The position numbers and the translations under genes are program-made. Positions 1-64,000 of a DNA stretch of 64,000 nucleotides are shown here, piece by piece. This DNA is from an uncultured Chloroflexia bacterium (GTDB lineage: Bacteria; Chloroflexota; Limnocylindria; QHBO01). Where the stretch lies: NCBI GenBank assembly GCA_963814375.1, contig CAWFCQ010000005.1, forward strand, positions 1-64,000. The letters are read 5' to 3'. Below the pieces are notes generated by a model. The model was not told the origin of the DNA and did not search any database. It saw only the letters and a program-made list of their open reading frames with translations. Numbering within the stretch: the first letter of the stretch is position 1; each line of letters opens with the position of its first letter.

Positions 1-588
1 CCGTCCGTCGTCGTCGCGTGCGGGGCGCTCGCCGCCTATGCGCTCTCCCGCTTCGAATTCCGGGGCCGCGAGTCGTTCTACACGCTCTTCACGCTCGGAC
101 TGCTGTTCCCGGTCAGCGTCGGCATCCTCCCGCTCTACCTCCTACTGCGACAGCTCGGCCTGCTGGACACGGCGCTCGGCATCGCGCTGCCCGAGGCGGC
201 GTTCGGGTTGCCGATCACGATCGTGATCCTGCGACCGTTCATGCGCGCCATCCCCATGGAGCTCGAGGACGCGGCGGCGATCGACGGCTGCTCGAGGTTC
301 GGCTTCTTCTGGCGCATCCTCGTCCCGCTCTCGCGTCCTGCGCTGATCACCGTCGCGATCCTCGCCGTCGTGACGAGCTGGAACATGTTCCTGCTTCCGC
401 TCGTCGTGCTCAACGACCAGTCGGAGTGGACGCTCCCGCTCGGGGTGTCCGCCTACTCGACGGAGTACACGCAGGACACAGCGCGCGTGCTCGCTTTCAC
501 GGCCCTTTCGATGGTGCCCGCGCTCGCGTTCTTCGTCTTCGCCGGGCGGCGGATCGTCGGCGGCTTCTCAGGAGCGGTCAAGGGCTGA
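1..588 (+). CDS. Carbohydrate ABC transporter permease (MalG-like), 5' truncated by window edge
   Basis: Frame 1 open from position 1; hydrophobic helices, EAA loop (IPMELEDAAAIDGCS) and C-terminal GAVKG typical of CUT1 permeases. Confidence 0.93.
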   Translation, partial: PSVVVACGALAAYALSRFEFRGRESFYTLFTLGLLFPVSVGILPLYLLLRQLGLLDTALGIALPEAAFGLPITIVILRPFMRAIPMELEDAAAIDGCSRFGFFWRILVPLSRPALITVAILAVVTSWNMFLLPLVVLNDQSEWTLPLGVSAYSTEYTQDTARVLAFTALSMVPALAFFVFAGRRIVGGFSGAVKG

Positions 589-2118
589 CCGCGCGGGAGG
601 CCCCCAACCCGATCCTCCCCGGGATGTACCCCGACCCGAGCGTGTGCCGGGTCGGCCGCGACGCCTATCTCGTCACGAGCAGCTTCGAGTACTTCCCGGG
701 CGTCCCGATCTTCCGCAGCCGAAACCTCGTCGACTGGCAACAGGTCGGCCACGTCCTCACCCGGCGGAGCCAGCTCGACCTGACCGGCACAGCGAGCTCC
801 GGCGGCATCTACGCGCCGACGCTCCGCTTCCACGACGGCACCTTCTACCTGGTCACCACGCACGCCGGTCGCGGCAACTTCGTCGTCACCGCGAGCCGTC
901 CGCAAGGCCCGTGGTCGGACCCCATGTGGCTCGACGAGGACGGCGTCGACCCATCGCTCGCCTTCCTCGACGGCCGTGTCCACTACACACGCAACGGACA
1001 GGGCAGCGACGCCGACCACCCTTTCGTCTACCACGGCGAGCTCACGTCGTCGGCCGGCGGCCTCAGCTTGAACGTCCGGCTCGCGTGATCTGGAAGGGGA
1101 CGGGTGGCATCTGGCCCGAGGCGCCGCACCTCTACCGCCACGGTCGGCACTACTACCTCGTCACCGCCGAGGGGGGCACGAGCTACGGGCACTCGGTCGT
1201 CGTCGCGCGCAGCAGGAGAGCCGACGGTCCGTACGAGGCGTCGCCGCACGGCCCGCTCGTCACGCACCGTGACAGGCCGCGCGACCCGATCCAGGCGGTC
1301 GGCCACGCCGACCTGGTCGACCTCGACGACGGCAGCACGTGGGCCGTGCTGCTCGGCGTCCGCGTCACCGGCGGGCGGCACCATCACCTCGGGCGCGAGA
1401 CGTTCCTGGCGCCGGTCACCTGGGGTGACGACGGCTGGCCGCGCATGGAGCCCGTGCGGCCGATGGTGCGAGTGCCGGGCGCGGACCAGCCGCCGGCCCG
1501 GGCAGCGGCGCGCGACGACTTCGACTCTCGACGGCTCGCCCGCTGCGGATGTTCGTGCGCAACCCCGACGCGCGCGACTGGTCGCTCGGCCCGCGTCCCG
1601 GATACCTGCGCCTGTGGGGATCTGCCGCGACCCTGAACGACCTCGGCTCCCCCACCCTGCTCTGCCGCCGCCAGCAGCACTTCGACGTCGTGGCGCGGAC
1701 ACGCATCGAGTTCGAGCCGCACAGTGACGACGAGCAGGCCGGGCTCTGCGTACGCGCGAGCGACGAGTTCCATGCCGCGCTGCTCGTCGGGCGCCGTGGG
1801 CGCCGGCGCGAGCTTGTGCTGCTCAGGACGCTCGGCGGCCGCACCGTCGTCGCAGGGCGCTCGGAGATCGGCACCGGACCGCTGACGCTCGAGCTGTCGG
1901 CGACGAGGGACGCGTACGTGTTCCGCGGGGGCACTGGACGGCGCCTGGGCACCCTGGGCTCGATCTCGACGCGAGCACTGTCGGCCGAGACGATCACGCG
2001 GCGCACCGGCCGCCACCACTTCACCGGCTGCGTGATCGGGCTCGTGGCGACGGGCAACGGCCGCCGCTCGACGTCGCCTGCAGACTTTGACTGGTTCGAC
2101 TACCTGCCGGCGGACTGA
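585..2118 (+). CDS. GH43 beta-xylosidase/arabinofuranosidase, frameshifted near 1085 and 1540
   Basis: NPILPGMYPDPSVCR, SSFEYFPGVPIF, WPEAPHLY, GHADLVD, HLGRETFL and C-terminal ADFDWFDY distributed over three frames. Confidence 0.92.
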
Positions 2119-2153
2119 GCGGGGCGCGCATGCGCCGACGGCCAGGCCTCTGG

Positions 2154-3394
2154 TCAGCGGCCGGCCTTGGTTTGCCGGCGCTTCAGGATGGTGTCGGTGA
2201 TCACCGCGATGAGCAGGATCACACCGGTAGCGATGTAGATCTCGCCGGCGGAGCGATTCTGGGTGTTGAGGCCGTTCGCGATCGTCGCGACGACCATCGC
2301 GCCGAGGAGTGCGCCTCGCACCTCGCCGCGGCCACCGAAGAGGCTGTGCCGCCGATCACGGCGGCCGAGATCGCGTCGATCAGGAGCGTGCCGCCGCCCG
2401 GGGTGATGTTGACGCTCTGCAGGCGCGCTGCGAGGACAATGCCGCCGAGCCGGCCATCACGGAGGAGATCACGAAGACGAGATCCGAACGCGCGACACGT
2501 TGATGCCGCCGCGCCGCGCGGCCTCGGCGTTGCCGCCGACGGCGTATACGTGTCGGCCGAATGCGGTCCGCTTCGCGAGATAGGTGAGGCCGACGAGGAT
2601 GATGATCACGAGAGGCAGCGCCGACGGGCCGACCTCGGAGGCGTGCCGCGGCAGGCGGTCGGCCGGCGTGGACAGAGCCGCGACCCCCACCACCTTCGCG
2701 ACCGACGAGTAGGGGATCCTGTCTCCCACGCCGTGGCGGCGATCCGGGAGCTAATCCACCGAGGACGATCGCCGTAGGGGCCGGTCGATCGCGGCGATCA
2801 GCCAGGCGACGTTGGCGGAGAAGAAGTAGCCGGCGACGTTGTTGATCCAGTTGTCCTCGATGATGATCGTGTCGCGCGCCTGGAGGGTCTTCTGAATGAC
2901 GCCCTGCCAGATCGAGGAGGCCGGCAAGCGTGACGACGAACGACGGCACGCCGACTCGAGCGACGATCGAGCCTTGAAAGAGGCGATCGCCGCGCATGCG
3001 AGCAGAGCAACGCCGATGGCGAGGACACCCCCGGAATCGGACCCACGTCGGGTAGTCGTGCGCTGACAGGGCAGTTGCATCTCGGCCACCGACGACGCCG
3101 GCCACACCGCTGACGAACGCCGATCGAGAGATCGATCTCGCCGATCAGGAGGACGAAGACGACACCGTAGGCGAGCATCGTCGTGCCGGCCATCTGCACG
3201 ATGATGTTGTTGAAGTTGACGGCGCTGAAGAAGTTGTCGCGGTGAAGCCGAAGTAGGTGACCATGATCGCGAGCGACGACCACCACCGGCCAGCTGCCGA
3301 GGTTGCCCGCGCGGACGTTCTCGCGGATGCGAAACGGGATCGCGCCGAACCCGGTCGGCTCGATCGTCCGGAGCGACCGCGTCGGCGCTCGAGC

Positions 3395-3398
<4 letters not shown>
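2154..3398 (-). CDS. Monosaccharide (xylose-type) ABC permease, several frameshifts
   Basis: VFVLLIGEIDLSIG, VPSFVVTLAG, RTAFGRHVYAVGGNAEAARRGGINV motifs; lies with ATPase and binding protein. Confidence 0.88.
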
Positions 3399-4198
<800 letters not shown>

Positions 4199-4226
4199 GT
4201 TGGTCCCTGGGGTCGAAGAGACGACT

Positions 4227-4256
4227 AGGGGGCCGCCCAGGCGTGGGCGGCCCCCT
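4227..4256. terminator. 13-bp GC-rich hairpin between binding-protein and ATPase genes (terminator or mRNA-stabilising stem)
   Basis: AGGGGGCCGCCCA-GGCG-TGGGCGGCCCCCT perfect inverted repeat just after the binding-protein stop. Confidence 0.7.
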
Positions 4257-4273
4257 CGTCGATGGTGGTCAGC

Positions 4274-5344
4274 CTACGCGGGCTTGATGCAGTACTTCGC
4301 GTACTCGCCGTTGCACACGTCCTTCCTCTTCAGGAACCCGCTCGTGAAGAGCCTCCTGAAGTTCGCCTTGGTGATGCTCTCGGACGCGATGAGCGATCGC
4401 CTTCTCCGGCCCGTGGCCCTTCGTCTTCACGATGGACGTGTGCTTGATCGGCTTGTTGTTCAGCAGCGCGACGGCCGTGTTCGCCGCGACGCGGCAAGCT
4501 TCCGCACGTCCTTGAACACCGTCGTCGTCTGCCAGCCGGAGATGATGTTCTGCACGCCCTGCGGCGTCGCGTCCTGGCCGCTCAGCGGAATCGGCTTCAG
4601 CCCGTGGGTCTTGAGGGCTACCGCGACCGAGTTGGCAAGGTTGTCGTTCGCCGCCACGACACCGTCGATCTTGTTGCCCGTCTTGACGAGCATCTGCTCG
4701 AAGATCGTCGAGGCATTGTGCCGTCCCACTCCGGGCACGAACTGCTGCGGCCCCTTCGTCAGGGCTCCCGACTTGTACAGCGGGTTCATGACCTCGATCG
4801 ACCCCACTCTTGAACAGGAACGCGTTGGGGTCGGTCTGACCGCCCCAGAGCGAGGCGACGACGGGCTTGGACCGTACTTGCCCTTCGCCTTCAGACCGGC
4901 GATGCACGGACCTGCCCTGGAGCACGCCGACCGACTTCCCGTTGAAGGAGACGTACACCGCGGCGACGCCCCCGTCGACCTGACGGTCGTAGTCGATCGA
5001 CTTCGCGCCCTGCGCCTTGGCCTTCTTCTGGATCGCGGCCGCCGAACCGGAGTCGAGCGGGGCGATGATGCAGGACCTTGGCGCCGTTGGCGAGGCACTG
5101 ATCGGCCTGTGCGCGTCATCTTCTGCGGGTCGTTGAGCGCGTTGACGATCGTGTGGCTGACCTTCGCAGCCGTGAGCGTCTTGGCGAGGAACGGACGGTC
5201 GAACTGCTCCCAGCGAATGGACGACTTCGTGTCCGGGAGCAAGACGCAGACGTCCGCGTCTGCCTGGCCCTTCGCGAGCCCGGCAGCGGCGGCGAGACCT
5301 GCCCCCAGTGCCACGATCGCGAGCGAGACGATGACTCTCTTCAC
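4274..5344 (-). CDS. Sugar ABC substrate-binding protein (XylF/ChvE-like), frameshifted
   Basis: Signal peptide, LLPDTKSSIRWEQFDRP, YVSFNGKSVG, VVAAND, SGQDAT motifs. Confidence 0.9.
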
Positions 5345-5481
5345 TCTTTGTTCCTCCTCTGTCGGTACCTCCCGACGCAGGACGCTACTGCGTCCGGCGC
5401 CGACGTTCAATCCTAGTGCACCAGGGGCGCAGCCGGACACCCTGCCGGGGGCACGACGAGTGGGTGCGATGATCGTCATGA

Positions 5482-6481
5482 GTGATCGCCGACGCACACA
5501 CCGATCTCCTGCTCGAGCTCGCCTACCGGGAGCACCGGCTCGGAGAGTCCGACGTGTTCGCCCGTACCTGGTTGCCGGCTCTGGAGGCCGGCGGCGTGGG
5601 GCTCCAGGTCTGCCCCGTCTACGTGGACATCGCCGTGCAGCCCGAAGGCGCGCTGCGCGAGGCGCTCGGACAGGTCGCCTCGTTTCACCGTGCGCTGCGC
5701 GAGAACCAGGATCGCGTCATCCATGTGCGCACGGCGGCCGACCTCGACGTGGTGGCGGCCGGCGAGCGGATCGGTCTCCTCCTCTCACTCGAGGGCGTCG
5801 AGCAGTTCGGCGTCGAGACCTGGCCTGCCGACGTCTTCCACGAGCTCGGCGTGCGCATGGCCGGGCTGACCTGGAACCGGCGTAATGCGTTCGCGGACGG
5901 AGCTGCCGAGGAGGGTGGCGGACTGTCGCGGCTCGGCCGCGAGCTGGTGGACAGGCTCGTCTCGCTCGGCGTCGTCCTCGACCTCGCGCATGCGTCGCGT
6001 GGCACCTTCACACAAGTCCTCGAGCGGGTCGAAGGCGCGCCCGTGCTCTACTCGCACGGCGGGTGCCGTGCCCTGCACGACACACCACGCAACCTCGACG
6101 ACGACCAGCTCCGCGCGCTCGCCAAGGCGAACGGGCTGTTCGGCCTGATGCTCCATCCACTCGCCATCGACCCGGTCGATCGCACGATCGACCGCGCGAT
6201 CGACCATCTCGAGCACGCGGCCGAGGTGATGGGCTCGGAACGGGTGTGCCTCGGCGGCGACTTCACGCGCCGCATCTGGGAGGCGATGCCCGCCCCGCCC
6301 GAGCCGAAGGACGGCCTCGCTCCGCCCGGGCTGCAACCGGGCCGGGGGATCGACGGCCTCACCGGACCCGAGCACTACCAGGCGCTCGTCGCCGGACTGC
6401 GCACTCGCGGCTGGGCGCGAGGAGCAGATCACCGCCGTGACGGGAGGGAACCTCCTGCGCTTCCTGCGCGACGCCCTGTAG
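5482..6481 (+). CDS. Membrane dipeptidase (peptidase M19), frameshift near 6420
   Basis: DAHTD, LSLEG, GLTWNRRN, LDLAHAS, SHGG, RNLDD, CLGGDF motifs. Confidence 0.9.
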
Positions 6482-6526
6482 CAGACGCCGGGAGCGTCGT
6501 CCGGACGACGCGGTAGGAACAGCTGC

Positions 6527-7696
6527 GTGACCACGATCGAAGCGCTTACCGGGCCGGAGACGGAAGCCGAGCAGGAGCGCCGCACGAGCTACCTGGAGCT
6601 GTTCTTCGACCTGGTGTTCGTGTTCGCCATCACGCAGGTCACGACGCTGATCATCGACGACCCGACCGCGGGCGGCTTTGCGCGCGGCGCTCTCCTGCTC
6701 TGGCTCGTGTGGTGGGCCTGGGGCGGTTACGCGTGGATGACGAACGCGATCTCGATCGAGAGCCGCGGCGTGCGGATCGCGTTCCTCTGCGTCACGCTCG
6801 GCTGCTTCTTCGTCGCGATCGGCGTCCCAGGGGCGTTCGGCGATGAAGGGCTGTGGTTCGCCGTGCCGTACTTCGCCGTCCGCGCGGCGCACGTCGGCCT
6901 CTACCTCTGGGGGCTACGCCTGGCACCGGAGCACCAGGCCGCGGTGCGAAAGCTGGCTCCCTGGTTCCTGCTCGCGCCGACGGTCGTTCTCGTCGGAGGC
7001 TTTCTCGAAGGCGACGCCCGCACCATCGCGTGGCTCACCGCTGCGGCAATCGACATCCTCGGCGCGCTGAACGTCAGCAACGCAGGGTTTCGCGTCTCCG
7101 CGGCGCATTTCGCCGAGCGCTACGGGCTGTTCATGATCATCGCTCTCGGTGAGTCGATCGTCGCCGTCGGGGTCGGCGCCGCCGACGCTCCCCGCGACGC
7201 GCTCTTCGCTGCAACGGTCGTGGTCGCCTTCGCCGGCGTTGCGATGCTCTGGTGGGCGTACTTCGACTTCCTCGCCCTCGGGGCGGAGCGCGCGCTGACC
7301 CGCACGCCGATCGAGCGCCGAGGGCCGGTCGCTCGCGACATCTACTCGTTCTTCCACTTCATGTTCGTGCTCGGTGTCATCTTCTTCGCCGTCGGCGCCA
7401 AGAAGACGCTCGAGCACCCGGACGAGCCGCTCTCGGCAGCCGGGCGCTGGGCGCTCGGGATCGGCGCCTCCGTGTACCTGCTCGGCTCGGTCGTCGGCCG
7501 GTTCCGCGCCATCCGCAGGATCGCCTGGGAGCGCGCGCTCGGAGCCGCTGCGGCACTCGCGGCCGTGGCGGTGCTCGACGGCCTCGACGCGGTCCTGCTC
7601 CTCTTCGTGGTCATCTGTGTCATCGGCACGGTCGTGGTCGTCGAGTCTGCCCGCCTCCGCGAGTTCCGGCGCAGCCTGGTCGAGCACGAGCCCTAG
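6527..7696 (+). CDS. ltrA: Low temperature requirement protein A (LtrA family membrane protein)
   Basis: ELFFDLVFVFAITQ and HFAERYGLFMIIALGESIV signatures. Confidence 0.92.
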   Translation: MTTIEALTGPETEAEQERRTSYLELFFDLVFVFAITQVTTLIIDDPTAGGFARGALLLWLVWWAWGGYAWMTNAISIESRGVRIAFLCVTLGCFFVAIGVPGAFGDEGLWFAVPYFAVRAAHVGLYLWGLRLAPEHQAAVRKLAPWFLLAPTVVLVGGFLEGDARTIAWLTAAAIDILGALNVSNAGFRVSAAHFAERYGLFMIIALGESIVAVGVGAADAPRDALFAATVVVAFAGVAMLWWAYFDFLALGAERALTRTPIERRGPVARDIYSFFHFMFVLGVIFFAVGAKKTLEHPDEPLSAAGRWALGIGASVYLLGSVVGRFRAIRRIAWERALGAAAALAAVAVLDGLDAVLLLFVVICVIGTVVVVESARLREFRRSLVEHEP

Positions 7697-7778
7697 CCCA
7701 CGGCGGAGACCCTGGAGCCGCCTTGCGGCGCAAGAGCTTCCGCGCTCAGGTCATCCGCCGAGAGCGAAGCGGCCCGCT

Positions 7779-8459
7779 TCAGAGAGACGCGCCGCCGTCG
7801 ACGACGATCGTGGTGCCGGTCACGTACGAGGCGTCGTCGGACAGCAACCAGGCGACGACCCCGGCTACCTCCCCCAGCCCACCGAGCCGGCCGAGCGGCA
7901 CCCCGGCGGCGAGCTCGTCGAGCCGCGCGCCGGCGAGCTCGCGCACCGTTTCGCCGTCGAGCGTTCCCGGTGCCACCGCGTTGACCGTGACACCGGATCC
8001 CGCCAGCGCCGCGGCCGCCCTGCGCGTGAGCGTGATCAGCGCCGCCTTCGACGAGGCGTAGTGGGCGCCCGTGACGCCGATCCCGCGGAAGGCCGAGTCG
8101 GAGGCGACGTTGACGATCCTCCCACCCCCACGTTCGCGCAGGAGCGGTGCGATCGACTGTGTACCGAGAAACGGCCCGCGCAGATTCGTGGCGAGCACGT
8201 CGTCCCACTCGTCGACGTCGATGTCGAACAGGTCGCGCACCACGGTGCGGGCGGCACAGTTGACGAGACCCCAGGGCTCGCCGGCCGTAGCCAGCGCGCT
8301 TGCCGCCGTGACCCAATCCGTCTGGTCGCGGACGTCCAGGCGGAGTCCCTCGCTCGCGGTCAGGTCCGTCGCCACCACCGCGTACCCGTCGGCGCGCAGG
8401 CGCTCGGCGATCGCGGCGCCGAGGCCGCGCGCGGCGCCGGTGACGAGAACCGCCCTCAC
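7779..8459 (-). CDS. SDR family oxidoreductase
   Basis: TGAARGLG, LVNCA, YASSK catalytic motif, VNAVAPG. Confidence 0.92.
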   Translation of the reverse strand: MRAVLVTGAARGLGAAIAERLRADGYAVVATDLTASEGLRLDVRDQTDWVTAASALATAGEPWGLVNCAARTVVRDLFDIDVDEWDDVLATNLRGPFLGTQSIAPLLRERGGGRIVNVASDSAFRGIGVTGAHYASSKAALITLTRRAAAALAGSGVTVNAVAPGTLDGETVRELAGARLDELAAGVPLGRLGGLGEVAGVVAWLLSDDASYVTGTTIVVDGGASL

Positions 8460-9452
8460 GCGGGGTGTTGGAGGCTGCGCACGGAGAGGTGCTGTGGCCG
8501 GGCGACGAGAAGGCTCGCGCCGACGGCGCCTCCCATGTCTCCGAGCTCCGCCAGCTTGTACACGCGGCGGATCGCGGAAGAACGTGTGCGCTCCGGCCGC
8601 CTTCTCGATTCGCTTCAGCCAGACAGGGCCCAGCCGCTCCCCGAGGCCCCCGCCGATCACAACGGCCTCGACGTCGAGCAGCGTCACCGTGGAGCCGATG
8701 GCCACGCCGAGCGCGGAGACGGCTTCCTCGAGCAGGCGTCGCGCGACGGCGTCGCCCGCCTCGAGCGCCCGCAGCCAGACACCACTCGTCAGGGCTTCGC
8801 GTCCCCGCCGCTGCTGAAGGTCGAACAGGATGGTCTTGCGCTTGCGGGCCTCTCGCCGGGCTCGCTCTTCGAGCGCCGCCCGCCCCGCGTAGGCCTCGAG
8901 GCATCCCTTCAGGCCACAGTTGCAGCGCCGGCCGCCCGGCTTCACACACATGTGTCCGATCTCTCCGGCGGAGCCACGGCCGTGGAGCAGCCGGCCGTCG
9001 ATGACCAGCCCACCGCCGATCCCCGTGCCCCAGAAGACGCCGAGGAACGAGCGGACACCGCGCCCGGCACCGAGCCGGCGCTCGGCTTCGGCGGCCACGC
9101 TGACGTCGTTCCCGAGGACGACCGGCACACCGAGACGCTTCGCGAGCGCCGGGCCGAGCGGAAAGGGCTCCCACATTCCGTCGATGTTCGCCGCCTGCTG
9201 GACGGTGCCGCTGCCCGCCTCGACGCTGCCGGGCGATCCCACGCCGACACACGCGAGCTCGTTGACACGGACACCGGCGTCCGTTGCCGCCTCGCGGATC
9301 GCGAGGGCGAGGTCGTGCTCGACGGTCGCAGGCCCGCCCTGGCGCGGCGTGTCACGCCGGGCTTGTCCGACCACCTTGCCACCGCGTGCCGTCACCACGG
9401 CCTGGATCTTCGTCCCGCCGAGGTCGAGCCCGCCGCGCAACACCCTGCTCAC
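8456..9452 (-). CDS. ROK family sugar kinase, frameshift near 8565
   Basis: GLDLGGTKI, NDVSVAA, GTGIGGG, GEIGH-x-C..CNCGLKGCLE zinc motif. Confidence 0.92.
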
Positions 9453-9964
9453 GTGAGTCGTCTGACCACGTGCTCCAGCGGCCGGCGGTTGGCCCGGGCG
9501 CTCCACTCCGAGGCCGGCCGTGACTCCGGGTCACGCACGCGTTGTGGCCGGCCGAACGACAGGACGATGACCGGCGACTCGTCGGCTCCGAGGTCGAGCG
9601 CGGCATGCGCGGCGTCCTTGTCGCTGATGCCGTTCGGGCAGGAAGCGACCCCCTCGTTCCACGCCGTGATCAGCATGTTCTGCGCCGCCCGACCCGCGTC
9701 GAACGACACAGGCCCTTTTCCCGCGACCACGATCGCGACGACGAGGCCGGCACCGAGGACGTTGTCCGGGACGTAGACCGTCGCCGCGAGCGCCTCCACA
9801 CGCCGGCGCTCCGTCGGCAGGACGAAGGTCCACGGCTGCCTGTTGCTCGCCGAGCCCGCGAGCCTGCCGGAATCGAGGATTCGGGTCACGACGTCGTCGG
9901 AGAGCGGCTCGCCGCTGTAGCGACGCTCGTCGCGTCTGCTCGCGATCGCGAGAAAGGCGTCCAC
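9449..9964 (-). CDS. Nitroreductase family protein
   Basis: RRDERRY, AGSASNRQPW, QNMLITAWNEGVASC. Confidence 0.9.
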   Translation of the reverse strand: MDAFLAIASRRDERRYSGEPLSDDVVTRILDSGRLAGSASNRQPWTFVLPTERRRVEALAATVYVPDNVLGAGLVVAIVVAGKGPVSFDAGRAAQNMLITAWNEGVASCPNGISDKDAAHAALDLGADESPVIVLSFGRPQRVRDPESRPASEWSARANRRPLEHVVRRLT

Positions 9965-9984
9965 GCGAGTAGCGTAGTGGCGCG

Positions 9985-10197
9985 ATGACCGAGCAAGCGA
10001 AGGTGAGCCTCCTGCGCTGGCTTCGCCGCCAGCTGCGGCAGCCGACACCGCAGCGCGAGCACCTCGAGGCGGCGGTGGCGCACGACGATCCCGCCGAGGC
10101 CCGGCGAATGCTGGCCCGGTTCGATTTCACCGATGCGCAGCGCCGGCACGTCGAGGAGCTGATCGACGAATGGGAGCGCAGCAGTGCAGGCCGCTGA
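9985..10197 (+). CDS. Small hypothetical protein
   Basis: 70-aa ORF with typical GC3 bias, overlapping the next gene start. Confidence 0.6.
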   Translation: MTEQAKVSLLRWLRRQLRQPTPQREHLEAAVAHDDPAEARRMLARFDFTDAQRRHVEELIDEWERSSAGR

Positions 10198-10580
10198 GAA
10201 CGAGGCCGTCGTGCGCCGAATCTTCGACGCGTTCGCGCGCAAGCAGGGCCTCGCCCTGCGCGGGCTGTTCGCCGCGGATGCGGTGTGGACGGTTCCCGGA
10301 ACGCGGGATCATGGCGGGCGAGCATCGCGGGCGAGAGGCGATTTTCCGCTTCCTCGCTCGGCTGCCGAAGGAGACGGGCGGCACGTACGACTCGAAGCTC
10401 GTCGACGTGCTCGCAAGCACAGCGCGCGCGGCAGCCCTCTATCGCGCCACCGGCGAGCGCCGTGGACGACGCCTCGACCTCGACCAGGTGTTGCTCTTCG
10501 GCCTGCAGGAGGGCGTGGTCACCGATGTGCTCGCGCTGCCGTCCGACCCCGCCGCGTTCGACGAGTTCTGGGCACCCTGA
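10184..10580 (+). CDS. SnoaL/NTF2-like protein, frameshift near 10300
   Basis: NEAVVRRIFDAF..LFAADAVWTVPG..GEHRGREAI..AFDEFWA. Confidence 0.82.
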
Positions 10581-10604
10581 ACGGCTGCGTACCATGAACG
10601 CTCG

Positions 10605-13600
10605 ATGAGCGCTCCCGCCGTCGCCGTCGGTAGGCCGTGCGTCCGGATCCGTGGCACGTCGTACCCGGTGGTGCTGCCGACGCTCCGCGACCCGCGCCTG
10701 CATCTCGCGGCCGTGATCATCTCGTTGCAGGTGCTCGGGCAGGTCGCGTTCGAGTTTCGCCTGTCGATCGCGCAGATCCTCGTGGCGGTGCTCACCTGCG
10801 GGGTGCTCGAGGTCGGAATCGCGCTGTCGGCGTCAGCGGGTGATCCTGTGGCCGGCGAGCGCGCTGCTGACGGGAAACGGCGTCGCCTTCATCCTGCGCG
10901 TGCCGGGCACGGAACACGGCGACTGGTGGAGCCTCCACGGCGCGTGGATCTTCGCCGGCGCAGCAGCGGTCGGGTTGCTGTCGAAGTACGTGATCCGCCT
11001 CCGCGGCCGTCACCTGTTCAACCCCTCCAACTTCGGTCTCGTCGCCTGCTTCCTCGCTCCTCGGTGCCGCGCGCGCGGAGCCGCTCGACTTCTGGTGGGC
11101 GCCGATGTCGGCCTGGATGGCTCTGGCGCTCGCGATCATCGTCACGGGCGGCCTCGCGATCCTCCGGCGGCTGCGCCTGCTCGAAATCGCAGTCTGGTTC
11201 TGGCTCGCGTTCGCCGCCGGCATCGCCGTGCTCGCCGCCAGCGGGCACGAGATGATCGCCCGCTGGCACCTCGGGCCCGATCGAGGGACCGTACTTCTGG
11301 TGGGTGCTCGTCACCTCCCCGGAGATCCTGGTGTTCCTCTTCTTCATGATCACCGACCCCAAGACGATCCCCGAAGGGCATGTCGCGCGTCGTGTGTACG
11401 CCGTCGGCGTCGGGCTGCTGGCGACGCTGCTCATCGCGCCTCACACGACCGAGTACGCAACGAAGGTGGCCGTGCTCGGCGCCCTCGCGCTCGTCTGCGC
11501 GGCGCGCCCACTGGTCGAATGGCTCTTCCCGGCGACCGGAGAGTCGCGCCTCCACCTGGCGGGCTGGGGCGCGCGCCGCGCGACCGTGGGCGCCGTCACG
11601 CTCGCCGGGGCGGTGGGATTCGTCGGGCTGCTCGTGCTCGCAGGCCTCCCCGGGCCGCACGAGCGCGGCGTCGACGCTGGCGCCGATCGGGGCCGTCGGC
11701 GCACTCCCGCAGGTGACGGTGGCAGAGTCGATCGGCGTCTCAGAGCTCGACCGGCCGACGGCGCTGCAGCTCGCGCGCCACGTCGTCGCCGACCTCGGCA
11801 TCGCCAGAAACGCACTCCGGCGCCGCAACGAAGGTCAGGCCCGCGCCGCCGCGAGCGGTAGCTGGCTCCCCGAGCTCTGGGCGCGGATCCGCGCCGCGGA
11901 GGGAGGCACGATCGTCGTTCCCGTCTACCGCGTCGAGCACATGCAGGTCAGGCTCGAGCCAGGGAAGGGACAGGCGCCGCCTACGGTTGTGGCGCTGCTC
12001 GAAGGGACGGTGACGCTCGAGACGTACGGGCAGTCCGCAACCGCGGTCGAGAGTGTGAGCGACCCCGCGCCCCTCAGGCAGACGATCGAGCTCGCCCTCG
12101 AGGGCGGCCGTTACAAGATCACTCGATTCCGTGGTCCATCCGCTGTGCCGAATGTCGGCGCCCCCGCCGGCGGAGGAGTCGCGTTGGACGGCGTCCAGCT
12201 GACCGATGTCGCCGAGCAGGTCGGGCTCGACTTCCGGCACGGCGCATTCAGGTTCGGCATGTCGCTCGACGTGACGTCGATGATGGGCGGTGGTCTGTGC
12301 TGGCTCGACTACGACGGGGACGGGTGGCTCGACCTGTTCGTCGTCAACTCGTACTCGGATTCCGACGTCGGGCATGTGGCAGCAGCATGGTGGCCTGCCG
12401 CGCAGCGCCCTGTTCCACAACGTGCGGGGCACGTTCGAGGACGTGAGCCGCGGCTCGGGTGCCGATCTTCAGCTGCGCGGCAACGGCTGCGTTGCAGCGG
12501 ACCTCGACCTCGACGGCCACACGGACCTCTACGTGACGACCGCCGGTTACAACGTGGCCGACGGACGGATACGACGCGCTGCTGTGGAACAACGGCGACG
12601 GCACGTTCACCGAAGGCGCGCGCGCCGCCGGGATCAACGCTCCGGCTGGCATGCGGGTGCCGCCGTGGGCGACGTGAACGGCGATGGCCGCCCCGACCTG
12701 TTCGTGGCCGGCTACACCGACCCGAATGCGAAACGCCCGGCTCCGACGAAGGGTTCCCGGCCAATCACCTGGCCGTCGACGACCGCCTCTACCTCAACGA
12801 GGGGCCGGGCGACAACGGCCGCCCGACGTTCCGTGAGGTCGGACGCCAAGCCGGGCTCGAGCGCGCTGCGCTCGACCATGGGCTGGGAGCCCTGTTCACG
12901 GACGTCGACGGTGACGGACGCCTCGATCTCTACGTCGCCAACGACCTCGACCCGAACAGGCTCTACATGAACCGCCGGGCGGGGAAGACGCGCGAGGCCG
13001 GGCTCGACTTTCAGCTCCGGGAGAGCGCACGACGAGAAGGCGTGGCGGACCCGAACGCGGGCATGGGGATCGCGGCCGCCGACTACAGCGCCGACGAGCG
13101 CGCCGATCTCTTCGTGACGAACGCGCGCGGACAACTCCACGCCGCCTACCGGACACGCTCGGCAGGACGCGCGTTCGAAGACGCTCGCCCCGCCTTCGCC
13201 TCGGCTCTCGGCACGCAGCCTCACCGGTTGGGGGGTGTCGTGGGTGGATCTCGACCTCGACGGCAACCTGGAGCTCGTGCTTGCCAACGGCGCCATCCCG
13301 GTGACGAAACTGGCCAAGAACGCCCAGCCGGTTCAGGTGCTCACGCAAGGGAGCGACGGGCAGTTCGTAGACGTCAGCCGTCTTGTCGGGCTGCGTGACG
13401 GCCTGCGCCTCAACGGTCGAGGGCTCGCGGCTGCGGACTACGACAATGACGGTGACGTGGACATCGCGATCAACTCGATCGCCGGCCGCCTGGTGCTGCT
13501 CCGGAGCGTTGGCGCCCTCGGGCACTGGCTCGAGGTGAAGCTCGACACGTTCGCGCCCGGCGCCGTCGTCACCGCCACGCTGCCGGACGGGCGCACACTG

Positions 13601-13768
13601 GTGCGGGAGCTGCGGGCCGGCAGCAGCTACCTCTCGTCGGAAGACCCTCGTGCGCATTTCGGCCTCGGAGACGCGACGGAGGTGAGCGAGCTCGTCGTGC
13701 GCACCCCGGACGGTCGCGAGACTCGATTGACGGATGTCGCCGCCGACCAGATCCTGGTCGTCCCATGA
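10605..13768 (+). CDS. RnfD/UnbU-like membrane domain joined to FG-GAP repeat ASPIC/UnbV (CRTAC1-like) domain, multiple frameshifts
   Basis: N-term RDPR, HLFNPSNFG, FFMITDPKT; C-term repeated D-x-D-G-D-G-x-x-D-L-x-V motifs and GSSYLSSEDPRAHFGLG. Confidence 0.75.
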
Positions 13769-14628
13769 GCGACGCGCGTTTCGCCGACGGTCTTCGCTAT
13801 CGGATCGAGATCCCGTCCGTCGAGGGCCCGGTGGTGATGCGCGCCGTGCTCGAGGAGGCGGCCGCGCGCGATGTGCCGGTGCGGCGGATCTCGCAGGGCT
13901 CCGGTGTGATGATGCTCACCGACGTCGAGCTCGACGAGCTGGCACAGCTGGGCTCGGCGCACGGTGTCGAGGTCTCGCTCTTTCTCGGGCCACGTGGCGC
14001 CTGGGACACGGGCGGCCAGTCGCTCGCCGCAGCAGCAGTCGCAGGTGTTGCTCGCGGCAGCGAAGGCATCGAGCAATGCGTCGCCGAGGTGCGCCGCGGT
14101 CTCTTGCATGGGATCCGCTCCTACCTCGTTGCGGACATCGGGGTGCTTGCGACGCTCGGCCGCATGCGTGCCTCGGGCGACCTGCCGCCCGACCTGGTGC
14201 TCAAGACCTCGGTGCTGCTGCCGTGCGCGAACCCGGAGACCGCCAGCGCCCTCGAGGCGCTCGGCGCGACGACGATCAACGTCTCCACCGACCTCTCGGT
14301 GAGCGGGCTCGGAGAGTTGCGCGGCGCCTGCACAGCGCCGCTCGACGTCTATGTAGAGGTTCCCGACGATCAGGGCGGCTTCGTCCGGTTCTACGAGGTG
14401 CCCGACATGATCCGCGCCGCCTCGCCGGTCTACGTGAAGCTCGGCCTGCGCAACGCCCCGAACATCTATCCGGCAGGGCTCCACCTGCTCGATCTCGCGG
14501 TCAAGCTCGGGCGCGAGCGTGTCAGGCGTGCCGAGCTGGTGCTGCGGCTGCTCCGCGAGCGTGCTCCGGAACTGGTCGAGGGTCGCGGCGAGGACACACC
14601 GGCCGACCTCGCAATACCGAGACCCTAG
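13765..14628 (+). CDS. U32-like TIM-barrel protein of unknown function
   Basis: YRIEIPSVEGP, RISQGSG, YLVADIG, PLDVYVEVPD, YVKLGLRNAPNIYP; resembles proteins annotated as U32-like (from recall). Confidence 0.6.
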   Translation: MSDARFADGLRYRIEIPSVEGPVVMRAVLEEAAARDVPVRRISQGSGVMMLTDVELDELAQLGSAHGVEVSLFLGPRGAWDTGGQSLAAAAVAGVARGSEGIEQCVAEVRRGLLHGIRSYLVADIGVLATLGRMRASGDLPPDLVLKTSVLLPCANPETASALEALGATTINVSTDLSVSGLGELRGACTAPLDVYVEVPDDQGGFVRFYEVPDMIRAASPVYVKLGLRNAPNIYPAGLHLLDLAVKLGRERVRRAELVLRLLRERAPELVEGRGEDTPADLAIPRP

Positions 14629-14635
14629 GACATCC

Positions 14636-15274
14636 GTGCAGGAGCGATTCACCCACATCTACACAGCCGCGCTGGCAGACGTGCTCGACGGCCACGGCTA
14701 TCGCAAGCAGACCCTCCCGCCCGAGATCAGCTCTCTGGCACCCGGGATGCGTCTCGCCGGCCAGGCGTTCACCGTCGAAGGCCGGCCCGTGGACACCCAG
14801 GACTGGGACGAGGCGATCCGCAAGACCCTCGCCATGCTCGGCAGTGTCCCGGCGGGTCACGTCGCCGTGTACCAATGCCACCACGACGTCTCGGCGCATT
14901 TCGGCGAGCTGTCCGCCACCTCGCTGCTGTCCCGCGGCGTCGCGGGCTGCGTGATCGACGGTGGCTGCCGCGACGTGCGGTTCATCCTCGACGAGGACTT
15001 CCCGGTGTTCGCCCGCTACGCGACCCCCGAGGACTCGACGTGGCGCTGGCAGGTGAGCGCGACCCAGGTGCCGGTCACGATCGGCCAGGTGCGGATCGAG
15101 CCCGGTGACTGGGTCGTGGGCGACGACGACGGCGTCGTGGTCGTGCCTCGAGACGTCGCAGAATCGGTGCTGGCCGAAGCCGAGGCGAAAGCGGCAACCG
15201 AGAACGCGATCCGCGACGCCGTGCGCGGCGGGATGCCGCCGCTCGAGGCGTACGAGCGCTTCGGGACGTTCTAG
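14636..15274 (+). CDS. RraA/HMG-CHA aldolase family protein
   Basis: HFGEL, VIDGGCRD, PGDWVVGDDDGVVVVP. Confidence 0.88.
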   Translation: MQERFTHIYTAALADVLDGHGYRKQTLPPEISSLAPGMRLAGQAFTVEGRPVDTQDWDEAIRKTLAMLGSVPAGHVAVYQCHHDVSAHFGELSATSLLSRGVAGCVIDGGCRDVRFILDEDFPVFARYATPEDSTWRWQVSATQVPVTIGQVRIEPGDWVVGDDDGVVVVPRDVAESVLAEAEAKAATENAIRDAVRGGMPPLEAYERFGTF

Positions 15275-15306
15275 CAGCGGAAAAGAGAGCGCAAGCCGCT
15301 GCCTCT

Positions 15307-16023
15307 CTACCAGGACGGCTCGCGTGCACCCGCGACCGTCTCGAGCACGGACTCGATCAGGCGCCCCGACGAGAGCACGTGCTCGCGCGCCATCACCCGA
15401 GCCGACGCAGCACTCCCTGCGGCGATCGCCTCACGGATGGCGCGATGCTGCAGGTCGTTCTTCGCGTACAGCTCGTCCAGCTCGGCGCGCGCGCTCCACA
15501 CCTTGTCGCCGATGAAGGTACGGCGTGCCCCTTTCGCGAGCCGCTCGACGAGCGGCATCGCCGCCACGCGGTAGATCACGTCATGGAAGGCGTAGTTGGC
15601 CTGCATCCAGTCCACGAACAACGCGGCGTCGCGGACCTCGCCGCCCCGCGCTTGCTCGCGCAGCTCGAGGGTGAGCGCCGCGAACGCCTGCTCGGCAGCG
15701 TCGAGCGCGGCCAGGTCGGCCAGTGTCATCAGCGGCGTCGCCACCTCGGTTGCGAGCGCCTCCAACTCGGCGCGGATGAGGAATGCCTCGCGCAGCTCGC
15801 CCGGCGAGATCGAGCGGACGCGAACACCGCGGTTCGGCTCGAACGACACCAGGCCGAGCGCCGCAAGCCGGCGGAGCGCCTCGCGCACCGGTGTGCGGCT
15901 GACGTCGAAGCGCTCCGAGAGCTGCTCCTGGCGGAGAACGGTGCCGGGCGGGACGACACCGCCCACGATCTCGTCCTCGAGCACACGGGCGATGTCGTCA
16001 GCCTTGGTCGACGTGAGCTGCAT
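15307..16023 (-). CDS. GntR family regulator (FadR/FCD type)
   Basis: LSERFDVSRTPVREALRRL HTH; C-terminal N-x-x-FH..QHRAIREAI..HV. Confidence 0.93.
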   Translation of the reverse strand: MQLTSTKADDIARVLEDEIVGGVVPPGTVLRQEQLSERFDVSRTPVREALRRLAALGLVSFEPNRGVRVRSISPGELREAFLIRAELEALATEVATPLMTLADLAALDAAEQAFAALTLELREQARGGEVRDAALFVDWMQANYAFHDVIYRVAAMPLVERLAKGARRTFIGDKVWSARAELDELYAKNDLQHRAIREAIAAGSAASARVMAREHVLSSGRLIESVLETVAGAREPSW

Positions 16024-16065
16024 CGAGCACGAGTGTAGAGCGTCCAGAAACATCCTATCGACAGC

Positions 16066-16152
16066 ATCTTGGATCCCAAATAGCGATAAATACGTAGTTG
16101 CGGTCGGTGAAAGCACCATCTAGGATCCAAAAGCCACAATCTTGGATCCCAA
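16066..16152. promoter_or_regulatory. Three putative GntR operator boxes in the divergent gntR-aceA promoter
   Basis: ATCTTGGATCCCAA at 16066-16079 and 16139-16152, variant ATCTAGGATCCAAA at 16118-16131; quasi-palindromic, in an AT-richer intergenic region. Confidence 0.75.
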
Positions 16153-16173
16153 CTGTGAGAGGAGCCCGACGCA

Positions 16174-17422
<1,249 letters not shown>

Positions 17423-17444
17423 GCACGACAACGACGGCTGCAAT

Positions 17445-17633
17445 GCCGCAGCACAGGCCGGTCCCCCACTTCAAGACATGGGGCTTCGTCGGTCAACACA
17501 CGCTCGAGCGGTGCGAGGACCCCGGCTCGAGGACTTTCTGGGCGAGTGCGTCGCCGCGCGTCTCGTTCACCGTGACGGCCCGTACTACCTGGCCCTGGCG
17601 TTACCGACGCCAGGCAGCGCTGCGCCGGCCTGA
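17445..17633 (+). CDS. C-terminal fragment of probable RiPP-maturation radical SAM methyltransferase
   Basis: Ends ...[27 protein letters not shown], resembling the C-terminus of TIGR03975-type proteins (from recall); 5' end lost at junction. Confidence 0.45.
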
Positions 17634-17673
17634 CGGCCGTCGGGCTTACCCCGGCCGCACGCCCCGCAACGGA

Positions 17674-18060
17674 TCAGCGAGGCGCGGTGACGGTCAGATC
17701 GAGCAGGCGCGCCGCGGCCGCCATGCGGCGGTCATACGTCACGATCGCGGTGAGCTCATCACCGAACAGCTGCGCCGCCGCCAGGTGGATAGCATCGAGG
17801 CTTCGCAGCACGCGGGGGTCGATGATCGACGCGGAATCGAGAAGCTCATCGTCGATCTGCACGAGATTCAGCCTCTGCAAGAGGCGTCGCGCCCGCGTGA
17901 GCGTCGCCGGCCCGTGGCCACGGACGGCACGAAGGACTTCGACTCGCGCCAGAGCGCAGGAAGCCCGCGTCGGTTCGTCGGCCAGGTACCGGCGGAGCGC
18001 CGCGGACTCCGCCTCAGCGACGACGAGCTTCACCAGCGCCGACGAATCGAGGTAAACCAG
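17674..18060 (-). CDS. vapC: VapC PIN-domain toxin
   Basis: [31 protein letters not shown]; start codon uncertain. Confidence 0.92.
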
Positions 18061-18063
18061 AGG

Positions 18064-18339
18064 CTATCGCTCCCGGGACCGGGCGCGGGTCAGGACGGTG
18101 CTCGGGCGAGGTCGACCGGCCACGGGGGCCAGCGGCGCACCGAGGTCGAGCAGATCTCCGGTCGGCGCGATGACGCGCCCGCGCCGCACGAGGCGCTCGA
18201 CATGCCCGGTGCCACGCACGGGAACCAGCAGGGCGATCGGGCGACCTCTCGCCGTGATTTCCACGGAGCGCCCGCCCTCGACGAGTCGCAGGTATTCAGT
18301 GGCGCGCTGCCTGAGCTCTCGCACGCCGATTGATTTCAT
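18064..18339 (-). CDS. Phd/YefM family antitoxin
   Basis: [40 protein letters not shown], directly upstream of vapC. Confidence 0.9.
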
Positions 18340-18358
18340 GGTGCTACATTGTAGCACC
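18340..18358. promoter_or_regulatory. Toxin-antitoxin autoregulatory operator
   Basis: Perfect inverted repeat GGTGCTACA-T-TGTAGCACC abutting the antitoxin start. Confidence 0.75.
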
Positions 18359-18395
18359 TGAGATCGGAAGGACGCTCACCGGCGTGAACGCCCGG

Positions 18396-20342
18396 TCAGG
18401 CGACGGCCACGCGCGCGCCGCGCGAGGCGCTGAGCCGACCGGTCGGCGTGCGCGCGCGCACCGCCGTCAGGTACGCGGTGGCGAACTCCCGCAGGCCGCC
18501 GGCCGCCACCAGCGCGGGCGCCGGTCGAAACGTCACGCGCGTGCGGCGGCGCGGCACGGCCGGGCCGTTCTCCTCCGCGGGGAGCCGCCGCCAGGCGGCG
18601 ATGTCGTGGGCGAGGACGCCGCGGCGCGGGGCGGCGTCGCCGAACGTCGGCGTCACCAGGCGCTGGAACCGCACCGCGTCGGCCAGCAGCGCCGCGTCGG
18701 CGTCGCGGAAGTCCGTCGCGACGACCGCCGCCACCTCGGCGAAGAACGCCTCGCCCGCGGCCAGCGCCGTCACCACCACCGCTTCCTCCACCGCCCAGGG
18801 GTGATCGCCCGTCTCCGGGAGCGGCAGCGCCATCGCCTCGCCGGCCAGCACCGCGTCGGCGTGACGCTCCAGCACGGCGTGGATGCGACCGAGCGCGCTC
18901 GACGGAGACGCTGCGGCCATCCGGGCGAGCAGCGCCTCGACTACCCGGCGCACGGGCACGCCGGCCGCACGCCAGGCCACCTGGAGGAACACGTCGAGCA
19001 GGCGGAGGCTGTGCAAGGCGGTCAGCAGATAGCCGAACGCGAACGCGCGGCGCCAGTCGGCCACGGGCATCCGCCGCGTGGCGACCACGACCTCTTCCAG
19101 CTCGGCGACCGCGGGCGGCCGGGTCGGATGCATGGGCACCCACCGGGTCTCGATCGCGTGGCGGACCGCTCCGCGGCCGAGCCCATCTCGGCGTTCTCGA
19201 GCACCCGCGCCAGATAGAGGGTGAACGTATCGAGCGCGAACGGCGTCACCGCGCGCGCCACGCTGTCCGCGAACGACTCGTACGTCTGCTCGGGCAGCCC
19301 GAGGATCAGCTCGTTGAAGGTCGGGATGCCGCGCTCGTGACAGATCCGGCGCAGCGCGAGCGCCCGGTCGAGCCGGATGTTCTCGCGCCGGACCGCCTGG
19401 AGCACGCGCGGCTCGAAGTCCTGGGCCGACAGGGCGAGGTGCGTCCCGATGCCCGCCTCGCGCAGCGCCAGCACGACCTCGAGATGGCGCTCGGTCGCGT
19501 TCTTCGTCAGGTGGAAGAACACGTAGCGCGGGCAGCCGACAGCCGCCCGCAGTCGCCCGATCTCGCGGACGATGTCCAGGTCGCGCCGGCGCATGCCGTA
19601 GTTGGCGTCGACGATGTAGAGGTACGGGATCTGCCGCCGCGCGATCCAGTCGAGCTCGCCGTGCAGGCGCTCCAGCGGCAGCTCGCGCACCTGGCTCTGC
19701 ACGGCCTGGCCCCAGTCGCAGAACGTGCAGGCGAACGGGCATCCCCGGTTGGTCTCGACGATGGCGGCGGGGGGCGGGGCGTCCGCCGTCACGAGGCCGT
19801 CGAACGTGCCGTCGAGGTAGGGCGAGGCCGTCTCGGCGAAGTCGGCCATGCGTGCGCGGGGCGCGGTGAGCAGCGCGCCCTCGGGCAGCGCGGTCGCGCG
19901 GAGGGCGAGACCGGCGACGCCGTCGAGCGGCCGTGCCTCGAGGAGCGCGCGGAGCACCTCGCGGAAGAGCAGCTCGCCCTCGCCGAACGCGAGCGCGTCG
20001 ACGTACGGGTGCTCGCGCAGGAAGCGAGCCGCGCGGTCGGGCCGCCGGGGCACCGACGGGCCACCGAAGAGCACAAAGGCGCCGGGCCGGCGCGCCCGCG
20101 CGCGCCGGGCGACCTCGAGCGAGAGACGCTCGTTCCACGCGTACGCCGAGAACGCGAGGACGTCGGGCGGGTGGTGACTCGCCACCACCGCGTCGGGATC
20201 GAGCCGCGCGGTGTGGATGGACAGGGAGGCCGCGCGGCCGATCGCCGGATCTCGCCGCGCAGACGCCACCAGAAGGCCCGCCGCCAGCGGCAATGCCGGG
20301 ATCGTCGAGATGCCGTCGAGCTGGTGAGACGACGACGTTCAT
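18396..20342 (-). CDS. Cobalamin-dependent radical SAM protein, frameshifts near 20310 and 19165
   Basis: B12-binding AFSAYAWN..LFGGPSV, GEGE; ETNRGCPFACTFCDWG (CxxxCxxC); ELILGLPEQT. Confidence 0.9.
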   Translation of the reverse strand: MNVVVSPARRHLDDPGIAAGGGPSGGVCAARSGDRPRGLPVHPHRAARSRRGGGESPPARRPRVLGVRVERASLARGRPARAGAPARRLCALRWPVGAPAARPRGSLPARAPVRRRARVRRGRAALPRGAPRAPRGTAARRRRRSRPPRDRAARGRAAHRAPRTHGRLRRDGLALPRRHVRRPRDGGRPAPRRHRRDQPGMPVRLHVLRLGPGRAEPGARAAAGAPARRARLDRAAADPVPLHRRRQLRHAPARPGHRPRDRATAGGCRLPALRVLPPDEERDRAPSRGRAGAARGGHRDAPRPVGPGLRAARAPGGPAREHPARPGARAAPDLSRARHPDLQRADPRAARADVRVVRGQRGARGDAVRARYVHPLSGAGARERRDGLGRGAVRHAIETRWVPMHPTRPPAVAELEEVVVATRRMPVADWRRAFAFGYLLTALHSLRLLDVFLQVAWRAAGVPVRRVVEALLARMAAASPSSALGRIHAVLERHADAVLAGEAMALPLPETGDHPWAVEEAVVVTALAAGEAFFAEVAAVVATDFRDADAALLADAVRFQRLVTPTFGDAAPRRGVLAHDIAAWRRLPAEENGPAVPRRRTRVTFRPAPALVAAGGLREFATAYLTAVRARTPTGRLSASRGARVAVA

Positions 20343-21128
20343 CGCCGCCCGCCTCGCGACCCTCGCGCCGCCGGGCGATACCGGCACGTGGCAGACAGCC
20401 GCAGCGCGCGACCGCTCACGTTCGGCAGGGCTCGGTGCACGGTGAGCCAGCCGAAAAGGATCACGTCGCCGGGCTCGAGGTCCGACGCGGCCCAGTCCGC
20501 ATCGTCGGCGACGTCCACGCGCGTGGCGCCACGCGGCTTCGCCGGCATGTGGCAGGAGTCCACGCTCGTGCGAGCCGGGCAGGACGGCGAGCGGGCCGAG
20601 GGCGAGTGGGCAAGCGGTCAGCGGCACCCACATCGACCATCGCGGCGGACCGGCGGAAAGGTAGAAGCGATCCTGGTGCGCCACGGTCGTGTGGTCCGGA
20701 TCGTCGCTCGACACGACCCGGCAGAGATCGCCGGCATCCGACTCGGGCGGCGCGCCGAGGATCGCGGTGAGCACGGCCAGCACGGGCGGCGCAGCGCGCA
20801 CTGCGGTGAACGACGGGTGGGGCAGCACGGCCTGGAGGAACGCGATCCACCGAGGATCGTCGTAGGCGCCGAGCCGGACGCCGGCGATCGCGAGCGCAGC
20901 ACCGGGCGGCGCATCGGGGTCGAGCCAGCCGAGGTTCTCTGCCACCGCCAGCGCGTGGGCGCGCAGGGCATCGATGCGATCGCGCGGCACCAGCCCCCGG
21001 CAGAAGACGTACCCCTCACGCTCGGCGTGCCGGCGGATGGCGTGCGATCCCACACCCGGATCCGAGACGCGCAAGGGCGTCGGTGAACGCAACTCCGGCT
21101 TCCTCGTCGTGCGCGTGCCGCCGGCCAT
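20339..21128 (-). CDS. PhyH-family Fe(II)/2-oxoglutarate dioxygenase, frameshift near 20525
   Basis: HQD facial-triad motif, WVPL, LAVLPGSH, PGDVILF..TVHRALPN..R. Confidence 0.87.
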
Positions 21129-21282
21129 CGCCGTCACTCCTGACCGTCGTCCGTCGCGCCTCGCATTGCAGAGCAAGCGTACGGTGGTCGTCGGCCCGAA
21201 CGCCACCCCCACGGACGGCATGGCGGGCCGCTCCCCTGGCCCGGATCACCGGTTCGCCGTCCGCGTCTGGTACGCTGCAGCG

Positions 21283-22072
21283 GTGAGCGCGCTCTCGGCC
21301 TACTTCGTGCCCGATGGCGAGCGCTTCGTCGCCACCGAGTCGACGCGGGGCCCGTGGAGTCGCGAGCACCAGCACGGCGGCCCGCCCGCCGCGCTCCTCG
21401 TCCGCGCGATGGAACGGCTCGCCGGTGAGGCGGCCCTCCTGACGCGGATGACCTTCGACTTCCTCCGTCCGGTCCCGATCGCCCCGCTTGACGGTCCACG
21501 TCGAGGTGACGCGCGCGGGGGCACAGGTCCGCCGACTGCAGGGCGTGCTCAGCACCGCGGAGGGCACGGTAGTGCTCCAGGCCTCGGCCCTCGCCCTGCG
21601 CACCGCACCGGTCTTGCCGGAGTCGATCGACGACGGGGCTGCCGCCCCCGATCCGCCGGAATCGGCCGCGCCCTTTCAGTTCCCGTTCTTCCGTGACCCC
21701 ATCGCGTATCACACCTCGGTGGAAACGCGTCTCGTCCGGGGCACGTGGGGCAAGGGACCGGTGATGGCGTGGATGCGGCCGCGCGTCGCGCTGGTGGAGG
21801 GTGAGACCCCGTCGCCGCTGCAACGTCTGCTGGTGGTGGCCGATTCCGCGAGCGGGTTGGCCGTGGTGCTCGAGCCCGACCGGTACACCTTCATCAACGC
21901 CGACCTCACCGTGGTCGTCCACCGCGCCCCCGAGGGCGACTGGGTGGGGATCGACGCCGCCACGGTGGCCGAGGCCCACGGCGTCGGCCTGACCCGGGCG
22001 CGCCTGTGGGATGCGCAGGGCACGATCGGCGTCTCGCTGCAGAGTTGTCTGCTCGGACTGCGGGCGAGGTGA
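21283..22072 (+). CDS. TesB-like double-hotdog thioesterase, frameshift near 21485
   Basis: TRGPWSREHQHGGPPAALL, VADSASG, FINADLTV. Confidence 0.88.
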
Positions 22073-22128
22073 CGCCGCAGCGCCACGTTGACCCCGACAC
22101 CGCGACGGGCTACGTTTACCGGGCCTAG

Positions 22129-23015
22129 ATGCCCGACCCCTCGTTCGTCTTCGCCCAGTCCCTGAGCGGCCTGACGGCCGCGATGTTCCTGTTCCTCATC
22201 GCCTCCGGCCTGTCGCTGATCTTCGGCGTGCTGCGCGTGCTGAACTTCGCCCACGGCACGTTCTACATGCTGGGCGCCTACTGCGCGTACCAGTTCGTGC
22301 AATGGCTCGGCGTCGGGCGGCGGCAAGTTCTGGCTGGCTGCGCTGGGCGCCGCGGTGGCCATCGCCGCGCTCGGCGGCATCGTCGAGCGGCTGCTGTTCC
22401 GCCATCTCTACGGCAAGGAGGAGCTCTACCAGCTGCTGTTCACCTACGCGCTGGTGCTGATCCTGAGCGACGGGGCCAAGATGATCTGGGGCACGCAGCA
22501 GAAGTCGGTGAGCCGGCCGCCCGGCGCTGACCGGCGCGACCACGCTCTTCGGCGCCACCATCCCGCACTACAACCTGTTCATCCTGCTGCTGGGCCCGGC
22601 CATCGCCCTGGCCGTGTGGTTCGTGCTGCAGCGCACGCGGGTGGGACGATTCATCCGGGCCGCCGCGCTCGATCGCGAGACGCTGGGGGCGCTCGGCGTC
22701 AACGTCAACGCGCTCTACACGTGGGTGTTCGTGATCGCCTCGTTCCTGGGCGGCCTGGGCGGCGCGCTCATCAGCCCCATGCGCGCCACCACGCCCGGCA
22801 TGGACACCGAGATCATCGTGGAGGCCTTCGTGGTCGTGGTCATCGGCGGGCTGGGCTCGTTCTGGGGAACGTTCCTGGGCGCCCTGATCTACGGCCAGGT
22901 GCTGTCGTTTGGCATCCTGTTCTTCCCCCGGTTCTCGATCTTCGCGGTCTTCGCCCTCATGGCCGGGGTGCTGATCATCCGGCCCTGGGGCCTGCTCGGG
23001 CGGCCGCTCAAGTGA
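22129..23015 (+). CDS. livH: Branched-chain amino acid ABC permease, frameshifted
   Basis: [35 protein letters not shown]. Confidence 0.9.
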
Positions 23016-23988
23016 TGGCCGCACTCGCACGCGTGCCCTGGGGCCTCGTCATCTTGGCGCTGGCGTTCTTCGTCCCCGCGGTCGGCTCGCGCTTCTACGT
23101 GTTCCTGGCCAACGACATCGTGATCTGGGCGCTGTTCGCCACCAGCCTCAACTTGCTGGTCGGCGTCACCGGCCTGGTGTCCTTCGGCCACGCCGCCTAC
23201 TTCGGCATCGGCGCCTACACCACCGGGCTGCTCATGAAGAAGCTGGCCGTGCCCTTCCTGCTCGCCTTCCCCGCCGCCGGGCTCCTGGCCGGCGGCTTCG
23301 CGCTGTTCTTCGGCTTCTTCTGCGTGCGGCTCACGCGCATCTACTTCGCGATGCTCACGCTGGCGTTCGCCCAGATCGTGTGGGCCATCTGCTTCAAGTG
23401 GAACGAGGTGACCGGCGGCGAGCAGGGGATGCCGGAGATCCCCTACCCCGACTTCGACCGGATCGCCGCGCTGCCGCTGCGTCGGTGGCTGGCGCACCGC
23501 CGAGTACTTCTACTTCCTCACCCTGATCGCCGTCGCGGTCTGCCTGTGGGTCCTGCGACGGATCGTCGGCTCGCCGTTCGGCCGCATGCTGACCACCATC
23601 CGGGAGAACGCCGAGCGCGCCGAGTTCATCGGCGTCAACGTGCGCCGCTACGAGCTGGCCGCGTTCGTGCTGGCCGGCGCGTTCGCCGGCCTGGCCGGCG
23701 GTCTCTTCGGCATCTTCAACCGCGGCGTCTTCCCCGACTTCGCCTACTGGACCAAGTCCTCCGAGGTCCTGATCATGACGCTGCTGGGCGGCATGGGCAC
23801 GTTCTACGGGCCGGCGCTGGGCGCGCTGGTGCTGATCCTGCTGAACCAGCAGATCACCTCGTACACGGAGTACTGGCCGTTCGTGCTCGGCGTGATCCTC
23901 GTGGTGCTGCTGTTCGTGTTCCCGGGCGGGCTGGCCGGCGCCGTCGCAGGCGGCGGCGCGCCGGCTGGGAGGCGCCCGGCGTGCTTGA
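23015..23988 (+). CDS. livM: Branched-chain amino acid ABC permease, frameshifted
   Basis: SLNLLVGVTGLVSFGHAAYFG, YFAMLTLAF, TGGEQG, LLGGMG. Confidence 0.88.
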
Positions 23989-24720
23989 GGTCCGCGACAT
24001 CCGCAAGAGCTTCGATGGCTTCCTCGCGGTGGGCGGGGTCAGCGTCAAGCGTCGATCGAGGCCGGATCGCCGCCATCATCGGGCCCAACGGGGCGGGCAA
24101 GACCACGTTCTTCAACCTGGTCACCGGTCACCTCAAGCCCGACGCCGGCACCGTGCTGCTCGACGGGCGCGACATCACCGGCCTGGCGCCCCACGACGTC
24201 TGTCGCCTCGGCATGGGCCGCTCGTTCCAGCGCACCAACATCTTCCCCAGGCTCACGGTCCACGAGAACGTCCAGGCGGCCTTCCTCTCGCATCGCGGCC
24301 GGGGGCGCGATCTCTGGAGCCGGGTGGAGCGGCTCTACCGCGAGGAGACGGAGGCGCTGCTGGCCTCCCTGGGCCTGCTCGAGCACGCGAGCGAGACCAG
24401 CGGCTTCCTGTCCCACGGCGCCCAGAAGCAGCTCGAGCTGGGGATCGCGCTGGCCAGCGAGCCCTCGCTGCTGCTCCTGGACGAGCCGACCGCCGGGATG
24501 TCGGCGACCGAGACGCGGGAGACGATCCGGCTGGTCGAGCGGATCGCGCGCGAGCGCGGCCTGACCCTGCTCTTCACCGAGCACGACATGGAGGTGGTGT
24601 TCTCCATCGCCCAGCGGATCACCGTGCTCCATCAGGGCCGTGGTCATCGCGGAGGGCACGCCGGCCGAGGTCCGCGCCGACCCGCAGGTGCGCCGCGTCT
24701 ATCTGGGAGAGCGCCAGTGA
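23981..24720 (+). CDS. livG: Branched-chain amino acid ABC ATPase, frameshifted
   Basis: GPNGAGKTT, RSFQ, LLLDEPTAG, EHDM. Confidence 0.9.
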
Positions 24721-25482
24721 GCGCCGTCGCGCCGCTGCTCGACGTCCGCGAGATCCACACCGCCTATGGGCTGTCGCGCGTGCTCTTCGGCGTCTCGATC
24801 GACGTCCGTGCCGGCGAGTGCGTGTGCCTGCTGGGCCGCAACGGCGTGGGCAAATCCACCACGATGCGCTCGATCATCGGGCTCACGCCGCCGCAGGCGG
24901 GTCGCGTGAGCTGGAAGGGCACCGACATCACGGGCTGGGCGCCCTATCGGGTGGCGCGCGCCGGCATCGGCTTCGTCCCCGAGGATCGCCGGATCTTCGC
25001 CGAGCTGACGGTCTGGGAAAACCTGGACGTCGCCGCAAAACACGACGGAGCCGCGATCTATCTAGAACAGGCCACCCACGCCCGAAGCGAGCAACCACGC
25101 TCCGCTCCAATGGACCACGGAGCGCGTGTTCGATCTCTTCCCCAAGCTGCGAGAGCTGTCCTCGCGCCAGGGCGGGTATCTGTCCGGCGGCGAGCAGCAG
25201 ATGCTCACGATCGCCCGCACGCTCATGGGCAACCCCGAGCTCCTGCTGCTCGACGAGCCGTCGGAGGGGCTGGCGCCGCTGGTCGTGGACCACCTGCGCG
25301 AACAGATCGAGCGTCTCAAGCGCGAGGGCCTCACCATTCTGCTGGCCGAGCAGAACGTGGAGTTCTCGCTGGCGCTGGCCGAACGCGTCTACGTGCTCGA
25401 GAAAGGCTCGATCCGCTTCAGCGGGCCGGCGATCCGCCTGCGCGACGACGAAGCCCTCCGCCACGAGCTCCTCGCGCTGTAG
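24717..25482 (+). CDS. livF: Branched-chain amino acid ABC ATPase, frameshift near 25100
   Basis: GRNGVGKST, FVPEDRRIF, LSGGEQQML, LDEPSEGLAP, AEQN. Confidence 0.92.
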
Positions 25483-25752
25483 AGCAGTTTCCCTCCGCTT
25501 CTTACACGTCACGCGACGTTGACCGGCTGACGGTCATGTCTCGCTGCGCGCCGGCGCGGCGGTCATAGCGCCCCTGGGCCTTTTGTCTCTTTCGCCGGAA
25601 GTGTGCGCAACGCGACGATTGTCAGCGTGACGGAGGGTGAACCACCAGAGTCGGTACACACCTTGCTCGGCGGCGAGGGCACCACGACCTCGGCGGCATC
25701 CGCCGGGGGCGGAGGTGTCAAGCGCGCGCTCCATCGGTACGGAGGGAGTCGC

Positions 25753-26778
25753 ATGAAGCGCTCCGTCATCATCGTCGTCGCCTCCCTGGTCACCACGCTC
25801 GGGATCTGGTGGGCGCCGCAGCTTCTCACTGCGCTCCGCGACCGCTCGAATGCCGCGCGCCCAGCGGTCGCGTACCTCGGCAGCGCCGCCAAGCTCGAGG
25901 CCGGCTATCGACAGTGGAAGAGCAGCCACGAAGCCAGCGGCGGCGACCGCAACGTGAGCCTCGCGCTCCGCTGGTCCCGCGGCCTGTCGACGGAGTACTC
26001 GAAGGCGACCGGGCAGGCACACCTCGATCTGATCGAGGGCCGCGTTCGCGTCGAGGTCCAGGGGCTGGAGGGCCCGGGCTGGGAGGTCTGGCTCGTCGAC
26101 AATGAGCCCGGGCTCGGACGCAGCGTGGCGCCCGAGCCCGGCGACCGCCTCATCCGGGTCGGAACGCTGCAGCGGCAGGGCGAGGCGGCGCGGCTCGACT
26201 CTCGGCTCGGCGTACGCGCGCTGGACGCGTTCGAGCTCGATCTCGTCGTCGTCGCACGGCCCGGTAACGAGCTCGGCGAGCGCGGCGTGCTGTTCGGGGC
26301 GCCCGGGCTCTATCAGCGCCTCTACACGCGCGCGCGAACCGGATACCCGGCGGTCGCGCAGGCGGCCCTGCCGCGCCTCTTCGCCTGGATGAACCCGGTT
26401 GCCCACGCGGCGGCCACGGTGGCGTCGCTCGATCCGCTCGTGGTGAAGGGCGCCGATCTCTTCTTCAACGAGACGTTCAGGGGCAACGGCCGGACCTGCG
26501 GCACCTGTCATCCGGCGGAGAACAACTTCACCATCGATCCCAAGTTCATCGCCACGCTGCCCCCGACCGATCCGCTCTTCGTCGCCGAGTTCGTGCCGGC
26601 GCTGAAGCGGCACTTCGAGAATCCCAGGCTCATGCGCCAGTTCGGGCTGATCCAGGAGAACCTCGACGGCTTCGACGACCTCGCCAACAAGTTCGTCATG
26701 CGCAGCGTGCCCCACATCTTCGCGCTCAACATGACGATGGCGCCGGCCAAGGAAGGCACCGAGAGGCAGCCGGTGCAT
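25753..26778 (+). CDS. Exported c-type cytochrome (peroxidase/MauG-like region), 3' truncated at junction
   Basis: N-terminal hydrophobic anchor; GADLFFNETFRGNGRTCGTCH (CxxCH); ORF runs into unrelated sequence. Confidence 0.7.
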
Positions 26779-26779
26779 A

Positions 26780-27656
26780 TCGTGCGCTAATGCTGCTCCA
26801 TGTCGACGGAGGTCGGATCGATGAAGCCCGCAGCTTCACCGAGCTGGCTATCAAGCAGGCCACGCTGAGTGGTGATGGTCACCTCTTGGCGCAGGTGAGA
26901 GCTGGCCAGGCAGGGCAGTGGGCCTACGGCCCCTTGGAGGCCGATCGCGCCATCGCGGCGATCGAGCCGCTGGCCGAGGAAGCCCGCAGCGGGCTAGCCC
27001 AATCGAGGGCCCTGTACCAGCTCGTCGAGCTGTACGCACTGACGGGGCAGTTCGATGCGGCTCGTGCAGCTGCTGCGCGGTCTCGGTCGATCGCACTCGA
27101 CATGGGTATGCCCCTGGAGGCCGCTGCTACCTCCGTGGCCGCCGGACCCATGGAGCGCTTGGCCGGCAACGCGGAGGCCGCCGAGGCGGAGCTGCGTGCC
27201 GACTACGAGACGCTTCGGCGCTCCGGCGATCGGTACTGGGCACCTACCGTCGCCGCATTCCTCGCCCACGTGCTCTGTGATCGCGGGGCCACCGACGAAG
27301 CAATGGCGTTAAGTGTGGAAGCTCAGCGCACCGCGGTTGAGGATGACTATCTGTCGCAGGTGCTGTGGCGCAGCGCGAGAGCTCGTGCTCTTGTCGCGAC
27401 GGATCCAGACGCAGCATTGACCCTCGCCGAGGATGCGGTGGATCGTGCTGCCAGCACGGATGCACTTGTCGATCACGGCAACGCTCTCCTGGACCTTGGC
27501 GAGGTTCTCCAGGGAGTTGGGCGCCGCAACGACGCCCTGGACGCCACCGACAAGGCGATCGTGCTGTTCCAGGCAAAGGGTGCGACGGCTTACGTGGGTC
27601 TCGCCGAGAAGCGGCGTCACCAGCTCATTGATGAACCCGGCCACTCTGGGGCCTGA
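26780..27656 (+). CDS. C-terminal TPR-like region of a large AAA-ATPase/adenylate cyclase-type protein, 5' truncated
   Basis: Ala-rich helical repeats ending AIVLFQAKGA, typical of cyclase-AAA-TPR proteins; no convincing start. Confidence 0.65.
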
Positions 27657-27825
27657 CGGGCACCAGCGCTGGGCACGACCTGGGGGTCAAACAGCGCGGC
27701 CGCTTCGCTTACACCGCGTCCTTATCGATGATCGGCCAGCAACGCTATCGCTCACGGAGGCGATCCGGTTTTCACTGCACTCGTGCGCCCGCAACGACAG
27801 GAACAACCGTAAGCTGCGCTCTGCA

Positions 27826-27957
27826 AAGACAGCAGATAACTCGATGCTCAACGCTCCCCCATCCACGCTCGGGCTACAGCGCTAGCGCCCAGATAGTCCG
27901 AAGTCAGCTGCTCTGATCCACTGAGCTACGGGCGCCGATTCACGCTCAAACAGAGCG
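27826..27957 (-). repeat. Composite repeat copy 1: ~70-bp arm + 5' half tRNA-Arg(UCG) (27897-27935) + CGCTC-N5-GAGCG
   Basis: Minus strand GCGCCCGTAGCTCAGTGGATCAGAGCAGCTGACTTCGGA = acceptor 5' strand, D arm, anticodon 5' strand and loop; identical in copies 2 and 4. Confidence 0.93.
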
Positions 27958-28014
27958 TATGACTCGGCCGCCATTGTCCCACAGCGTGAGCAGTCGACGG
28001 CATATTGGGACACA

Positions 28015-29232
28015 TCAGGGGCTTATGACGCCGCGCTGAATCACCCTACTGGGTTCGATGTCTGCACTGAACACCACGATCTCGTCGTCCATGGCTGCGG
28101 CCGTCACGAACCTGCCGTCTAACGACCCGGCGTCGGTCCATGTGATCCCGTCTCGGGTTGTCCATGTGCTCCGGTCGCCGAACGCAACGAGACCGCCCGG
28201 CACCACCACGAGGTCGGCGTTGCCTATTCCCGCGGCACCCAACGGCTCCTGGGCGGCCGTCCATGTCAGACCGTCCGGCGAGGTGAAGGCCAGCGTGGTG
28301 CCGTCGGAGGCCGGCCCTGGGTATTCAGTCCCGAGCGCCGCAAAGCCGCCGGCCGGTAGCGGAGCAACGGCCACGAAGATGAGACCGCGCTCGGCGTCAC
28401 CGGGCGCCGACTCCTCCCATGCCCTCCCGTCGCTCGACACCCACGACGTGGCGGTCGGCGGCTCACGAAACTCGGGATCGCCGCGGAAGCCGACCGCGAC
28501 GAAGCGGTCACCCGACCAGACAACGTCGTGAGGTTCGATACGTGACAGCGAGTCACTGGAAGCGCCCGGCGTCGTCTCGACCCAGCTCGTTGACTCCGTC
28601 CATGTCCACAGCCGCCCGGCGGGCGTTGCGAACTGAGTCTCGACGGCCACAAGTGTCTGATCCCCCGTCGCAACCTCGCGCACCAAGTATCCGGACCGGT
28701 ACAGTGGGCTGGCCGACTCGATCCACTCCCAGCTCGCGCCGTCGGGCGATCGCCAGCCGTATACGCCGCGACCGTCGCAACAGCCGATGAATGTGCCGAA
28801 CGAGAGAAGGCTATCGCCGAGCCGCGTCATCGGTCCGAGAACGGGGCCGGTAAAGGTCTCCTCGGGCTGCTGGTTCTCGACATCGGACCGCACCCAGGTC
28901 TTTGCGTCGGTCGCGGTCCACGCCGCGGGGCCATCGCCTTCTACCACCCCGCCCGCGATCCACGTGTCCCCGTCTGCGTAGACATTGGTCACCGAGCCGT
29001 CGAACGGTTCGGACGGCTCCCAGGCAATCGTGAGCGGACCAGCAGGGTCGGATGGCTCGGGAGGCGCCTTCGAAGCGTCCGGGGAGGGAAATGGCACAAT
29101 GGAGTCGGCACTTGCCGCGGTCGATGGCGGTGCCACGGAGGGCGGCCGGACGGAGGTCGAGACATCCGCGCTGCAGGCAGCCATTGCGATTGTCATGGCC
29201 GCAAGCGGCGTAAGGGCTCGGGCATTGGTCAT
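28015..29232 (-). CDS. Secreted lipoprotein with BNR/beta-propeller-like repeats
   Basis: Lipobox MAAC, Pro/Ser linker, repeated W-x-S-x-D-G-x-x-W motifs. Confidence 0.8.
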   Translation of the reverse strand: MTNARALTPLAAMTIAMAACSADVSTSVRPPSVAPPSTAASADSIVPFPSPDASKAPPEPSDPAGPLTIAWEPSEPFDGSVTNVYADGDTWIAGGVVEGDGPAAWTATDAKTWVRSDVENQQPEETFTGPVLGPMTRLGDSLLSFGTFIGCCDGRGVYGWRSPDGASWEWIESASPLYRSGYLVREVATGDQTLVAVETQFATPAGRLWTWTESTSWVETTPGASSDSLSRIEPHDVVWSGDRFVAVGFRGDPEFREPPTATSWVSSDGRAWEESAPGDAERGLIFVAVAPLPAGGFAALGTEYPGPASDGTTLAFTSPDGLTWTAAQEPLGAAGIGNADLVVVPGGLVAFGDRSTWTTRDGITWTDAGSLDGRFVTAAAMDDEIVVFSADIEPSRVIQRGVISP

Positions 29233-29299
29233 GCCACGCACTTTGGAGCCTCACCCCTACGGTAGGACTACGGGGAAACGATCGGTTGAGCGCGAAACG

Positions 29300-29434
29300 A
29301 AGACAGCAGACAACTCGACCGATTACGCTCCCCCACCCACGCTTGCGCTACAGCGCATCGGCCGGGCTAGTCCGAAGTCAGCTGCTCTGATCCACTGAGC
29401 TACGGGCGCCCGCGCCTGCCGCTCAAGCGGAGCG
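29300..29434 (-). repeat. Composite repeat copy 2: arm + 5' half tRNA-Arg(UCG) (29371-29409) + palindrome
   Basis: Same 39-nt tRNA half; arm AAGACAGCAGACAACTCG..TACGCTC..CACGCT..ACAGCGC; CGCTC-AAGCG-GAGCG at 29420-29434. Confidence 0.93.
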
Positions 29435-29567
29435 GAGTGGTGGAGATCGTACCCTGCCAGCGAGTGTCTCTGCGAGAGAATCGCCTCGCCGCAGTCGGGC
29501 CGCAGAGCCTGCGGTATAGGCTGGGCTAGTGACTTGGCGAGAGACTGCCCACCAGCGCGCCGGAGCA

Positions 29568-30857
29568 ATGGTTGGCGCGGCGTTTGTGTTGGCGGTCAGC
29601 GCATGCACTGCCGCGTCTCCCCAGGCAACTGCATTCCCCTCTTCCGCGCCGAAGAATCCAACGCCGACCAGTTTTGCCGTTTCGGGCACTCCAACGCCGA
29701 CCGCGTCTCCGGCGCCAACCGCGTCTCCGGCGCCGAGCCCAACCAGCCCGCCCATAACCTCGAGCAGCGCCTCGTTCAACCTCCTGCCCGTCCAGCAGCC
29801 GACGGACTTTGTATCGACAATCACCTGCAGTGGTTCGATCGGCGCGTCGGACCCGGTCGCGATCGTCCAGTTGCAGGCGGCGGTCGAAGGTACCGGCAAC
29901 ATCGTTCTGCGTGACTACGCTGACCCCGCCAGCCCAAGTACCGCGTGTACGTTCGGCCAAATCCGGCCCGTGCAGCTCATCGATGCCCGCCACGTGGTGA
30001 TCGGCGGCTTTTCCGGAGCGGTTGAAAGCGCGCACACGTACGCCGTAGTCGACCTCCCGGAGGTGCGCTTCCACTGGTTCCAGCTGCCCTTCGAGCCAGA
30101 GCCGGGAGGAGGGGGTCCCAGCCTCATCGCCGTCTCACCGGGGCTCGATCAGGTCCTCTGGCTTACGACGCACGCCGTATCTGAGACGGAGGCCACAGAC
30201 AACGTACACATCACTACGAGTGCCGGAGATCGCGTCGTCGCATCTGTGCCACGCCCGAACGGCGGCCGTTGCGGCTCACCGGACGACTCGAAGCAGGGCG
30301 CCTACACGCACTCGGGAGCCCACCTCTTCGTGCTCGACCAGCCGATCCCACAGCGCAACAGCCTCTTCGTATTCGAGGGGGAATCACAGGTGCTGTCGGT
30401 CCTTCCACCGGATGGTGGGTGGCCCCAAGGCGCGCACCCCGCAATGGCGGTCTGGTCGCCAAGCTCGGAAACGCTCTACTACCGCCAGGGCAACGACATC
30501 TGGAGGTGGACGGCCGGCTCGAACCCAGAGCGGTACCTCCCGGGCGTCAGCTGGTACAACCCGACGATCACGCCCGACGGAACTCGCTTGGCCTATTCAG
30601 TGGGGCGTTCGGATGGCCTGCACGATGTCTATCTCGTCGACCTGGCTCATGATGGCCGCCCTCAGCTGGTCGGGGAGGGCCGCAACCTGCCCGTGTTCCT
30701 GAATTCGACGCAGCTCTGGTACATGTCTGAAGGCCAGGGCATCTGTGGCCCCGGCGTTGATGAGCCCCTCATCTACAGCCTCAGTGACTCATCCGAGTCG
30801 CCCAGCGTTATCTACCGAGTCCACGGAGTCTGGCCAGCTACGAGCTCCAACAACTGA
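29568..30857 (+). CDS. Secreted lipoprotein with TolB/WD40-like C-terminal repeats
   Basis: Lipobox VSAC, PT/ASP linker, WSPSSETLYY and ITPDGTRLAY motifs. Confidence 0.78.
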   Translation: MVGAAFVLAVSACTAASPQATAFPSSAPKNPTPTSFAVSGTPTPTASPAPTASPAPSPTSPPITSSSASFNLLPVQQPTDFVSTITCSGSIGASDPVAIVQLQAAVEGTGNIVLRDYADPASPSTACTFGQIRPVQLIDARHVVIGGFSGAVESAHTYAVVDLPEVRFHWFQLPFEPEPGGGGPSLIAVSPGLDQVLWLTTHAVSETEATDNVHITTSAGDRVVASVPRPNGGRCGSPDDSKQGAYTHSGAHLFVLDQPIPQRNSLFVFEGESQVLSVLPPDGGWPQGAHPAMAVWSPSSETLYYRQGNDIWRWTAGSNPERYLPGVSWYNPTITPDGTRLAYSVGRSDGLHDVYLVDLAHDGRPQLVGEGRNLPVFLNSTQLWYMSEGQGICGPGVDEPLIYSLSDSSESPSVIYRVHGVWPATSSNN

Positions 30858-30912
30858 TCTGAGCCCTGAGTGCCTCGATCGGCGTGCCTGCGGGAAACAA
30901 GCGAATGGGCTT

Positions 30913-31048
30913 CCGACAGCGGATAACTCGGCGCTCTTACGCTCACCATCCCTCGCTCGGGATACAGCGCATCGGCAGGGATTAAGAGGCGAACTGACTC
31001 AGGCGGACAGCGCCTGATCAACAGCCCCGACCACAGCGGTACGGCCGC
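30913..31048 (-). repeat. Composite repeat copy 3 (degenerate): arm clear, tRNA half absent or eroded
   Basis: GACAGCGGATAACTCG..TTACGCTC..TCGCTCGGGATACAGCGCATCGGC aligns with other arms; possible tRNA traces at 31008-31025 and 31040-31048. Confidence 0.78.
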
Positions 31049-31350
31049 TAACACCACGCGGTCCTTTCACAGGCGACGTTGGTCCGCTATACCGTGATCG
31101 CCCTCGGCGCGATGTCGCCGGCCGCGTGAGCCGAACATCCAAGGAGGATGGCATGTCGGATCATCCTAGGTCTGGCCATCGTGTGGTTAGGTGCGTGGAT
31201 GATGCGGACGACCGCGGCCGGCACCGCGGCTGGCGAGCAAGCCGGTGCACGATGAAGGCGGGATCGTCTCGCTGCTGACACCGCGTGCGTATGCTCGGCT
31301 GCGTTCGTTCGCACGCTCAATCTGAAGAGATAGAGCTAGAAGGGGAGGTC

Positions 31351-32181
31351 ATGTCGAAGACGCGGCGCTCCGATACGTCACTCCTCCGGCGCGTCACTGG
31401 TAGGTGGCCGGTCGCCACCTTCTCGGCGATCGTTCTCGGGTTGGCGGGCCTGGTCATGCTCGCCGGTCTCGATGCGGAAACGACTCCGTTCGCTTTGGTA
31501 TTGGTCATTCCGCTCAGCGCCATCCTCACCGCCGCGCTCGTCGGCGGACGCTCGATGGTCCGCGGCCTCTTCGCGCGCATTGTCAGATGGCGGGTACCGG
31601 CGCGCTGGTATCTCGCAGCCATCGGCATTCCGCTAGCGGCCGCGCTGATGATCGACTTGGCCGGCCTCGTCGCCGGCGAGGCAGATCTCGAGACCCTCGT
31701 AGGGGCACTCACACTCAACGCACTGCTGGTGCCGCTCGTCGTCTTCTTGCCGGCCCTGTTCGAGGAGTTCGCCTGGCGCGGCTTCGCGGTCGAGGTGATG
31801 GTCGAACGGGGCTCTGGATTCGCGAAAGCCGCCCTCGGCGTGGGCCTTGTGTTCACTGCCATCCACCTTCCGCTCTACCTCCCTGGGCAGCTCTTCGATC
31901 ATCTTCCGATTTGGCCGGGCGTCCTCTTCCTGCTTGGGGCGGGGGTGCTGCTGACCTGGATCTACCTCGGCAGCGGCCGCAGCTCGCTGCTCGCTGGAAT
32001 ATGCCATGCGGCGCTGAACGGGACCGTCCCGCTCCGTTGGGGTCTGGACGAGGTCTGGGAGTGGCAGGTGAGGGGCATCGTCATCGGGCTGATCGGAGTT
32101 GTCATTCTCGTGCTCGTCAGGAACGGGCCGGTTGGCCCGGCCGGACCGGCCAACTCGTACGACTCAGCATCTGCTGAGTGA
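31351..32181 (+). CDS. CPBP (CAAX/Abi) intramembrane metalloprotease
   Basis: EEFAWRG, FTAIH, HAALN motifs; GGGGAGG RBS. Confidence 0.9.
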   Translation: MSKTRRSDTSLLRRVTGRWPVATFSAIVLGLAGLVMLAGLDAETTPFALVLVIPLSAILTAALVGGRSMVRGLFARIVRWRVPARWYLAAIGIPLAAALMIDLAGLVAGEADLETLVGALTLNALLVPLVVFLPALFEEFAWRGFAVEVMVERGSGFAKAALGVGLVFTAIHLPLYLPGQLFDHLPIWPGVLFLLGAGVLLTWIYLGSGRSSLLAGICHAALNGTVPLRWGLDEVWEWQVRGIVIGLIGVVILVLVRNGPVGPAGPANSYDSASAE

Positions 32182-32207
32182 TCAACTCTCTCGGACGGGA
32201 GGATCAG

Positions 32208-32972
32208 ATGGGATCCGTGCTTCGCCGATGGCCACTCGCCAGCTATTTCATCCTTGCCTTCGCGTTCGCGTGGATCCTGATCCCGTTGGTCGCGAACGTC
32301 TCGGTGGCGTTTGCTCTCATCGCTCTCTTCGCGCCGGCGCTGGCGGCCATCGTTGTGACCGCTGCCCTCGATGGCTGGAGCGCGGCGCGTCGGCTGATGC
32401 GTGATGCTTTCCGGCCGCGCGGATCGCTGATCTGGTACGTGGTGGCGATCCTGCTCCCGTTCGTCCTGGCCGGCATCACGAACCTGGTGAGCCGGACGAT
32501 GGGCGCCACGCCTCCGCCGTTCGACGCCTCGGTGCTGCCCATCTCGATAGTGCTGGCCATGCTGGCCATCGGTGAGGAGCTCGGCTGGCGGGGGTTCGCC
32601 CTGCCGCGGCTCCAGGCAATTACCCATCCGCTCGTGGCCGCCATCGCGCTGGGGGTGATCTGGGCCGCGTGGCACCTCCCGAACGCCATGATCCCCGGCC
32701 TGGAGTATTACGTCACCGCCTTCCCCGTCTTCGCGGCGTATGTGGTGGCCATAACGGTGCTGTTCAGCTGGCTCTACAACAGCGCTCGGAACTCGATCCT
32801 CGTGGCGTGGGTCTTCCACGGCGCGATTAACACCGCTCTCGCCGTATTCGCCCTGGAGGACATCGTCGACCAGTTCACGCTCAATGCCCTCGTGTTCGGC
32901 GCCGCCGCCGCCGTTGTGGTGATCGCAACCCGCGGTTCGCTCGGACGGACCGGGAGCAGCGGAGTGACTTGA
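32208..32972 (+). CDS. CPBP (CAAX/Abi) intramembrane metalloprotease, paralog of upstream gene
   Basis: GEELGWRGFALPRL, WAAWHLP, HGAIN; GGGAGG RBS. Confidence 0.92.
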   Translation: MGSVLRRWPLASYFILAFAFAWILIPLVANVSVAFALIALFAPALAAIVVTAALDGWSAARRLMRDAFRPRGSLIWYVVAILLPFVLAGITNLVSRTMGATPPPFDASVLPISIVLAMLAIGEELGWRGFALPRLQAITHPLVAAIALGVIWAAWHLPNAMIPGLEYYVTAFPVFAAYVVAITVLFSWLYNSARNSILVAWVFHGAINTALAVFALEDIVDQFTLNALVFGAAAAVVVIATRGSLGRTGSSGVT

Positions 32973-33156
32973 GAGCCCGAGGCGCGGCGCACGCCAGCCC
33001 GCCGCGATTTCTAGGTAATCGCGCGAAAGGCAAACTCCGACACTGAAGCAGCCGCGAGCCCGGCCATACCCGCCTCGTGAGCTGGTAGGGAGGATCGGTG
33101 CTTGGGATAGCGGCGGCTTCCGTATGCTGCGCTGGGTCCGCCCGGTCTGCGTCCAC

Positions 33157-33287
33157 AAGAGAGCAGATAACTCGACCGTCTACGCTCCCCTCCACGCTCG
33201 GTGCCACAGCGCATCTGCCGAGATAGTCCGAAGTCAGCTGCTCTGATCCACTGAGCTACGGGCGCACGTTCACGCTCGGAGAGAGCG
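33157..33287 (-). repeat. Composite repeat copy 4: arm + 5' half tRNA-Arg(UCG) (33227-33265) + palindrome
   Basis: Same 39-nt tRNA half; CGCTC-GGAGA-GAGCG at 33273-33287. Confidence 0.93.
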
Positions 33288-33326
33288 GAAAAATCGATTC
33301 CGCATCAGCTACAGCTAGCGGAACCG

Positions 33327-34418
33327 TCAGTCGGTTGGGCCTTCCGGTGATCCCATAAGGTCCAGCGCGGTCACGGTCTCTTTGGCCATCTCCCTCACGA
33401 GCTCTGCGGCTGGCAGCCGGCGGGACAGGCGCACTCCTTGGCCCGCCCACAGGGACAGGTAGTCGGCACGATCCTGGGTTGCCGCGGCGGCCCGTGCCGG
33501 ACGAGTCAGCGCGTTCTGGAGCGGGAAGGGAAGGATCGCCTCGGCATCGGCGTCGATGCCGGCCATCAGATCGTTGACGATCCCGCGCGCAGGGCGTCCA
33601 GAAAACGCACGCGTGACCCTCGTCTGATCCTCGCGGGCGTCGACGATCGCTTGCTTGTATGACGCGGGGATCCCGGCCTCGTCGCAGGTGAGAAAGGCGG
33701 TGCCAAGCTGGGCGGCCTCGGCTCCGAGAGCCAATGCCGCTGCGATCCCTCTGCCGTCCATGATGCCGCCTGAGGCGATCACCGGGACGCTGACGGCGTC
33801 GACCACCTGAGGAATGAGTGCCATCGTCCCGATCATGGCGGCCTCGAAGCTCAGACCGAACGTACCGCGATGGGCACCGGCCTCGCTGCCTTGCGCCACG
33901 ATGGCGTCGACGCCGGCCGCCTCCAGGGCGCTCGCTTCGTCGACCGTCGTGGCCGTGCCGATGACGAAGAGGCCGCGCGCCTTGACCTCCTCGACCGCAC
34001 CCGGCGGGAGCAACCCGAAGGTGAAGCTGAAGACCGACGCTTCGGTCTCCAGGACCGCCTGGAGTTGATCAGCGAAGGCGAGATCGCTGGGTGCGGAAAG
34101 TGACGGCGGCGCGATGCCGAGCTCGGCATGGACGCCCTTCAGGACCTCGACCATACGCCCCGCGTCTCCGGATGAGTCGGGCATCGGCTGCGGCGCGAAG
34201 AGGTTGAGGCCGAACGGGCGATCGGTGCGCGTTCTGACTGCGGCCGCGGTCTCACGGATCGCGTCGGGGGATGAATAGGCGCAACCGAGAAAGCCCAGCG
34301 CTCCGGCGCGGCATACGGCCGTGACGAGGTCGACCGTAGTCGCGCCGCCCGCCATCGGAGCCTGAATAATGGGATGCTCGATGCCGAGACGTCGCACCAG
34401 CGCGGATTCACGCAGCAT
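33327..34418 (-). CDS. Nitronate monooxygenase family flavoprotein
   Basis: PIIQAPMAGG, QGSEAGAHRG, ASGGIMDGRG, TRAFSGRPARG, SLWAGQ. Confidence 0.93.
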   Translation of the reverse strand: MLRESALVRRLGIEHPIIQAPMAGGATTVDLVTAVCRAGALGFLGCAYSSPDAIRETAAAVRTRTDRPFGLNLFAPQPMPDSSGDAGRMVEVLKGVHAELGIAPPSLSAPSDLAFADQLQAVLETEASVFSFTFGLLPPGAVEEVKARGLFVIGTATTVDEASALEAAGVDAIVAQGSEAGAHRGTFGLSFEAAMIGTMALIPQVVDAVSVPVIASGGIMDGRGIAAALALGAEAAQLGTAFLTCDEAGIPASYKQAIVDAREDQTRVTRAFSGRPARGIVNDLMAGIDADAEAILPFPLQNALTRPARAAAATQDRADYLSLWAGQGVRLSRRLPAAELVREMAKETVTALDLMGSPEGPTD

Positions 34419-34599
34419 GACCGCTCCCCTTGTTGTTGCAGAAAGGCGTCGCCTACGCCCCTGTCAAGTTTCTCCCAGGCGACAAGGGAGCCGCCGCTAG
34501 TCCATTCGTGCCAGGAGGGCTTCGCAGCGGCTCCGGGCGACCGGCACAGGTGATGCGGTAGACGCCGGGTCGTCTGCAAACCCGAAAGGGAGTGCTCCT

Positions 34600-35151
34600 A
34601 TGCGCCGCATCGTCGTCGCTCTACCATTGGCAGCCCTGCTCGTCATGCTGACTGCGACCGCGGTCCTCGCCCAGAACGCGAGTGTGACCATCACCAATCT
34701 GATCTGTCCCACGGGCTACAGCGGAACCAACCACGCTGCCGATTGCATGGGCGTCGCTGATCCGCCGCTTCCGTTCGAGATCACCGGCCCGGCAAGCGCG
34801 GATGGACAGACGGACGCCACAGGGACTGTCGTGTTCGAGGGCCTGCCAGCGGGCACGTATACGGTCACCGGTGGCGCCCCAGGCGACTTCGCCGCGGCAG
34901 TCATCGAGTGCGAAGGACAGGAGTCCATATCCCAGGACGGGGTCATCCTGACCCTGGAGATCGCCGCGGACGCGGCCGTGGCGTGCAGCTGGTGGAATGT
35001 CCCCGAGGACACGTCCGGCATGCCGCCCACCACGGCGATGGCGGTGGACCCGCCAGCTGGCTCTGCGCTCCTGGGCATGCTGATGGTGCTGCTGTCCATC
35101 TCGATGCTCGCCCGAGCTGCGCGCTCTCGCCGGTCCGTCGCCCGGTCCTGA
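34600..35151 (+). CDS. Secreted Ig-like protein with C-terminal membrane anchor (MPPTT, LPxTG-like)
   Basis: Signal peptide, TDATGTVVFEGLPAGTYTVT prealbumin-like motif, TM helix + basic tail. Confidence 0.7.
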   Translation: MRRIVVALPLAALLVMLTATAVLAQNASVTITNLICPTGYSGTNHAADCMGVADPPLPFEITGPASADGQTDATGTVVFEGLPAGTYTVTGGAPGDFAAAVIECEGQESISQDGVILTLEIAADAAVACSWWNVPEDTSGMPPTTAMAVDPPAGSALLGMLMVLLSISMLARAARSRRSVARS

Positions 35152-35456
35152 GACATCGCTCGGCTCCACGGCTACTTGCTTCCCTTCCGGCGGCCCCGTT
35201 CGCAGTTGGCGACGTGCGCTAGGTCCGGTTTTACCCGACCCTTGCCGTAGAGTTGCGAACGAGCCGCCGGTTCAACTGGGTTCCCCCCGCAGTCTGTCCG
35301 GCGGCTCATTCCCCCCTGCCGGTGTCTCTTTGCACCGGTCCTGCCATCGGCATGCCGGTTGCATGACGCACTTGCGCGTCGCGATCCGTTCGCGACTGCG
35401 CGCGCCGAGCGCTGAGGGTGTCGCGGGAGAGTTGGCGGCCCTCGTAGGATCCCCGC

Positions 35457-36677
35457 ATGGGCCTCACCCGGCGTGCCGTGCAGCGGCTGGTCTCCATTGG
35501 CGATGAGCCCTCGGACGATGACGATCTGCGGCTGCGCAAGCGGGTCGGGGTCCTGGCGGGAATCGCAACGATCTTCGCGCCGCTGACGTTGCCGATCCAG
35601 ACCCAGGGTCAGCCCGTCAGCTACGTGCTCGGGATCGGGCTGGCCCTCTTCAGCGTCGTCAATCTCGGGGTGCTGGCGGCGACGCACCGATTCGACAGGT
35701 ACCTCATCGGCCTGATCGCCGCTGGCACGGTGTTCGTGCCAGCAGCCCACCTGGTCGGGGGCGGCATCACCGGGACCAGCCCGGGGCTGGTGTGGGCGTT
35801 CCTCGTGCCCGCCTACGCGATCATGGCCCTGGGCCCCCGTCGAGCCCTTCCCTGGTTCGCAGCATTTCTGGTCAGCGTGTTGTTCATGGTTGTGCTCGAC
35901 CCATGGGCACGCGACACCTTCGGCGAAGGCCCGTACCCCTTCCGAGTGCTCGGCTGGACAACGAATGTCGTCCTTCCGCTCACGATCGTGTTCGTACTGT
36001 TGCGGTTCACCGATCTCCGTCGCCGGGCGGCGGAGGCCCGTGCGGACGAGCTCCTCGTGAATGCGATCCCGGCCTCAATCGCGGCTCGGCTCAAGCACGG
36101 CGAGGAGCGGATAGCTGAGCATTATCCGGAGACGACCGTCCTGTTCGCCGACGTCGCCGGCTTCACGCCATGGGCGAATCGAACGGATGCTGTTCGGGTT
36201 GTCGGCCTGCTCGAGGACCTCTTCACGCGCTTCGACGGCGTGGCGTTCGAGACCGGGATTGAGAAGCTCAAGACGATGGGCGATGCGTACATGGCGGTCG
36301 CCGGAGCCCCGCAAAAGGTTGAGGACCATGCCGCTGCCGCCCTCCGAGCGGCGCGAGGCATGCTGGCGGCGGCCGCGACCTGGCGGGAAGTGCACCGGGA
36401 GGAGCTGGAATTGCGCATCGGCATCGCCAGCGGGCCAGTGGTTGGTGGCGTCATCGGGGGCCAGCGGATCCTGTTCGATCTTTGGGGCGACACGGTCAAC
36501 ACGGCGGCCCGGATGCAGACGAGCGGCATCCCGGGCCGCATCCAAGTCGCGGCGTCGACGATGCAGCTGACAGCAGGGCCGTTCCAGTTCGAGGAGCGCG
36601 TGGTTGACGTGAAGGGCCTCGGGCGGCTCAGCGTCTATCTCCTCGAGGATCACGTCCGCGGGAAGGGCGAGAGGTAG
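35457..36677 (+). CDS. Membrane-bound class III adenylate/guanylate cyclase
   Basis: About six TM helices; VLFADVAGFT, KLKTMGDAYM, RIGIASG, FDLWGDTVNTAARM. Confidence 0.94.
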   Translation: MGLTRRAVQRLVSIGDEPSDDDDLRLRKRVGVLAGIATIFAPLTLPIQTQGQPVSYVLGIGLALFSVVNLGVLAATHRFDRYLIGLIAAGTVFVPAAHLVGGGITGTSPGLVWAFLVPAYAIMALGPRRALPWFAAFLVSVLFMVVLDPWARDTFGEGPYPFRVLGWTTNVVLPLTIVFVLLRFTDLRRRAAEARADELLVNAIPASIAARLKHGEERIAEHYPETTVLFADVAGFTPWANRTDAVRVVGLLEDLFTRFDGVAFETGIEKLKTMGDAYMAVAGAPQKVEDHAAAALRAARGMLAAAATWREVHREELELRIGIASGPVVGGVIGGQRILFDLWGDTVNTAARMQTSGIPGRIQVAASTMQLTAGPFQFEERVVDVKGLGRLSVYLLEDHVRGKGER

Positions 36678-36808
36678 AGCGAAACGACGTCGCGGTAGGC
36701 CGTGTACTCAGGGCCTAATCGATGGCTCTGAAGGTATCTCAAGGCCCGCTTGAGCTGTGCCACAGCGTTGGGACCGGTCTGAGTCCGCAGACTGCGATCG
36801 GGTTCCGG

Positions 36809-37345
36809 CTAGCGGGGGTCGACATTCTCCTCCCCCACCGGAGCCTGGAAGGTGAAGCGCGTCGCCGATGTGTTGAACCGCCGCACGTCGAAGGCGATCA
36901 GCTTCGTCGGGCGCGCCCGGAAAATTGGTCCATTCACGTATTGCGCCACGGGTGGCCGATAGTCGAAGTCCGCCCCGTACTTCGCCGCGTATTGGCGCGC
37001 GATCCTGGCAGCGACGTCGCGCTCGAGACCTCCGGCGACGTCCACCACCGCCTGGCCGTACGCGGCCCGATCGCCGACCTGCACTCCGAAGGCGAGCCGC
37101 GGGTCACGCGCGAGGTTGCGTGCCCACCGGGTCCGGTCGCTTCCCTCGAAGTAGAGAGTGTCGTCGACCCAGGCGCACCACTGCTCGACGAGATGAGGCG
37201 CTCCATCCGCGCCGGTGGTCGAGATCCAGAGGTATCGCGCGGTGCGCAACATGCGCTGCACGGCGGCCCAGGTCAGCATCCCCTTCGGTGCACGGGTGAT
37301 GTACCCCGGCGGAAGTTGTGGCCGATCGCGTTTCGGGGTGGTCAT
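36809..37345 (-). CDS. Pyridoxamine 5'-phosphate oxidase (PPOX)-like protein
   Basis: YLWISTTGADGAPH, RWARNLARDPR. Confidence 0.82.
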   Translation of the reverse strand: MTTPKRDRPQLPPGYITRAPKGMLTWAAVQRMLRTARYLWISTTGADGAPHLVEQWCAWVDDTLYFEGSDRTRWARNLARDPRLAFGVQVGDRAAYGQAVVDVAGGLERDVAARIARQYAAKYGADFDYRPPVAQYVNGPIFRARPTKLIAFDVRRFNTSATRFTFQAPVGEENVDPR

Positions 37346-37402
37346 GCCTGACATCGTATCGGCCAAGGCCTGTCCAGGACGATCGCTGCCGGCCGCGTCC
37401 CG

Positions 37403-38515
37403 TCATGACGCGCGTGTCATCGCCAGGACATGCTCGCCGATCGCCAAGGACGCGGTGAGGCCCGGCGACTCGATGCCGAAGAGATGAATCAGGCCCGGGA
37501 TGCGGTGCCTCTCGGGACCGTGGAAGGTGAAGTCCTGCGCCGGCGCACCTGGCGGCACGATCTTCGGCCGGATGCCGGCAAAGTCGGGGTGCAGTGCGCC
37601 GTCCTTCAGGCCCGGCCAGTATCGGCGCACCGCAGCGTAGAATCCGTCGCCGCGCGAGGGGTCGACGGCGTAGTCGATCTCGTCGATCCATTCGACGTCG
37701 GGGCCGAACCGCGCCTGGCCACCCAGATCGACCGTGATGTGGACCCCCAGTCCGCCAGGCACCGGCACCGGGTAGATCAGCCTCGAGAAGGGCGATGGAC
37801 CGCTCAAGCGGAAGTAGTTGCCCTTGGCGTAGTAGGCGGTCGGGAGCGTGTCGTACATCGCGCCGTCAATCCGACGTGCCAAATCGGGCGCGCGCAGCCC
37901 TGCGCTGTTCACCAGCAGGCGCGCGCGCAAAGTGATCGGAGGCCCGCCGCCGACGTCGATCTCGAGGCCCCCGTCGGCGACGCGACCGCGCTCCATCGGG
38001 CTGTGAAAGGCGATGATCGTGCCGGCGGCCTCGGCGTCGCTGCGCAGCGCTGCCATGAGGCGGTGGCTGTCGACGATGCCGGTGGCCGGCGAGAGCAACG
38101 CGCCCGTGCAACTGAGCTCCGGCTCGATCGCCGTCGCTTCGGCAGCGTCGAGGAGGCGCATGCCCTCGACGCCATTGGCCTCGGCGCGTGCTTTGATCGA
38201 GACGAGGGTCTCGGTCTCGGGCACCGTCGTGGCGACGATCAGCTTGCCGCACCTGTTGTAGGGCACGCCGCGGTCGTCGCAGTACCGATACAGCATGCGC
38301 CGACCTTGAACGCAGAGCCGCGCCATGTTGCTGCCCTTGGGATAGTAGATGCCGGCGTGCACTATTTCGCTGTTGCGGGATGACGTCTCGGTGCCGATGG
38401 TCTCGTGGGCTTCAAGTACGATCACCTCCCGCCCGGCCATCGCCAGCGCACGCGCCACCGCCAGGCCGACGACTCCAGCACCGACCACGACGGAGTCAAC
38501 CGTCTCGTACGCCAC
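37403..38515 (-). CDS. FAD-dependent oxidoreductase, L-2-hydroxyglutarate oxidase-like
   Basis: [41 protein letters not shown]. Confidence 0.92.
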
Positions 38516-38626
38516 GGCGCGCACTGTAGCGGCAATGCCGACGTCTGAGCGGTTCGAGCGGTTGGCTCGCCAACGCCTGGGCTCGGCCGGCTTGTGCTCC
38601 CATCCTGGACGTGTCACGTTTCGCGG

Positions 38627-39679
38627 ATGCTCTCTGCCGATGCTCTGACCGCTCTCGACACCCAGCTTGAGCGATGGAGCCGAGAACGGGATTACTCCGG
38701 CACGGTCCTCTTGACGCGGGCGGGCTCCACCATCTTCGAGCGCTGCTATGGGCTGGCCGATCGGGCTGCGGGTATCCCGATCACAGCGGAGACTCGGTTC
38801 GGGTTGGCGTCGGTGACGAAGCTGTTCACAGCCGTTGCGATCGCCGATTGCGTTTCGGCCGGGCTGCTGCGATTCGATGATGCGGTGGCGGACCTGCTGC
38901 CGGCCGGACGCCGCCCGACGACCCTGCGCTCCGACGTGACGGTGCATCACCTCCTCACGCATACGTCGGGAATCGCCGACTACTGCGAGGAGGACGAGGA
39001 CTCGCCGGGCTACGTCGAGGACTACGGCGCGCTCTGGGACGACCTGCCGAACTACAGCATGCTGCGGCCGGTCGACTTCCTGCCGCTCTTCGGGGATCGT
39101 CCGCCCTACCGACCTCCCGGCCAGAAGTGGCAGTACTCGAACGCCGGGTATGTCGTGCTCGGCCTCGTCATCGAGGAGGTGTCGGGGCAGCCGTACACGG
39201 ACTTCGTCCAGAAGCGCGTCTTCGACCGTGCGGGGATGACGTCATCCGGGTTCTTCCGCCTGGACGAGGCTCGTCCGAGCGTCGCGATCGGCTATCTGCC
39301 GCGACCATCGCCGGACGCGCCCTGCAGATCGAACATCTACCGGACGCCGGTGATCGGCGGCGCCGATGGCGGCGCATTCAGCACGAGCCGTGATCTCGAC
39401 CTCTTCCTTCATCGGATCGCCGATGGAACGCTGCTGGGACCGCTGCAGGACGTCGTTCTCGCACGGCACGCTGACGCCGGCGAGGGCTTCCATAGCGGCT
39501 ACGGCTTCCTCCACCATCCGGACGGCCGGTACGGCCACGAAGGTGGCGACCCCGGCGTCGAGGCATTCGCCGAGCGCTTCCCGGACGACGAGGTCAACCT
39601 GGTCGTCCTCTGCAATATGGAGGGGCTCTCCGACGATGTGCGAGATGCCCTCGTGGAAGCGTGGCGAGGGACCGCCTAA
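38627..39679 (+). CDS. Serine hydrolase, beta-lactamase class C-like
   Basis: SVTK (SxxK), LLTHTSG, YSN, GHEGG. Confidence 0.92.
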
Positions 39680-39775
39680 GCGAGCGGGATACGGGGAGAG
39701 CAGCTGACCTCGGAGCTGGCACACCGATTGCTTCGCGGGCGGCGGCGGTGACAACCAGTGGAGGGGGTTGACAGC

Positions 39776-40003
39776 ATGGCTCTTCTACCTGCCGCGGCGG
39801 CCACTGGCCTGCCCGGAAGGGCGCTGCTCCGGCGGCTGATGATCATCTGCCCGATCACGGGGCTGGCGACGGACACTGGATTCGAACTGTATGAAATCCC
39901 CCGAGCTGCCCGAAGCCCCCAGACCTTGATCGATTGCCTCGAATGCGGCCAGGACCATTCCTGGCGCATCGAGGACGCAGTGGTCGACCGCTCGTTTGAG
40001 TGA
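39776..40003 (+). CDS. Small putative zinc-binding protein
   Basis: IICPITG..TG..CLECGQDHSW. Confidence 0.65.
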   Translation: MALLPAAAATGLPGRALLRRLMIICPITGLATDTGFELYEIPRAARSPQTLIDCLECGQDHSWRIEDAVVDRSFE

Positions 40004-40027
40004 CGTAACTGGCGAGGACGGGTACCG

Positions 40028-40387
40028 ATGAGCGTTCGGAAGGTTTGGCAAAACTATGGACTCAGCATCACCCTCGCCGCCCTGTTTCTGGTGAGCCTTG
40101 CACTCCAGACGTGGATGGGCTGGGAAGACTTTGCCGCCGAGCAACAAGCGCATGGACAAGCGCCGGCGGCTTTCGGAGAAGGCGGCTACTTTTGGCGATG
40201 GGGCGAGGCGACGTTCGAGAATTGGCAGTCCGAGTTCCTGCAGCTGTTCACGTTCGTGGTGCTGACCGCGTTCCTCGTGCACCGCAGGAGCCACGAATCG
40301 CCCGATACCGACTACGACACCGAAGCATCCTTGCGTCGCATCGAGGCCAAGATCGACCAGCTTGAGAGGCGGAGCGCGGATCAATGA
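40028..40387 (+). CDS. Small conserved membrane protein (DUF6766-like)
   Basis: TFENWQSEFLQL, SHES motifs. Confidence 0.75.
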   Translation: MSVRKVWQNYGLSITLAALFLVSLALQTWMGWEDFAAEQQAHGQAPAAFGEGGYFWRWGEATFENWQSEFLQLFTFVVLTAFLVHRRSHESPDTDYDTEASLRRIEAKIDQLERRSADQ

Positions 40388-40539
40388 GCGACGAGAAGAT
40401 CACTGACCTTAGGGTCCGGAGCGAGCATTTGGCTGAGGTAAACCCGCCCGCTCATTGGGCCTATCTCTTCGGTGTCTTGCTGGGCGGCCTCGCGCTGATG
40501 GTGCTGCTCATGGCATGGCTAGGAGCTGGATCAGCGTAG
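40384..40539 (+). CDS. 51-aa single-TM protein not in the ORF track
   Basis: ATGA overlap with upstream stop; MSDEKITDLRVRSEHLAEVNPPAHWAYLFGVLLGGLALMVLLMAWLGAGSA. Confidence 0.65.
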   Translation: MSDEKITDLRVRSEHLAEVNPPAHWAYLFGVLLGGLALMVLLMAWLGAGSA

Positions 40540-40773
40540 TCCATCTCGGCGGCGCGGCCATCCCTGGTCAACAGGAGATTGAGCAGGCAGGCCGACGGCG
40601 CGTGGCTCGGTCGCTATCAGCGCAGCAGCCGGCGCCAGGCGCCCACAAGCCCACCCGCGAGGAGCGCGCTTCGTAGCGGGTGACGGACGAAGCTGCGCCC
40701 GAATGCCCGCCAGTCCGCGCCATCACCACGAACCATTCCAGCCGGCCTGGCGCAAGGTCGTCCTGATACCCAA

Positions 40774-41244
40774 CTAGGGTTCTGCTGCCTGAGGTCTCGA
40801 GATCAGAACGACCGCGGCGATGATCATCAACGCTCCCCAAGCCATGAAGCCAACGTCGTAGGCGAACTGGTCCGGACCCGGTCGAACGTGATGTACGCCG
40901 AGGATGTGATGGTCGATGGCGCCCTCAACGACGTTGAAGGTGCCCCAACCGGCGAGGAGACCGCCGACGAGGTGGGACCAGCCGAACGAGGTGCCGCCCC
41001 GGAGGAGGCCCCAGAGAAGGAACACGCCTACGCACGTGAAGAACCAGGCGGAAGCGTGGAATACGCCGTCGGCAACCGTGTTGACCTCGAGGTTCGCCAA
41101 CGAGTCCGGCGGTGTGTGAGCGGAAAGCATGTGGTGCCACTGCAGAATCTGGTGCAGGACGATGCCGTCGAAGAGGCCACCCAGTCCGAGCCCCAACACG
41201 AACGGGGCGATCAGGGTTCGCCTGGATGACTCGGAGGTCGACAC
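40774..41244 (-). CDS. DUF2243 membrane protein
   Basis: DGIVLHQILQWHHM, DGVFH, EGAIDHHILGVHHV. Confidence 0.88.
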   Translation of the reverse strand: MSTSESSRRTLIAPFVLGLGLGGLFDGIVLHQILQWHHMLSAHTPPDSLANLEVNTVADGVFHASAWFFTCVGVFLLWGLLRGGTSFGWSHLVGGLLAGWGTFNVVEGAIDHHILGVHHVRPGPDQFAYDVGFMAWGALMIIAAVVLISRPQAAEP

Positions 41245-41299
41245 GAATTCGGGCTGTTGCAGAAACGGTACCGCCTCATCTCAAGCGCTTGACGCCTCA

Positions 41300-42400
41300 T
41301 CAATCGGTGACGGTCGGCGGCATCAGCTCCGCGTACGCCGCCAGGCAGCGCTCTGCGCAGCGAGACCAGGTCCACTCGGCGACCACGTCCTCGCGGGCCT
41401 GCCGGCCCATTCGGGCGGCGAGCGCTGGTTGACGCACCAATCGCTCGATGGAGCGCCGAAGGCCATCCACGTCGCCGGGGTCGACAATTAGCCCGGTGAC
41501 ACCATCGCGGACCAATTCCGGCAGTCCGCCGACCCGGCTGGCAATGACCGGAGTGCCACTCGCCATGGCCTCGATGGCCACCAGGCCAAGCAGCTCGGAC
41601 ACCCGGATCCTTCGCCCGTAGCAGGTGCGTTCCACCGAGGGCATGACGACGGCCATTGCCTGCCGGTAGAGCCGCGGGAGCTCCATGTCATCGACGGGGC
41701 CCGCGAAGCGCACCTGACGTCCCGACGCCAGGGATCGCAGAAGGACTGGGTACTCTCGCTCCGGAAGATCCAGGTCGTGACCGTCGCTGCCCACGATGGT
41801 CAGCGGCACGTCAGGCGGGAGAGCGCGGATCAAAGTGTCGGTGCCCTTATGGGGGGTGAGCCGTCCGACGAACAGAAGGCCCCTCCGCGCTACCGCCGCA
41901 TCCGGCGCGTATCGGGCCGGGTCGGCGCCGCCGTAGATGATGCGGGTCCTGGATCCCGGCGATCCGAGCTCGTTGGCCGAGTAGCGGGACACCGTCAGGA
42001 ACCTGTCGTAGAGCCGCGGCACGAGGCCGAACCAGTCGCTGCCCTGCAGCCCGTGATCCGTCACCACCACTCGCGTGCCCCTGGCACGCGCGGTTATCGC
42101 TGCCAGGATGCTCGCGGGGCTGCGCATCTGATGCACGTGGACGACGTCGGCCCTGCTGAGCGCTCGCGGTAATGAGGGGGCGATCGGACGTGCGGGGTGG
42201 CCGCCCAGATAACGGATCGGGCGGAGAACCCGGACGCGGAGCGGCCCTTCGTCCCACTGACCGGCCACCTGGCCGAAGGTGATCAGCTCGGAAGGGATAT
42301 GCTCGGCCAACTCCCGGGCCAGCTCGTGTGGATATCGTTCACCGCCGCCGAACAGGCCCCCCGAACCGAACGACGTCGGAGCCACATGGATGACTCGCAC
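41300..42400 (-). CDS. GT4 glycosyltransferase
   Basis: GGGERY, FVGRLTPHKG, ELLGLVAIEAMASGTPV. Confidence 0.92.
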   Translation of the reverse strand: MRVIHVAPTSFGSGGLFGGGERYPHELARELAEHIPSELITFGQVAGQWDEGPLRVRVLRPIRYLGGHPARPIAPSLPRALSRADVVHVHQMRSPASILAAITARARGTRVVVTDHGLQGSDWFGLVPRLYDRFLTVSRYSANELGSPGSRTRIIYGGADPARYAPDAAVARRGLLFVGRLTPHKGTDTLIRALPPDVPLTIVGSDGHDLDLPEREYPVLLRSLASGRQVRFAGPVDDMELPRLYRQAMAVVMPSVERTCYGRRIRVSELLGLVAIEAMASGTPVIASRVGGLPELVRDGVTGLIVDPGDVDGLRRSIERLVRQPALAARMGRQAREDVVAEWTWSRCAERCLAAYAELMPPTVTD

Positions 42401-43508
42401 GCGGGTAGTGCTCCTGACCCTAGGTGACCCGGATCGGGTGACGGGCGGCTATCTCTTTCACCGCCGGCTCGCCGACCGGGCTGCCGAATTCGACATGGCG
42501 ATCACCTTCGTCTCGATCCCGGATGGTCCACTCCCCTACGGAGTGGTCTCCGGACCCGGCTGGCTTCGGGACCGCGCGGTACGAGAAGCCCACGTGGTCG
42601 TCGTCGACAGCATTGCCGCGGCGGCTGCGGCTCCGTGGCTTGGCCGCGTTCGCGTGCCTGTGATGGCAATGATTCACCAACCCGTCGGAGGCATGGACTC
42701 GGGCCGTCTCGGCCGCTGGGCGAGGATTCCACTCGACCGCTGGGCGTACCGTCGAGCCAATCCGCTCATGGTGGCAAGCGAGTGGCTGGTCGAGCAGCTC
42801 GTGGCGGCGAGAATTCCTCGGCGAAAGCTGCGCGTCGTCCCGCCCGGTAAGGACCCTGAAGCCGATAGTGTCTCGGCTCAGCCGGGCGTCCCAAGCATCA
42901 CCAGCTCGGAGCTGCGCCAGGGCCGTCAGATGGCCGCCGTGTGCGTCGCCAACTGGCTCCCCCGCAAGGGTATCGTGGAGCTGCTCGACGCGGTTGCCGC
43001 GCTTCCGGACGACCTCGTTACCCTGCATCTCGTCGGCGATGCGAGCCAGGACAGCTCGTACGGGCCCGCAGTTCACAAGCGGCTCGGCCGAGAGGACCTC
43101 CGGAGCCGGGTCGTGGTCCATGGGCTGGTCTCCGCGAGAGTCGTGGCTCAGATGTATCTCGCCGTCGACGCCTTCGCGCTGCCGAGCTTCGTGGAACCCT
43201 ATGGGACCGTGTGGGGGGAGGCCATGGCCGCGGGGCTTCCGGTCATCGGATGGCGAGCCGGCAACCTTCCGTTCCTGGTCGATCACGAGCGCGAGGGCCT
43301 GCTTGTCCCGGTGGGCGACATAAATGCCCTGAGCGAGGCATTGGCGCGAGCGGCGCGGGACCCTGCGATGCGGGAACGCATGGGCAGCGCGGCACGCACT
43401 CGCGCGGCATCACGGCCGACGTGGGACGAGACGGCAAGCCTCTTCTTCACTGAGATTCGCCAAGTCCTCGGGCGCCCACGAGATCGGCGGCCTGGCCGAG
43501 ATCGGTGA
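42390..43508 (+). CDS. GT4 glycosyltransferase
   Basis: TGGYLFHRRL, VANWLPRKG, EPYGTVWGEAMAAGLPV. Confidence 0.92.
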   Translation: MTRTRVVLLTLGDPDRVTGGYLFHRRLADRAAEFDMAITFVSIPDGPLPYGVVSGPGWLRDRAVREAHVVVVDSIAAAAAAPWLGRVRVPVMAMIHQPVGGMDSGRLGRWARIPLDRWAYRRANPLMVASEWLVEQLVAARIPRRKLRVVPPGKDPEADSVSAQPGVPSITSSELRQGRQMAAVCVANWLPRKGIVELLDAVAALPDDLVTLHLVGDASQDSSYGPAVHKRLGREDLRSRVVVHGLVSARVVAQMYLAVDAFALPSFVEPYGTVWGEAMAAGLPVIGWRAGNLPFLVDHEREGLLVPVGDINALSEALARAARDPAMRERMGSAARTRAASRPTWDETASLFFTEIRQVLGRPRDRRPGRDR

Positions 43509-44142
43509 CCACCTTGTGACTGCTCGCGTGCCCGCCGGCTGAACCACGCCCACCTCGGCGCACGAGAATGGTGTCCATGCCCAACGCGGCTGCGCCGTCC
43601 AGCTGCGCCGGCTCATCATCGACGGCGGTCACCGCGTTCGCCTCGGCATCGAGCGAACCGAGGGCCACTGTTAGCAGCTCCGGCTTGAGGAGGCCAACGT
43701 CGCACGAGGCGAACACTGCGTCGACCATCGGCTGAAGCCCAAGCTCTCCCACCACATTCGCGGCTTCGGCCGACGCATTGGTCACGATGACGAGCCGGAG
43801 CCCCACCCCGCGCATTCGGCGGAGCGCCGGGACAACGTCCGAGTACAACGAAACCCCTCGCTTCCAGTTCGTCCGCTCGCGCTCGGCCAACGCCTGCAGC
43901 GAGCGATGCGAAAGGTCCGATCCGGTGGCGACCCCGGCAGCGGTGAACACTGCGGCGAGGTCGCCGGCAAGAGATCCGTACGCGCCCGTCATTCGCGCCC
44001 TGTGGGTCCCATCCCAGGCCCGACGGGCGGTGTCGGACCGGATGCCGACCATCGCAGCCAGGGCCGCCCGCCCACGCAGCAACGCCGGCCAGTCTGGCTC
44101 GACCAAGGTTCCATACAGGTCAAGGAATACCGTGCCCGTCAC
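43447..44142 (-). CDS. HAD family hydrolase
   Basis: FLDLYGTL, VTNA, LLKP, VDDEP motifs. Confidence 0.85.
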   Translation of the reverse strand: MTGTVFLDLYGTLVEPDWPALLRGRAALAAMVGIRSDTARRAWDGTHRARMTGAYGSLAGDLAAVFTAAGVATGSDLSHRSLQALAERERTNWKRGVSLYSDVVPALRRMRGVGLRLVIVTNASAEAANVVGELGLQPMVDAVFASCDVGLLKPELLTVALGSLDAEANAVTAVDDEPAQLDGAAALGMDTILVRRGGRGSAGGHASSHKVVTDLGQAADLVGARGLGESQ

Positions 44143-44149
44143 AGGACGG

Positions 44150-44524
44150 CTAGAGCTCCATGTCCACGGTGGCCCATGCAATCGGCGACTCGTGGACCGT
44201 CACCCGAAGCGATTCCAGCGGCGAGGACGGCGTGAGAGTCAGACGGACGTGATCCCACACGTGCTGCGCAACCATCTCCACCGTCGTGCTTTCGCCCGCG
44301 AAGTCCGAGAGGGAATCAAGTCGGGCCGATTCCAGATGGGCCAGGCATGCATCCAATGCCGATCCGAGATGGTCCAGGTCCAGCACCATCCCGCTCTCAT
44401 TGAGCGCCTGCCCCCGAACCACCACTTCCACCCGGTAGTCGTGTTCGTGATCCTCGGCGGCCGACGGCGTTTCCTCCAGCTGGTGCGCTGCGTGAAATGT
44501 CCGGGCAACTCCGACCTCATACAT
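44150..44524 (-). CDS. 6-carboxytetrahydropterin synthase / PTPS (QueD-like)
   Basis: FHAAHQL, HEHDYRVEV, TTVE, VHES. Confidence 0.88.
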   Translation of the reverse strand: MYEVGVARTFHAAHQLEETPSAAEDHEHDYRVEVVVRGQALNESGMVLDLDHLGSALDACLAHLESARLDSLSDFAGESTTVEMVAQHVWDHVRLTLTPSSPLESLRVTVHESPIAWATVDMEL

Positions 44525-45521
44525 AGCTCAAGACCACTTGCAAGCACTCCTGTGGGTTCGTGTCCAGCAGCTCGTACGCGGACGCAGCAGCAGGGAACGG
44601 GAAGCGGTGGGTGATCAGGTCCTCCAGGGGCAGCTCCGTCAGCAGGTCCGTAACGAGTCGCGTGCGCCGCTCGCGATCCCACCGAGGCGATATGGCAGGG
44701 TCGAGGGTTGAGACCTGGGAGCTGACCAGCCGAAGCCGTCGCCGATGGAACGCACCGCCCAGCGCCACCGTCACCCCGCGCGTCCCGTACCACGAGGCGA
44801 CCACGATCGTGGCTCCGAACGCCGCCGCGTCGACGCACGACTGGAGCGCAGACGGTACGCCGCTCGATTCGATGGCGACGTCCACCCCGCGCCCACCAGT
44901 CAGATCTCGGATGGCGGCAGCCAGCTCGTCCCCGGGCGGAAGGGCGTGGTGGGCGCCGGCCAGCCGCGAGGCCTCCCTGCGTTTCTCGTGGAGATCCACC
45001 CCGATCACCAGCCCGGCACCGGTCCGACGCAACAGCATCGTGGTCAGCAATCCGACGACCCCCTGACCGATCACCACGACGGCATCACCCAGCCTCGGGT
45101 GTGCGTCGAGCGCCACCGTCGCTGCCGTCTCGAGATTCGCCGTGAACACGCCACGCTCCCAGTTCATCCCCCGCGGCAGTGCAATCGGGAAGTCGGCCGA
45201 CACGACGTACTCGGTCTGGTGCGGATGGTGGACGAAGACCACGTCGTCGGGGGCGAGCAGGTCGACGTCCTTACCGACCTCGATTACCCGGCCGACGCTG
45301 GCGTATCCGAACTTGATGGGGAACCCGAAGCTTCCCGTCACGGTCGGAAGATCCGGCGGAAGGTCGTCCGGAGCTTCGCCGCGGTACACAAGGAGCTCGC
45401 TCCCTGCGCTGATGCCGGAGACGAGTGCCCTCACCCTCACCTCGCTCGGTCCGGTTAGCTGAGAAGCCTCGCTGCGCAGCTCCGCGATGCGCGGAGCAGG
45501 AAACCAGACGGCCTCAGGCAT
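44517..45521 (-). CDS. Zinc-binding alcohol dehydrogenase-like (MDR) protein
   Basis: SGISAGSELLVYRG, FGYASVG, HPHQ, GQGVVG, SWYG, SSQV. Confidence 0.88.
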   Translation of the reverse strand: MPEAVWFPAPRIAELRSEASQLTGPSEVRVRALVSGISAGSELLVYRGEAPDDLPPDLPTVTGSFGFPIKFGYASVGRVIEVGKDVDLLAPDDVVFVHHPHQTEYVVSADFPIALPRGMNWERGVFTANLETAATVALDAHPRLGDAVVVIGQGVVGLLTTMLLRRTGAGLVIGVDLHEKRREASRLAGAHHALPPGDELAAAIRDLTGGRGVDVAIESSGVPSALQSCVDAAAFGATIVVASWYGTRGVTVALGGAFHRRRLRLVSSQVSTLDPAISPRWDRERRTRLVTDLLTELPLEDLITHRFPFPAAASAYELLDTNPQECLQVVLSYV

Positions 45522-46803
45522 CCGTCGCGCTTCCGGGCTCGAGCTCTCCGTCAAATACAACGTCGGGTCCAACCTGGGAGAAAGCGGCGCGCCGAAATGA
45601 GATTGCGTCGGCAAGGCGCCTGATGTCGAGGTCACCCACGGCCTCGATGCCGGCCCCAAGGATGGTCGGGGCGATCGAGACGACCAGGCGTCGAACCCTC
45701 CTCTCCCGGAGCAATGAGGTGATCACCCCGGCCCCTCCCTCTACCAAGACCGATGCGAGACGGCGCCGTCCAAGCTCATCCAGTAGCTCGCCCAGATCGA
45801 GGTGCCCGTTCGGCGTGCTCGGCAACACCAGCACCTCTGCGCCCGCTGCCGCGAAGGCGCGTCGCCTGCTTCGCGGTGCGCGAGCGGTGGTGGCCAGCAG
45901 TGTTGGTGCCGCGCAATCGGTGACGACCCTTGCCGTCAGAGGGATGCGCAGCGTGCTGTCAATGACGATGCGCGTGGGCGAGGGCCCTTCGACCAGGCGA
46001 ACCGTCAGCCTCGGATCGTCGGCCATGACGGTGCCAGCACCGACCATCACGGCCGAATGAGAAGCACGCAGTTCGTGGGCGAATCGTGTCGATGCTTCAC
46101 CACTGATCCACTGGGACTCGCCTGACCGCGTGGCGAGCCGTCCATCGAGGGTCTGTGCGTAGTGGATGGTCACAGGAGGCCGAGGCAGTTGCAGCGGGGC
46201 TTCGTGGCCGAGGCGGGCGATCTTCGTGGCGAGGTAGGTCGAGTTCACGCCGTTGGGCAGAGCGGGGAGCTGCACGCGCTCGACCACCTGAATGCCCGCC
46301 GCTTCGAGCGCCGCGAGCTTGTCGGGGTTGTTGGTCATCAGCCGCATGCGCGTGAGACCCAGCTCGGACAGGATCGCCGCTGCTCCACGGTAGTCGCGAG
46401 CGTCGACCGGCAGGCCCAGGGCACTGTTCGCATCGACGGTGTCCAGACCGGCATCCTGCAGCCCGTACGCTCGCAACTTGTTCGCCAGGCCGATGCCCCT
46501 TCCCTCCTGTCTCAGGTAGAGGAGGACGCCGACGCCCTCTGACGTGATGGCGGTTAGCGCGCGGCCCAGCTGCTCGCCGCAGTCACACCGAAGCGAGCCG
46601 ACGACGTCGCCCGTCCAGCATTCAGAATGCAGCCTGACCAACGGAGCGGTCGCGGATCCGAGGTCGCCGTGTACCAGCGCGATCGGCTCCGTCCCGTCCA
46701 CGCGGTCTGCGAAGACGATCGCCTCGAACGGCCCCAGGCGCGTGGGCAGACACGCGGTCGACAGGCGCTCGACTCGGGCCTCGATGTCACGGGCAGAGTC
46801 CAT
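45514..46803 (-). CDS. ribA: GTP cyclohydrolase II fused to RibD C-terminal reductase domain
   Basis: RLHSECWTGD..RCDC, QEGRGIGL, TNNPDK; then AQTLDG, VGAGTV..DDP.LTVR, VEGG in one frame. Confidence 0.9.
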   Translation of the reverse strand: MDSARDIEARVERLSTACLPTRLGPFEAIVFADRVDGTEPIALVHGDLGSATAPLVRLHSECWTGDVVGSLRCDCGEQLGRALTAITSEGVGVLLYLRQEGRGIGLANKLRAYGLQDAGLDTVDANSALGLPVDARDYRGAAAILSELGLTRMRLMTNNPDKLAALEAAGIQVVERVQLPALPNGVNSTYLATKIARLGHEAPLQLPRPPVTIHYAQTLDGRLATRSGESQWISGEASTRFAHELRASHSAVMVGAGTVMADDPRLTVRLVEGPSPTRIVIDSTLRIPLTARVVTDCAAPTLLATTARAPRSRRRAFAAAGAEVLVLPSTPNGHLDLGELLDELGRRRLASVLVEGGAGVITSLLRERRVRRLVVSIAPTILGAGIEAVGDLDIRRLADAISFRRAAFSQVGPDVVFDGELEPGSATDA

Positions 46804-46949
46804 CGACGAGGTCCATTGCACGCCGCGCGCCACCGGGCGCGCGTGCGAACCGAGGGCGGCACCTTGCCTGCGGCAGACGCGCCCGTTGCCGTCACAGTCG
46901 ATGTGCGATTGGCGGACGCAGCGGGACGACGATTGCTATTGGCCGCGCC

Positions 46950-47165
46950 AGTGGGAGACGGAAGCCGATGCGGTCGATTTCGTCCGCGATGCCTTCAAGC
47001 ACTGCAAGGCCGTCATGGCAACGGGCGAGGCCGTCAGCCTGCTCGAGGCCGCTCACATTCCCACTGATAAGCCCGACGGGCCCGATCCCTCGGACGATGC
47101 CACGATCGTCGCACCCAAGATGACCCAGGCGGTTGCGAAACGGTTCGTGGCTGCCCTTGCCCGAC
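46950..47165 (+). pseudogene. Remnant of large-subunit catalase (KatE/HPII) C-terminal domain
   Basis: DAVDFVRDAFKHCKAV..FVAALA without upstream catalase core. Confidence 0.6.
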
Positions 47166-47259
47166 CCCTTTCAGCGCCGGCGCACCGCCGCTTCGGCGAG
47201 TGCCGTAGGAAATGAATTCGAGGGGATGAGGCGACCTCGGGCTTCGGAACCGCGACCCG

Positions 47260-47640
47260 TTAGTCCTCTACCGGACGAGCGTACGAGCTGGCGGCCGTCA
47301 GCCCGTATACGTTGCCATCAGGAGCTCGGAAGTGCAGCCAGCCCTCAGCGCCACGGACCTCGGGCTCACCGACGATCTCGACGCCGGCAGACCGCAGCTC
47401 CGTCATGGCGGCAGGCAGGTCGTCGACCAGGAACTCAGGCACCGGACCGGTGGTGAAATGGTGATGATCGGTGTCCGAAGGTCCAAAGATTTCGATCTGG
47501 GAGGAATCCGGCATCCGAGCCCAGCCGAAGTCAGGTTCGGATTCCTTCAGTGCCACCCCGAGCACATCGCGGAAGAAGGCCATCGTTTCCGGGAACGCCT
47601 TGGTCCGGGTTCCCACCCACACGACTCCCAGCACTCGCAT
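47260..47640 (-). CDS. VOC/glyoxalase family protein
   Basis: AFFRDVLG, FLVDDL, HFRAPDGNVY. Confidence 0.88.
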   Translation of the reverse strand: MRVLGVVWVGTRTKAFPETMAFFRDVLGVALKESEPDFGWARMPDSSQIEIFGPSDTDHHHFTTGPVPEFLVDDLPAAMTELRSAGVEIVGEPEVRGAEGWLHFRAPDGNVYGLTAASSYARPVED

Positions 47641-47689
47641 GACCCGATGATCGCAGGGGTGCGCAAGATGGCAGTACGGGCGCCGTCGC

Positions 47690-48214
47690 TCATTCTGCGG
47701 ATCGGTCTGAGTCGGCGATCGGCGAACCGCTTGTTCCATTCCACGGCGTGAGCCGCGGCCACCACGCGGGCACGGCGCGGCAGTAGTCATCGTATGAGGC
47801 GCCATAGGTTCTGCGCAGAGTGGGTTGCTCGTACGCCGCCACGAACGACACGACAGCGACGGAGAACAGCGCAAACCAGACGAGCACCCAGATACTGGCG
47901 AAGGCGACCGCCTGGCCGAGGATCATCGCGCCTACCGCCAGGTACATCGGGTTCCGCACCCAGCGGTAGAGCCCGCCGACGACCAGCTCGTCCGTGGGCG
48001 CGATTGGCGCCGGCGTCCCACGGCCCTCACGGACGAACTGCACGAAGCACGCGACCAGCGCCGCAAGCCCGAGCGCGACGACGACCAGTCCGAGTACTGC
48101 GACCGGCGATTCGACCAGGCCGGTGTACCGCGTGATTGACCAGGGCACCACGCCGGCCACCACCCCGGGCGCGACGATGAAGAAGAGCACGCTTCCCCAT
48201 GCCGCTCGCGTCAC
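47690..48214 (-). CDS. Isoprenylcysteine carboxyl methyltransferase/PEMT-like membrane protein
   Basis: GRGTPAP, LVVGGLYRWVRNPMY, EQPTL..YG..Y..Y...VPAW. Confidence 0.88.
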   Translation of the reverse strand: MTRAAWGSVLFFIVAPGVVAGVVPWSITRYTGLVESPVAVLGLVVVALGLAALVACFVQFVREGRGTPAPIAPTDELVVGGLYRWVRNPMYLAVGAMILGQAVAFASIWVLVWFALFSVAVVSFVAAYEQPTLRRTYGASYDDYCRAVPAWWPRLTPWNGTSGSPIADSDRSAE

Positions 48215-48264
48215 GCCGAGAATACTAGGCTCGACAGACGATGGCGCCCAGCGACGGGCCCAGT

Positions 48265-48335
48265 GAGCCGAAGCGTCCAGCTTCTCGGCGATCCGCTCCG
48301 GGCGCGCGGACTTCGGAATCACTGAGCGCCCGCGG
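48265..48335 (-). pseudogene. Short aldo-keto reductase remnant
   Basis: GRSVIPKSARPERIAEKLD matches AKR IPKS motif, no surrounding gene. Confidence 0.5.
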
Positions 48336-48439
48336 TCGATGTGCCAACGACGACCTGGGCGGGACTCTTCCCGTACGTCGCGCGGTCCTAGCCGCCACCA
48401 TGAATGCGTCCGAACGAGCCAACGCCGCCGGCTACGTAG

Positions 48440-48652
48440 TCAGCTCTCGCTCATGTACGTCCCGGTGTCGATCTCGCCGCCCCGTTCGTACCGGACGAAG
48501 ATCGGGCCTGTCGCGGTCTCCCTCGTCTCGATCAAGCGAAGGCCACGTGGGGCGGTCCCGTTGGCGAGAGCCGCTTGCCCTCGCCGATGAGCACGGGATA
48601 GATCCATGACGCCATCCAGGGTCAGGAACGTATGGACCGCGAGTTTGCGCAT
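48440..48652 (-). pseudogene. Internally deleted dihydrofolate reductase-like (RibD_C) gene
   Basis: N-term MRKLAVHTFLTLDGVM joined almost directly to C-term LRLIETRETATGPIFVRYER. Confidence 0.65.
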
Positions 48653-48762
48653 TGCTCGGTCTCCACGCCCGGATGGATTTTCCCGCCGGCACTTCGGGCC
48701 GGATGGCGAGGCAGCGGATGCATCCTTTGTGCCGCGGCGAGCGCACTGGGGACGCTCCGATT

Positions 48763-49164
48763 TCACCCATCGCCAGCGTCAGGGATCTGGCGTGGCTCCA
48801 GGGCGTCGGCCAAAGCTCGCTCCAGCTCCTCGATCGAGAACGGCTTTACGACGATGGGCACGCCCAGGTGATCGAGGCGCGGCCGTACCGATTCGACAAC
48901 GTCGACGGCACCGGTACAAAGGATGATCGGGATGGCGCGCGTGTCTTCGTCGGCTCGCATCTCCTCGATGATGCGCAGTCCGTACTCGTCGTCGTCGGGA
49001 CGCTGCAAGTCAACGAGCAGGGCATCGGCGCCAACGTCTCGCGCAGTCTCTGGCCCGGAAGCTACGGTCTCCTTTGTAACCGGCTCGTGACCAAGAGCGA
49101 CGAGCACAGACTCGTACATGTCGAGCGTTTCATTGTCATCGTTGACGACGAGAACGACGGCCAT
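48763..49164 (-). CDS. Single-domain response regulator
   Basis: VLVVNDD, LLVDL, IPIILCT, VKPF. Confidence 0.88.
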   Translation of the reverse strand: MAVVLVVNDDNETLDMYESVLVALGHEPVTKETVASGPETARDVGADALLVDLQRPDDDEYGLRIIEEMRADEDTRAIPIILCTGAVDVVESVRPRLDHLGVPIVVKPFSIEELERALADALEPRQIPDAGDG

Positions 49165-49216
49165 GCTCGGCCGGGTAAGCAACCGATGTGCCGACTTAAG
49201 CCCTCGCCCGACTCCC

Positions 49217-49599
49217 CTACCCCGCCTCCCGCTCCATGTAGAACTCGCGGAAGGAGCGGCAGCGACCGTCCGGGCCGAAGTCGAGCAAGAAGGCGTTGTG
49301 ATAGAGCCTCTCGGGGGCGTCGTCCGCCGCGGCGTAGCGGCTCCAGCCGACGGCAACAGCACGGTCGCCATCGACCACCCACGGCTCATACTGGGCGGCC
49401 CAGCTGGCCGGCGCGTCCGGCTCCTCCAGCCAGTGGTCGACGATCACGAGCCGCCCGCGCCAAGTGAAGCGATCTTCGTCCCAAGGCCGATAGCTGTAGA
49501 CGGCGTCCTCGGTAAAGATCTCCTCGATCGGCTTTCGCTCGTTTGCGCGCCAGGCGTCGACGTAGCGATCGAGCCAGGCCTGCACACGGCTCGGTTCAT
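49217..49599 (-). CDS. SnoaL/NTF2-like protein (possible frameshift at start)
   Basis: WLDRYVDAWRAN..FTEDAVY..DGRCRSFREFY. Confidence 0.85.
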
Positions 49600-50060
49600 C
49601 GCCCGATGCTAAGGAAGGTCTCCTGACTGTCGGGATGGCCGGTGGGGACCATCGCGGGCATGGGCACGGGGCCATGCGACAGCGCCGCCTTGTACAGGGC
49701 CCGCTCCACCACGTCGCTCAGCATGCCAAGCGTAAAGGGCTTCTCCAGCGAATAGACGTTGCCCAAGTCGGAAAACTCGTCGGCTCGTTCCCGCAGCGCT
49801 GCGATGTCGGCAGAGCACACGATCGCCGGCACGCTGAGCGCCGCAGCGACATCGTCATCGAGGGTTGAGTCGATCCCGAACACCAGGTTGGCGGTGTCAA
49901 GGTCGACAATCAGGAGGTCCGGACGCGTTGCGGCAAGCTCATCGACGGTAGCTTCAGACGCGTCGAAGCCCGTGACCTCGTGGTCTGCCATTTCATCCAG
50001 GATGCTCGTCATCAGCGCGATGAAGTCCGGATACTCGTTGACGACGGTTATCCGTGCCAT
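49596..50060 (-). CDS. Single-domain response regulator (atypical)
   Basis: ITVVNEY, PDLLIVDL, IVCSA, EKPF. Confidence 0.8.
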   Translation of the reverse strand: MARITVVNEYPDFIALMTSILDEMADHEVTGFDASEATVDELAATRPDLLIVDLDTANLVFGIDSTLDDDVAAALSVPAIVCSADIAALRERADEFSDLGNVYSLEKPFTLGMLSDVVERALYKAALSHGPVPMPAMVPTGHPDSQETFLSIGR

Positions 50061-50166
50061 GCCATCTCCTCCAGCCACGCGGAATCGGTACCATCGAAAA
50101 GCCTGCTCCTGGCAGAGCTATGTCGTCTGTCGCTCATCTTACTTACGCGGATGATAGCCTTACGGC

Positions 50167-50931
50167 GTGACGGCAACGCAGCCCCAGGCCGATTCGTCGG
50201 CTCCGCGCGCCAATACGATCCTCGGCGCGCTGCCGAACGGCGAATTCCAGCGTGTTGCGGGAGACCTGGAGCCGGTGGACCTGCCACGCGGCACCGTCCT
50301 CGAAGATCCCCACAGCGCGATCGAATGGGTGTACTTCCCTACTTCCGGTGTGGCCTCCATGGTTGCCCTTGGCACCGACGGTGAGTCGGTCGACACGACG
50401 ATGGTCGGCCGCGAGGGCATGACCGGTCTGGCCGTGTTCCTCGGCACGGGTCAGATGCCCGTTCGGACCATCGTCCAGGTGCACCTCACGGGTTACCGCT
50501 TGCCGGCAGGCGCGCTGCGCACCGAGCTCGAACGTGGCGGGCGGCTGGTCAACCTTCTCCAGCGCTACACCCAGGTCGTGATGGTCAGCATGGCGCAGCT
50601 GATCCTGTGCAATCGAGTGCACCGGCTCGATCAGCGCGCTGCTCGCTGGCTGCTCCAGGTTGACGAGCGCGTCGACGAAGCGCCCTTCGATGTGACCCAG
50701 GAATTCCTGGCCGAGATGATCGGCACACAGCGCCCGTCCGTGTCGTTGGCCCTCAGGCAGTTCAAGGACGCCGGACTCATTAAGTACAGCCGTGGGCGGA
50801 TCGTCATCAGTGACCGAGGCGGCCTTCTCGAGCGGTCGTGTGGGTGCATCAACGTCATGCACGACGAGGAGCGGCGACTGCGCGATACGACTGAGGCATT
50901 CGATATTGGCGCCGGCCGCGACAAGCAATGA
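50167..50931 (+). CDS. Crp/Fnr family regulator
   Basis: VYFPTSG, VGREG, QRAARWLL, TQEFLAEMIGTQRPSVS HTH. Confidence 0.93.
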   Translation: MTATQPQADSSAPRANTILGALPNGEFQRVAGDLEPVDLPRGTVLEDPHSAIEWVYFPTSGVASMVALGTDGESVDTTMVGREGMTGLAVFLGTGQMPVRTIVQVHLTGYRLPAGALRTELERGGRLVNLLQRYTQVVMVSMAQLILCNRVHRLDQRAARWLLQVDERVDEAPFDVTQEFLAEMIGTQRPSVSLALRQFKDAGLIKYSRGRIVISDRGGLLERSCGCINVMHDEERRLRDTTEAFDIGAGRDKQ

Positions 50932-50937
50932 GTGGGT

Positions 50938-51471
50938 TCAAACCCCAGTCGCGACCAGGCTCAGCGCCAGATCCTCGTACTCGGGTCTGAGCTCCGGCCA
51001 TCGAGCAGCCCACTGGGCGGGCTTGTCGGCCTCGAGGTGTGAGCACAGATCCTCGATGTGGGCATGCCAGCCCGCCCCGTGTCCCGCGAGCTCGGACAGC
51101 GGGATTCCGCGCTCTTCTAGCACGAGGCGAGTCGAGGAACCCTCGGGCGTGATGGTGGCCTCGATGACGGTCTCCTCCGGCGTGTCAGGATCCATCCTTG
51201 CGACCAGGTGATGCGGCGGGTCGCAGGTATCGATGCGACCCGGTCCCTCCCAGCCGCTGGTGAATCGCGCCTGGACGACGCCGCCGACGCGTAGGTCTCC
51301 ATCGACCTCGGCGATCCAGCGTGCCAATCGCCCCCGATCGGTCACGGCGTCCCACAGGTCGTCGGCATCGGTGTCGAACACGCTTTCCATGCGCACGGCT
51401 CCGCGACGGTCGTCGATGGCGCGCAGCGAGCCGGCCACCTGACCGATGTGCACGGCGTTCGAGTCGGTCAC
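50938..51471 (-). CDS. SRPBCC/AHSA1 domain protein
   Basis: LWDAVTDRGRLARW, CDPPHHL, GAGWHAH. Confidence 0.88.
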   Translation of the reverse strand: MTDSNAVHIGQVAGSLRAIDDRRGAVRMESVFDTDADDLWDAVTDRGRLARWIAEVDGDLRVGGVVQARFTSGWEGPGRIDTCDPPHHLVARMDPDTPEETVIEATITPEGSSTRLVLEERGIPLSELAGHGAGWHAHIEDLCSHLEADKPAQWAARWPELRPEYEDLALSLVATGV

Positions 51472-51791
51472 TTCTTCTTCCTTTCGTGCTTGCCACGGGC
51501 AATTTCGGTATGAAGCGCATCCAGGCGCTGCTGCCACAGTTCTCGATAGGGCGACAGCCAGCGGTCGATCTCTGCCAGGGGCTCGGGCCGGAGGCTGTAG
51601 ATGCGGAATTGCCCATCGCCCCGCACATCGACCAGGCCGGCATCTCGCAGCACCTTCAAATGGCGGGAGGCGCCGGGACGGGCGATCGGCAGGAGCGATG
51701 CGAGCTCGCCCGCGCTCGAAGGATGGTCGCGCAAGGCCTCCAGCATGACTCGGCGGCTCTCGTCAGAGAGTGCATGCATCGCTTCATCCAT
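51468..51791 (-). CDS. ArsR family regulator
   Basis: ALSDESRR, SRHLKVLRDAGLV, RIYSL; coupled to SRPBCC. Confidence 0.92.
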   Translation of the reverse strand: MDEAMHALSDESRRVMLEALRDHPSSAGELASLLPIARPGASRHLKVLRDAGLVDVRGDGQFRIYSLRPEPLAEIDRWLSPYRELWQQRLDALHTEIARGKHERKKK

Positions 51792-51854
51792 GGCGATATG
51801 TAACCACACCGATACGTACCCGTCAAGGTACATACCGCGCCATTGTTGGTGCGG

Positions 51855-52427
51855 CTACCGCTCAGGCTCGGGCAGCACCGGATACTCGGGGATCGGGTAG
51901 ATACCGATTACGAACCCGTAGGCGGTGCTCCCGGATCGGGGAAGCCGGTCGAAGCGTTGCACAAGCTCCAGTGCCTCTTCCCAGAACTCGGCAGCTCGCT
52001 CGCGCGGAATCCGGGCGTGGCGGATGTATGACCACAGCCGATGTGCCTGATACGCCTGCTGTGACTCCTGCGAGGCGACATCGAGGTCATTCGAATCCAG
52101 CGGGAGCGCCTCGTCGCGAGGCCTGGCGCCCACCCCGACGTAGAACATGCGCGCAGTCCGCCCGAAATAGCGCTCCTCGACGGCTCGGATCCTCCGAGTC
52201 CGTATGACACGCACCAGGCCGGCGTCGCTCAGGACGCCCACGTGGTACGCGACGCTGCTCTTTGGACGCCCGACCGCGGCGGCGATCTCCGACACGCTGG
52301 CTGCTCGCTCATGGAGCAAGCCGAGGATGGTGGTCCGAAGCCGATTCCCGACGGCCCGGACCTGGAAGGCCGACGTGAGGGCCATCGTGTCGTCGAGGTC
52401 GTAGTCGGGCACGGAGTTGCTTGCCAT
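51855..52427 (-). CDS. ArsR-like winged-HTH regulator
   Basis: RTTILGLL, VAYHVGVLSDAGLV, ERYFGRTAR. Confidence 0.87.
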   Translation of the reverse strand: MASNSVPDYDLDDTMALTSAFQVRAVGNRLRTTILGLLHERAASVSEIAAAVGRPKSSVAYHVGVLSDAGLVRVIRTRRIRAVEERYFGRTARMFYVGVGARPRDEALPLDSNDLDVASQESQQAYQAHRLWSYIRHARIPRERAAEFWEEALELVQRFDRLPRSGSTAYGFVIGIYPIPEYPVLPEPER

Positions 52428-52452
52428 CGCCGATCAGACTAACATTCCCGAA

Positions 52453-52472
52453 CGATCCAGAAAACTGGATCG
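52453..52472. promoter_or_regulatory. Palindromic operator between divergent HTH regulator and hydrolase
   Basis: CGATCCAG-AAAA-CTGGATCG perfect 8-bp inverted repeat. Confidence 0.6.
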
Positions 52473-52496
52473 ATGTGCCAGAAGGGAGACAGACAG

Positions 52497-53078
52497 TTGG
52501 CCAAGATGGTGTTGTTCCACCACGTACAGGGTCTCACCTCCGGGGTCGTCGCCTTCGCCGATGCAGTACGCGCTGACGGCCACACGGTGCACACTCCCGA
52601 TGTCTTCGACGGTCGAACGTTCCCCACCATCGAGGAAGGCATCGGCTACGCCAGGACGATCGGTTTCGACGCCATTCTCGACCGGGCAGTCGACGAGGCC
52701 GAGGCACTGCCGGACGACGTGGTGTATGCCGGCTTCTCGATGGGTGTCATGGCCGCCCAGAAGCTCGCGCAGACCCGCGCGGGCGCACGGGGGGCGGTCT
52801 TGGTCGACGCCTGCTTCCCGATCGCCGAATTCGGTGGTCTGTGGCCGAAGGATGTACCGGTCCAGGTGCACGGTATGGATGCCGATCCGATGTTCGCCGA
52901 AGAGGGTGATTTAGACGCGGCGCGGGCCCTGGTCGACTTTACCGACCACGGAGAGCTCTTCCTCTACCCCGGAAACGTGCACCTGTTCGCGGACTCCTCG
53001 TTGCCCTCCTACGACCCGCAGGCGACGGAGCTCATGACGGGTCGCGTCCTCGAATTCCTGTCCGCGAGCGGGAGCTGA
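52497..53078 (+). CDS. Dienelactone hydrolase family protein
   Basis: LFHHVQG, GFSMG nucleophile elbow, YPGNVHLF. Confidence 0.9.
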   Translation: MAKMVLFHHVQGLTSGVVAFADAVRADGHTVHTPDVFDGRTFPTIEEGIGYARTIGFDAILDRAVDEAEALPDDVVYAGFSMGVMAAQKLAQTRAGARGAVLVDACFPIAEFGGLWPKDVPVQVHGMDADPMFAEEGDLDAARALVDFTDHGELFLYPGNVHLFADSSLPSYDPQATELMTGRVLEFLSASGS

Positions 53079-53174
53079 GCGCTCAGACAATTGTCGAGCT
53101 CGGTGTTCGGCCGTGCGTCGTTGGAGCGATACCCCACGCAGGGGACGCAAAGCCGTATCACAGGGACCGAAGCC

Positions 53175-53399
53175 ATGGACATCCACAACTACCCCATCGA
53201 CCTCGCCGTCAAGGTGCACGATAACCGCGCCAGGGCGCTGCTCCGCGAACGAAGTCTGCGACGAGAGCGACGCGCACTGCAGCTGGAGCAGGCCGGCCGC
53301 CGCCACGTGGGATGGTCCCTGCGCGTGTTGCTGGCAGAACCACTCTTCGTCGGCAGCGCCGGGTTCGTGCTCGGTTGGCTGGTGTCCCAGCGCGGATAG
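53175..53399 (+). CDS. Small hypothetical protein with C-terminal TM helix
   Basis: ATG-start ORF, hydrophobic C-terminus. Confidence 0.45.
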   Translation: MDIHNYPIDLAVKVHDNRARALLRERSLRRERRALQLEQAGRRHVGWSLRVLLAEPLFVGSAGFVLGWLVSQRG

Positions 53400-53480
53400 C
53401 CCGCGGCGAGGAGGGCAACATTGGCAGGGCGCGGTCAGCCCATGAGAGGCTGACCGCCACCAGCGCCCTTGGGCGTTCGC

Positions 53481-54296
53481 TCAGCCCTTCGAAGGCTCCG
53501 TCCGAGGACCCGGTGCAGGTGGTCCGGAGGGAGCGTCCGACGCTCCGGTCGTATCCCCGCCGTCCGAGGATGCTTCGCTCTGGGTCTGGGCATACTCGGC
53601 GATCTTCGCGCCAGCCTCGCGGCCCTTCGTGTACCAGCCCGCCGTGATCTGTGCCGCCGTCTGCTGCCCGCCGAGCCCGAACGCCAGGCCAGCGGCCAGG
53701 ACGACCATGGCGACGAGACCGATGAACAGCGTGTCCACAACCGTCTCGGCGATGCCCAGCTGGTCGATCGCGGCCATGACCGCGAACACCACGATGGCGT
53801 AGTAGGCGACGCTCGCCAGGAGCCCAGGGTTGGTGAACCCCATCTGGGACGTCGAGCCGCGCACCACGCCGCTGACGAACTTGGCGATCAGGGTACCGAT
53901 GACCACGATCACGATGGCCACGACCAGGTTGGGCAGCCACAGCAGGATGGCGTTGACGATCTGGCTGATCTGGGTGAGCCCGAGAATCGATGCCGCGGCC
54001 TGGATCGCCAGAAGCCGGATGAACCACTTCACGATCTCGGCGACGATCTCGCTCGCCGTCCAGCTCGAGCCGGAGCGCTCAATGAAGCCGCTGATGCCGG
54101 TGGACTGCGCCGCGCGCTCGAAGCCGACCGCCTTGAGTCCACGCTCGACGAGCCCGGCGAGCAGGCCGGCGATGAACCAGCCGATCAGGAGAATGAGCAG
54201 AGCGCCGACGAGCGCCGGCAGGAATCCCAGGAAGTTCTGAAGGGCCTCGGTGATGGACACCATCACCGCGTCGCCCCAGGTTTCGACGGTTTCCAT
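53481..54296 (-). CDS. TM-helix-repeat (CmpX/MscS N-terminal-like) membrane protein
   Basis: Repeated FLPALVGALLILLIGW / WLPNLVVAIVIVVIG; LAFGLGG. Confidence 0.82.
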   Translation of the reverse strand: METVETWGDAVMVSITEALQNFLGFLPALVGALLILLIGWFIAGLLAGLVERGLKAVGFERAAQSTGISGFIERSGSSWTASEIVAEIVKWFIRLLAIQAAASILGLTQISQIVNAILLWLPNLVVAIVIVVIGTLIAKFVSGVVRGSTSQMGFTNPGLLASVAYYAIVVFAVMAAIDQLGIAETVVDTLFIGLVAMVVLAAGLAFGLGGQQTAAQITAGWYTKGREAGAKIAEYAQTQSEASSDGGDTTGASDAPSGPPAPGPRTEPSKG

Positions 54297-54410
54297 CGTT
54301 CGAGTCTCCACGTACGAGTGCGGTTGATCCGAACGCCACATGCAGGCGGCGTGCCCTTGAGGAGCTTCCAGGTGCGGGCCAGGGGTGGCGTCCGCGTCGG
54401 GCGTGCCGCC

Positions 54411-54656
54411 TTAGTCCTTCGACTTGCCCTTCAGGACCTTGTCGGCCTTCCGGTTGATCCGGTCGAACTCGCTCTTGGTGAGATTGCCGTCCTTGCGCTG
54501 CTTTCGTGACAGCCGCTTGGCGCTGATCGCGTGCCCCTTGTCCGGGATGGGGTAGTTGCCGGTTTCCTTCTTCGCGTCGGCCGAGCGAGCCTTCTCGGGG
54601 AGACCGAACTCCTTGGGCGGGAGCTTCGCCCGCTCATTCGCGCTGAGCTTCGCCAT
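54411..54656 (-). CDS. Small basic conserved protein (DUF6582-like)
   Basis: RAKLPPKEFGLP..YPIPDKGHA. Confidence 0.75.
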   Translation of the reverse strand: MAKLSANERAKLPPKEFGLPEKARSADAKKETGNYPIPDKGHAISAKRLSRKQRKDGNLTKSEFDRINRKADKVLKGKSKD

Positions 54657-54732
54657 GGCAGAACCCACTCCTTCTCGAGTACCACGCGCGAGCAAGCACG
54701 CCGGGTGCCAGCAGCCAGGCGTTAATCGGCGC

Positions 54733-55206
54733 CTACTGGCTCAGCAGCAGCGCGACGACGGTCCCGACCGCCAGACCGATGAAGATCGCGGCAATCAGGA
54801 AGCTGGGGATACCGACCGGTTCGCGCGCCTCATCGCGGGCCGCCCCGAGACGAACCCGCTCCACGTCGGGCTCGCTCGTCCCTTTCCCGATGAACCGAAG
54901 GACGCCGGATCGCTGGCGAGCCACGGGCACCGCCCGGGTGGCGGGCGCTGGAATCGGCTCGGGCCGATCGGGGTGGAGCTCGCTGGGCCGCGGGATGACG
55001 ACGGAATCGGCAGGCGCCGGTCGAGGGGGCGGCGCGGGGTCGACGACAGCTCCCTGTGCCGATTCAGGTGCCCTGACGCTGGGGGCAACGTCCGCGCGGG
55101 CCTCGCACCTGGGGCAGAAGTCGCCGACGAAGGACGCCGCCAGGAACCGCTTGCATCGCAGGCACCGGCGGGCTGGCTTCGCAGGCTGAGTCGTGATCCA
55201 GCTCAT
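54733..55206 (-). CDS. Hypothetical protein, N-terminal CxxC..CxxC and C-terminal TM
   Basis: CLRC..CPRC, Pro-rich linker, TM tail. Confidence 0.6.
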   Translation of the reverse strand: MSWITTQPAKPARRCLRCKRFLAASFVGDFCPRCEARADVAPSVRAPESAQGAVVDPAPPPRPAPADSVVIPRPSELHPDRPEPIPAPATRAVPVARQRSGVLRFIGKGTSEPDVERVRLGAARDEAREPVGIPSFLIAAIFIGLAVGTVVALLLSQ

Positions 55207-55212
55207 CGAGCG

Positions 55213-55615
55213 TCACCCGACGTGGACGGATGGTCGCCGGCGCTCAACCTGCTCAACGAGGACGGCGCGCAGCGCGGGACGGTCAACATCCTCGGCAGTA
55301 CGGCACTTGACGTGCCGGATGCGCTTGCCCGTCCCCTCGATCAGGCTCATCGGGGTCGCCGAGAAGGGCGCCGTCGGCGAGCTGAACGTTGACGTGAGCG
55401 GTGTGCGGGATGAGCCCGATCGCGAAGTCGCGCATCCGCACGCCCTCGGATGATGCGAAGCCGAATGCGAGGAGCCGATCCGGCAGATCCAGCTGCTCGG
55501 TGAGGTCCGGCTCGATGTCGCGGACGAGGGCCCGGAGGCGCCGGAAGACATCGGCCACCACCGGCGAGTGTTCGCCGAGAAGCGGGTCGAGCTCGTCGGG
55601 CGACATCGCGGTCAC
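55213..55615 (-). CDS. DUF1801-like protein, frameshift near 55350
   Basis: HVNVQLADGALL..LIEGTGKRIRHVK. Confidence 0.8.
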
Positions 55616-56040
55616 CAGAGGGCGAGGCCGGTCGACTCGTCGGGCACGCGGACGAGCGAAACTCCGGTGATCTCACGGATCATCACCTCGACCATGAACA
55701 CCTCGCAGCCGCGCACGAGGTGACCGCCGGTGCATGCGCCGGTGGCATCGGCGAAGGTGGCGTGGGCGTGCAGGAAGGGGCGGTCGTCGCGCAGGCTGAT
55801 GTTGCCGGTGAAGCCGACGATCTCGTGGTGCGTGTCGGACCCGAGGTCCACGTACTGCCGCCGCTCCTGGTCGAAGTAGGCGTATCGCGCGCGACGCACT
55901 GCGCCGATGGCCGTGACCTGGCCCGCCAGGATCCCCTGCTCGAGGCAGTGCGCTTCGATCGCCTCGACCAGGTCGGTCCCCGCCTCGAGGCGTCCCACGA
56001 AGCCGCGGCCGGCGCTGAGCTCCTGGAATCCGGGGGGCAT
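55612..56040 (-). CDS. PPC domain (DUF296) protein
   Basis: RLEAGTDL, AIGAV, GNIS, HAHATFAD, GGHL. Confidence 0.9.
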   Translation of the reverse strand: MPPGFQELSAGRGFVGRLEAGTDLVEAIEAHCLEQGILAGQVTAIGAVRRARYAYFDQERRQYVDLGSDTHHEIVGFTGNISLRDDRPFLHAHATFADATGACTGGHLVRGCEVFMVEVMIREITGVSLVRVPDESTGLALW

Positions 56041-56048
56041 CGGTCCTC

Positions 56049-58589
56049 CTATTCGAACTGCTTGAGGTTGCGAACGATCGGCAGCGACGCCGCAACGCGA
56101 GCAGGATAGATGCCCGCCAGCGCGGCCACTCCAGTCCCGAGGAGCAGCACCGCGACGAGGAGCGGCCACGGCAGGCGCAACCCCGCCGACAGCTCGGGTG
56201 TCGCCGGGCTGCCGCCGACGAGGGCCAGCGCGACGAGCACGCCGATGCCGACGGCCAGGACGCCCGCGATGGCGCCCATGATCGCCGCCTCCGAGACGAC
56301 CATCGCCTGGACCTGGCCGACGGTCATGCCGTGGCTTCGCAGGATCGCGATCTCGCGCTCGCGCTCGTGGACGCCGACGCCGAGCGTGTTCACGATCCCG
56401 AGGGCGCCGATGACGACGGCGATCAGGGCGAGCACGTCGAACAGCCCGACGAGCCGATCGAGCGACATCGACAGCTCCGCGGCGAGGTCGCGCGGCGTGA
56501 GCGGCTCAGCCGCTAGCTGGACGGCCGTGTCACGGACCGAAGCGGCGAAGGCGGACGGCGCGATCTGGGGCTGCGGCACCATCATCCACAGCGACGCCGC
56601 GGTGGCGCCGAATCCGTCGCGGGCGTCCGCTGCGCCGACGATCAGCGCTCCGTCCTCGGTGCGGGCCGGGATGGAGTGCTCGAGCAGGCCGGCGACGACC
56701 AGGTCCCTGGGTTCGCCGGAAGCTGCGGCGAGGGCGATCGTGTCGCCCACGCCGATTCCGGCCCGCTGGGCGAGCGTCGTCGGGACCAGCACCGCCCCAC
56801 CCGCGCGCAGTGCGGCGAAGGCATCGGCTCGGTCGGCGCCCTCGATCAGAAGCGCGCCCGCGTCCTCGTACAGGTTCACGTCGATCCCGGCCAGCGCGGC
56901 CTCCTCGCGCTCGGTGGGGGTGATGCGGATGACCGGCGCCTCGAGCACGGGGCTCGCCATCAGGACCCCAGGCGTGGCCTCGAACGCGGGCCGGAAGGTC
57001 TCCGCCTCGAGCGGGAGGCTGGTGCGTATGGCATGGCCGCCGGGCATGATCGAGGCGATCCGCCCTTCACTGCCGGCCCGCGCCGACTCGGCGACGGTGC
57101 CGAGCGCGACGACGGCGGCCAGCGCGACCATCATGGCGCCCACGGTGAGGCCGGTCCGCGTTCGGTCTCGCGCCAGGCTGACCCGGCCGAGCATGCCCTC
57201 GGCGCCGAATAGCCACTCGAACGGGCGCCCGACGATGCGCCCCAGCGGCTCGAGGACGAAGGCGGCCGCAAGCGCCCCGCCGAGAAGAAGGCCGACCGAG
57301 ATGAGGGCCGGCAGGATGGGGAGGCTCTGCCCGCTCGCGACGACGATGCCGAGACCGATGAGCGTGATGACGAGCTCGGCGAGGACCAGGGGCCGCATGC
57401 GGTCGATCAGGCCGCGGCCCGCGTGATGGGGCGGTCGCAACGCGTCGAGCGGGGTGAGGCCGGCCGCGCGCCGAGCCGGACCGATTGCGCCCACGAGGGT
57501 GACGAGCACGCCGAGCCCGAAGGCCGCGAGCAGACCGCCCACCGGCAGCGGAAGCCCCACCACCAGCACCGCGCGGGTCGACGAGAGGACCCCGATCATG
57601 ACCACCGCCATCAGCACCCCGAGCCCGATGCCCAGCAGGCTGCCGACGATCGCGAGCACGGCTGCCTGGCGCAGGACGATCCCGAGCACCTGGCGCGAGG
57701 TCGTCCCCGCGGCCCGCAGCAGTCCGAGCTCGCGCATCCGCTCCCCGACCGTCGCGGCCAGCGTGTTGCCCACCAGGAACGTGCCCACCGCCACCGCAAC
57801 GAGGCCGAACACGAGCGCAACCCCCACGAACCCGGCCTGGGCTGAAGCGAACTGCGCCGCCGTATCTTCCGGGGTCTCCACCACGTACGGCTCTTCCAGC
57901 CCGCCGACAACTGCCTCGATCCCCTGAGGCGTGGGATCAACGCCGAGGTCGAGATCGATGTAGCGGACCGGCGAGGGAACCTCGAACGAGGCATCGAGGG
58001 TCTCGCGAGGAGCGATGATCAGCTCGCCGCGCTCGAGGGCCGCCAGGCCGCTGTCGGCGGCGAGCCCGACGATGCGCAGCGGCGGCATGCCCTCACGCCG
58101 CCCCGACAGTCGCAGCTCGTCGCCGAGACCGAGCCCGTTCCGCGCCGCCCACGATGCCGCGACCACGGCCTCACTCGCATCATCGGCCGCCAGCCGCCGT
58201 CCGGCGACGAGAGCCAGGTCGCGGATTCGAGCATCCTCCCCCGGATCGATGCCGAGGACGAGCAGGGTGAAGACGCGCTCGTTCGGCCCGGGGGCGGTGG
58301 ACACCGTCAGGCGCCGCTCGCTGACGGGGGCGGCCGCAAGCACCGCGGCGTCGTCGCGCAACGACTGCAGCGTGCGCGGGCCGAACCCCCCGTCCTCGAA
58401 CGCGCGGAGCCGCAGGTCGGCATGGCCGAGGAGCTCTGCGGTCACGCTCTCGAGGGCCTGCTGCGAGGCGGAACCGACGACGATCGTCGCCGCCAGCACC
58501 GCCACCCCGAGCGCGATGCCGATGAGCGTCAGCGCGGTCCGCAGCGGGCGCGCCAGCAGACCGCGCCAGGCGAGGGTCGCCAGGTACAT
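56049..58589 (-). CDS. FtsX-like ABC exporter permease (two repeats)
   Basis: RPLRTALT, ERMRELGLLRAAG, EREREIAILRSHG. Confidence 0.92.
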   Translation of the reverse strand: MYLATLAWRGLLARPLRTALTLIGIALGVAVLAATIVVGSASQQALESVTAELLGHADLRLRAFEDGGFGPRTLQSLRDDAAVLAAAPVSERRLTVSTAPGPNERVFTLLVLGIDPGEDARIRDLALVAGRRLAADDASEAVVAASWAARNGLGLGDELRLSGRREGMPPLRIVGLAADSGLAALERGELIIAPRETLDASFEVPSPVRYIDLDLGVDPTPQGIEAVVGGLEEPYVVETPEDTAAQFASAQAGFVGVALVFGLVAVAVGTFLVGNTLAATVGERMRELGLLRAAGTTSRQVLGIVLRQAAVLAIVGSLLGIGLGVLMAVVMIGVLSSTRAVLVVGLPLPVGGLLAAFGLGVLVTLVGAIGPARRAAGLTPLDALRPPHHAGRGLIDRMRPLVLAELVITLIGLGIVVASGQSLPILPALISVGLLLGGALAAAFVLEPLGRIVGRPFEWLFGAEGMLGRVSLARDRTRTGLTVGAMMVALAAVVALGTVAESARAGSEGRIASIMPGGHAIRTSLPLEAETFRPAFEATPGVLMASPVLEAPVIRITPTEREEAALAGIDVNLYEDAGALLIEGADRADAFAALRAGGAVLVPTTLAQRAGIGVGDTIALAAASGEPRDLVVAGLLEHSIPARTEDGALIVGAADARDGFGATAASLWMMVPQPQIAPSAFAASVRDTAVQLAAEPLTPRDLAAELSMSLDRLVGLFDVLALIAVVIGALGIVNTLGVGVHEREREIAILRSHGMTVGQVQAMVVSEAAIMGAIAGVLAVGIGVLVALALVGGSPATPELSAGLRLPWPLLVAVLLLGTGVAALAGIYPARVAASLPIVRNLKQFE

Positions 58590-58592
58590 GGC

Positions 58593-59339
58593 TTACAGCC
58601 CGTGCTCGACCAGACGGCGAATCAGGCGGCTCGCGTCCGGGTCGGATCGTCTGCCGAGCACGATCTCATCGCGCACCTCGCCATCCCGCACCACGAGCAC
58701 GCGGTCCGCGTAGGCCGCGGCGCGGGCGTCGTGGGTGACCAGCACGATCGTCTGGCCCAAGCGGTCGGCCGAGTCCCACAGGAGGCGGAGGATCTCGGTG
58801 CCGGTGGTGTAGTCCAGGTTCCCGGTCGGCTCATCGGCGAGGAGGATGGCGGGCCCTGTGGCGAGCGCGCGCGCCAGGGCGACTCGCTGCTGCTCGCCGG
58901 CCGAGAGCTGGCCCGGCCGGTGGCGAGCCTTCTTCGTCAGGCCGACCATGGCGAGCAGCTCGTCGATCCGCTCGCGATTGTTGGCGATGGTGTCGCCCGC
59001 GATGAGGAAGGGCAGGGCCACGTTCTCCTCGACATCGAGGAGCGGGATGAGGTTGAAGAACTGGAAGACGAAGCCGGTCTTCGCCCGGCGCGTGAGCGTC
59101 CGCTGCTCCTCGTCGAGACCGGAGATGCTGATGCCGTCGATCACGACCTCACCCGAGCTCGGCAGGTCGAGCCCGCCGAGCAGGTGGAGCATGGTCGACT
59201 TGCCCGAACCGGACTCGCCCATGATCGCCACGAACTCGCCCTTCTCGACGGCGAGCGAGACGCCGCGCAGCGCCTCGACTTCACCCGCCCCTAGGCGGTA
59301 CCGCTTGACGAGGTCACGCGCCTCGAGGATCACGGGCAT
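58593..59339 (-). CDS. ABC transporter ATP-binding protein (LolD/MacB type)
   Basis: GESGSGKST, GFVFQFFNL, LSAGEQQR, LADEPTGNLD. Confidence 0.94.
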   Translation of the reverse strand: MPVILEARDLVKRYRLGAGEVEALRGVSLAVEKGEFVAIMGESGSGKSTMLHLLGGLDLPSSGEVVIDGISISGLDEEQRTLTRRAKTGFVFQFFNLIPLLDVEENVALPFLIAGDTIANNRERIDELLAMVGLTKKARHRPGQLSAGEQQRVALARALATGPAILLADEPTGNLDYTTGTEILRLLWDSADRLGQTIVLVTHDARAAAYADRVLVVRDGEVRDEIVLGRRSDPDASRLIRRLVEHGL

Positions 59340-59385
59340 TGGCGGAGTCTATCGGCCGGGAAGTTGCTGATGCGGGCGCCTCGGC

Positions 59386-60393
59386 TCAGCCGAAGAGGAA
59401 GCCGAGGACCGCGCCGACGATCCCGTCGAGGAGGCCGGGCTCCGAGCGCGGAGCCGCCGCGACGTTCATTGCCCCCGCGTCGTCTGCGGCGGTCGCCGGG
59501 GCCGACGCGGCGACCCGCATCGCGGCTGCGCGCGCAGCCGCCAGCTCATCGGCGCGCAGCCGGCTGGCGAGGTCAAGCCGCTCCGGGCTCGATACCACCG
59601 TCGCGACGCCATCGATGCCCGCGGTCGAGACCGGCCGCTGGGGCGCCTCGACGGCGACGTGCTTGGCCTTGGGCGGAGCGGGTGCAGCTGCTTGCGGGGC
59701 CGCGGGAGCCGCGCTGCCTCCGCCGCCGCCCGAGCCTCCGCCGGACCCACCACCGCCCGACCCACCACCGCCGGACGGTGGACGTGGGGCCGGAGCCGGA
59801 GGAGGCGCCGGCGGTCGCGGCGCGGGGGCGGGGGCTGCGGCATTCGCCTGGAGGAAGAGCTCGGTGTACATGCGCGTGTTCTGCACGTTGCCGAGGAATG
59901 CCTTTGCGGTCGTAGCGGCGGCGCCGACGGCACCGTGCGTGAATGATCGGTTGAGGACATTGGCTCGGTGGCCGGCGGACGCCATGAACTGCTCGTGGAC
60001 GCTGACCGGCGATGCCGCATCCGAGTGACCGGCGTTCCAGCCGATGTTCTCGCCCGCCCAGGCGTACTGGAGGCCGCTCGAGTCGTAGTAGGCATAGACG
60101 AGGCAGCCGCAGCCTGGGATGGTGTGACTGAAGTAGTTCTTGGCGAGCATGTCCGAGCTTCGCCAGCGGGCGAGGCCCAGAAGGGTCCCGTGCTGCTGGA
60201 GCGGCGCCATGCCGTTGTTCGATCGCGCACCGTTGAGCAGCTGCCAGAGGGTGGCCTCGGCGGCGCCCTGGTTCCAGCCGCTGGTCGCGCTCGGGCTCCA
60301 GGCAAGCGCTCCCGCAGCGAAGACGGCGCTGAAGCCGAAGGCGATCGCGCGCGTGACGACGCGGCGCGGCCGTTGAGCAGAACCCATGAGCAT
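59386..60393 (-). CDS. CAP/SCP domain secreted protein with Gly/Pro-rich linker
   Basis: LNGAR, YFSHT, AGENIG, SAGHRANVL. Confidence 0.87.
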   Translation of the reverse strand: MLMGSAQRPRRVVTRAIAFGFSAVFAAGALAWSPSATSGWNQGAAEATLWQLLNGARSNNGMAPLQQHGTLLGLARWRSSDMLAKNYFSHTIPGCGCLVYAYYDSSGLQYAWAGENIGWNAGHSDAASPVSVHEQFMASAGHRANVLNRSFTHGAVGAAATTAKAFLGNVQNTRMYTELFLQANAAAPAPAPRPPAPPPAPAPRPPSGGGGSGGGGSGGGSGGGGGSAAPAAPQAAAPAPPKAKHVAVEAPQRPVSTAGIDGVATVVSSPERLDLASRLRADELAAARAAAMRVAASAPATAADDAGAMNVAAAPRSEPGLLDGIVGAVLGFLFG

Positions 60394-60596
60394 CCCGGAA
60401 CTCCGTGCGGCGGTGTCGGGCGGCTCGGGTCGCCCTGTCGATACGCTACGGACGGGCGGACGAATGTCAGTAGCCGAGTCGTCCCGGTTGGTGGGGTGAC
60501 TCGGCCCGCGCCAGGTACCAGTGGGACCCGGACCATTCGTGCAACTCCCCGGCACGCAACGTGCGGGAAGGATTCCCTGCTGCTCGGGGGAATGGA

Positions 60597-61007
60597 ATGA
60601 AGCGCCACTCGGTCCTCGTCGTCGACGACGAGCAAGCCGTCCGATCCCTCTATGCCGATGCCCTCGAGGAGGCGGGCCACGCGGTGGCGATCGCGATCGA
60701 TGGCACCGATGCCCTGGAGCGGATGCGTCGAGGGTCGCACCCGTGTGTCGTCCTGGCGGACGCGCACATGCCGCGGATGGACGGCTTCGAGCTCGCACGC
60801 GAGGCGGGGAACGATCCGCAGCTGGCGAGCATCCCGATCGTCGTGGTCACCGGCGACCGCATCCTGTCGTTCAGCTCGCCCGCGCGCGACAAGCCCTTCT
60901 CTGTGCCGGAGCTGAACGCGCTCGTCCAGCGCTCATGCAGCCTGCATCGCGAGACCGAGCCTGCTCGCGACGATGGACGGGAGCCGAAGCCCGGCGGCTT
61001 GGCATAG
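60597..61007 (+). CDS. Single-domain response regulator
   Basis: VLVVDDE, LADAHMPRMDG, VVVT, DKPF. Confidence 0.9.
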   Translation: MKRHSVLVVDDEQAVRSLYADALEEAGHAVAIAIDGTDALERMRRGSHPCVVLADAHMPRMDGFELAREAGNDPQLASIPIVVVTGDRILSFSSPARDKPFSVPELNALVQRSCSLHRETEPARDDGREPKPGGLA

Positions 61008-61036
61008 GCGGCACGACAGAGCATCATCGGCGGACG

Positions 61037-61393
61037 ATGACGGAGATCGTGGACGTCGAGCCGCTGTCGGCCCTCGGGCCTGAGCAGGGAGGTGGTCCGC
61101 CGCTCCTTCTGCCGTGGACACTCGTCGTCGCCGACGAGGACTGGTCGGCTGACCTGGAGCACGGCGCTGCCCTTCCGCGGGTTGGCGATCAGATCGAGTT
61201 CATCGCCGATGACGGCTCACAGCGCAAGTTCCGCGTGATTGACATCGTCCACACCGTTCAGAGCTCGGCAACCGGACGCCCGCTCGTGCGCGACGAGACG
61301 GAACCGAATTCGACCGTCGAGGGCGGCGGTGACCGCCAGCCTCAGGTCTTGCGTGCGGGGCTGCCGCGCGTCGTCGTGCGCGCCGAAGTCTGA
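61037..61393 (+). CDS. Hypothetical protein
   Basis: ATG-start ORF with coding-like codon use (LPRVGDQIEF). Confidence 0.6.
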   Translation: MTEIVDVEPLSALGPEQGGGPPLLLPWTLVVADEDWSADLEHGAALPRVGDQIEFIADDGSQRKFRVIDIVHTVQSSATGRPLVRDETEPNSTVEGGGDRQPQVLRAGLPRVVVRAEV

Positions 61394-61400
61394 GCTCCCG

Positions 61401-62753
61401 TCAGGCGAGCCCATTGCGCCGAGCGACCTCGGAGTACCACCGCGCCGAGTCCTTCGGGATGCGCCGCTGGGTGGCGTAGTCGACGTACGTGATGCCGAAC
61501 CGCGGCCCATACCCGAGGGCCCACTCGAAGTTATCGAGCAGCGACCACGTGAAGTAGCCGCGCACGTCGACGCCCCGATTGATCGCACGCTCGAGCGCGG
61601 CGATGTGGGTTCGCATGAACTCCACCCTTCGCGCGTCATGGATCTCACCGTCGGCGGACGGCCCATCGTTGACGGCGCAGCCGTTCTCTGTGATCAGGAA
61701 CGGGACCGATCCGTAGTCCTTCGCGAGGCGCAGGAGCAGATCGGTGAAGCAGTCGGGAACCATCTCCCAGCCGACATCGGACCGCGGGATCTCCGGCCTC
61801 GGCTCGATGCTGATGGCAAATGGGAGCTCGCTGGCCTCGTCGGGCGGCGGCGCACGCACGATCTGCCGCGAGTAGTAGTTGACGCCCAGGAAGTCGATCG
61901 GCCGGTTGATGCGACCGAGGTCTCCGTCCCGAATCCAGTCGAGCGAGAAACGGCCGGCGTAATGGTCGAGCAGCTCGGCCGGATAGGCGCCCCGGAAGAT
62001 CGGGTCGAGATACCAGCGGTTGCGATACGCGTCGGCCATCGCGACGGCGGCGTTGTCCGCATCCGTGTCGGACTCGGGATAGGTCGGATACAGGTCGAGC
62101 GTGATGCCGATGGGTGCCGCCACCCCAGCCGCGCGATGCGCGTCGACCGCCGCCCCGTGGCTGAGGAGGAGGTGGTGAGCGACGCGGAGCTCGGCCTCGA
62201 GGTCGGTCACGCCCGGCGCGTGGCGCCCCTGTCGATGCGCGACCGCGGCGAAGACCCACGGCTCGTTGTGGGTGATCCACCACGCGACCCCGTCGCCGAG
62301 CGCCTCGTACACGATGGCGGCGAACTCCCCGAAACGATCGACGATGTCGCGGTTCTGAAATCCGCCGCCGTCGTCCTGGAGCGCCTGCGGCAGGTCCCAG
62401 TGGTACAGCGTCGGCGCCGGCCGGATGCCACGCTCGACGAGCCGATCGACGAGGCGCCGGTAGAAGTCGATCCCCTTCTGGTTGGGTGCGCCGCGACCAT
62501 CGGGCTGGATGCGCGGCCAGTCGACGCTGAACCGATAGGCGTTCAGGCCGTACGAGGCCATCAGCTCGATGTCATCGGCCCAGCGATGGTAGTGATCGCA
62601 GGCGACGTCGCCGGTCTCGCCGTTGGCGACTTTGCCGGGCGTGCGGCAGAAGGTGTCCCAGATCGACGTGCCGCGACCGTCCTCGCCGACCGCCCCCTCG
62701 ATCTGGTAGCTGCTGGTCGCGGTGCCCCAGGCGAAGCCGTCCGGGAATGGCAT
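61401..62753 (-). CDS. GH1 beta-glucosidase
   Basis: FAWGTATSSYQIEG, THNEPW, ITENG, WSLLDNFEW. Confidence 0.96.
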   Translation of the reverse strand: MPFPDGFAWGTATSSYQIEGAVGEDGRGTSIWDTFCRTPGKVANGETGDVACDHYHRWADDIELMASYGLNAYRFSVDWPRIQPDGRGAPNQKGIDFYRRLVDRLVERGIRPAPTLYHWDLPQALQDDGGGFQNRDIVDRFGEFAAIVYEALGDGVAWWITHNEPWVFAAVAHRQGRHAPGVTDLEAELRVAHHLLLSHGAAVDAHRAAGVAAPIGITLDLYPTYPESDTDADNAAVAMADAYRNRWYLDPIFRGAYPAELLDHYAGRFSLDWIRDGDLGRINRPIDFLGVNYYSRQIVRAPPPDEASELPFAISIEPRPEIPRSDVGWEMVPDCFTDLLLRLAKDYGSVPFLITENGCAVNDGPSADGEIHDARRVEFMRTHIAALERAINRGVDVRGYFTWSLLDNFEWALGYGPRFGITYVDYATQRRIPKDSARWYSEVARRNGLA

Positions 62754-62760
62754 GCTCCGC

Positions 62761-63814
62761 TCAGGCCCAGGGCAGCTGAATCGGGATGAGGGCGTTGAGG
62801 AAGAGGCCGCCGATGAGCAGCGCACCGGCGCGGCGGGTGTGGATGAACGCGGCGCCCACGAACCACAGCGGCCAGCCGACGTAGGCGTGGGGCGCGACCT
62901 CCGGCCTCGGCTTCGGCGAAGACCGCGAGCACCTCGAGGAGGCGCGGCACGCCGAGGAGCACGAGCGCAACCCACGGGCCGATGAAGCCGACGGCCGCGG
63001 CGCCGATGACGATCGGGTAGAAGGCGACCATCATCACCTGCGCCACACGGCGGGCGGTCGCCTCGCCCAGGATGACGGGCAGGGTTCGGATGCGCTTGGC
63101 CGCATCGGCGTCGATCTTGTCGATGTGCTTCCCGAACAGCACGGTGGTGACGAGGATCGCGTATGGCAGCGAGGCGAGCCAGACCCACCCGGGGATCTGG
63201 CCGGTGGCGACGAAGAAGGTGCCGCCCACCATCAGCGGGCCCCAGACGATGAACACCCCCGGCTCCCCGAGCCCGATGTGCTTGAGCCGGATCGGCGGGG
63301 CGACGTAGAAGACGCTCACGAAGAGGCCAGCCAGCGCGAACACGATGACGAGCGGTCCGCGCTGGGTCGCGAGGAACAGCATGATCGCGAGGTCGATCGC
63401 GTTGGCGACAAGGATGGCGATCCCGAGCTGGCGCTTGGTGACCCACCCCGACAGCACCGGGTGCGGGGCGTACAGCGCCCGCACGTAGTCCGCGGTGTCG
63501 ACCCCGCCTTCCAGGTCGAAGTAGTCGTTGATCATGTTGTTGGCGGCGTGCGCGACCACGAGTCCGATGACCGCCAGCGCCAGCAGCCCCCAGTCGACGG
63601 AGACCTCGCCGGTAAGGCGAGCGGCGCCCACTGCCAGCAGGCCGCCGATGAGGCCCGAGGTGGCCGTCATGCTGAAGACCGCCGCCCGCGTGATCACGAG
63701 CCACTTGCTGATCGCATCGGGAGGCGCCGCCATGCCCTCGGGCAGGTTTGCCGTCCGCATCACCGTCCGCCACACGGCCACGCGCTGGGGGAAGGTCATC
63801 GATCTCTCGGCCAT
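62761..63814 (-). CDS. UbiA-superfamily prenyltransferase (MenA-like), frameshift near 62905
   Basis: NNMINDYFD..GVD, LKHIGLGE, HIDKIDAD..RTLPV. Confidence 0.85.
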
Positions 63815-63884
63815 AACGTGATACTTACGCGTATCATGTTATTCGCCGGCAGCGGCATGTCAAATGAGCCGCCGTCGGTGGTGG

Positions 63885-63961
63885 TGGGGTGGCCTACGGG
63901 TCTCGAACCCGTAACCTTCGGAGCCACAATCCGATGCTCTGCCTATTGAGCTAAGGCCACC
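63885..63961 (-). tRNA. tRNA-His(GTG) with G-1 and encoded CCA
   Basis: GGTGGCCTTAGCTCAATAGGCAGAGCATCGGATTGTGGCTCCGAAGGTTACGGGTTCGAGACCCGTAGGCCACCCCA folds into a full cloverleaf. Confidence 0.97.
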
Positions 63962-64000
63962 ACGAAACGTCGCGCGTGGTCGCAGCGCGACGCTGGCCTA

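What the first reader, a model, noticed from the sequence alone, without database searches (positions are those of the whole stretch)
27826..33287. Integrase-free gene-cassette array delimited by repeated 5' halves of tRNA-Arg(UCG): candidate tRNA-anchored integron-like system
Seen: three identical 39-nt segments (27897-27935, 29371-29409, 33227-33265; 42 nt with the adjacent TAG). On the minus strand they read GCGCCCG-TA-GCTC-AGTGGATCA-GAGC-A-GCTGA-CTTCGGA, a tRNA 5' half that stops exactly at the end of the anticodon loop. The expected TCAGC 3' stem, T arm and CCA never follow. Each is fused to the same ~70-bp non-tRNA arm, and a fourth arm lies at 30913. The arms cut the region into units of about 1.5, 1.6 and 2.2 kb, each holding 1-2 unrelated genes in either orientation and no integrase, transposase or phage gene. 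Known: tyrosine integrases often cross over in tRNA anticodon loops, but usually duplicate the 3' part and sit on large self-encoding islands. Inference: small non-autonomous cassettes are serially inserted at tRNA-Arg by a recombinase acting in trans, each leaving a 5'-half scar. The intact tRNA, and perhaps the integrase, would lie left of the junction at about 26,780.
Basis: partly seen in the sequence, partly recalled or inferred. Interest (0 to 1): 0.92.

Follow-up and report, generated by a model that had tools for sequence, protein, structure and literature searches.

The report
Gene cassettes stacked at tRNA-Arg
A soil-type Chloroflexota genome carries a row of small foreign gene packets, each left behind when a mobile element spliced itself into the front half of an arginine tRNA gene: a rare mirror-image form of a well-known way in which bacteria collect genes.

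Summary
There are three identical 39-nt 5' halves of tRNA-Arg(UCG), each fused to a ~72-nt arm, plus a fourth arm. They occur nowhere else in this 2.5-Mb MAG. Same-genus relatives carry the same kind of array, with up to 15 half+arm units over 82 kb. In the contigs that reach the end, the array always finishes with an intact tRNA-Arg(UCG) on the downstream side. Cargo differs almost completely between genomes.

The recombinase is not a mystery. A Xer-like tyrosine integrase family sits divergently about 90-120 nt from the 5' end of tRNA genes in related genomes. One metagenome contig has a full-length copy next to an intact tRNA-Arg(UCG). That copy has a 39/39 identical half and the same upstream arm motifs as the window's cassettes. 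Short integrase remnants lie in three relatives' arrays.

The locus is therefore an accretion array of integrase-less elements that integrate "backwards", replacing the promoter and 5' half. It is analogous to Dehalococcoides ssrA islands, CIMEs and tycheposons, and it is not an integron. The intact tRNA and an integrase are absent from this assembly. The bin contains two ~93%-identical strains and shows a suspicious junction at 26,790. This is a new variant of a known kind, of moderate interest.

The parts
33266..33315 (-). Upstream arm ('P arm') of unit 1. It holds a promoter-like box, a CGA..TCCGCTCT repeat and a small hairpin just 5' of the tRNA half.
   Evidence: Aligns with the upstream region of units in relatives. 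It is most like the integrase-proximal arm of L157 and L016.
33227..33265 (-). tRNA-Arg(UCG) 5' half, copy 1 (positions 1-39, ending at the last base of the anticodon loop).
   Evidence: A sub-threshold Rfam tRNA hit of 22.4 bits lies at 33193-33265.
33157..33226 (-). Arm 1, the distal att arm of the next element.
   Evidence: nhmmer E 2e-17; alignment.
31285..32972 (+). Cargo of cassette 1: two adjacent Rce1-like/CPBP membrane protease genes (31285-32181 and 32178-32972).
   Evidence: Pfam PF02517, E 1.7e-12 and 6.5e-15.
30915..30982 (-). Arm only; the tRNA half and upstream arm are missing.
   Evidence: nhmmer E 7.8e-15; sequence.
29529..30857 (+). Cargo of cassette 2: a 442-aa protein with a weak PD40 beta-propeller repeat.
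   Evidence: Pfam PF07676, E 0.005, below the cut-off.
29410..29436 (-). Short upstream arm of unit 2 (hairpin part only).
   Evidence: blastn matches to relatives' units extend to 29436.
29371..29409 (-). tRNA-Arg(UCG) 5' half, copy 2.
29299..29370 (-). Arm 2.
   Evidence: nhmmer E 1.5e-18.
28015..29241 (-). Cargo of cassette 3: a 408-aa protein with no Pfam family, on the same strand as the tRNA halves.
27936..27986 (-). Upstream arm of unit 3, 'type A': a GCTGTGGGACAATG box, a CGAGTCATACGCTCTG repeat and a hairpin.
27897..27935 (-). tRNA-Arg(UCG) 5' half, copy 3.
27824..27896 (-). Arm 3, the last arm. No intact tRNA follows it.
   Evidence: nhmmer E 7.9e-18.
26790..27656 (+). A 288-aa TPR ORF that matches only the C-terminal part of proteins from about 1075-aa open frames in relatives. 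It is cut at the 26,790 junction, where GC content also changes.
36777..39668 (.). Three adjoining blocks, each 85-95% identical to DNA inside a different relative's array: a PNPOx-like gene, a DAO oxidoreductase and a PF00144 serine hydrolase. These look like older island content without recognisable arms.
39697..39714 (+). Degenerate remnant of the tRNA half (positions 22-39, 1 mismatch) in the opposite orientation.
47675..48322 (-). A PEMT-family gene (47690-48322), a promoter-like CAGAAT box and the first 9 nt of the tRNA (47683-47675). The same about 580-bp segment lies directly upstream of the intact tRNA in G022 and upstream of halves in G009 and G075.

Best explanation
The region is the proximal part of a genomic island built by repeated site-specific integration into the tRNA-Arg(UCG) gene. 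The integrating elements belong to a family of small elements with a Xer-like tyrosine integrase, and they use the reverse of the usual geometry. The circular element carries an att site made of three parts. The first is an upstream arm of about 55 nt that includes its own tRNA promoter. The second is a copy of tRNA positions 1-39. The third is a distal arm of about 72 nt. Recombination inside the 39-nt identity fuses the resident 5' half to the incoming distal arm, which creates the scar. The element's own promoter and 5' half are joined to the resident 3' half, which keeps the tRNA intact. Each new arrival lands next to the intact tRNA and pushes older elements outward. The members seen in the window have no integrase. 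They are decayed or non-autonomous members, comparable to CIMEs. Their upstream arms survive because each one drove the essential tRNA while it was the proximal copy. Their halves are near-identical because each was part of the working tRNA until the next insertion. Shown: the anatomy, the arrays ending in an intact tRNA in relatives, the variable cargo, and the integrase next to the same att sequences. Inferred: the recombination geometry, the order of arrival, the promoter role, and the exact crossover point somewhere inside positions 1-39.
For: (1) Thirteen of the 20 relatives' loci fetched hold an intact tRNA-Arg(tcg). Wherever half+arm units lie on the same stretch, they are all in one orientation and upstream of it. 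In G075 there are 15 half+arm units plus 2 arm-only units over about 82 kb, followed by the intact tRNA.

(2) Identity between scars and the intact gene ends at the same base, after CUUCGGA, in all 43 distinct units. The same holds in another family, G038.

(3) In G038 a 288-aa tyrosine recombinase lies between a displaced 5' half and the intact tRNA, divergent from the tRNA and 118 nt from it.

(4) Homologues in the genus (36-54% identity) each sit next to the 5' end of a tRNA, either Pro, Lys, Arg-TCT, Leu or Arg-CCG.

(5) Of the best 80 of 409 relatives in public genomes, 57 have a divergent tRNA within 600 nt and 16 have a co-oriented one. Of 80 metagenome loci, 39 are divergent and 17 co-oriented.

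(6) The four closest relatives of the G023 integrase fragment (75-77% identity) are informative. Three lie 90-92 nt from an intact tRNA-Arg(tcg). L157 has a 39/39 identical half and the same upstream-arm motifs as the window. In L159 the integrase sits next to a half+arm, so it is an integrase-bearing member inside an array.

(7) The same short repeats, CGAGTTATCYGCT-like and GCGCTGTRGC-like, occur in both the upstream arm and the distal arm. This is what is expected of recombinase or accessory binding sites.

(8) Integrase N- or C-terminal remnants lie just upstream of halves in G044 (2 remnants), G012 and G021.

(9) Cargo is diverse: 108 ORFs from 5 arrays hit 97 Pfam families. Among 50 cassettes, only one pair is shared over most of its length.

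(10) Island blocks are 85-95% identical between species whose core flank is 73-77% identical.
Against: No integrase, no integrase remnant and no intact tRNA-Arg(UCG) is present in this assembly, so the model rests on relatives.

In all 11 array-bearing genomes checked for PF00589, the matches fall at one or two Xer-type loci (split into pieces in G016 and G065), plus one sub-threshold hit in G075, and none lies in an array. A helper has therefore not been seen together with a long array.

Only 4 remnants were found in about 50 cassettes. Decay is shown for a few cassettes only, and the origin of the rest is open.

The PEMT segment with its own promoter-like box sits mid-array in G075 and G009. 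The simple rule 'native flank is most distal' does not predict this.

No excised circle or empty site was observed. The three public runs hold only relatives' contigs.

The promoter scan found no sigma-70-like site in 27700-33400.

The 3' strand of the anticodon stem is not part of the identity block, so the classical anticodon-loop crossover site is incomplete in the element's att site.
Confidence: 0.8

Rival explanations
1. This is a dedicated integron-like capture platform. Integrase-free cassettes (cargo plus an att site of about 165 bp) circulate as the normal mobile unit and are inserted and excised in trans by a recombinase encoded elsewhere.
For: Cassettes are small, with a median of about 2.8 kb across 50 cassettes. 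They nearly all keep both arms. They carry diverse accessory cargo. Long arrays lack any integrase. 46 or more of about 50 cassettes show no integrase trace. One cassette is shared at 93% identity between two species at different array positions.
Against: The arms are the att arms of integrase-bearing elements. Integrase stubs occur in 4 cassettes. Retention of the upstream arm is explained by selection for the tRNA promoter. Cargo lies in either orientation with no common promoter. No circle or cassette-level polymorphism was observed.
Confidence: 0.14
2. The host XerC/XerD pair catalyses the insertions, as in IMEX elements or dif modules.
For: In the array-bearing genomes checked, the only PF00589 hits above the family cut-off are the Xer-type ones. 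The element integrases are themselves Xer-like at 30-35% identity.
Against: A dedicated integrase family is physically linked to the same att sequences. No dif-like site was identified in the unit; this was not tested, because I had no verified dif consensus for this lineage.
Confidence: 0.03
3. The repeats are duplications produced by homologous recombination or by mis-assembly of a mixed bin, and not by site-specific insertion.
For: The bin holds two strains about 90-96% identical. The 26,790 junction looks artificial.
Against: The same architecture recurs in 21 other genus genomes, including assemblies of 3-10 contigs. The arms of the copies differ (79% mean pairwise identity in 20 arms) while the cargo is unrelated. 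This is not what collapsed or duplicated assembly gives.
Confidence: 0.02
4. Half+arm is a functional RNA gene: a split tRNA, an intron-containing tRNA or a new ncRNA.
For: The assembly lacks tRNA-Arg(UCG), although CGA is used at 9.7 per 1000 codons and the other CGN tRNAs are GCG and CCG. Each unit has a promoter-like box.
Against: No 3' half exists anywhere in the assembly. RNAalifold on 43 units gives 0 of 22 pairs with compensatory change and a covariation term of -0.05. Rfam gives only a sub-threshold tRNA hit. Relatives have a normal intact gene beside the same units.
Confidence: 0.01

Closest known systems
Dehalococcoides ssrA genomic islands (PMC3146451; passages seen)
   Same: Same phylum. 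Tandem islands are stacked at one small-RNA gene and delimited by direct repeats of part of that gene. The conserved att-flanking sequence extends beyond the repeat. About half the islands lack an integration module and were proposed to be cis-mobilizable. No island is duplicated within a strain.
   Different: There the target is the 3' end of ssrA with a 20-bp repeat, and the recombinase is a large serine recombinase. Islands are larger and rich in rdhA genes. Here the 5' half of a tRNA (39 nt) is duplicated, the linked enzyme is a Xer-like tyrosine recombinase, and the element must supply the promoter.
Tycheposons of Prochlorococcus (bioRxiv 10.1101/2020.12.28.424599; passages seen)
   Same: Tyrosine-recombinase elements specific for particular tRNAs. 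Islands grow next to the tRNA. Neighbouring elements are separated only by a partial tRNA. Degenerated elements, integrase fragments and partial tRNAs are scattered in the island. Integrases cluster by target tRNA. A replication-type ATPase lies in the autonomous form (L157 has an AAA_25 gene).
   Different: The passages I saw do not say which tRNA half is duplicated, and my word searches in that text for this point found nothing. Relatedness of the integrases was not tested. Prochlorococcus averages 1-2 elements per genome, whereas here up to 17 arm-delimited units lie in a row, all without an integrase.
CIMEs and site-specific accretion (review PMC5704250; passage seen)
   Same: [quoted passage not shown]
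   Different: CIMEs are described for ICE/IME systems at the 3' ends of genes in Firmicutes, usually as one or two units. cis-mobilisation by a neighbour is shown there and is not shown here.
Elements that recombine with the 5'-distal part of a tRNA gene (Zhao and Williams 2002 and archaeal cases, as cited in PMC6563490; that passage was seen, and the 2002 paper itself is not held)
   Same: Reversed target orientation, which displaces the 5' part of the tRNA gene.
   Different: That passage describes them as 'considerably less frequent'. Here a whole integrase family in Chloroflexota shows the reversed arrangement in 57 of the 80 best genome loci, and it builds long arrays.
Integrons
   Same: An ordered array of small promoter-poor cassettes of diverse accessory genes at one chromosomal site, with the newest cassette next to the anchoring site, made by a tyrosine recombinase.
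   Different: There is no intI next to the array, no attI and no hairpin-forming attC. Repeats are direct, 0 inverted repeats were found, and cargo lies in both orientations.

Membership tests
Integron | intI-type integrase gene adjacent to the array | tested here: not met
   PF00589 in G000 finds 2 hits, both on contig C4, best matching XerC/XerD models. tblastn with 5 integrases finds nothing in the window at E<0.09.
Integron | Cassettes bounded by attC sites (imperfect inverted repeats that fold as hairpins) | tested here: not met
   The boundaries are direct repeats. 0 inverted repeat pairs were found in 25000-36000. There are no covarying pairs in 43 units.
Integron | Cassettes co-oriented behind a common promoter | tested here: not met
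   Cargo ORFs lie on both strands.
tRNA-targeting integrative element array (accretion / CIME-like) | Units flanked by direct repeats of part of the target tRNA gene | tested here: met
   3 identical 39-nt halves in the window; 43 distinct half+arm units in the stretches examined.
tRNA-targeting integrative element array (accretion / CIME-like) | An intact copy of the target gene at one end of the array | tested here: inconclusive
   Not present in this assembly. Present in 13 of the 20 relatives' loci fetched and in G075 and G065. The bin is 89% complete and mixed.
tRNA-targeting integrative element array (accretion / CIME-like) | A site-specific recombinase linked to the same att sequences in autonomous members | tested here: met
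   L157, L016, L158, L160, L159 and L046.
tRNA-targeting integrative element array (accretion / CIME-like) | Excision or integration activity (circles, empty sites) | not testable with these tools
   Only 3 runs were available, with 5-8% of the words, and they are contigs of relatives.
Tycheposon | Integrase belongs to the tycheposon tRNA-associated tyrosine recombinase clades | not tested
   No tycheposon integrase sequence was fetched. Only architecture was compared.
Split or intron-containing tRNA | A matching 3' half (in cis after an intron, or in trans) | tested here: not met
   blastn-short with the whole tRNA of a relative hits only positions 1-39 at the three sites. ARAGORN finds nothing.

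The most novel reading that the evidence does not exclude
In Limnocylindria the tRNA-Arg(UCG) gene serves as the anchor of a true cassette system. Integrase-free units consist of 1-3 cargo genes plus a bipartite att site of about 165 bp that renews the tRNA's promoter and 5' half. These units are the normal currency. Rare helper elements carrying a Xer-like integrase shuffle them in trans between species. This would be a tyrosine-recombinase gene-capture array functionally equivalent to an integron, but built on double-stranded tRNA-half sites and reaching 17 units and 80 kb.
Probability: 0.2. Interest if true: 0.75.

Novelty: new variant of a known kind. Interest (0 to 1): 0.55.

Why it matters
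The finding shows that integration into the 5' part of a tRNA gene is not a curiosity, at least in one lineage. The one review passage I read calls this orientation considerably less frequent than 3' integration. Here it is the majority arrangement among the nearest relatives of one integrase family. That family has at least 409 relatives in public genomes, mostly in uncultured soil and freshwater Chloroflexota.

It also shows that this mode can build very long, orderly arrays of small accessory-gene packets. Each element must bring a working promoter and half of an essential tRNA. This gives a built-in reason why att arms persist after the integrase is lost.

For annotation, such arrays mark the flexible genome of a poorly known class. 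They also explain strings of 'pseudo-tRNA' fragments. If the cassettes prove mobilisable in trans, this would be a second, independent route to integron-like gene capture.

Tried and rejected
Group I intron or split tRNA. I looked by eye for a 3' half after the arm and saw a CGGGCGC near 27,790. No T arm fits, the other copies lack it, and searches find none. Rejected.

Known RNA family. Rfam at gathering threshold finds only tRNA-His in the window. At E<=1 over 27600-33500 it finds only a sub-threshold tRNA hit. Structured RNA is also unsupported: RNAalifold shows no covariation.

Serine recombinases. PF00239 gave 0 matches in G000 and in 5 array-bearing relatives.

Synteny of the left flank. 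The protein from 25603-26790 has no match in 5 relatives. DNA from 14000-26789 gives only generic ABC-transporter matches. The gene that follows the tRNA in relatives, an amino-acid-permease-like gene, maps to C8:502-504 kb. No tRNA-Arg(UCG) lies beside it there. I could not decide between a real rearrangement and a chimeric or mixed bin.

Reads. One search found 3 runs holding 5-8% of the sampled words. Laid as contigs, they cover mostly the repeat units at high depth. They include loose ends that continue from the half into a tRNA 3' part, so they come from relatives. This gave no evidence on circles, on this genome's junctions or on habitat.

Crossover mapping. The T/C polymorphism at tRNA position 16 was used: upstream 'type A' has T in 30 of 36 units and other types in 12 of 22. 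The association is weak and the units are not independent, so this was not used.

Cassette sharing. Only 6 pairs of 50 cassettes align over 400 nt or more, and only one pair over most of its length.

Zhao and Williams 2002 is not held. Supplementary files were not requested, and the tycheposon supplement may show which tRNA half those elements duplicate. Literature searches for this system returned no listed paper on tRNA-anchored arrays in Limnocylindria, although only the 10-12 top listings of each search were seen. Counts include unpublished genomes (G006, G047, G048). Locus L056 (G047) was one of the integrase-tRNA examples.

Full report
OBSERVATION. A 40-nt pattern has 3 matches in the window and none in 100 shuffles. 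It has no further match in the 2,517,584-base, 8-contig genome. Read on the minus strand, the segment is a tRNA from position 1 to the last base of a CUUCGGA anticodon loop. Each copy is followed by an arm of about 72 nt. A profile of that arm finds four copies in the genome, all here: 33226-33157, 30982-30915, 29370-29299 and 27896-27824, with E 8e-15 or better. The next hit has E 0.89. About 27-55 nt upstream of each half is also shared with the units of relatives. The genes between arms are unrelated. They are two Rce1-like/CPBP proteases, a weak PD40-like protein and a protein with no family, and none is a recombinase.

WHAT THE HALF BELONGS TO. ARAGORN finds 61 tRNAs in the genome but no tRNA-Arg(tcg). 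The Arg tRNAs present are gcg (2 copies), cct, ccg and tct. A blastn-short search used a relative's whole tRNA-Arg(tcg) as query. It hit only positions 1-39, at the three sites. In relatives the picture is complete. A search of 41 genomes showed clusters of the unit on single contigs. I fetched 20 stretches, and 13 hold an intact tRNA-Arg(tcg), several with a 39/39 identical 5' part. Wherever units and the intact gene lie together, the units are all in the tRNA's orientation and upstream of it. Examples are G008 with 5 units, G022 with 3, G065 with 3, and G075. G075 has 15 half+arm units and 2 arm-only units over about 82 kb in a 3-contig assembly. Arms occur in 22 of 63 genomes of the genus, counting this one and one unpublished genome. 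In all 43 distinct units, similarity to the intact gene stops at the same base.

THE RECOMBINASE. This genome has two PF00589 matches, both on contig C4. They best match the XerC and XerD models. It has no PF00239 match. Ten further array-bearing genomes show only Xer-type tyrosine recombinase matches above the family cut-off, at one or two loci each, far from the arrays. These loci lie roughly 130-160 kb from the tRNA where both are on one contig. Five of those genomes were also checked for serine recombinases and have none.

The lead came from a genome of another family, G038. There a 288-aa tyrosine recombinase lies between a displaced 5' half and the intact tRNA-Arg(tcg), divergent from the tRNA and 118 nt from it. 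With that protein as query, 62 of 63 genus genomes match, mostly through their Xer genes. A minority carry closer homologues of about 314-330 aa at 36-54% identity. Each homologue I fetched sits beside a tRNA gene: Pro-TGG, Lys-CTT, Arg-TCT, Leu-TAG, Arg-CCG or Lys-TTT. In the seven of these whose integrase position I compared with the tRNA, the tRNA's 5' end faces the start of the integrase gene. One exception, L060, lies downstream of a tRNA-Arg(tcg). A cut N-terminal fragment lies next to tRNA-Arg(tcg) in G023.

The proteins have a SAM-like N-terminal domain and the catalytic domain. They score far below the Xer cut-offs. In public genomes 409 stretches encode relatives. Of the best 80 loci, 57 have a divergent tRNA within 600 nt and 16 have a co-oriented tRNA. 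The other 7 have none, and 6 of those have little upstream sequence. The record titles are mostly Chloroflexota, including Candidatus Limnocylindria and Limnocylindrales, which is therefore the likely class of this window's organism.

In metagenome contigs, the four nearest relatives of the G023 fragment (75-77% identity) settle the link. Three lie 90-92 nt from an intact tRNA-Arg(tcg). L157 has a complete 315-aa gene, a 39/39 identical half and the same upstream-arm motifs as the window's units. In L159 the integrase is followed by upstream arm, half and a distal arm, so it is an integrase-bearing member inside an array. L157 also carries an AAA_25 ATPase gene and a second tyrosine recombinase.

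MECHANISM. The geometry follows from G038 and L159. An element runs from its distal arm, through cargo and the integrase, to its upstream arm and its own copy of the 5' half. Recombination within the 39-nt identity joins the resident half to the incoming distal arm, and the incoming half to the resident 3' part.

The upstream arm contains a box that reads TGGCACAAT in most units and TCTAGAAT in others at the same place. I read this as an extended -10 element. This is inference, because the simple promoter scan found nothing. Short repeats recur in both the upstream arm and the distal arm, as expected for protein-binding arm sites.

The halves vary at 29 of 2262 positions in 58 units, and 16 of those changes are one T/C site. 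The arms average 79% pairwise identity in 20 copies. My explanation is that each half was part of the working tRNA until the next insertion, whereas the arms diverged among element lineages. The crossover point is not resolved. The 3' strand of the anticodon stem is outside the identity block, so the classical anticodon-loop site is incomplete.

ARE THE CASSETTES DECAYED OR NON-AUTONOMOUS? tblastn with five integrases against 301 kb of arrays finds four short remnants. Each lies just upstream of a half, where the gene sits in intact elements: two in G044, one in G012 and one in G021. None is in this window. So at least some cassettes arose by deletion. Most of the roughly 50 cassettes show no trace.

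Fifty cassettes range from 1.3 to 14.8 kb, with a median of about 2.8 kb. Only one pair is shared over most of its length (G022 and G075, 1438 nt at 93%). Cargo is diverse: 108 ORFs hit 97 Pfam families, including ECF sigma factors, hydrolases, cyclases, regulators and oxidoreductases. Whether integrase-free cassettes still move in trans is open. I give that reading about 0.15-0.2.

THIS GENOME'S PECULIARITIES. The island is larger than the finding. GC is about 0.70 up to 27 kb and about 0.66 from 27 to 55 kb. Blocks at 36.8-39.7 kb match DNA inside three relatives' arrays at 85-95%, while the core flank is only 73-77% identical. A degenerate half lies at 39697-39714 on the other strand. At 47675-48322 there is a PEMT gene with a promoter-like box and the first 9 nt of the tRNA. 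That same segment abuts the intact tRNA in G022.

To the left, the 288-aa TPR ORF is only the C-terminal part of proteins from about 1075-aa open frames in relatives, and it starts at the 26,790 junction. The flank beyond it is not the relatives' tRNA flank. That flank maps to C8:502-504 kb. CGA is used at 9.7 per 1000 codons, so a tRNA-Arg(UCG) is probably needed. The bin is 89% complete. It also holds two versions, 90-96% identical, of at least two regions. The missing tRNA and the odd junction are therefore most simply gaps or chimeras of a mixed bin. A real rearrangement is not excluded.

COMPARISON AND VERDICT. Several elements of this picture are already in print. Tandem islands delimited by repeats of a small-RNA gene, half of them without integration genes, are described for Dehalococcoides ssrA (PMC3146451, passages). 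Decay to CIMEs and accretion is described in a review (PMC5704250, passage). tRNA-specific tyrosine-recombinase elements that leave partial tRNAs and degenerate in place are described as tycheposons (bioRxiv 10.1101/2020.12.28.424599, passages). Recombination with the 5'-distal part of tRNA genes is noted as considerably less frequent (PMC6563490, passage).

The locus fails every tested integron criterion. It is a new variant of a known kind. Three features are new: the reversed geometry as the majority arrangement among the nearest relatives of a large Chloroflexota integrase family, the long bipartite att arms that carry the tRNA promoter, and the length and regularity of integrase-free arrays. 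My four literature searches listed no description of this system in Limnocylindria. Only the top listings were seen, and supplements were not.

Noticed in passing
G000 contigs C4:429-452 kb vs C8:534-557 kb, and C2:220-240 kb vs C5:240-259 kb: Two pairs of regions, including whole tRNA clusters in the same order, are 90-96% identical. The bin seems to hold parts of two closely related strains, which makes chimeric joins plausible.
   Followed up: partly
G000 whole genome: The CGY-reading tRNA-Arg has anticodon GCG (two copies) instead of the usual bacterial ACG. Together with CCG, this leaves CGA (9.7 per 1000 codons) dependent on the tRNA-Arg(UCG) that the assembly lacks.
   Followed up: partly
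window 33048-33128: An element of about 80 nt, just past arm 1, is 93% identical to a stretch in G010 (L037 9246-9328) and 84% identical to one in G021 (L039 18118-18192). A similar stretch seems to precede a unit in G016. Two bases inside it (33077, 33084) reach summed contig depths of about 950 in one soil metagenome's contigs. No Rfam match was found. Its nature is unknown.
   Followed up: no
window 26788-26792: The stop codon of a 395-aa ORF with no Pfam family and no homologue in 5 relatives overlaps the start of the truncated TPR ORF (TAATG). GC content shifts at the same place. This is either a rearrangement breakpoint or an assembly chimera.
   Followed up: partly
L157 1480-2625 and 3505-4740: The integrase-bearing element at tRNA-Arg(UCG) also encodes an AAA_25 ATPase and a second tyrosine recombinase of a different type. 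Its far end is beyond the 4.7-kb contig.
   Followed up: no
L046 8560-8680 (G038, downstream of the intact tRNA): Three direct copies of a motif of about 14 nt (TCAGATGCCCGTCG-like) follow the tRNA's 3' end. They resemble the arm repeats of that genome's element and may be traces of elements using the 3' side.
   Followed up: no
L046 7480-8346: The G038 integrase ORF ends before the conserved RYGAS stretch that holds the catalytic tyrosine in its four aligned relatives, so it may be a truncated pseudogene.
   Followed up: no
window 38594-39679: A PF00144 (beta-lactamase family) serine hydrolase lies in the older part of the island. It is 85% identical to a gene beside the G010 array.
   Followed up: no
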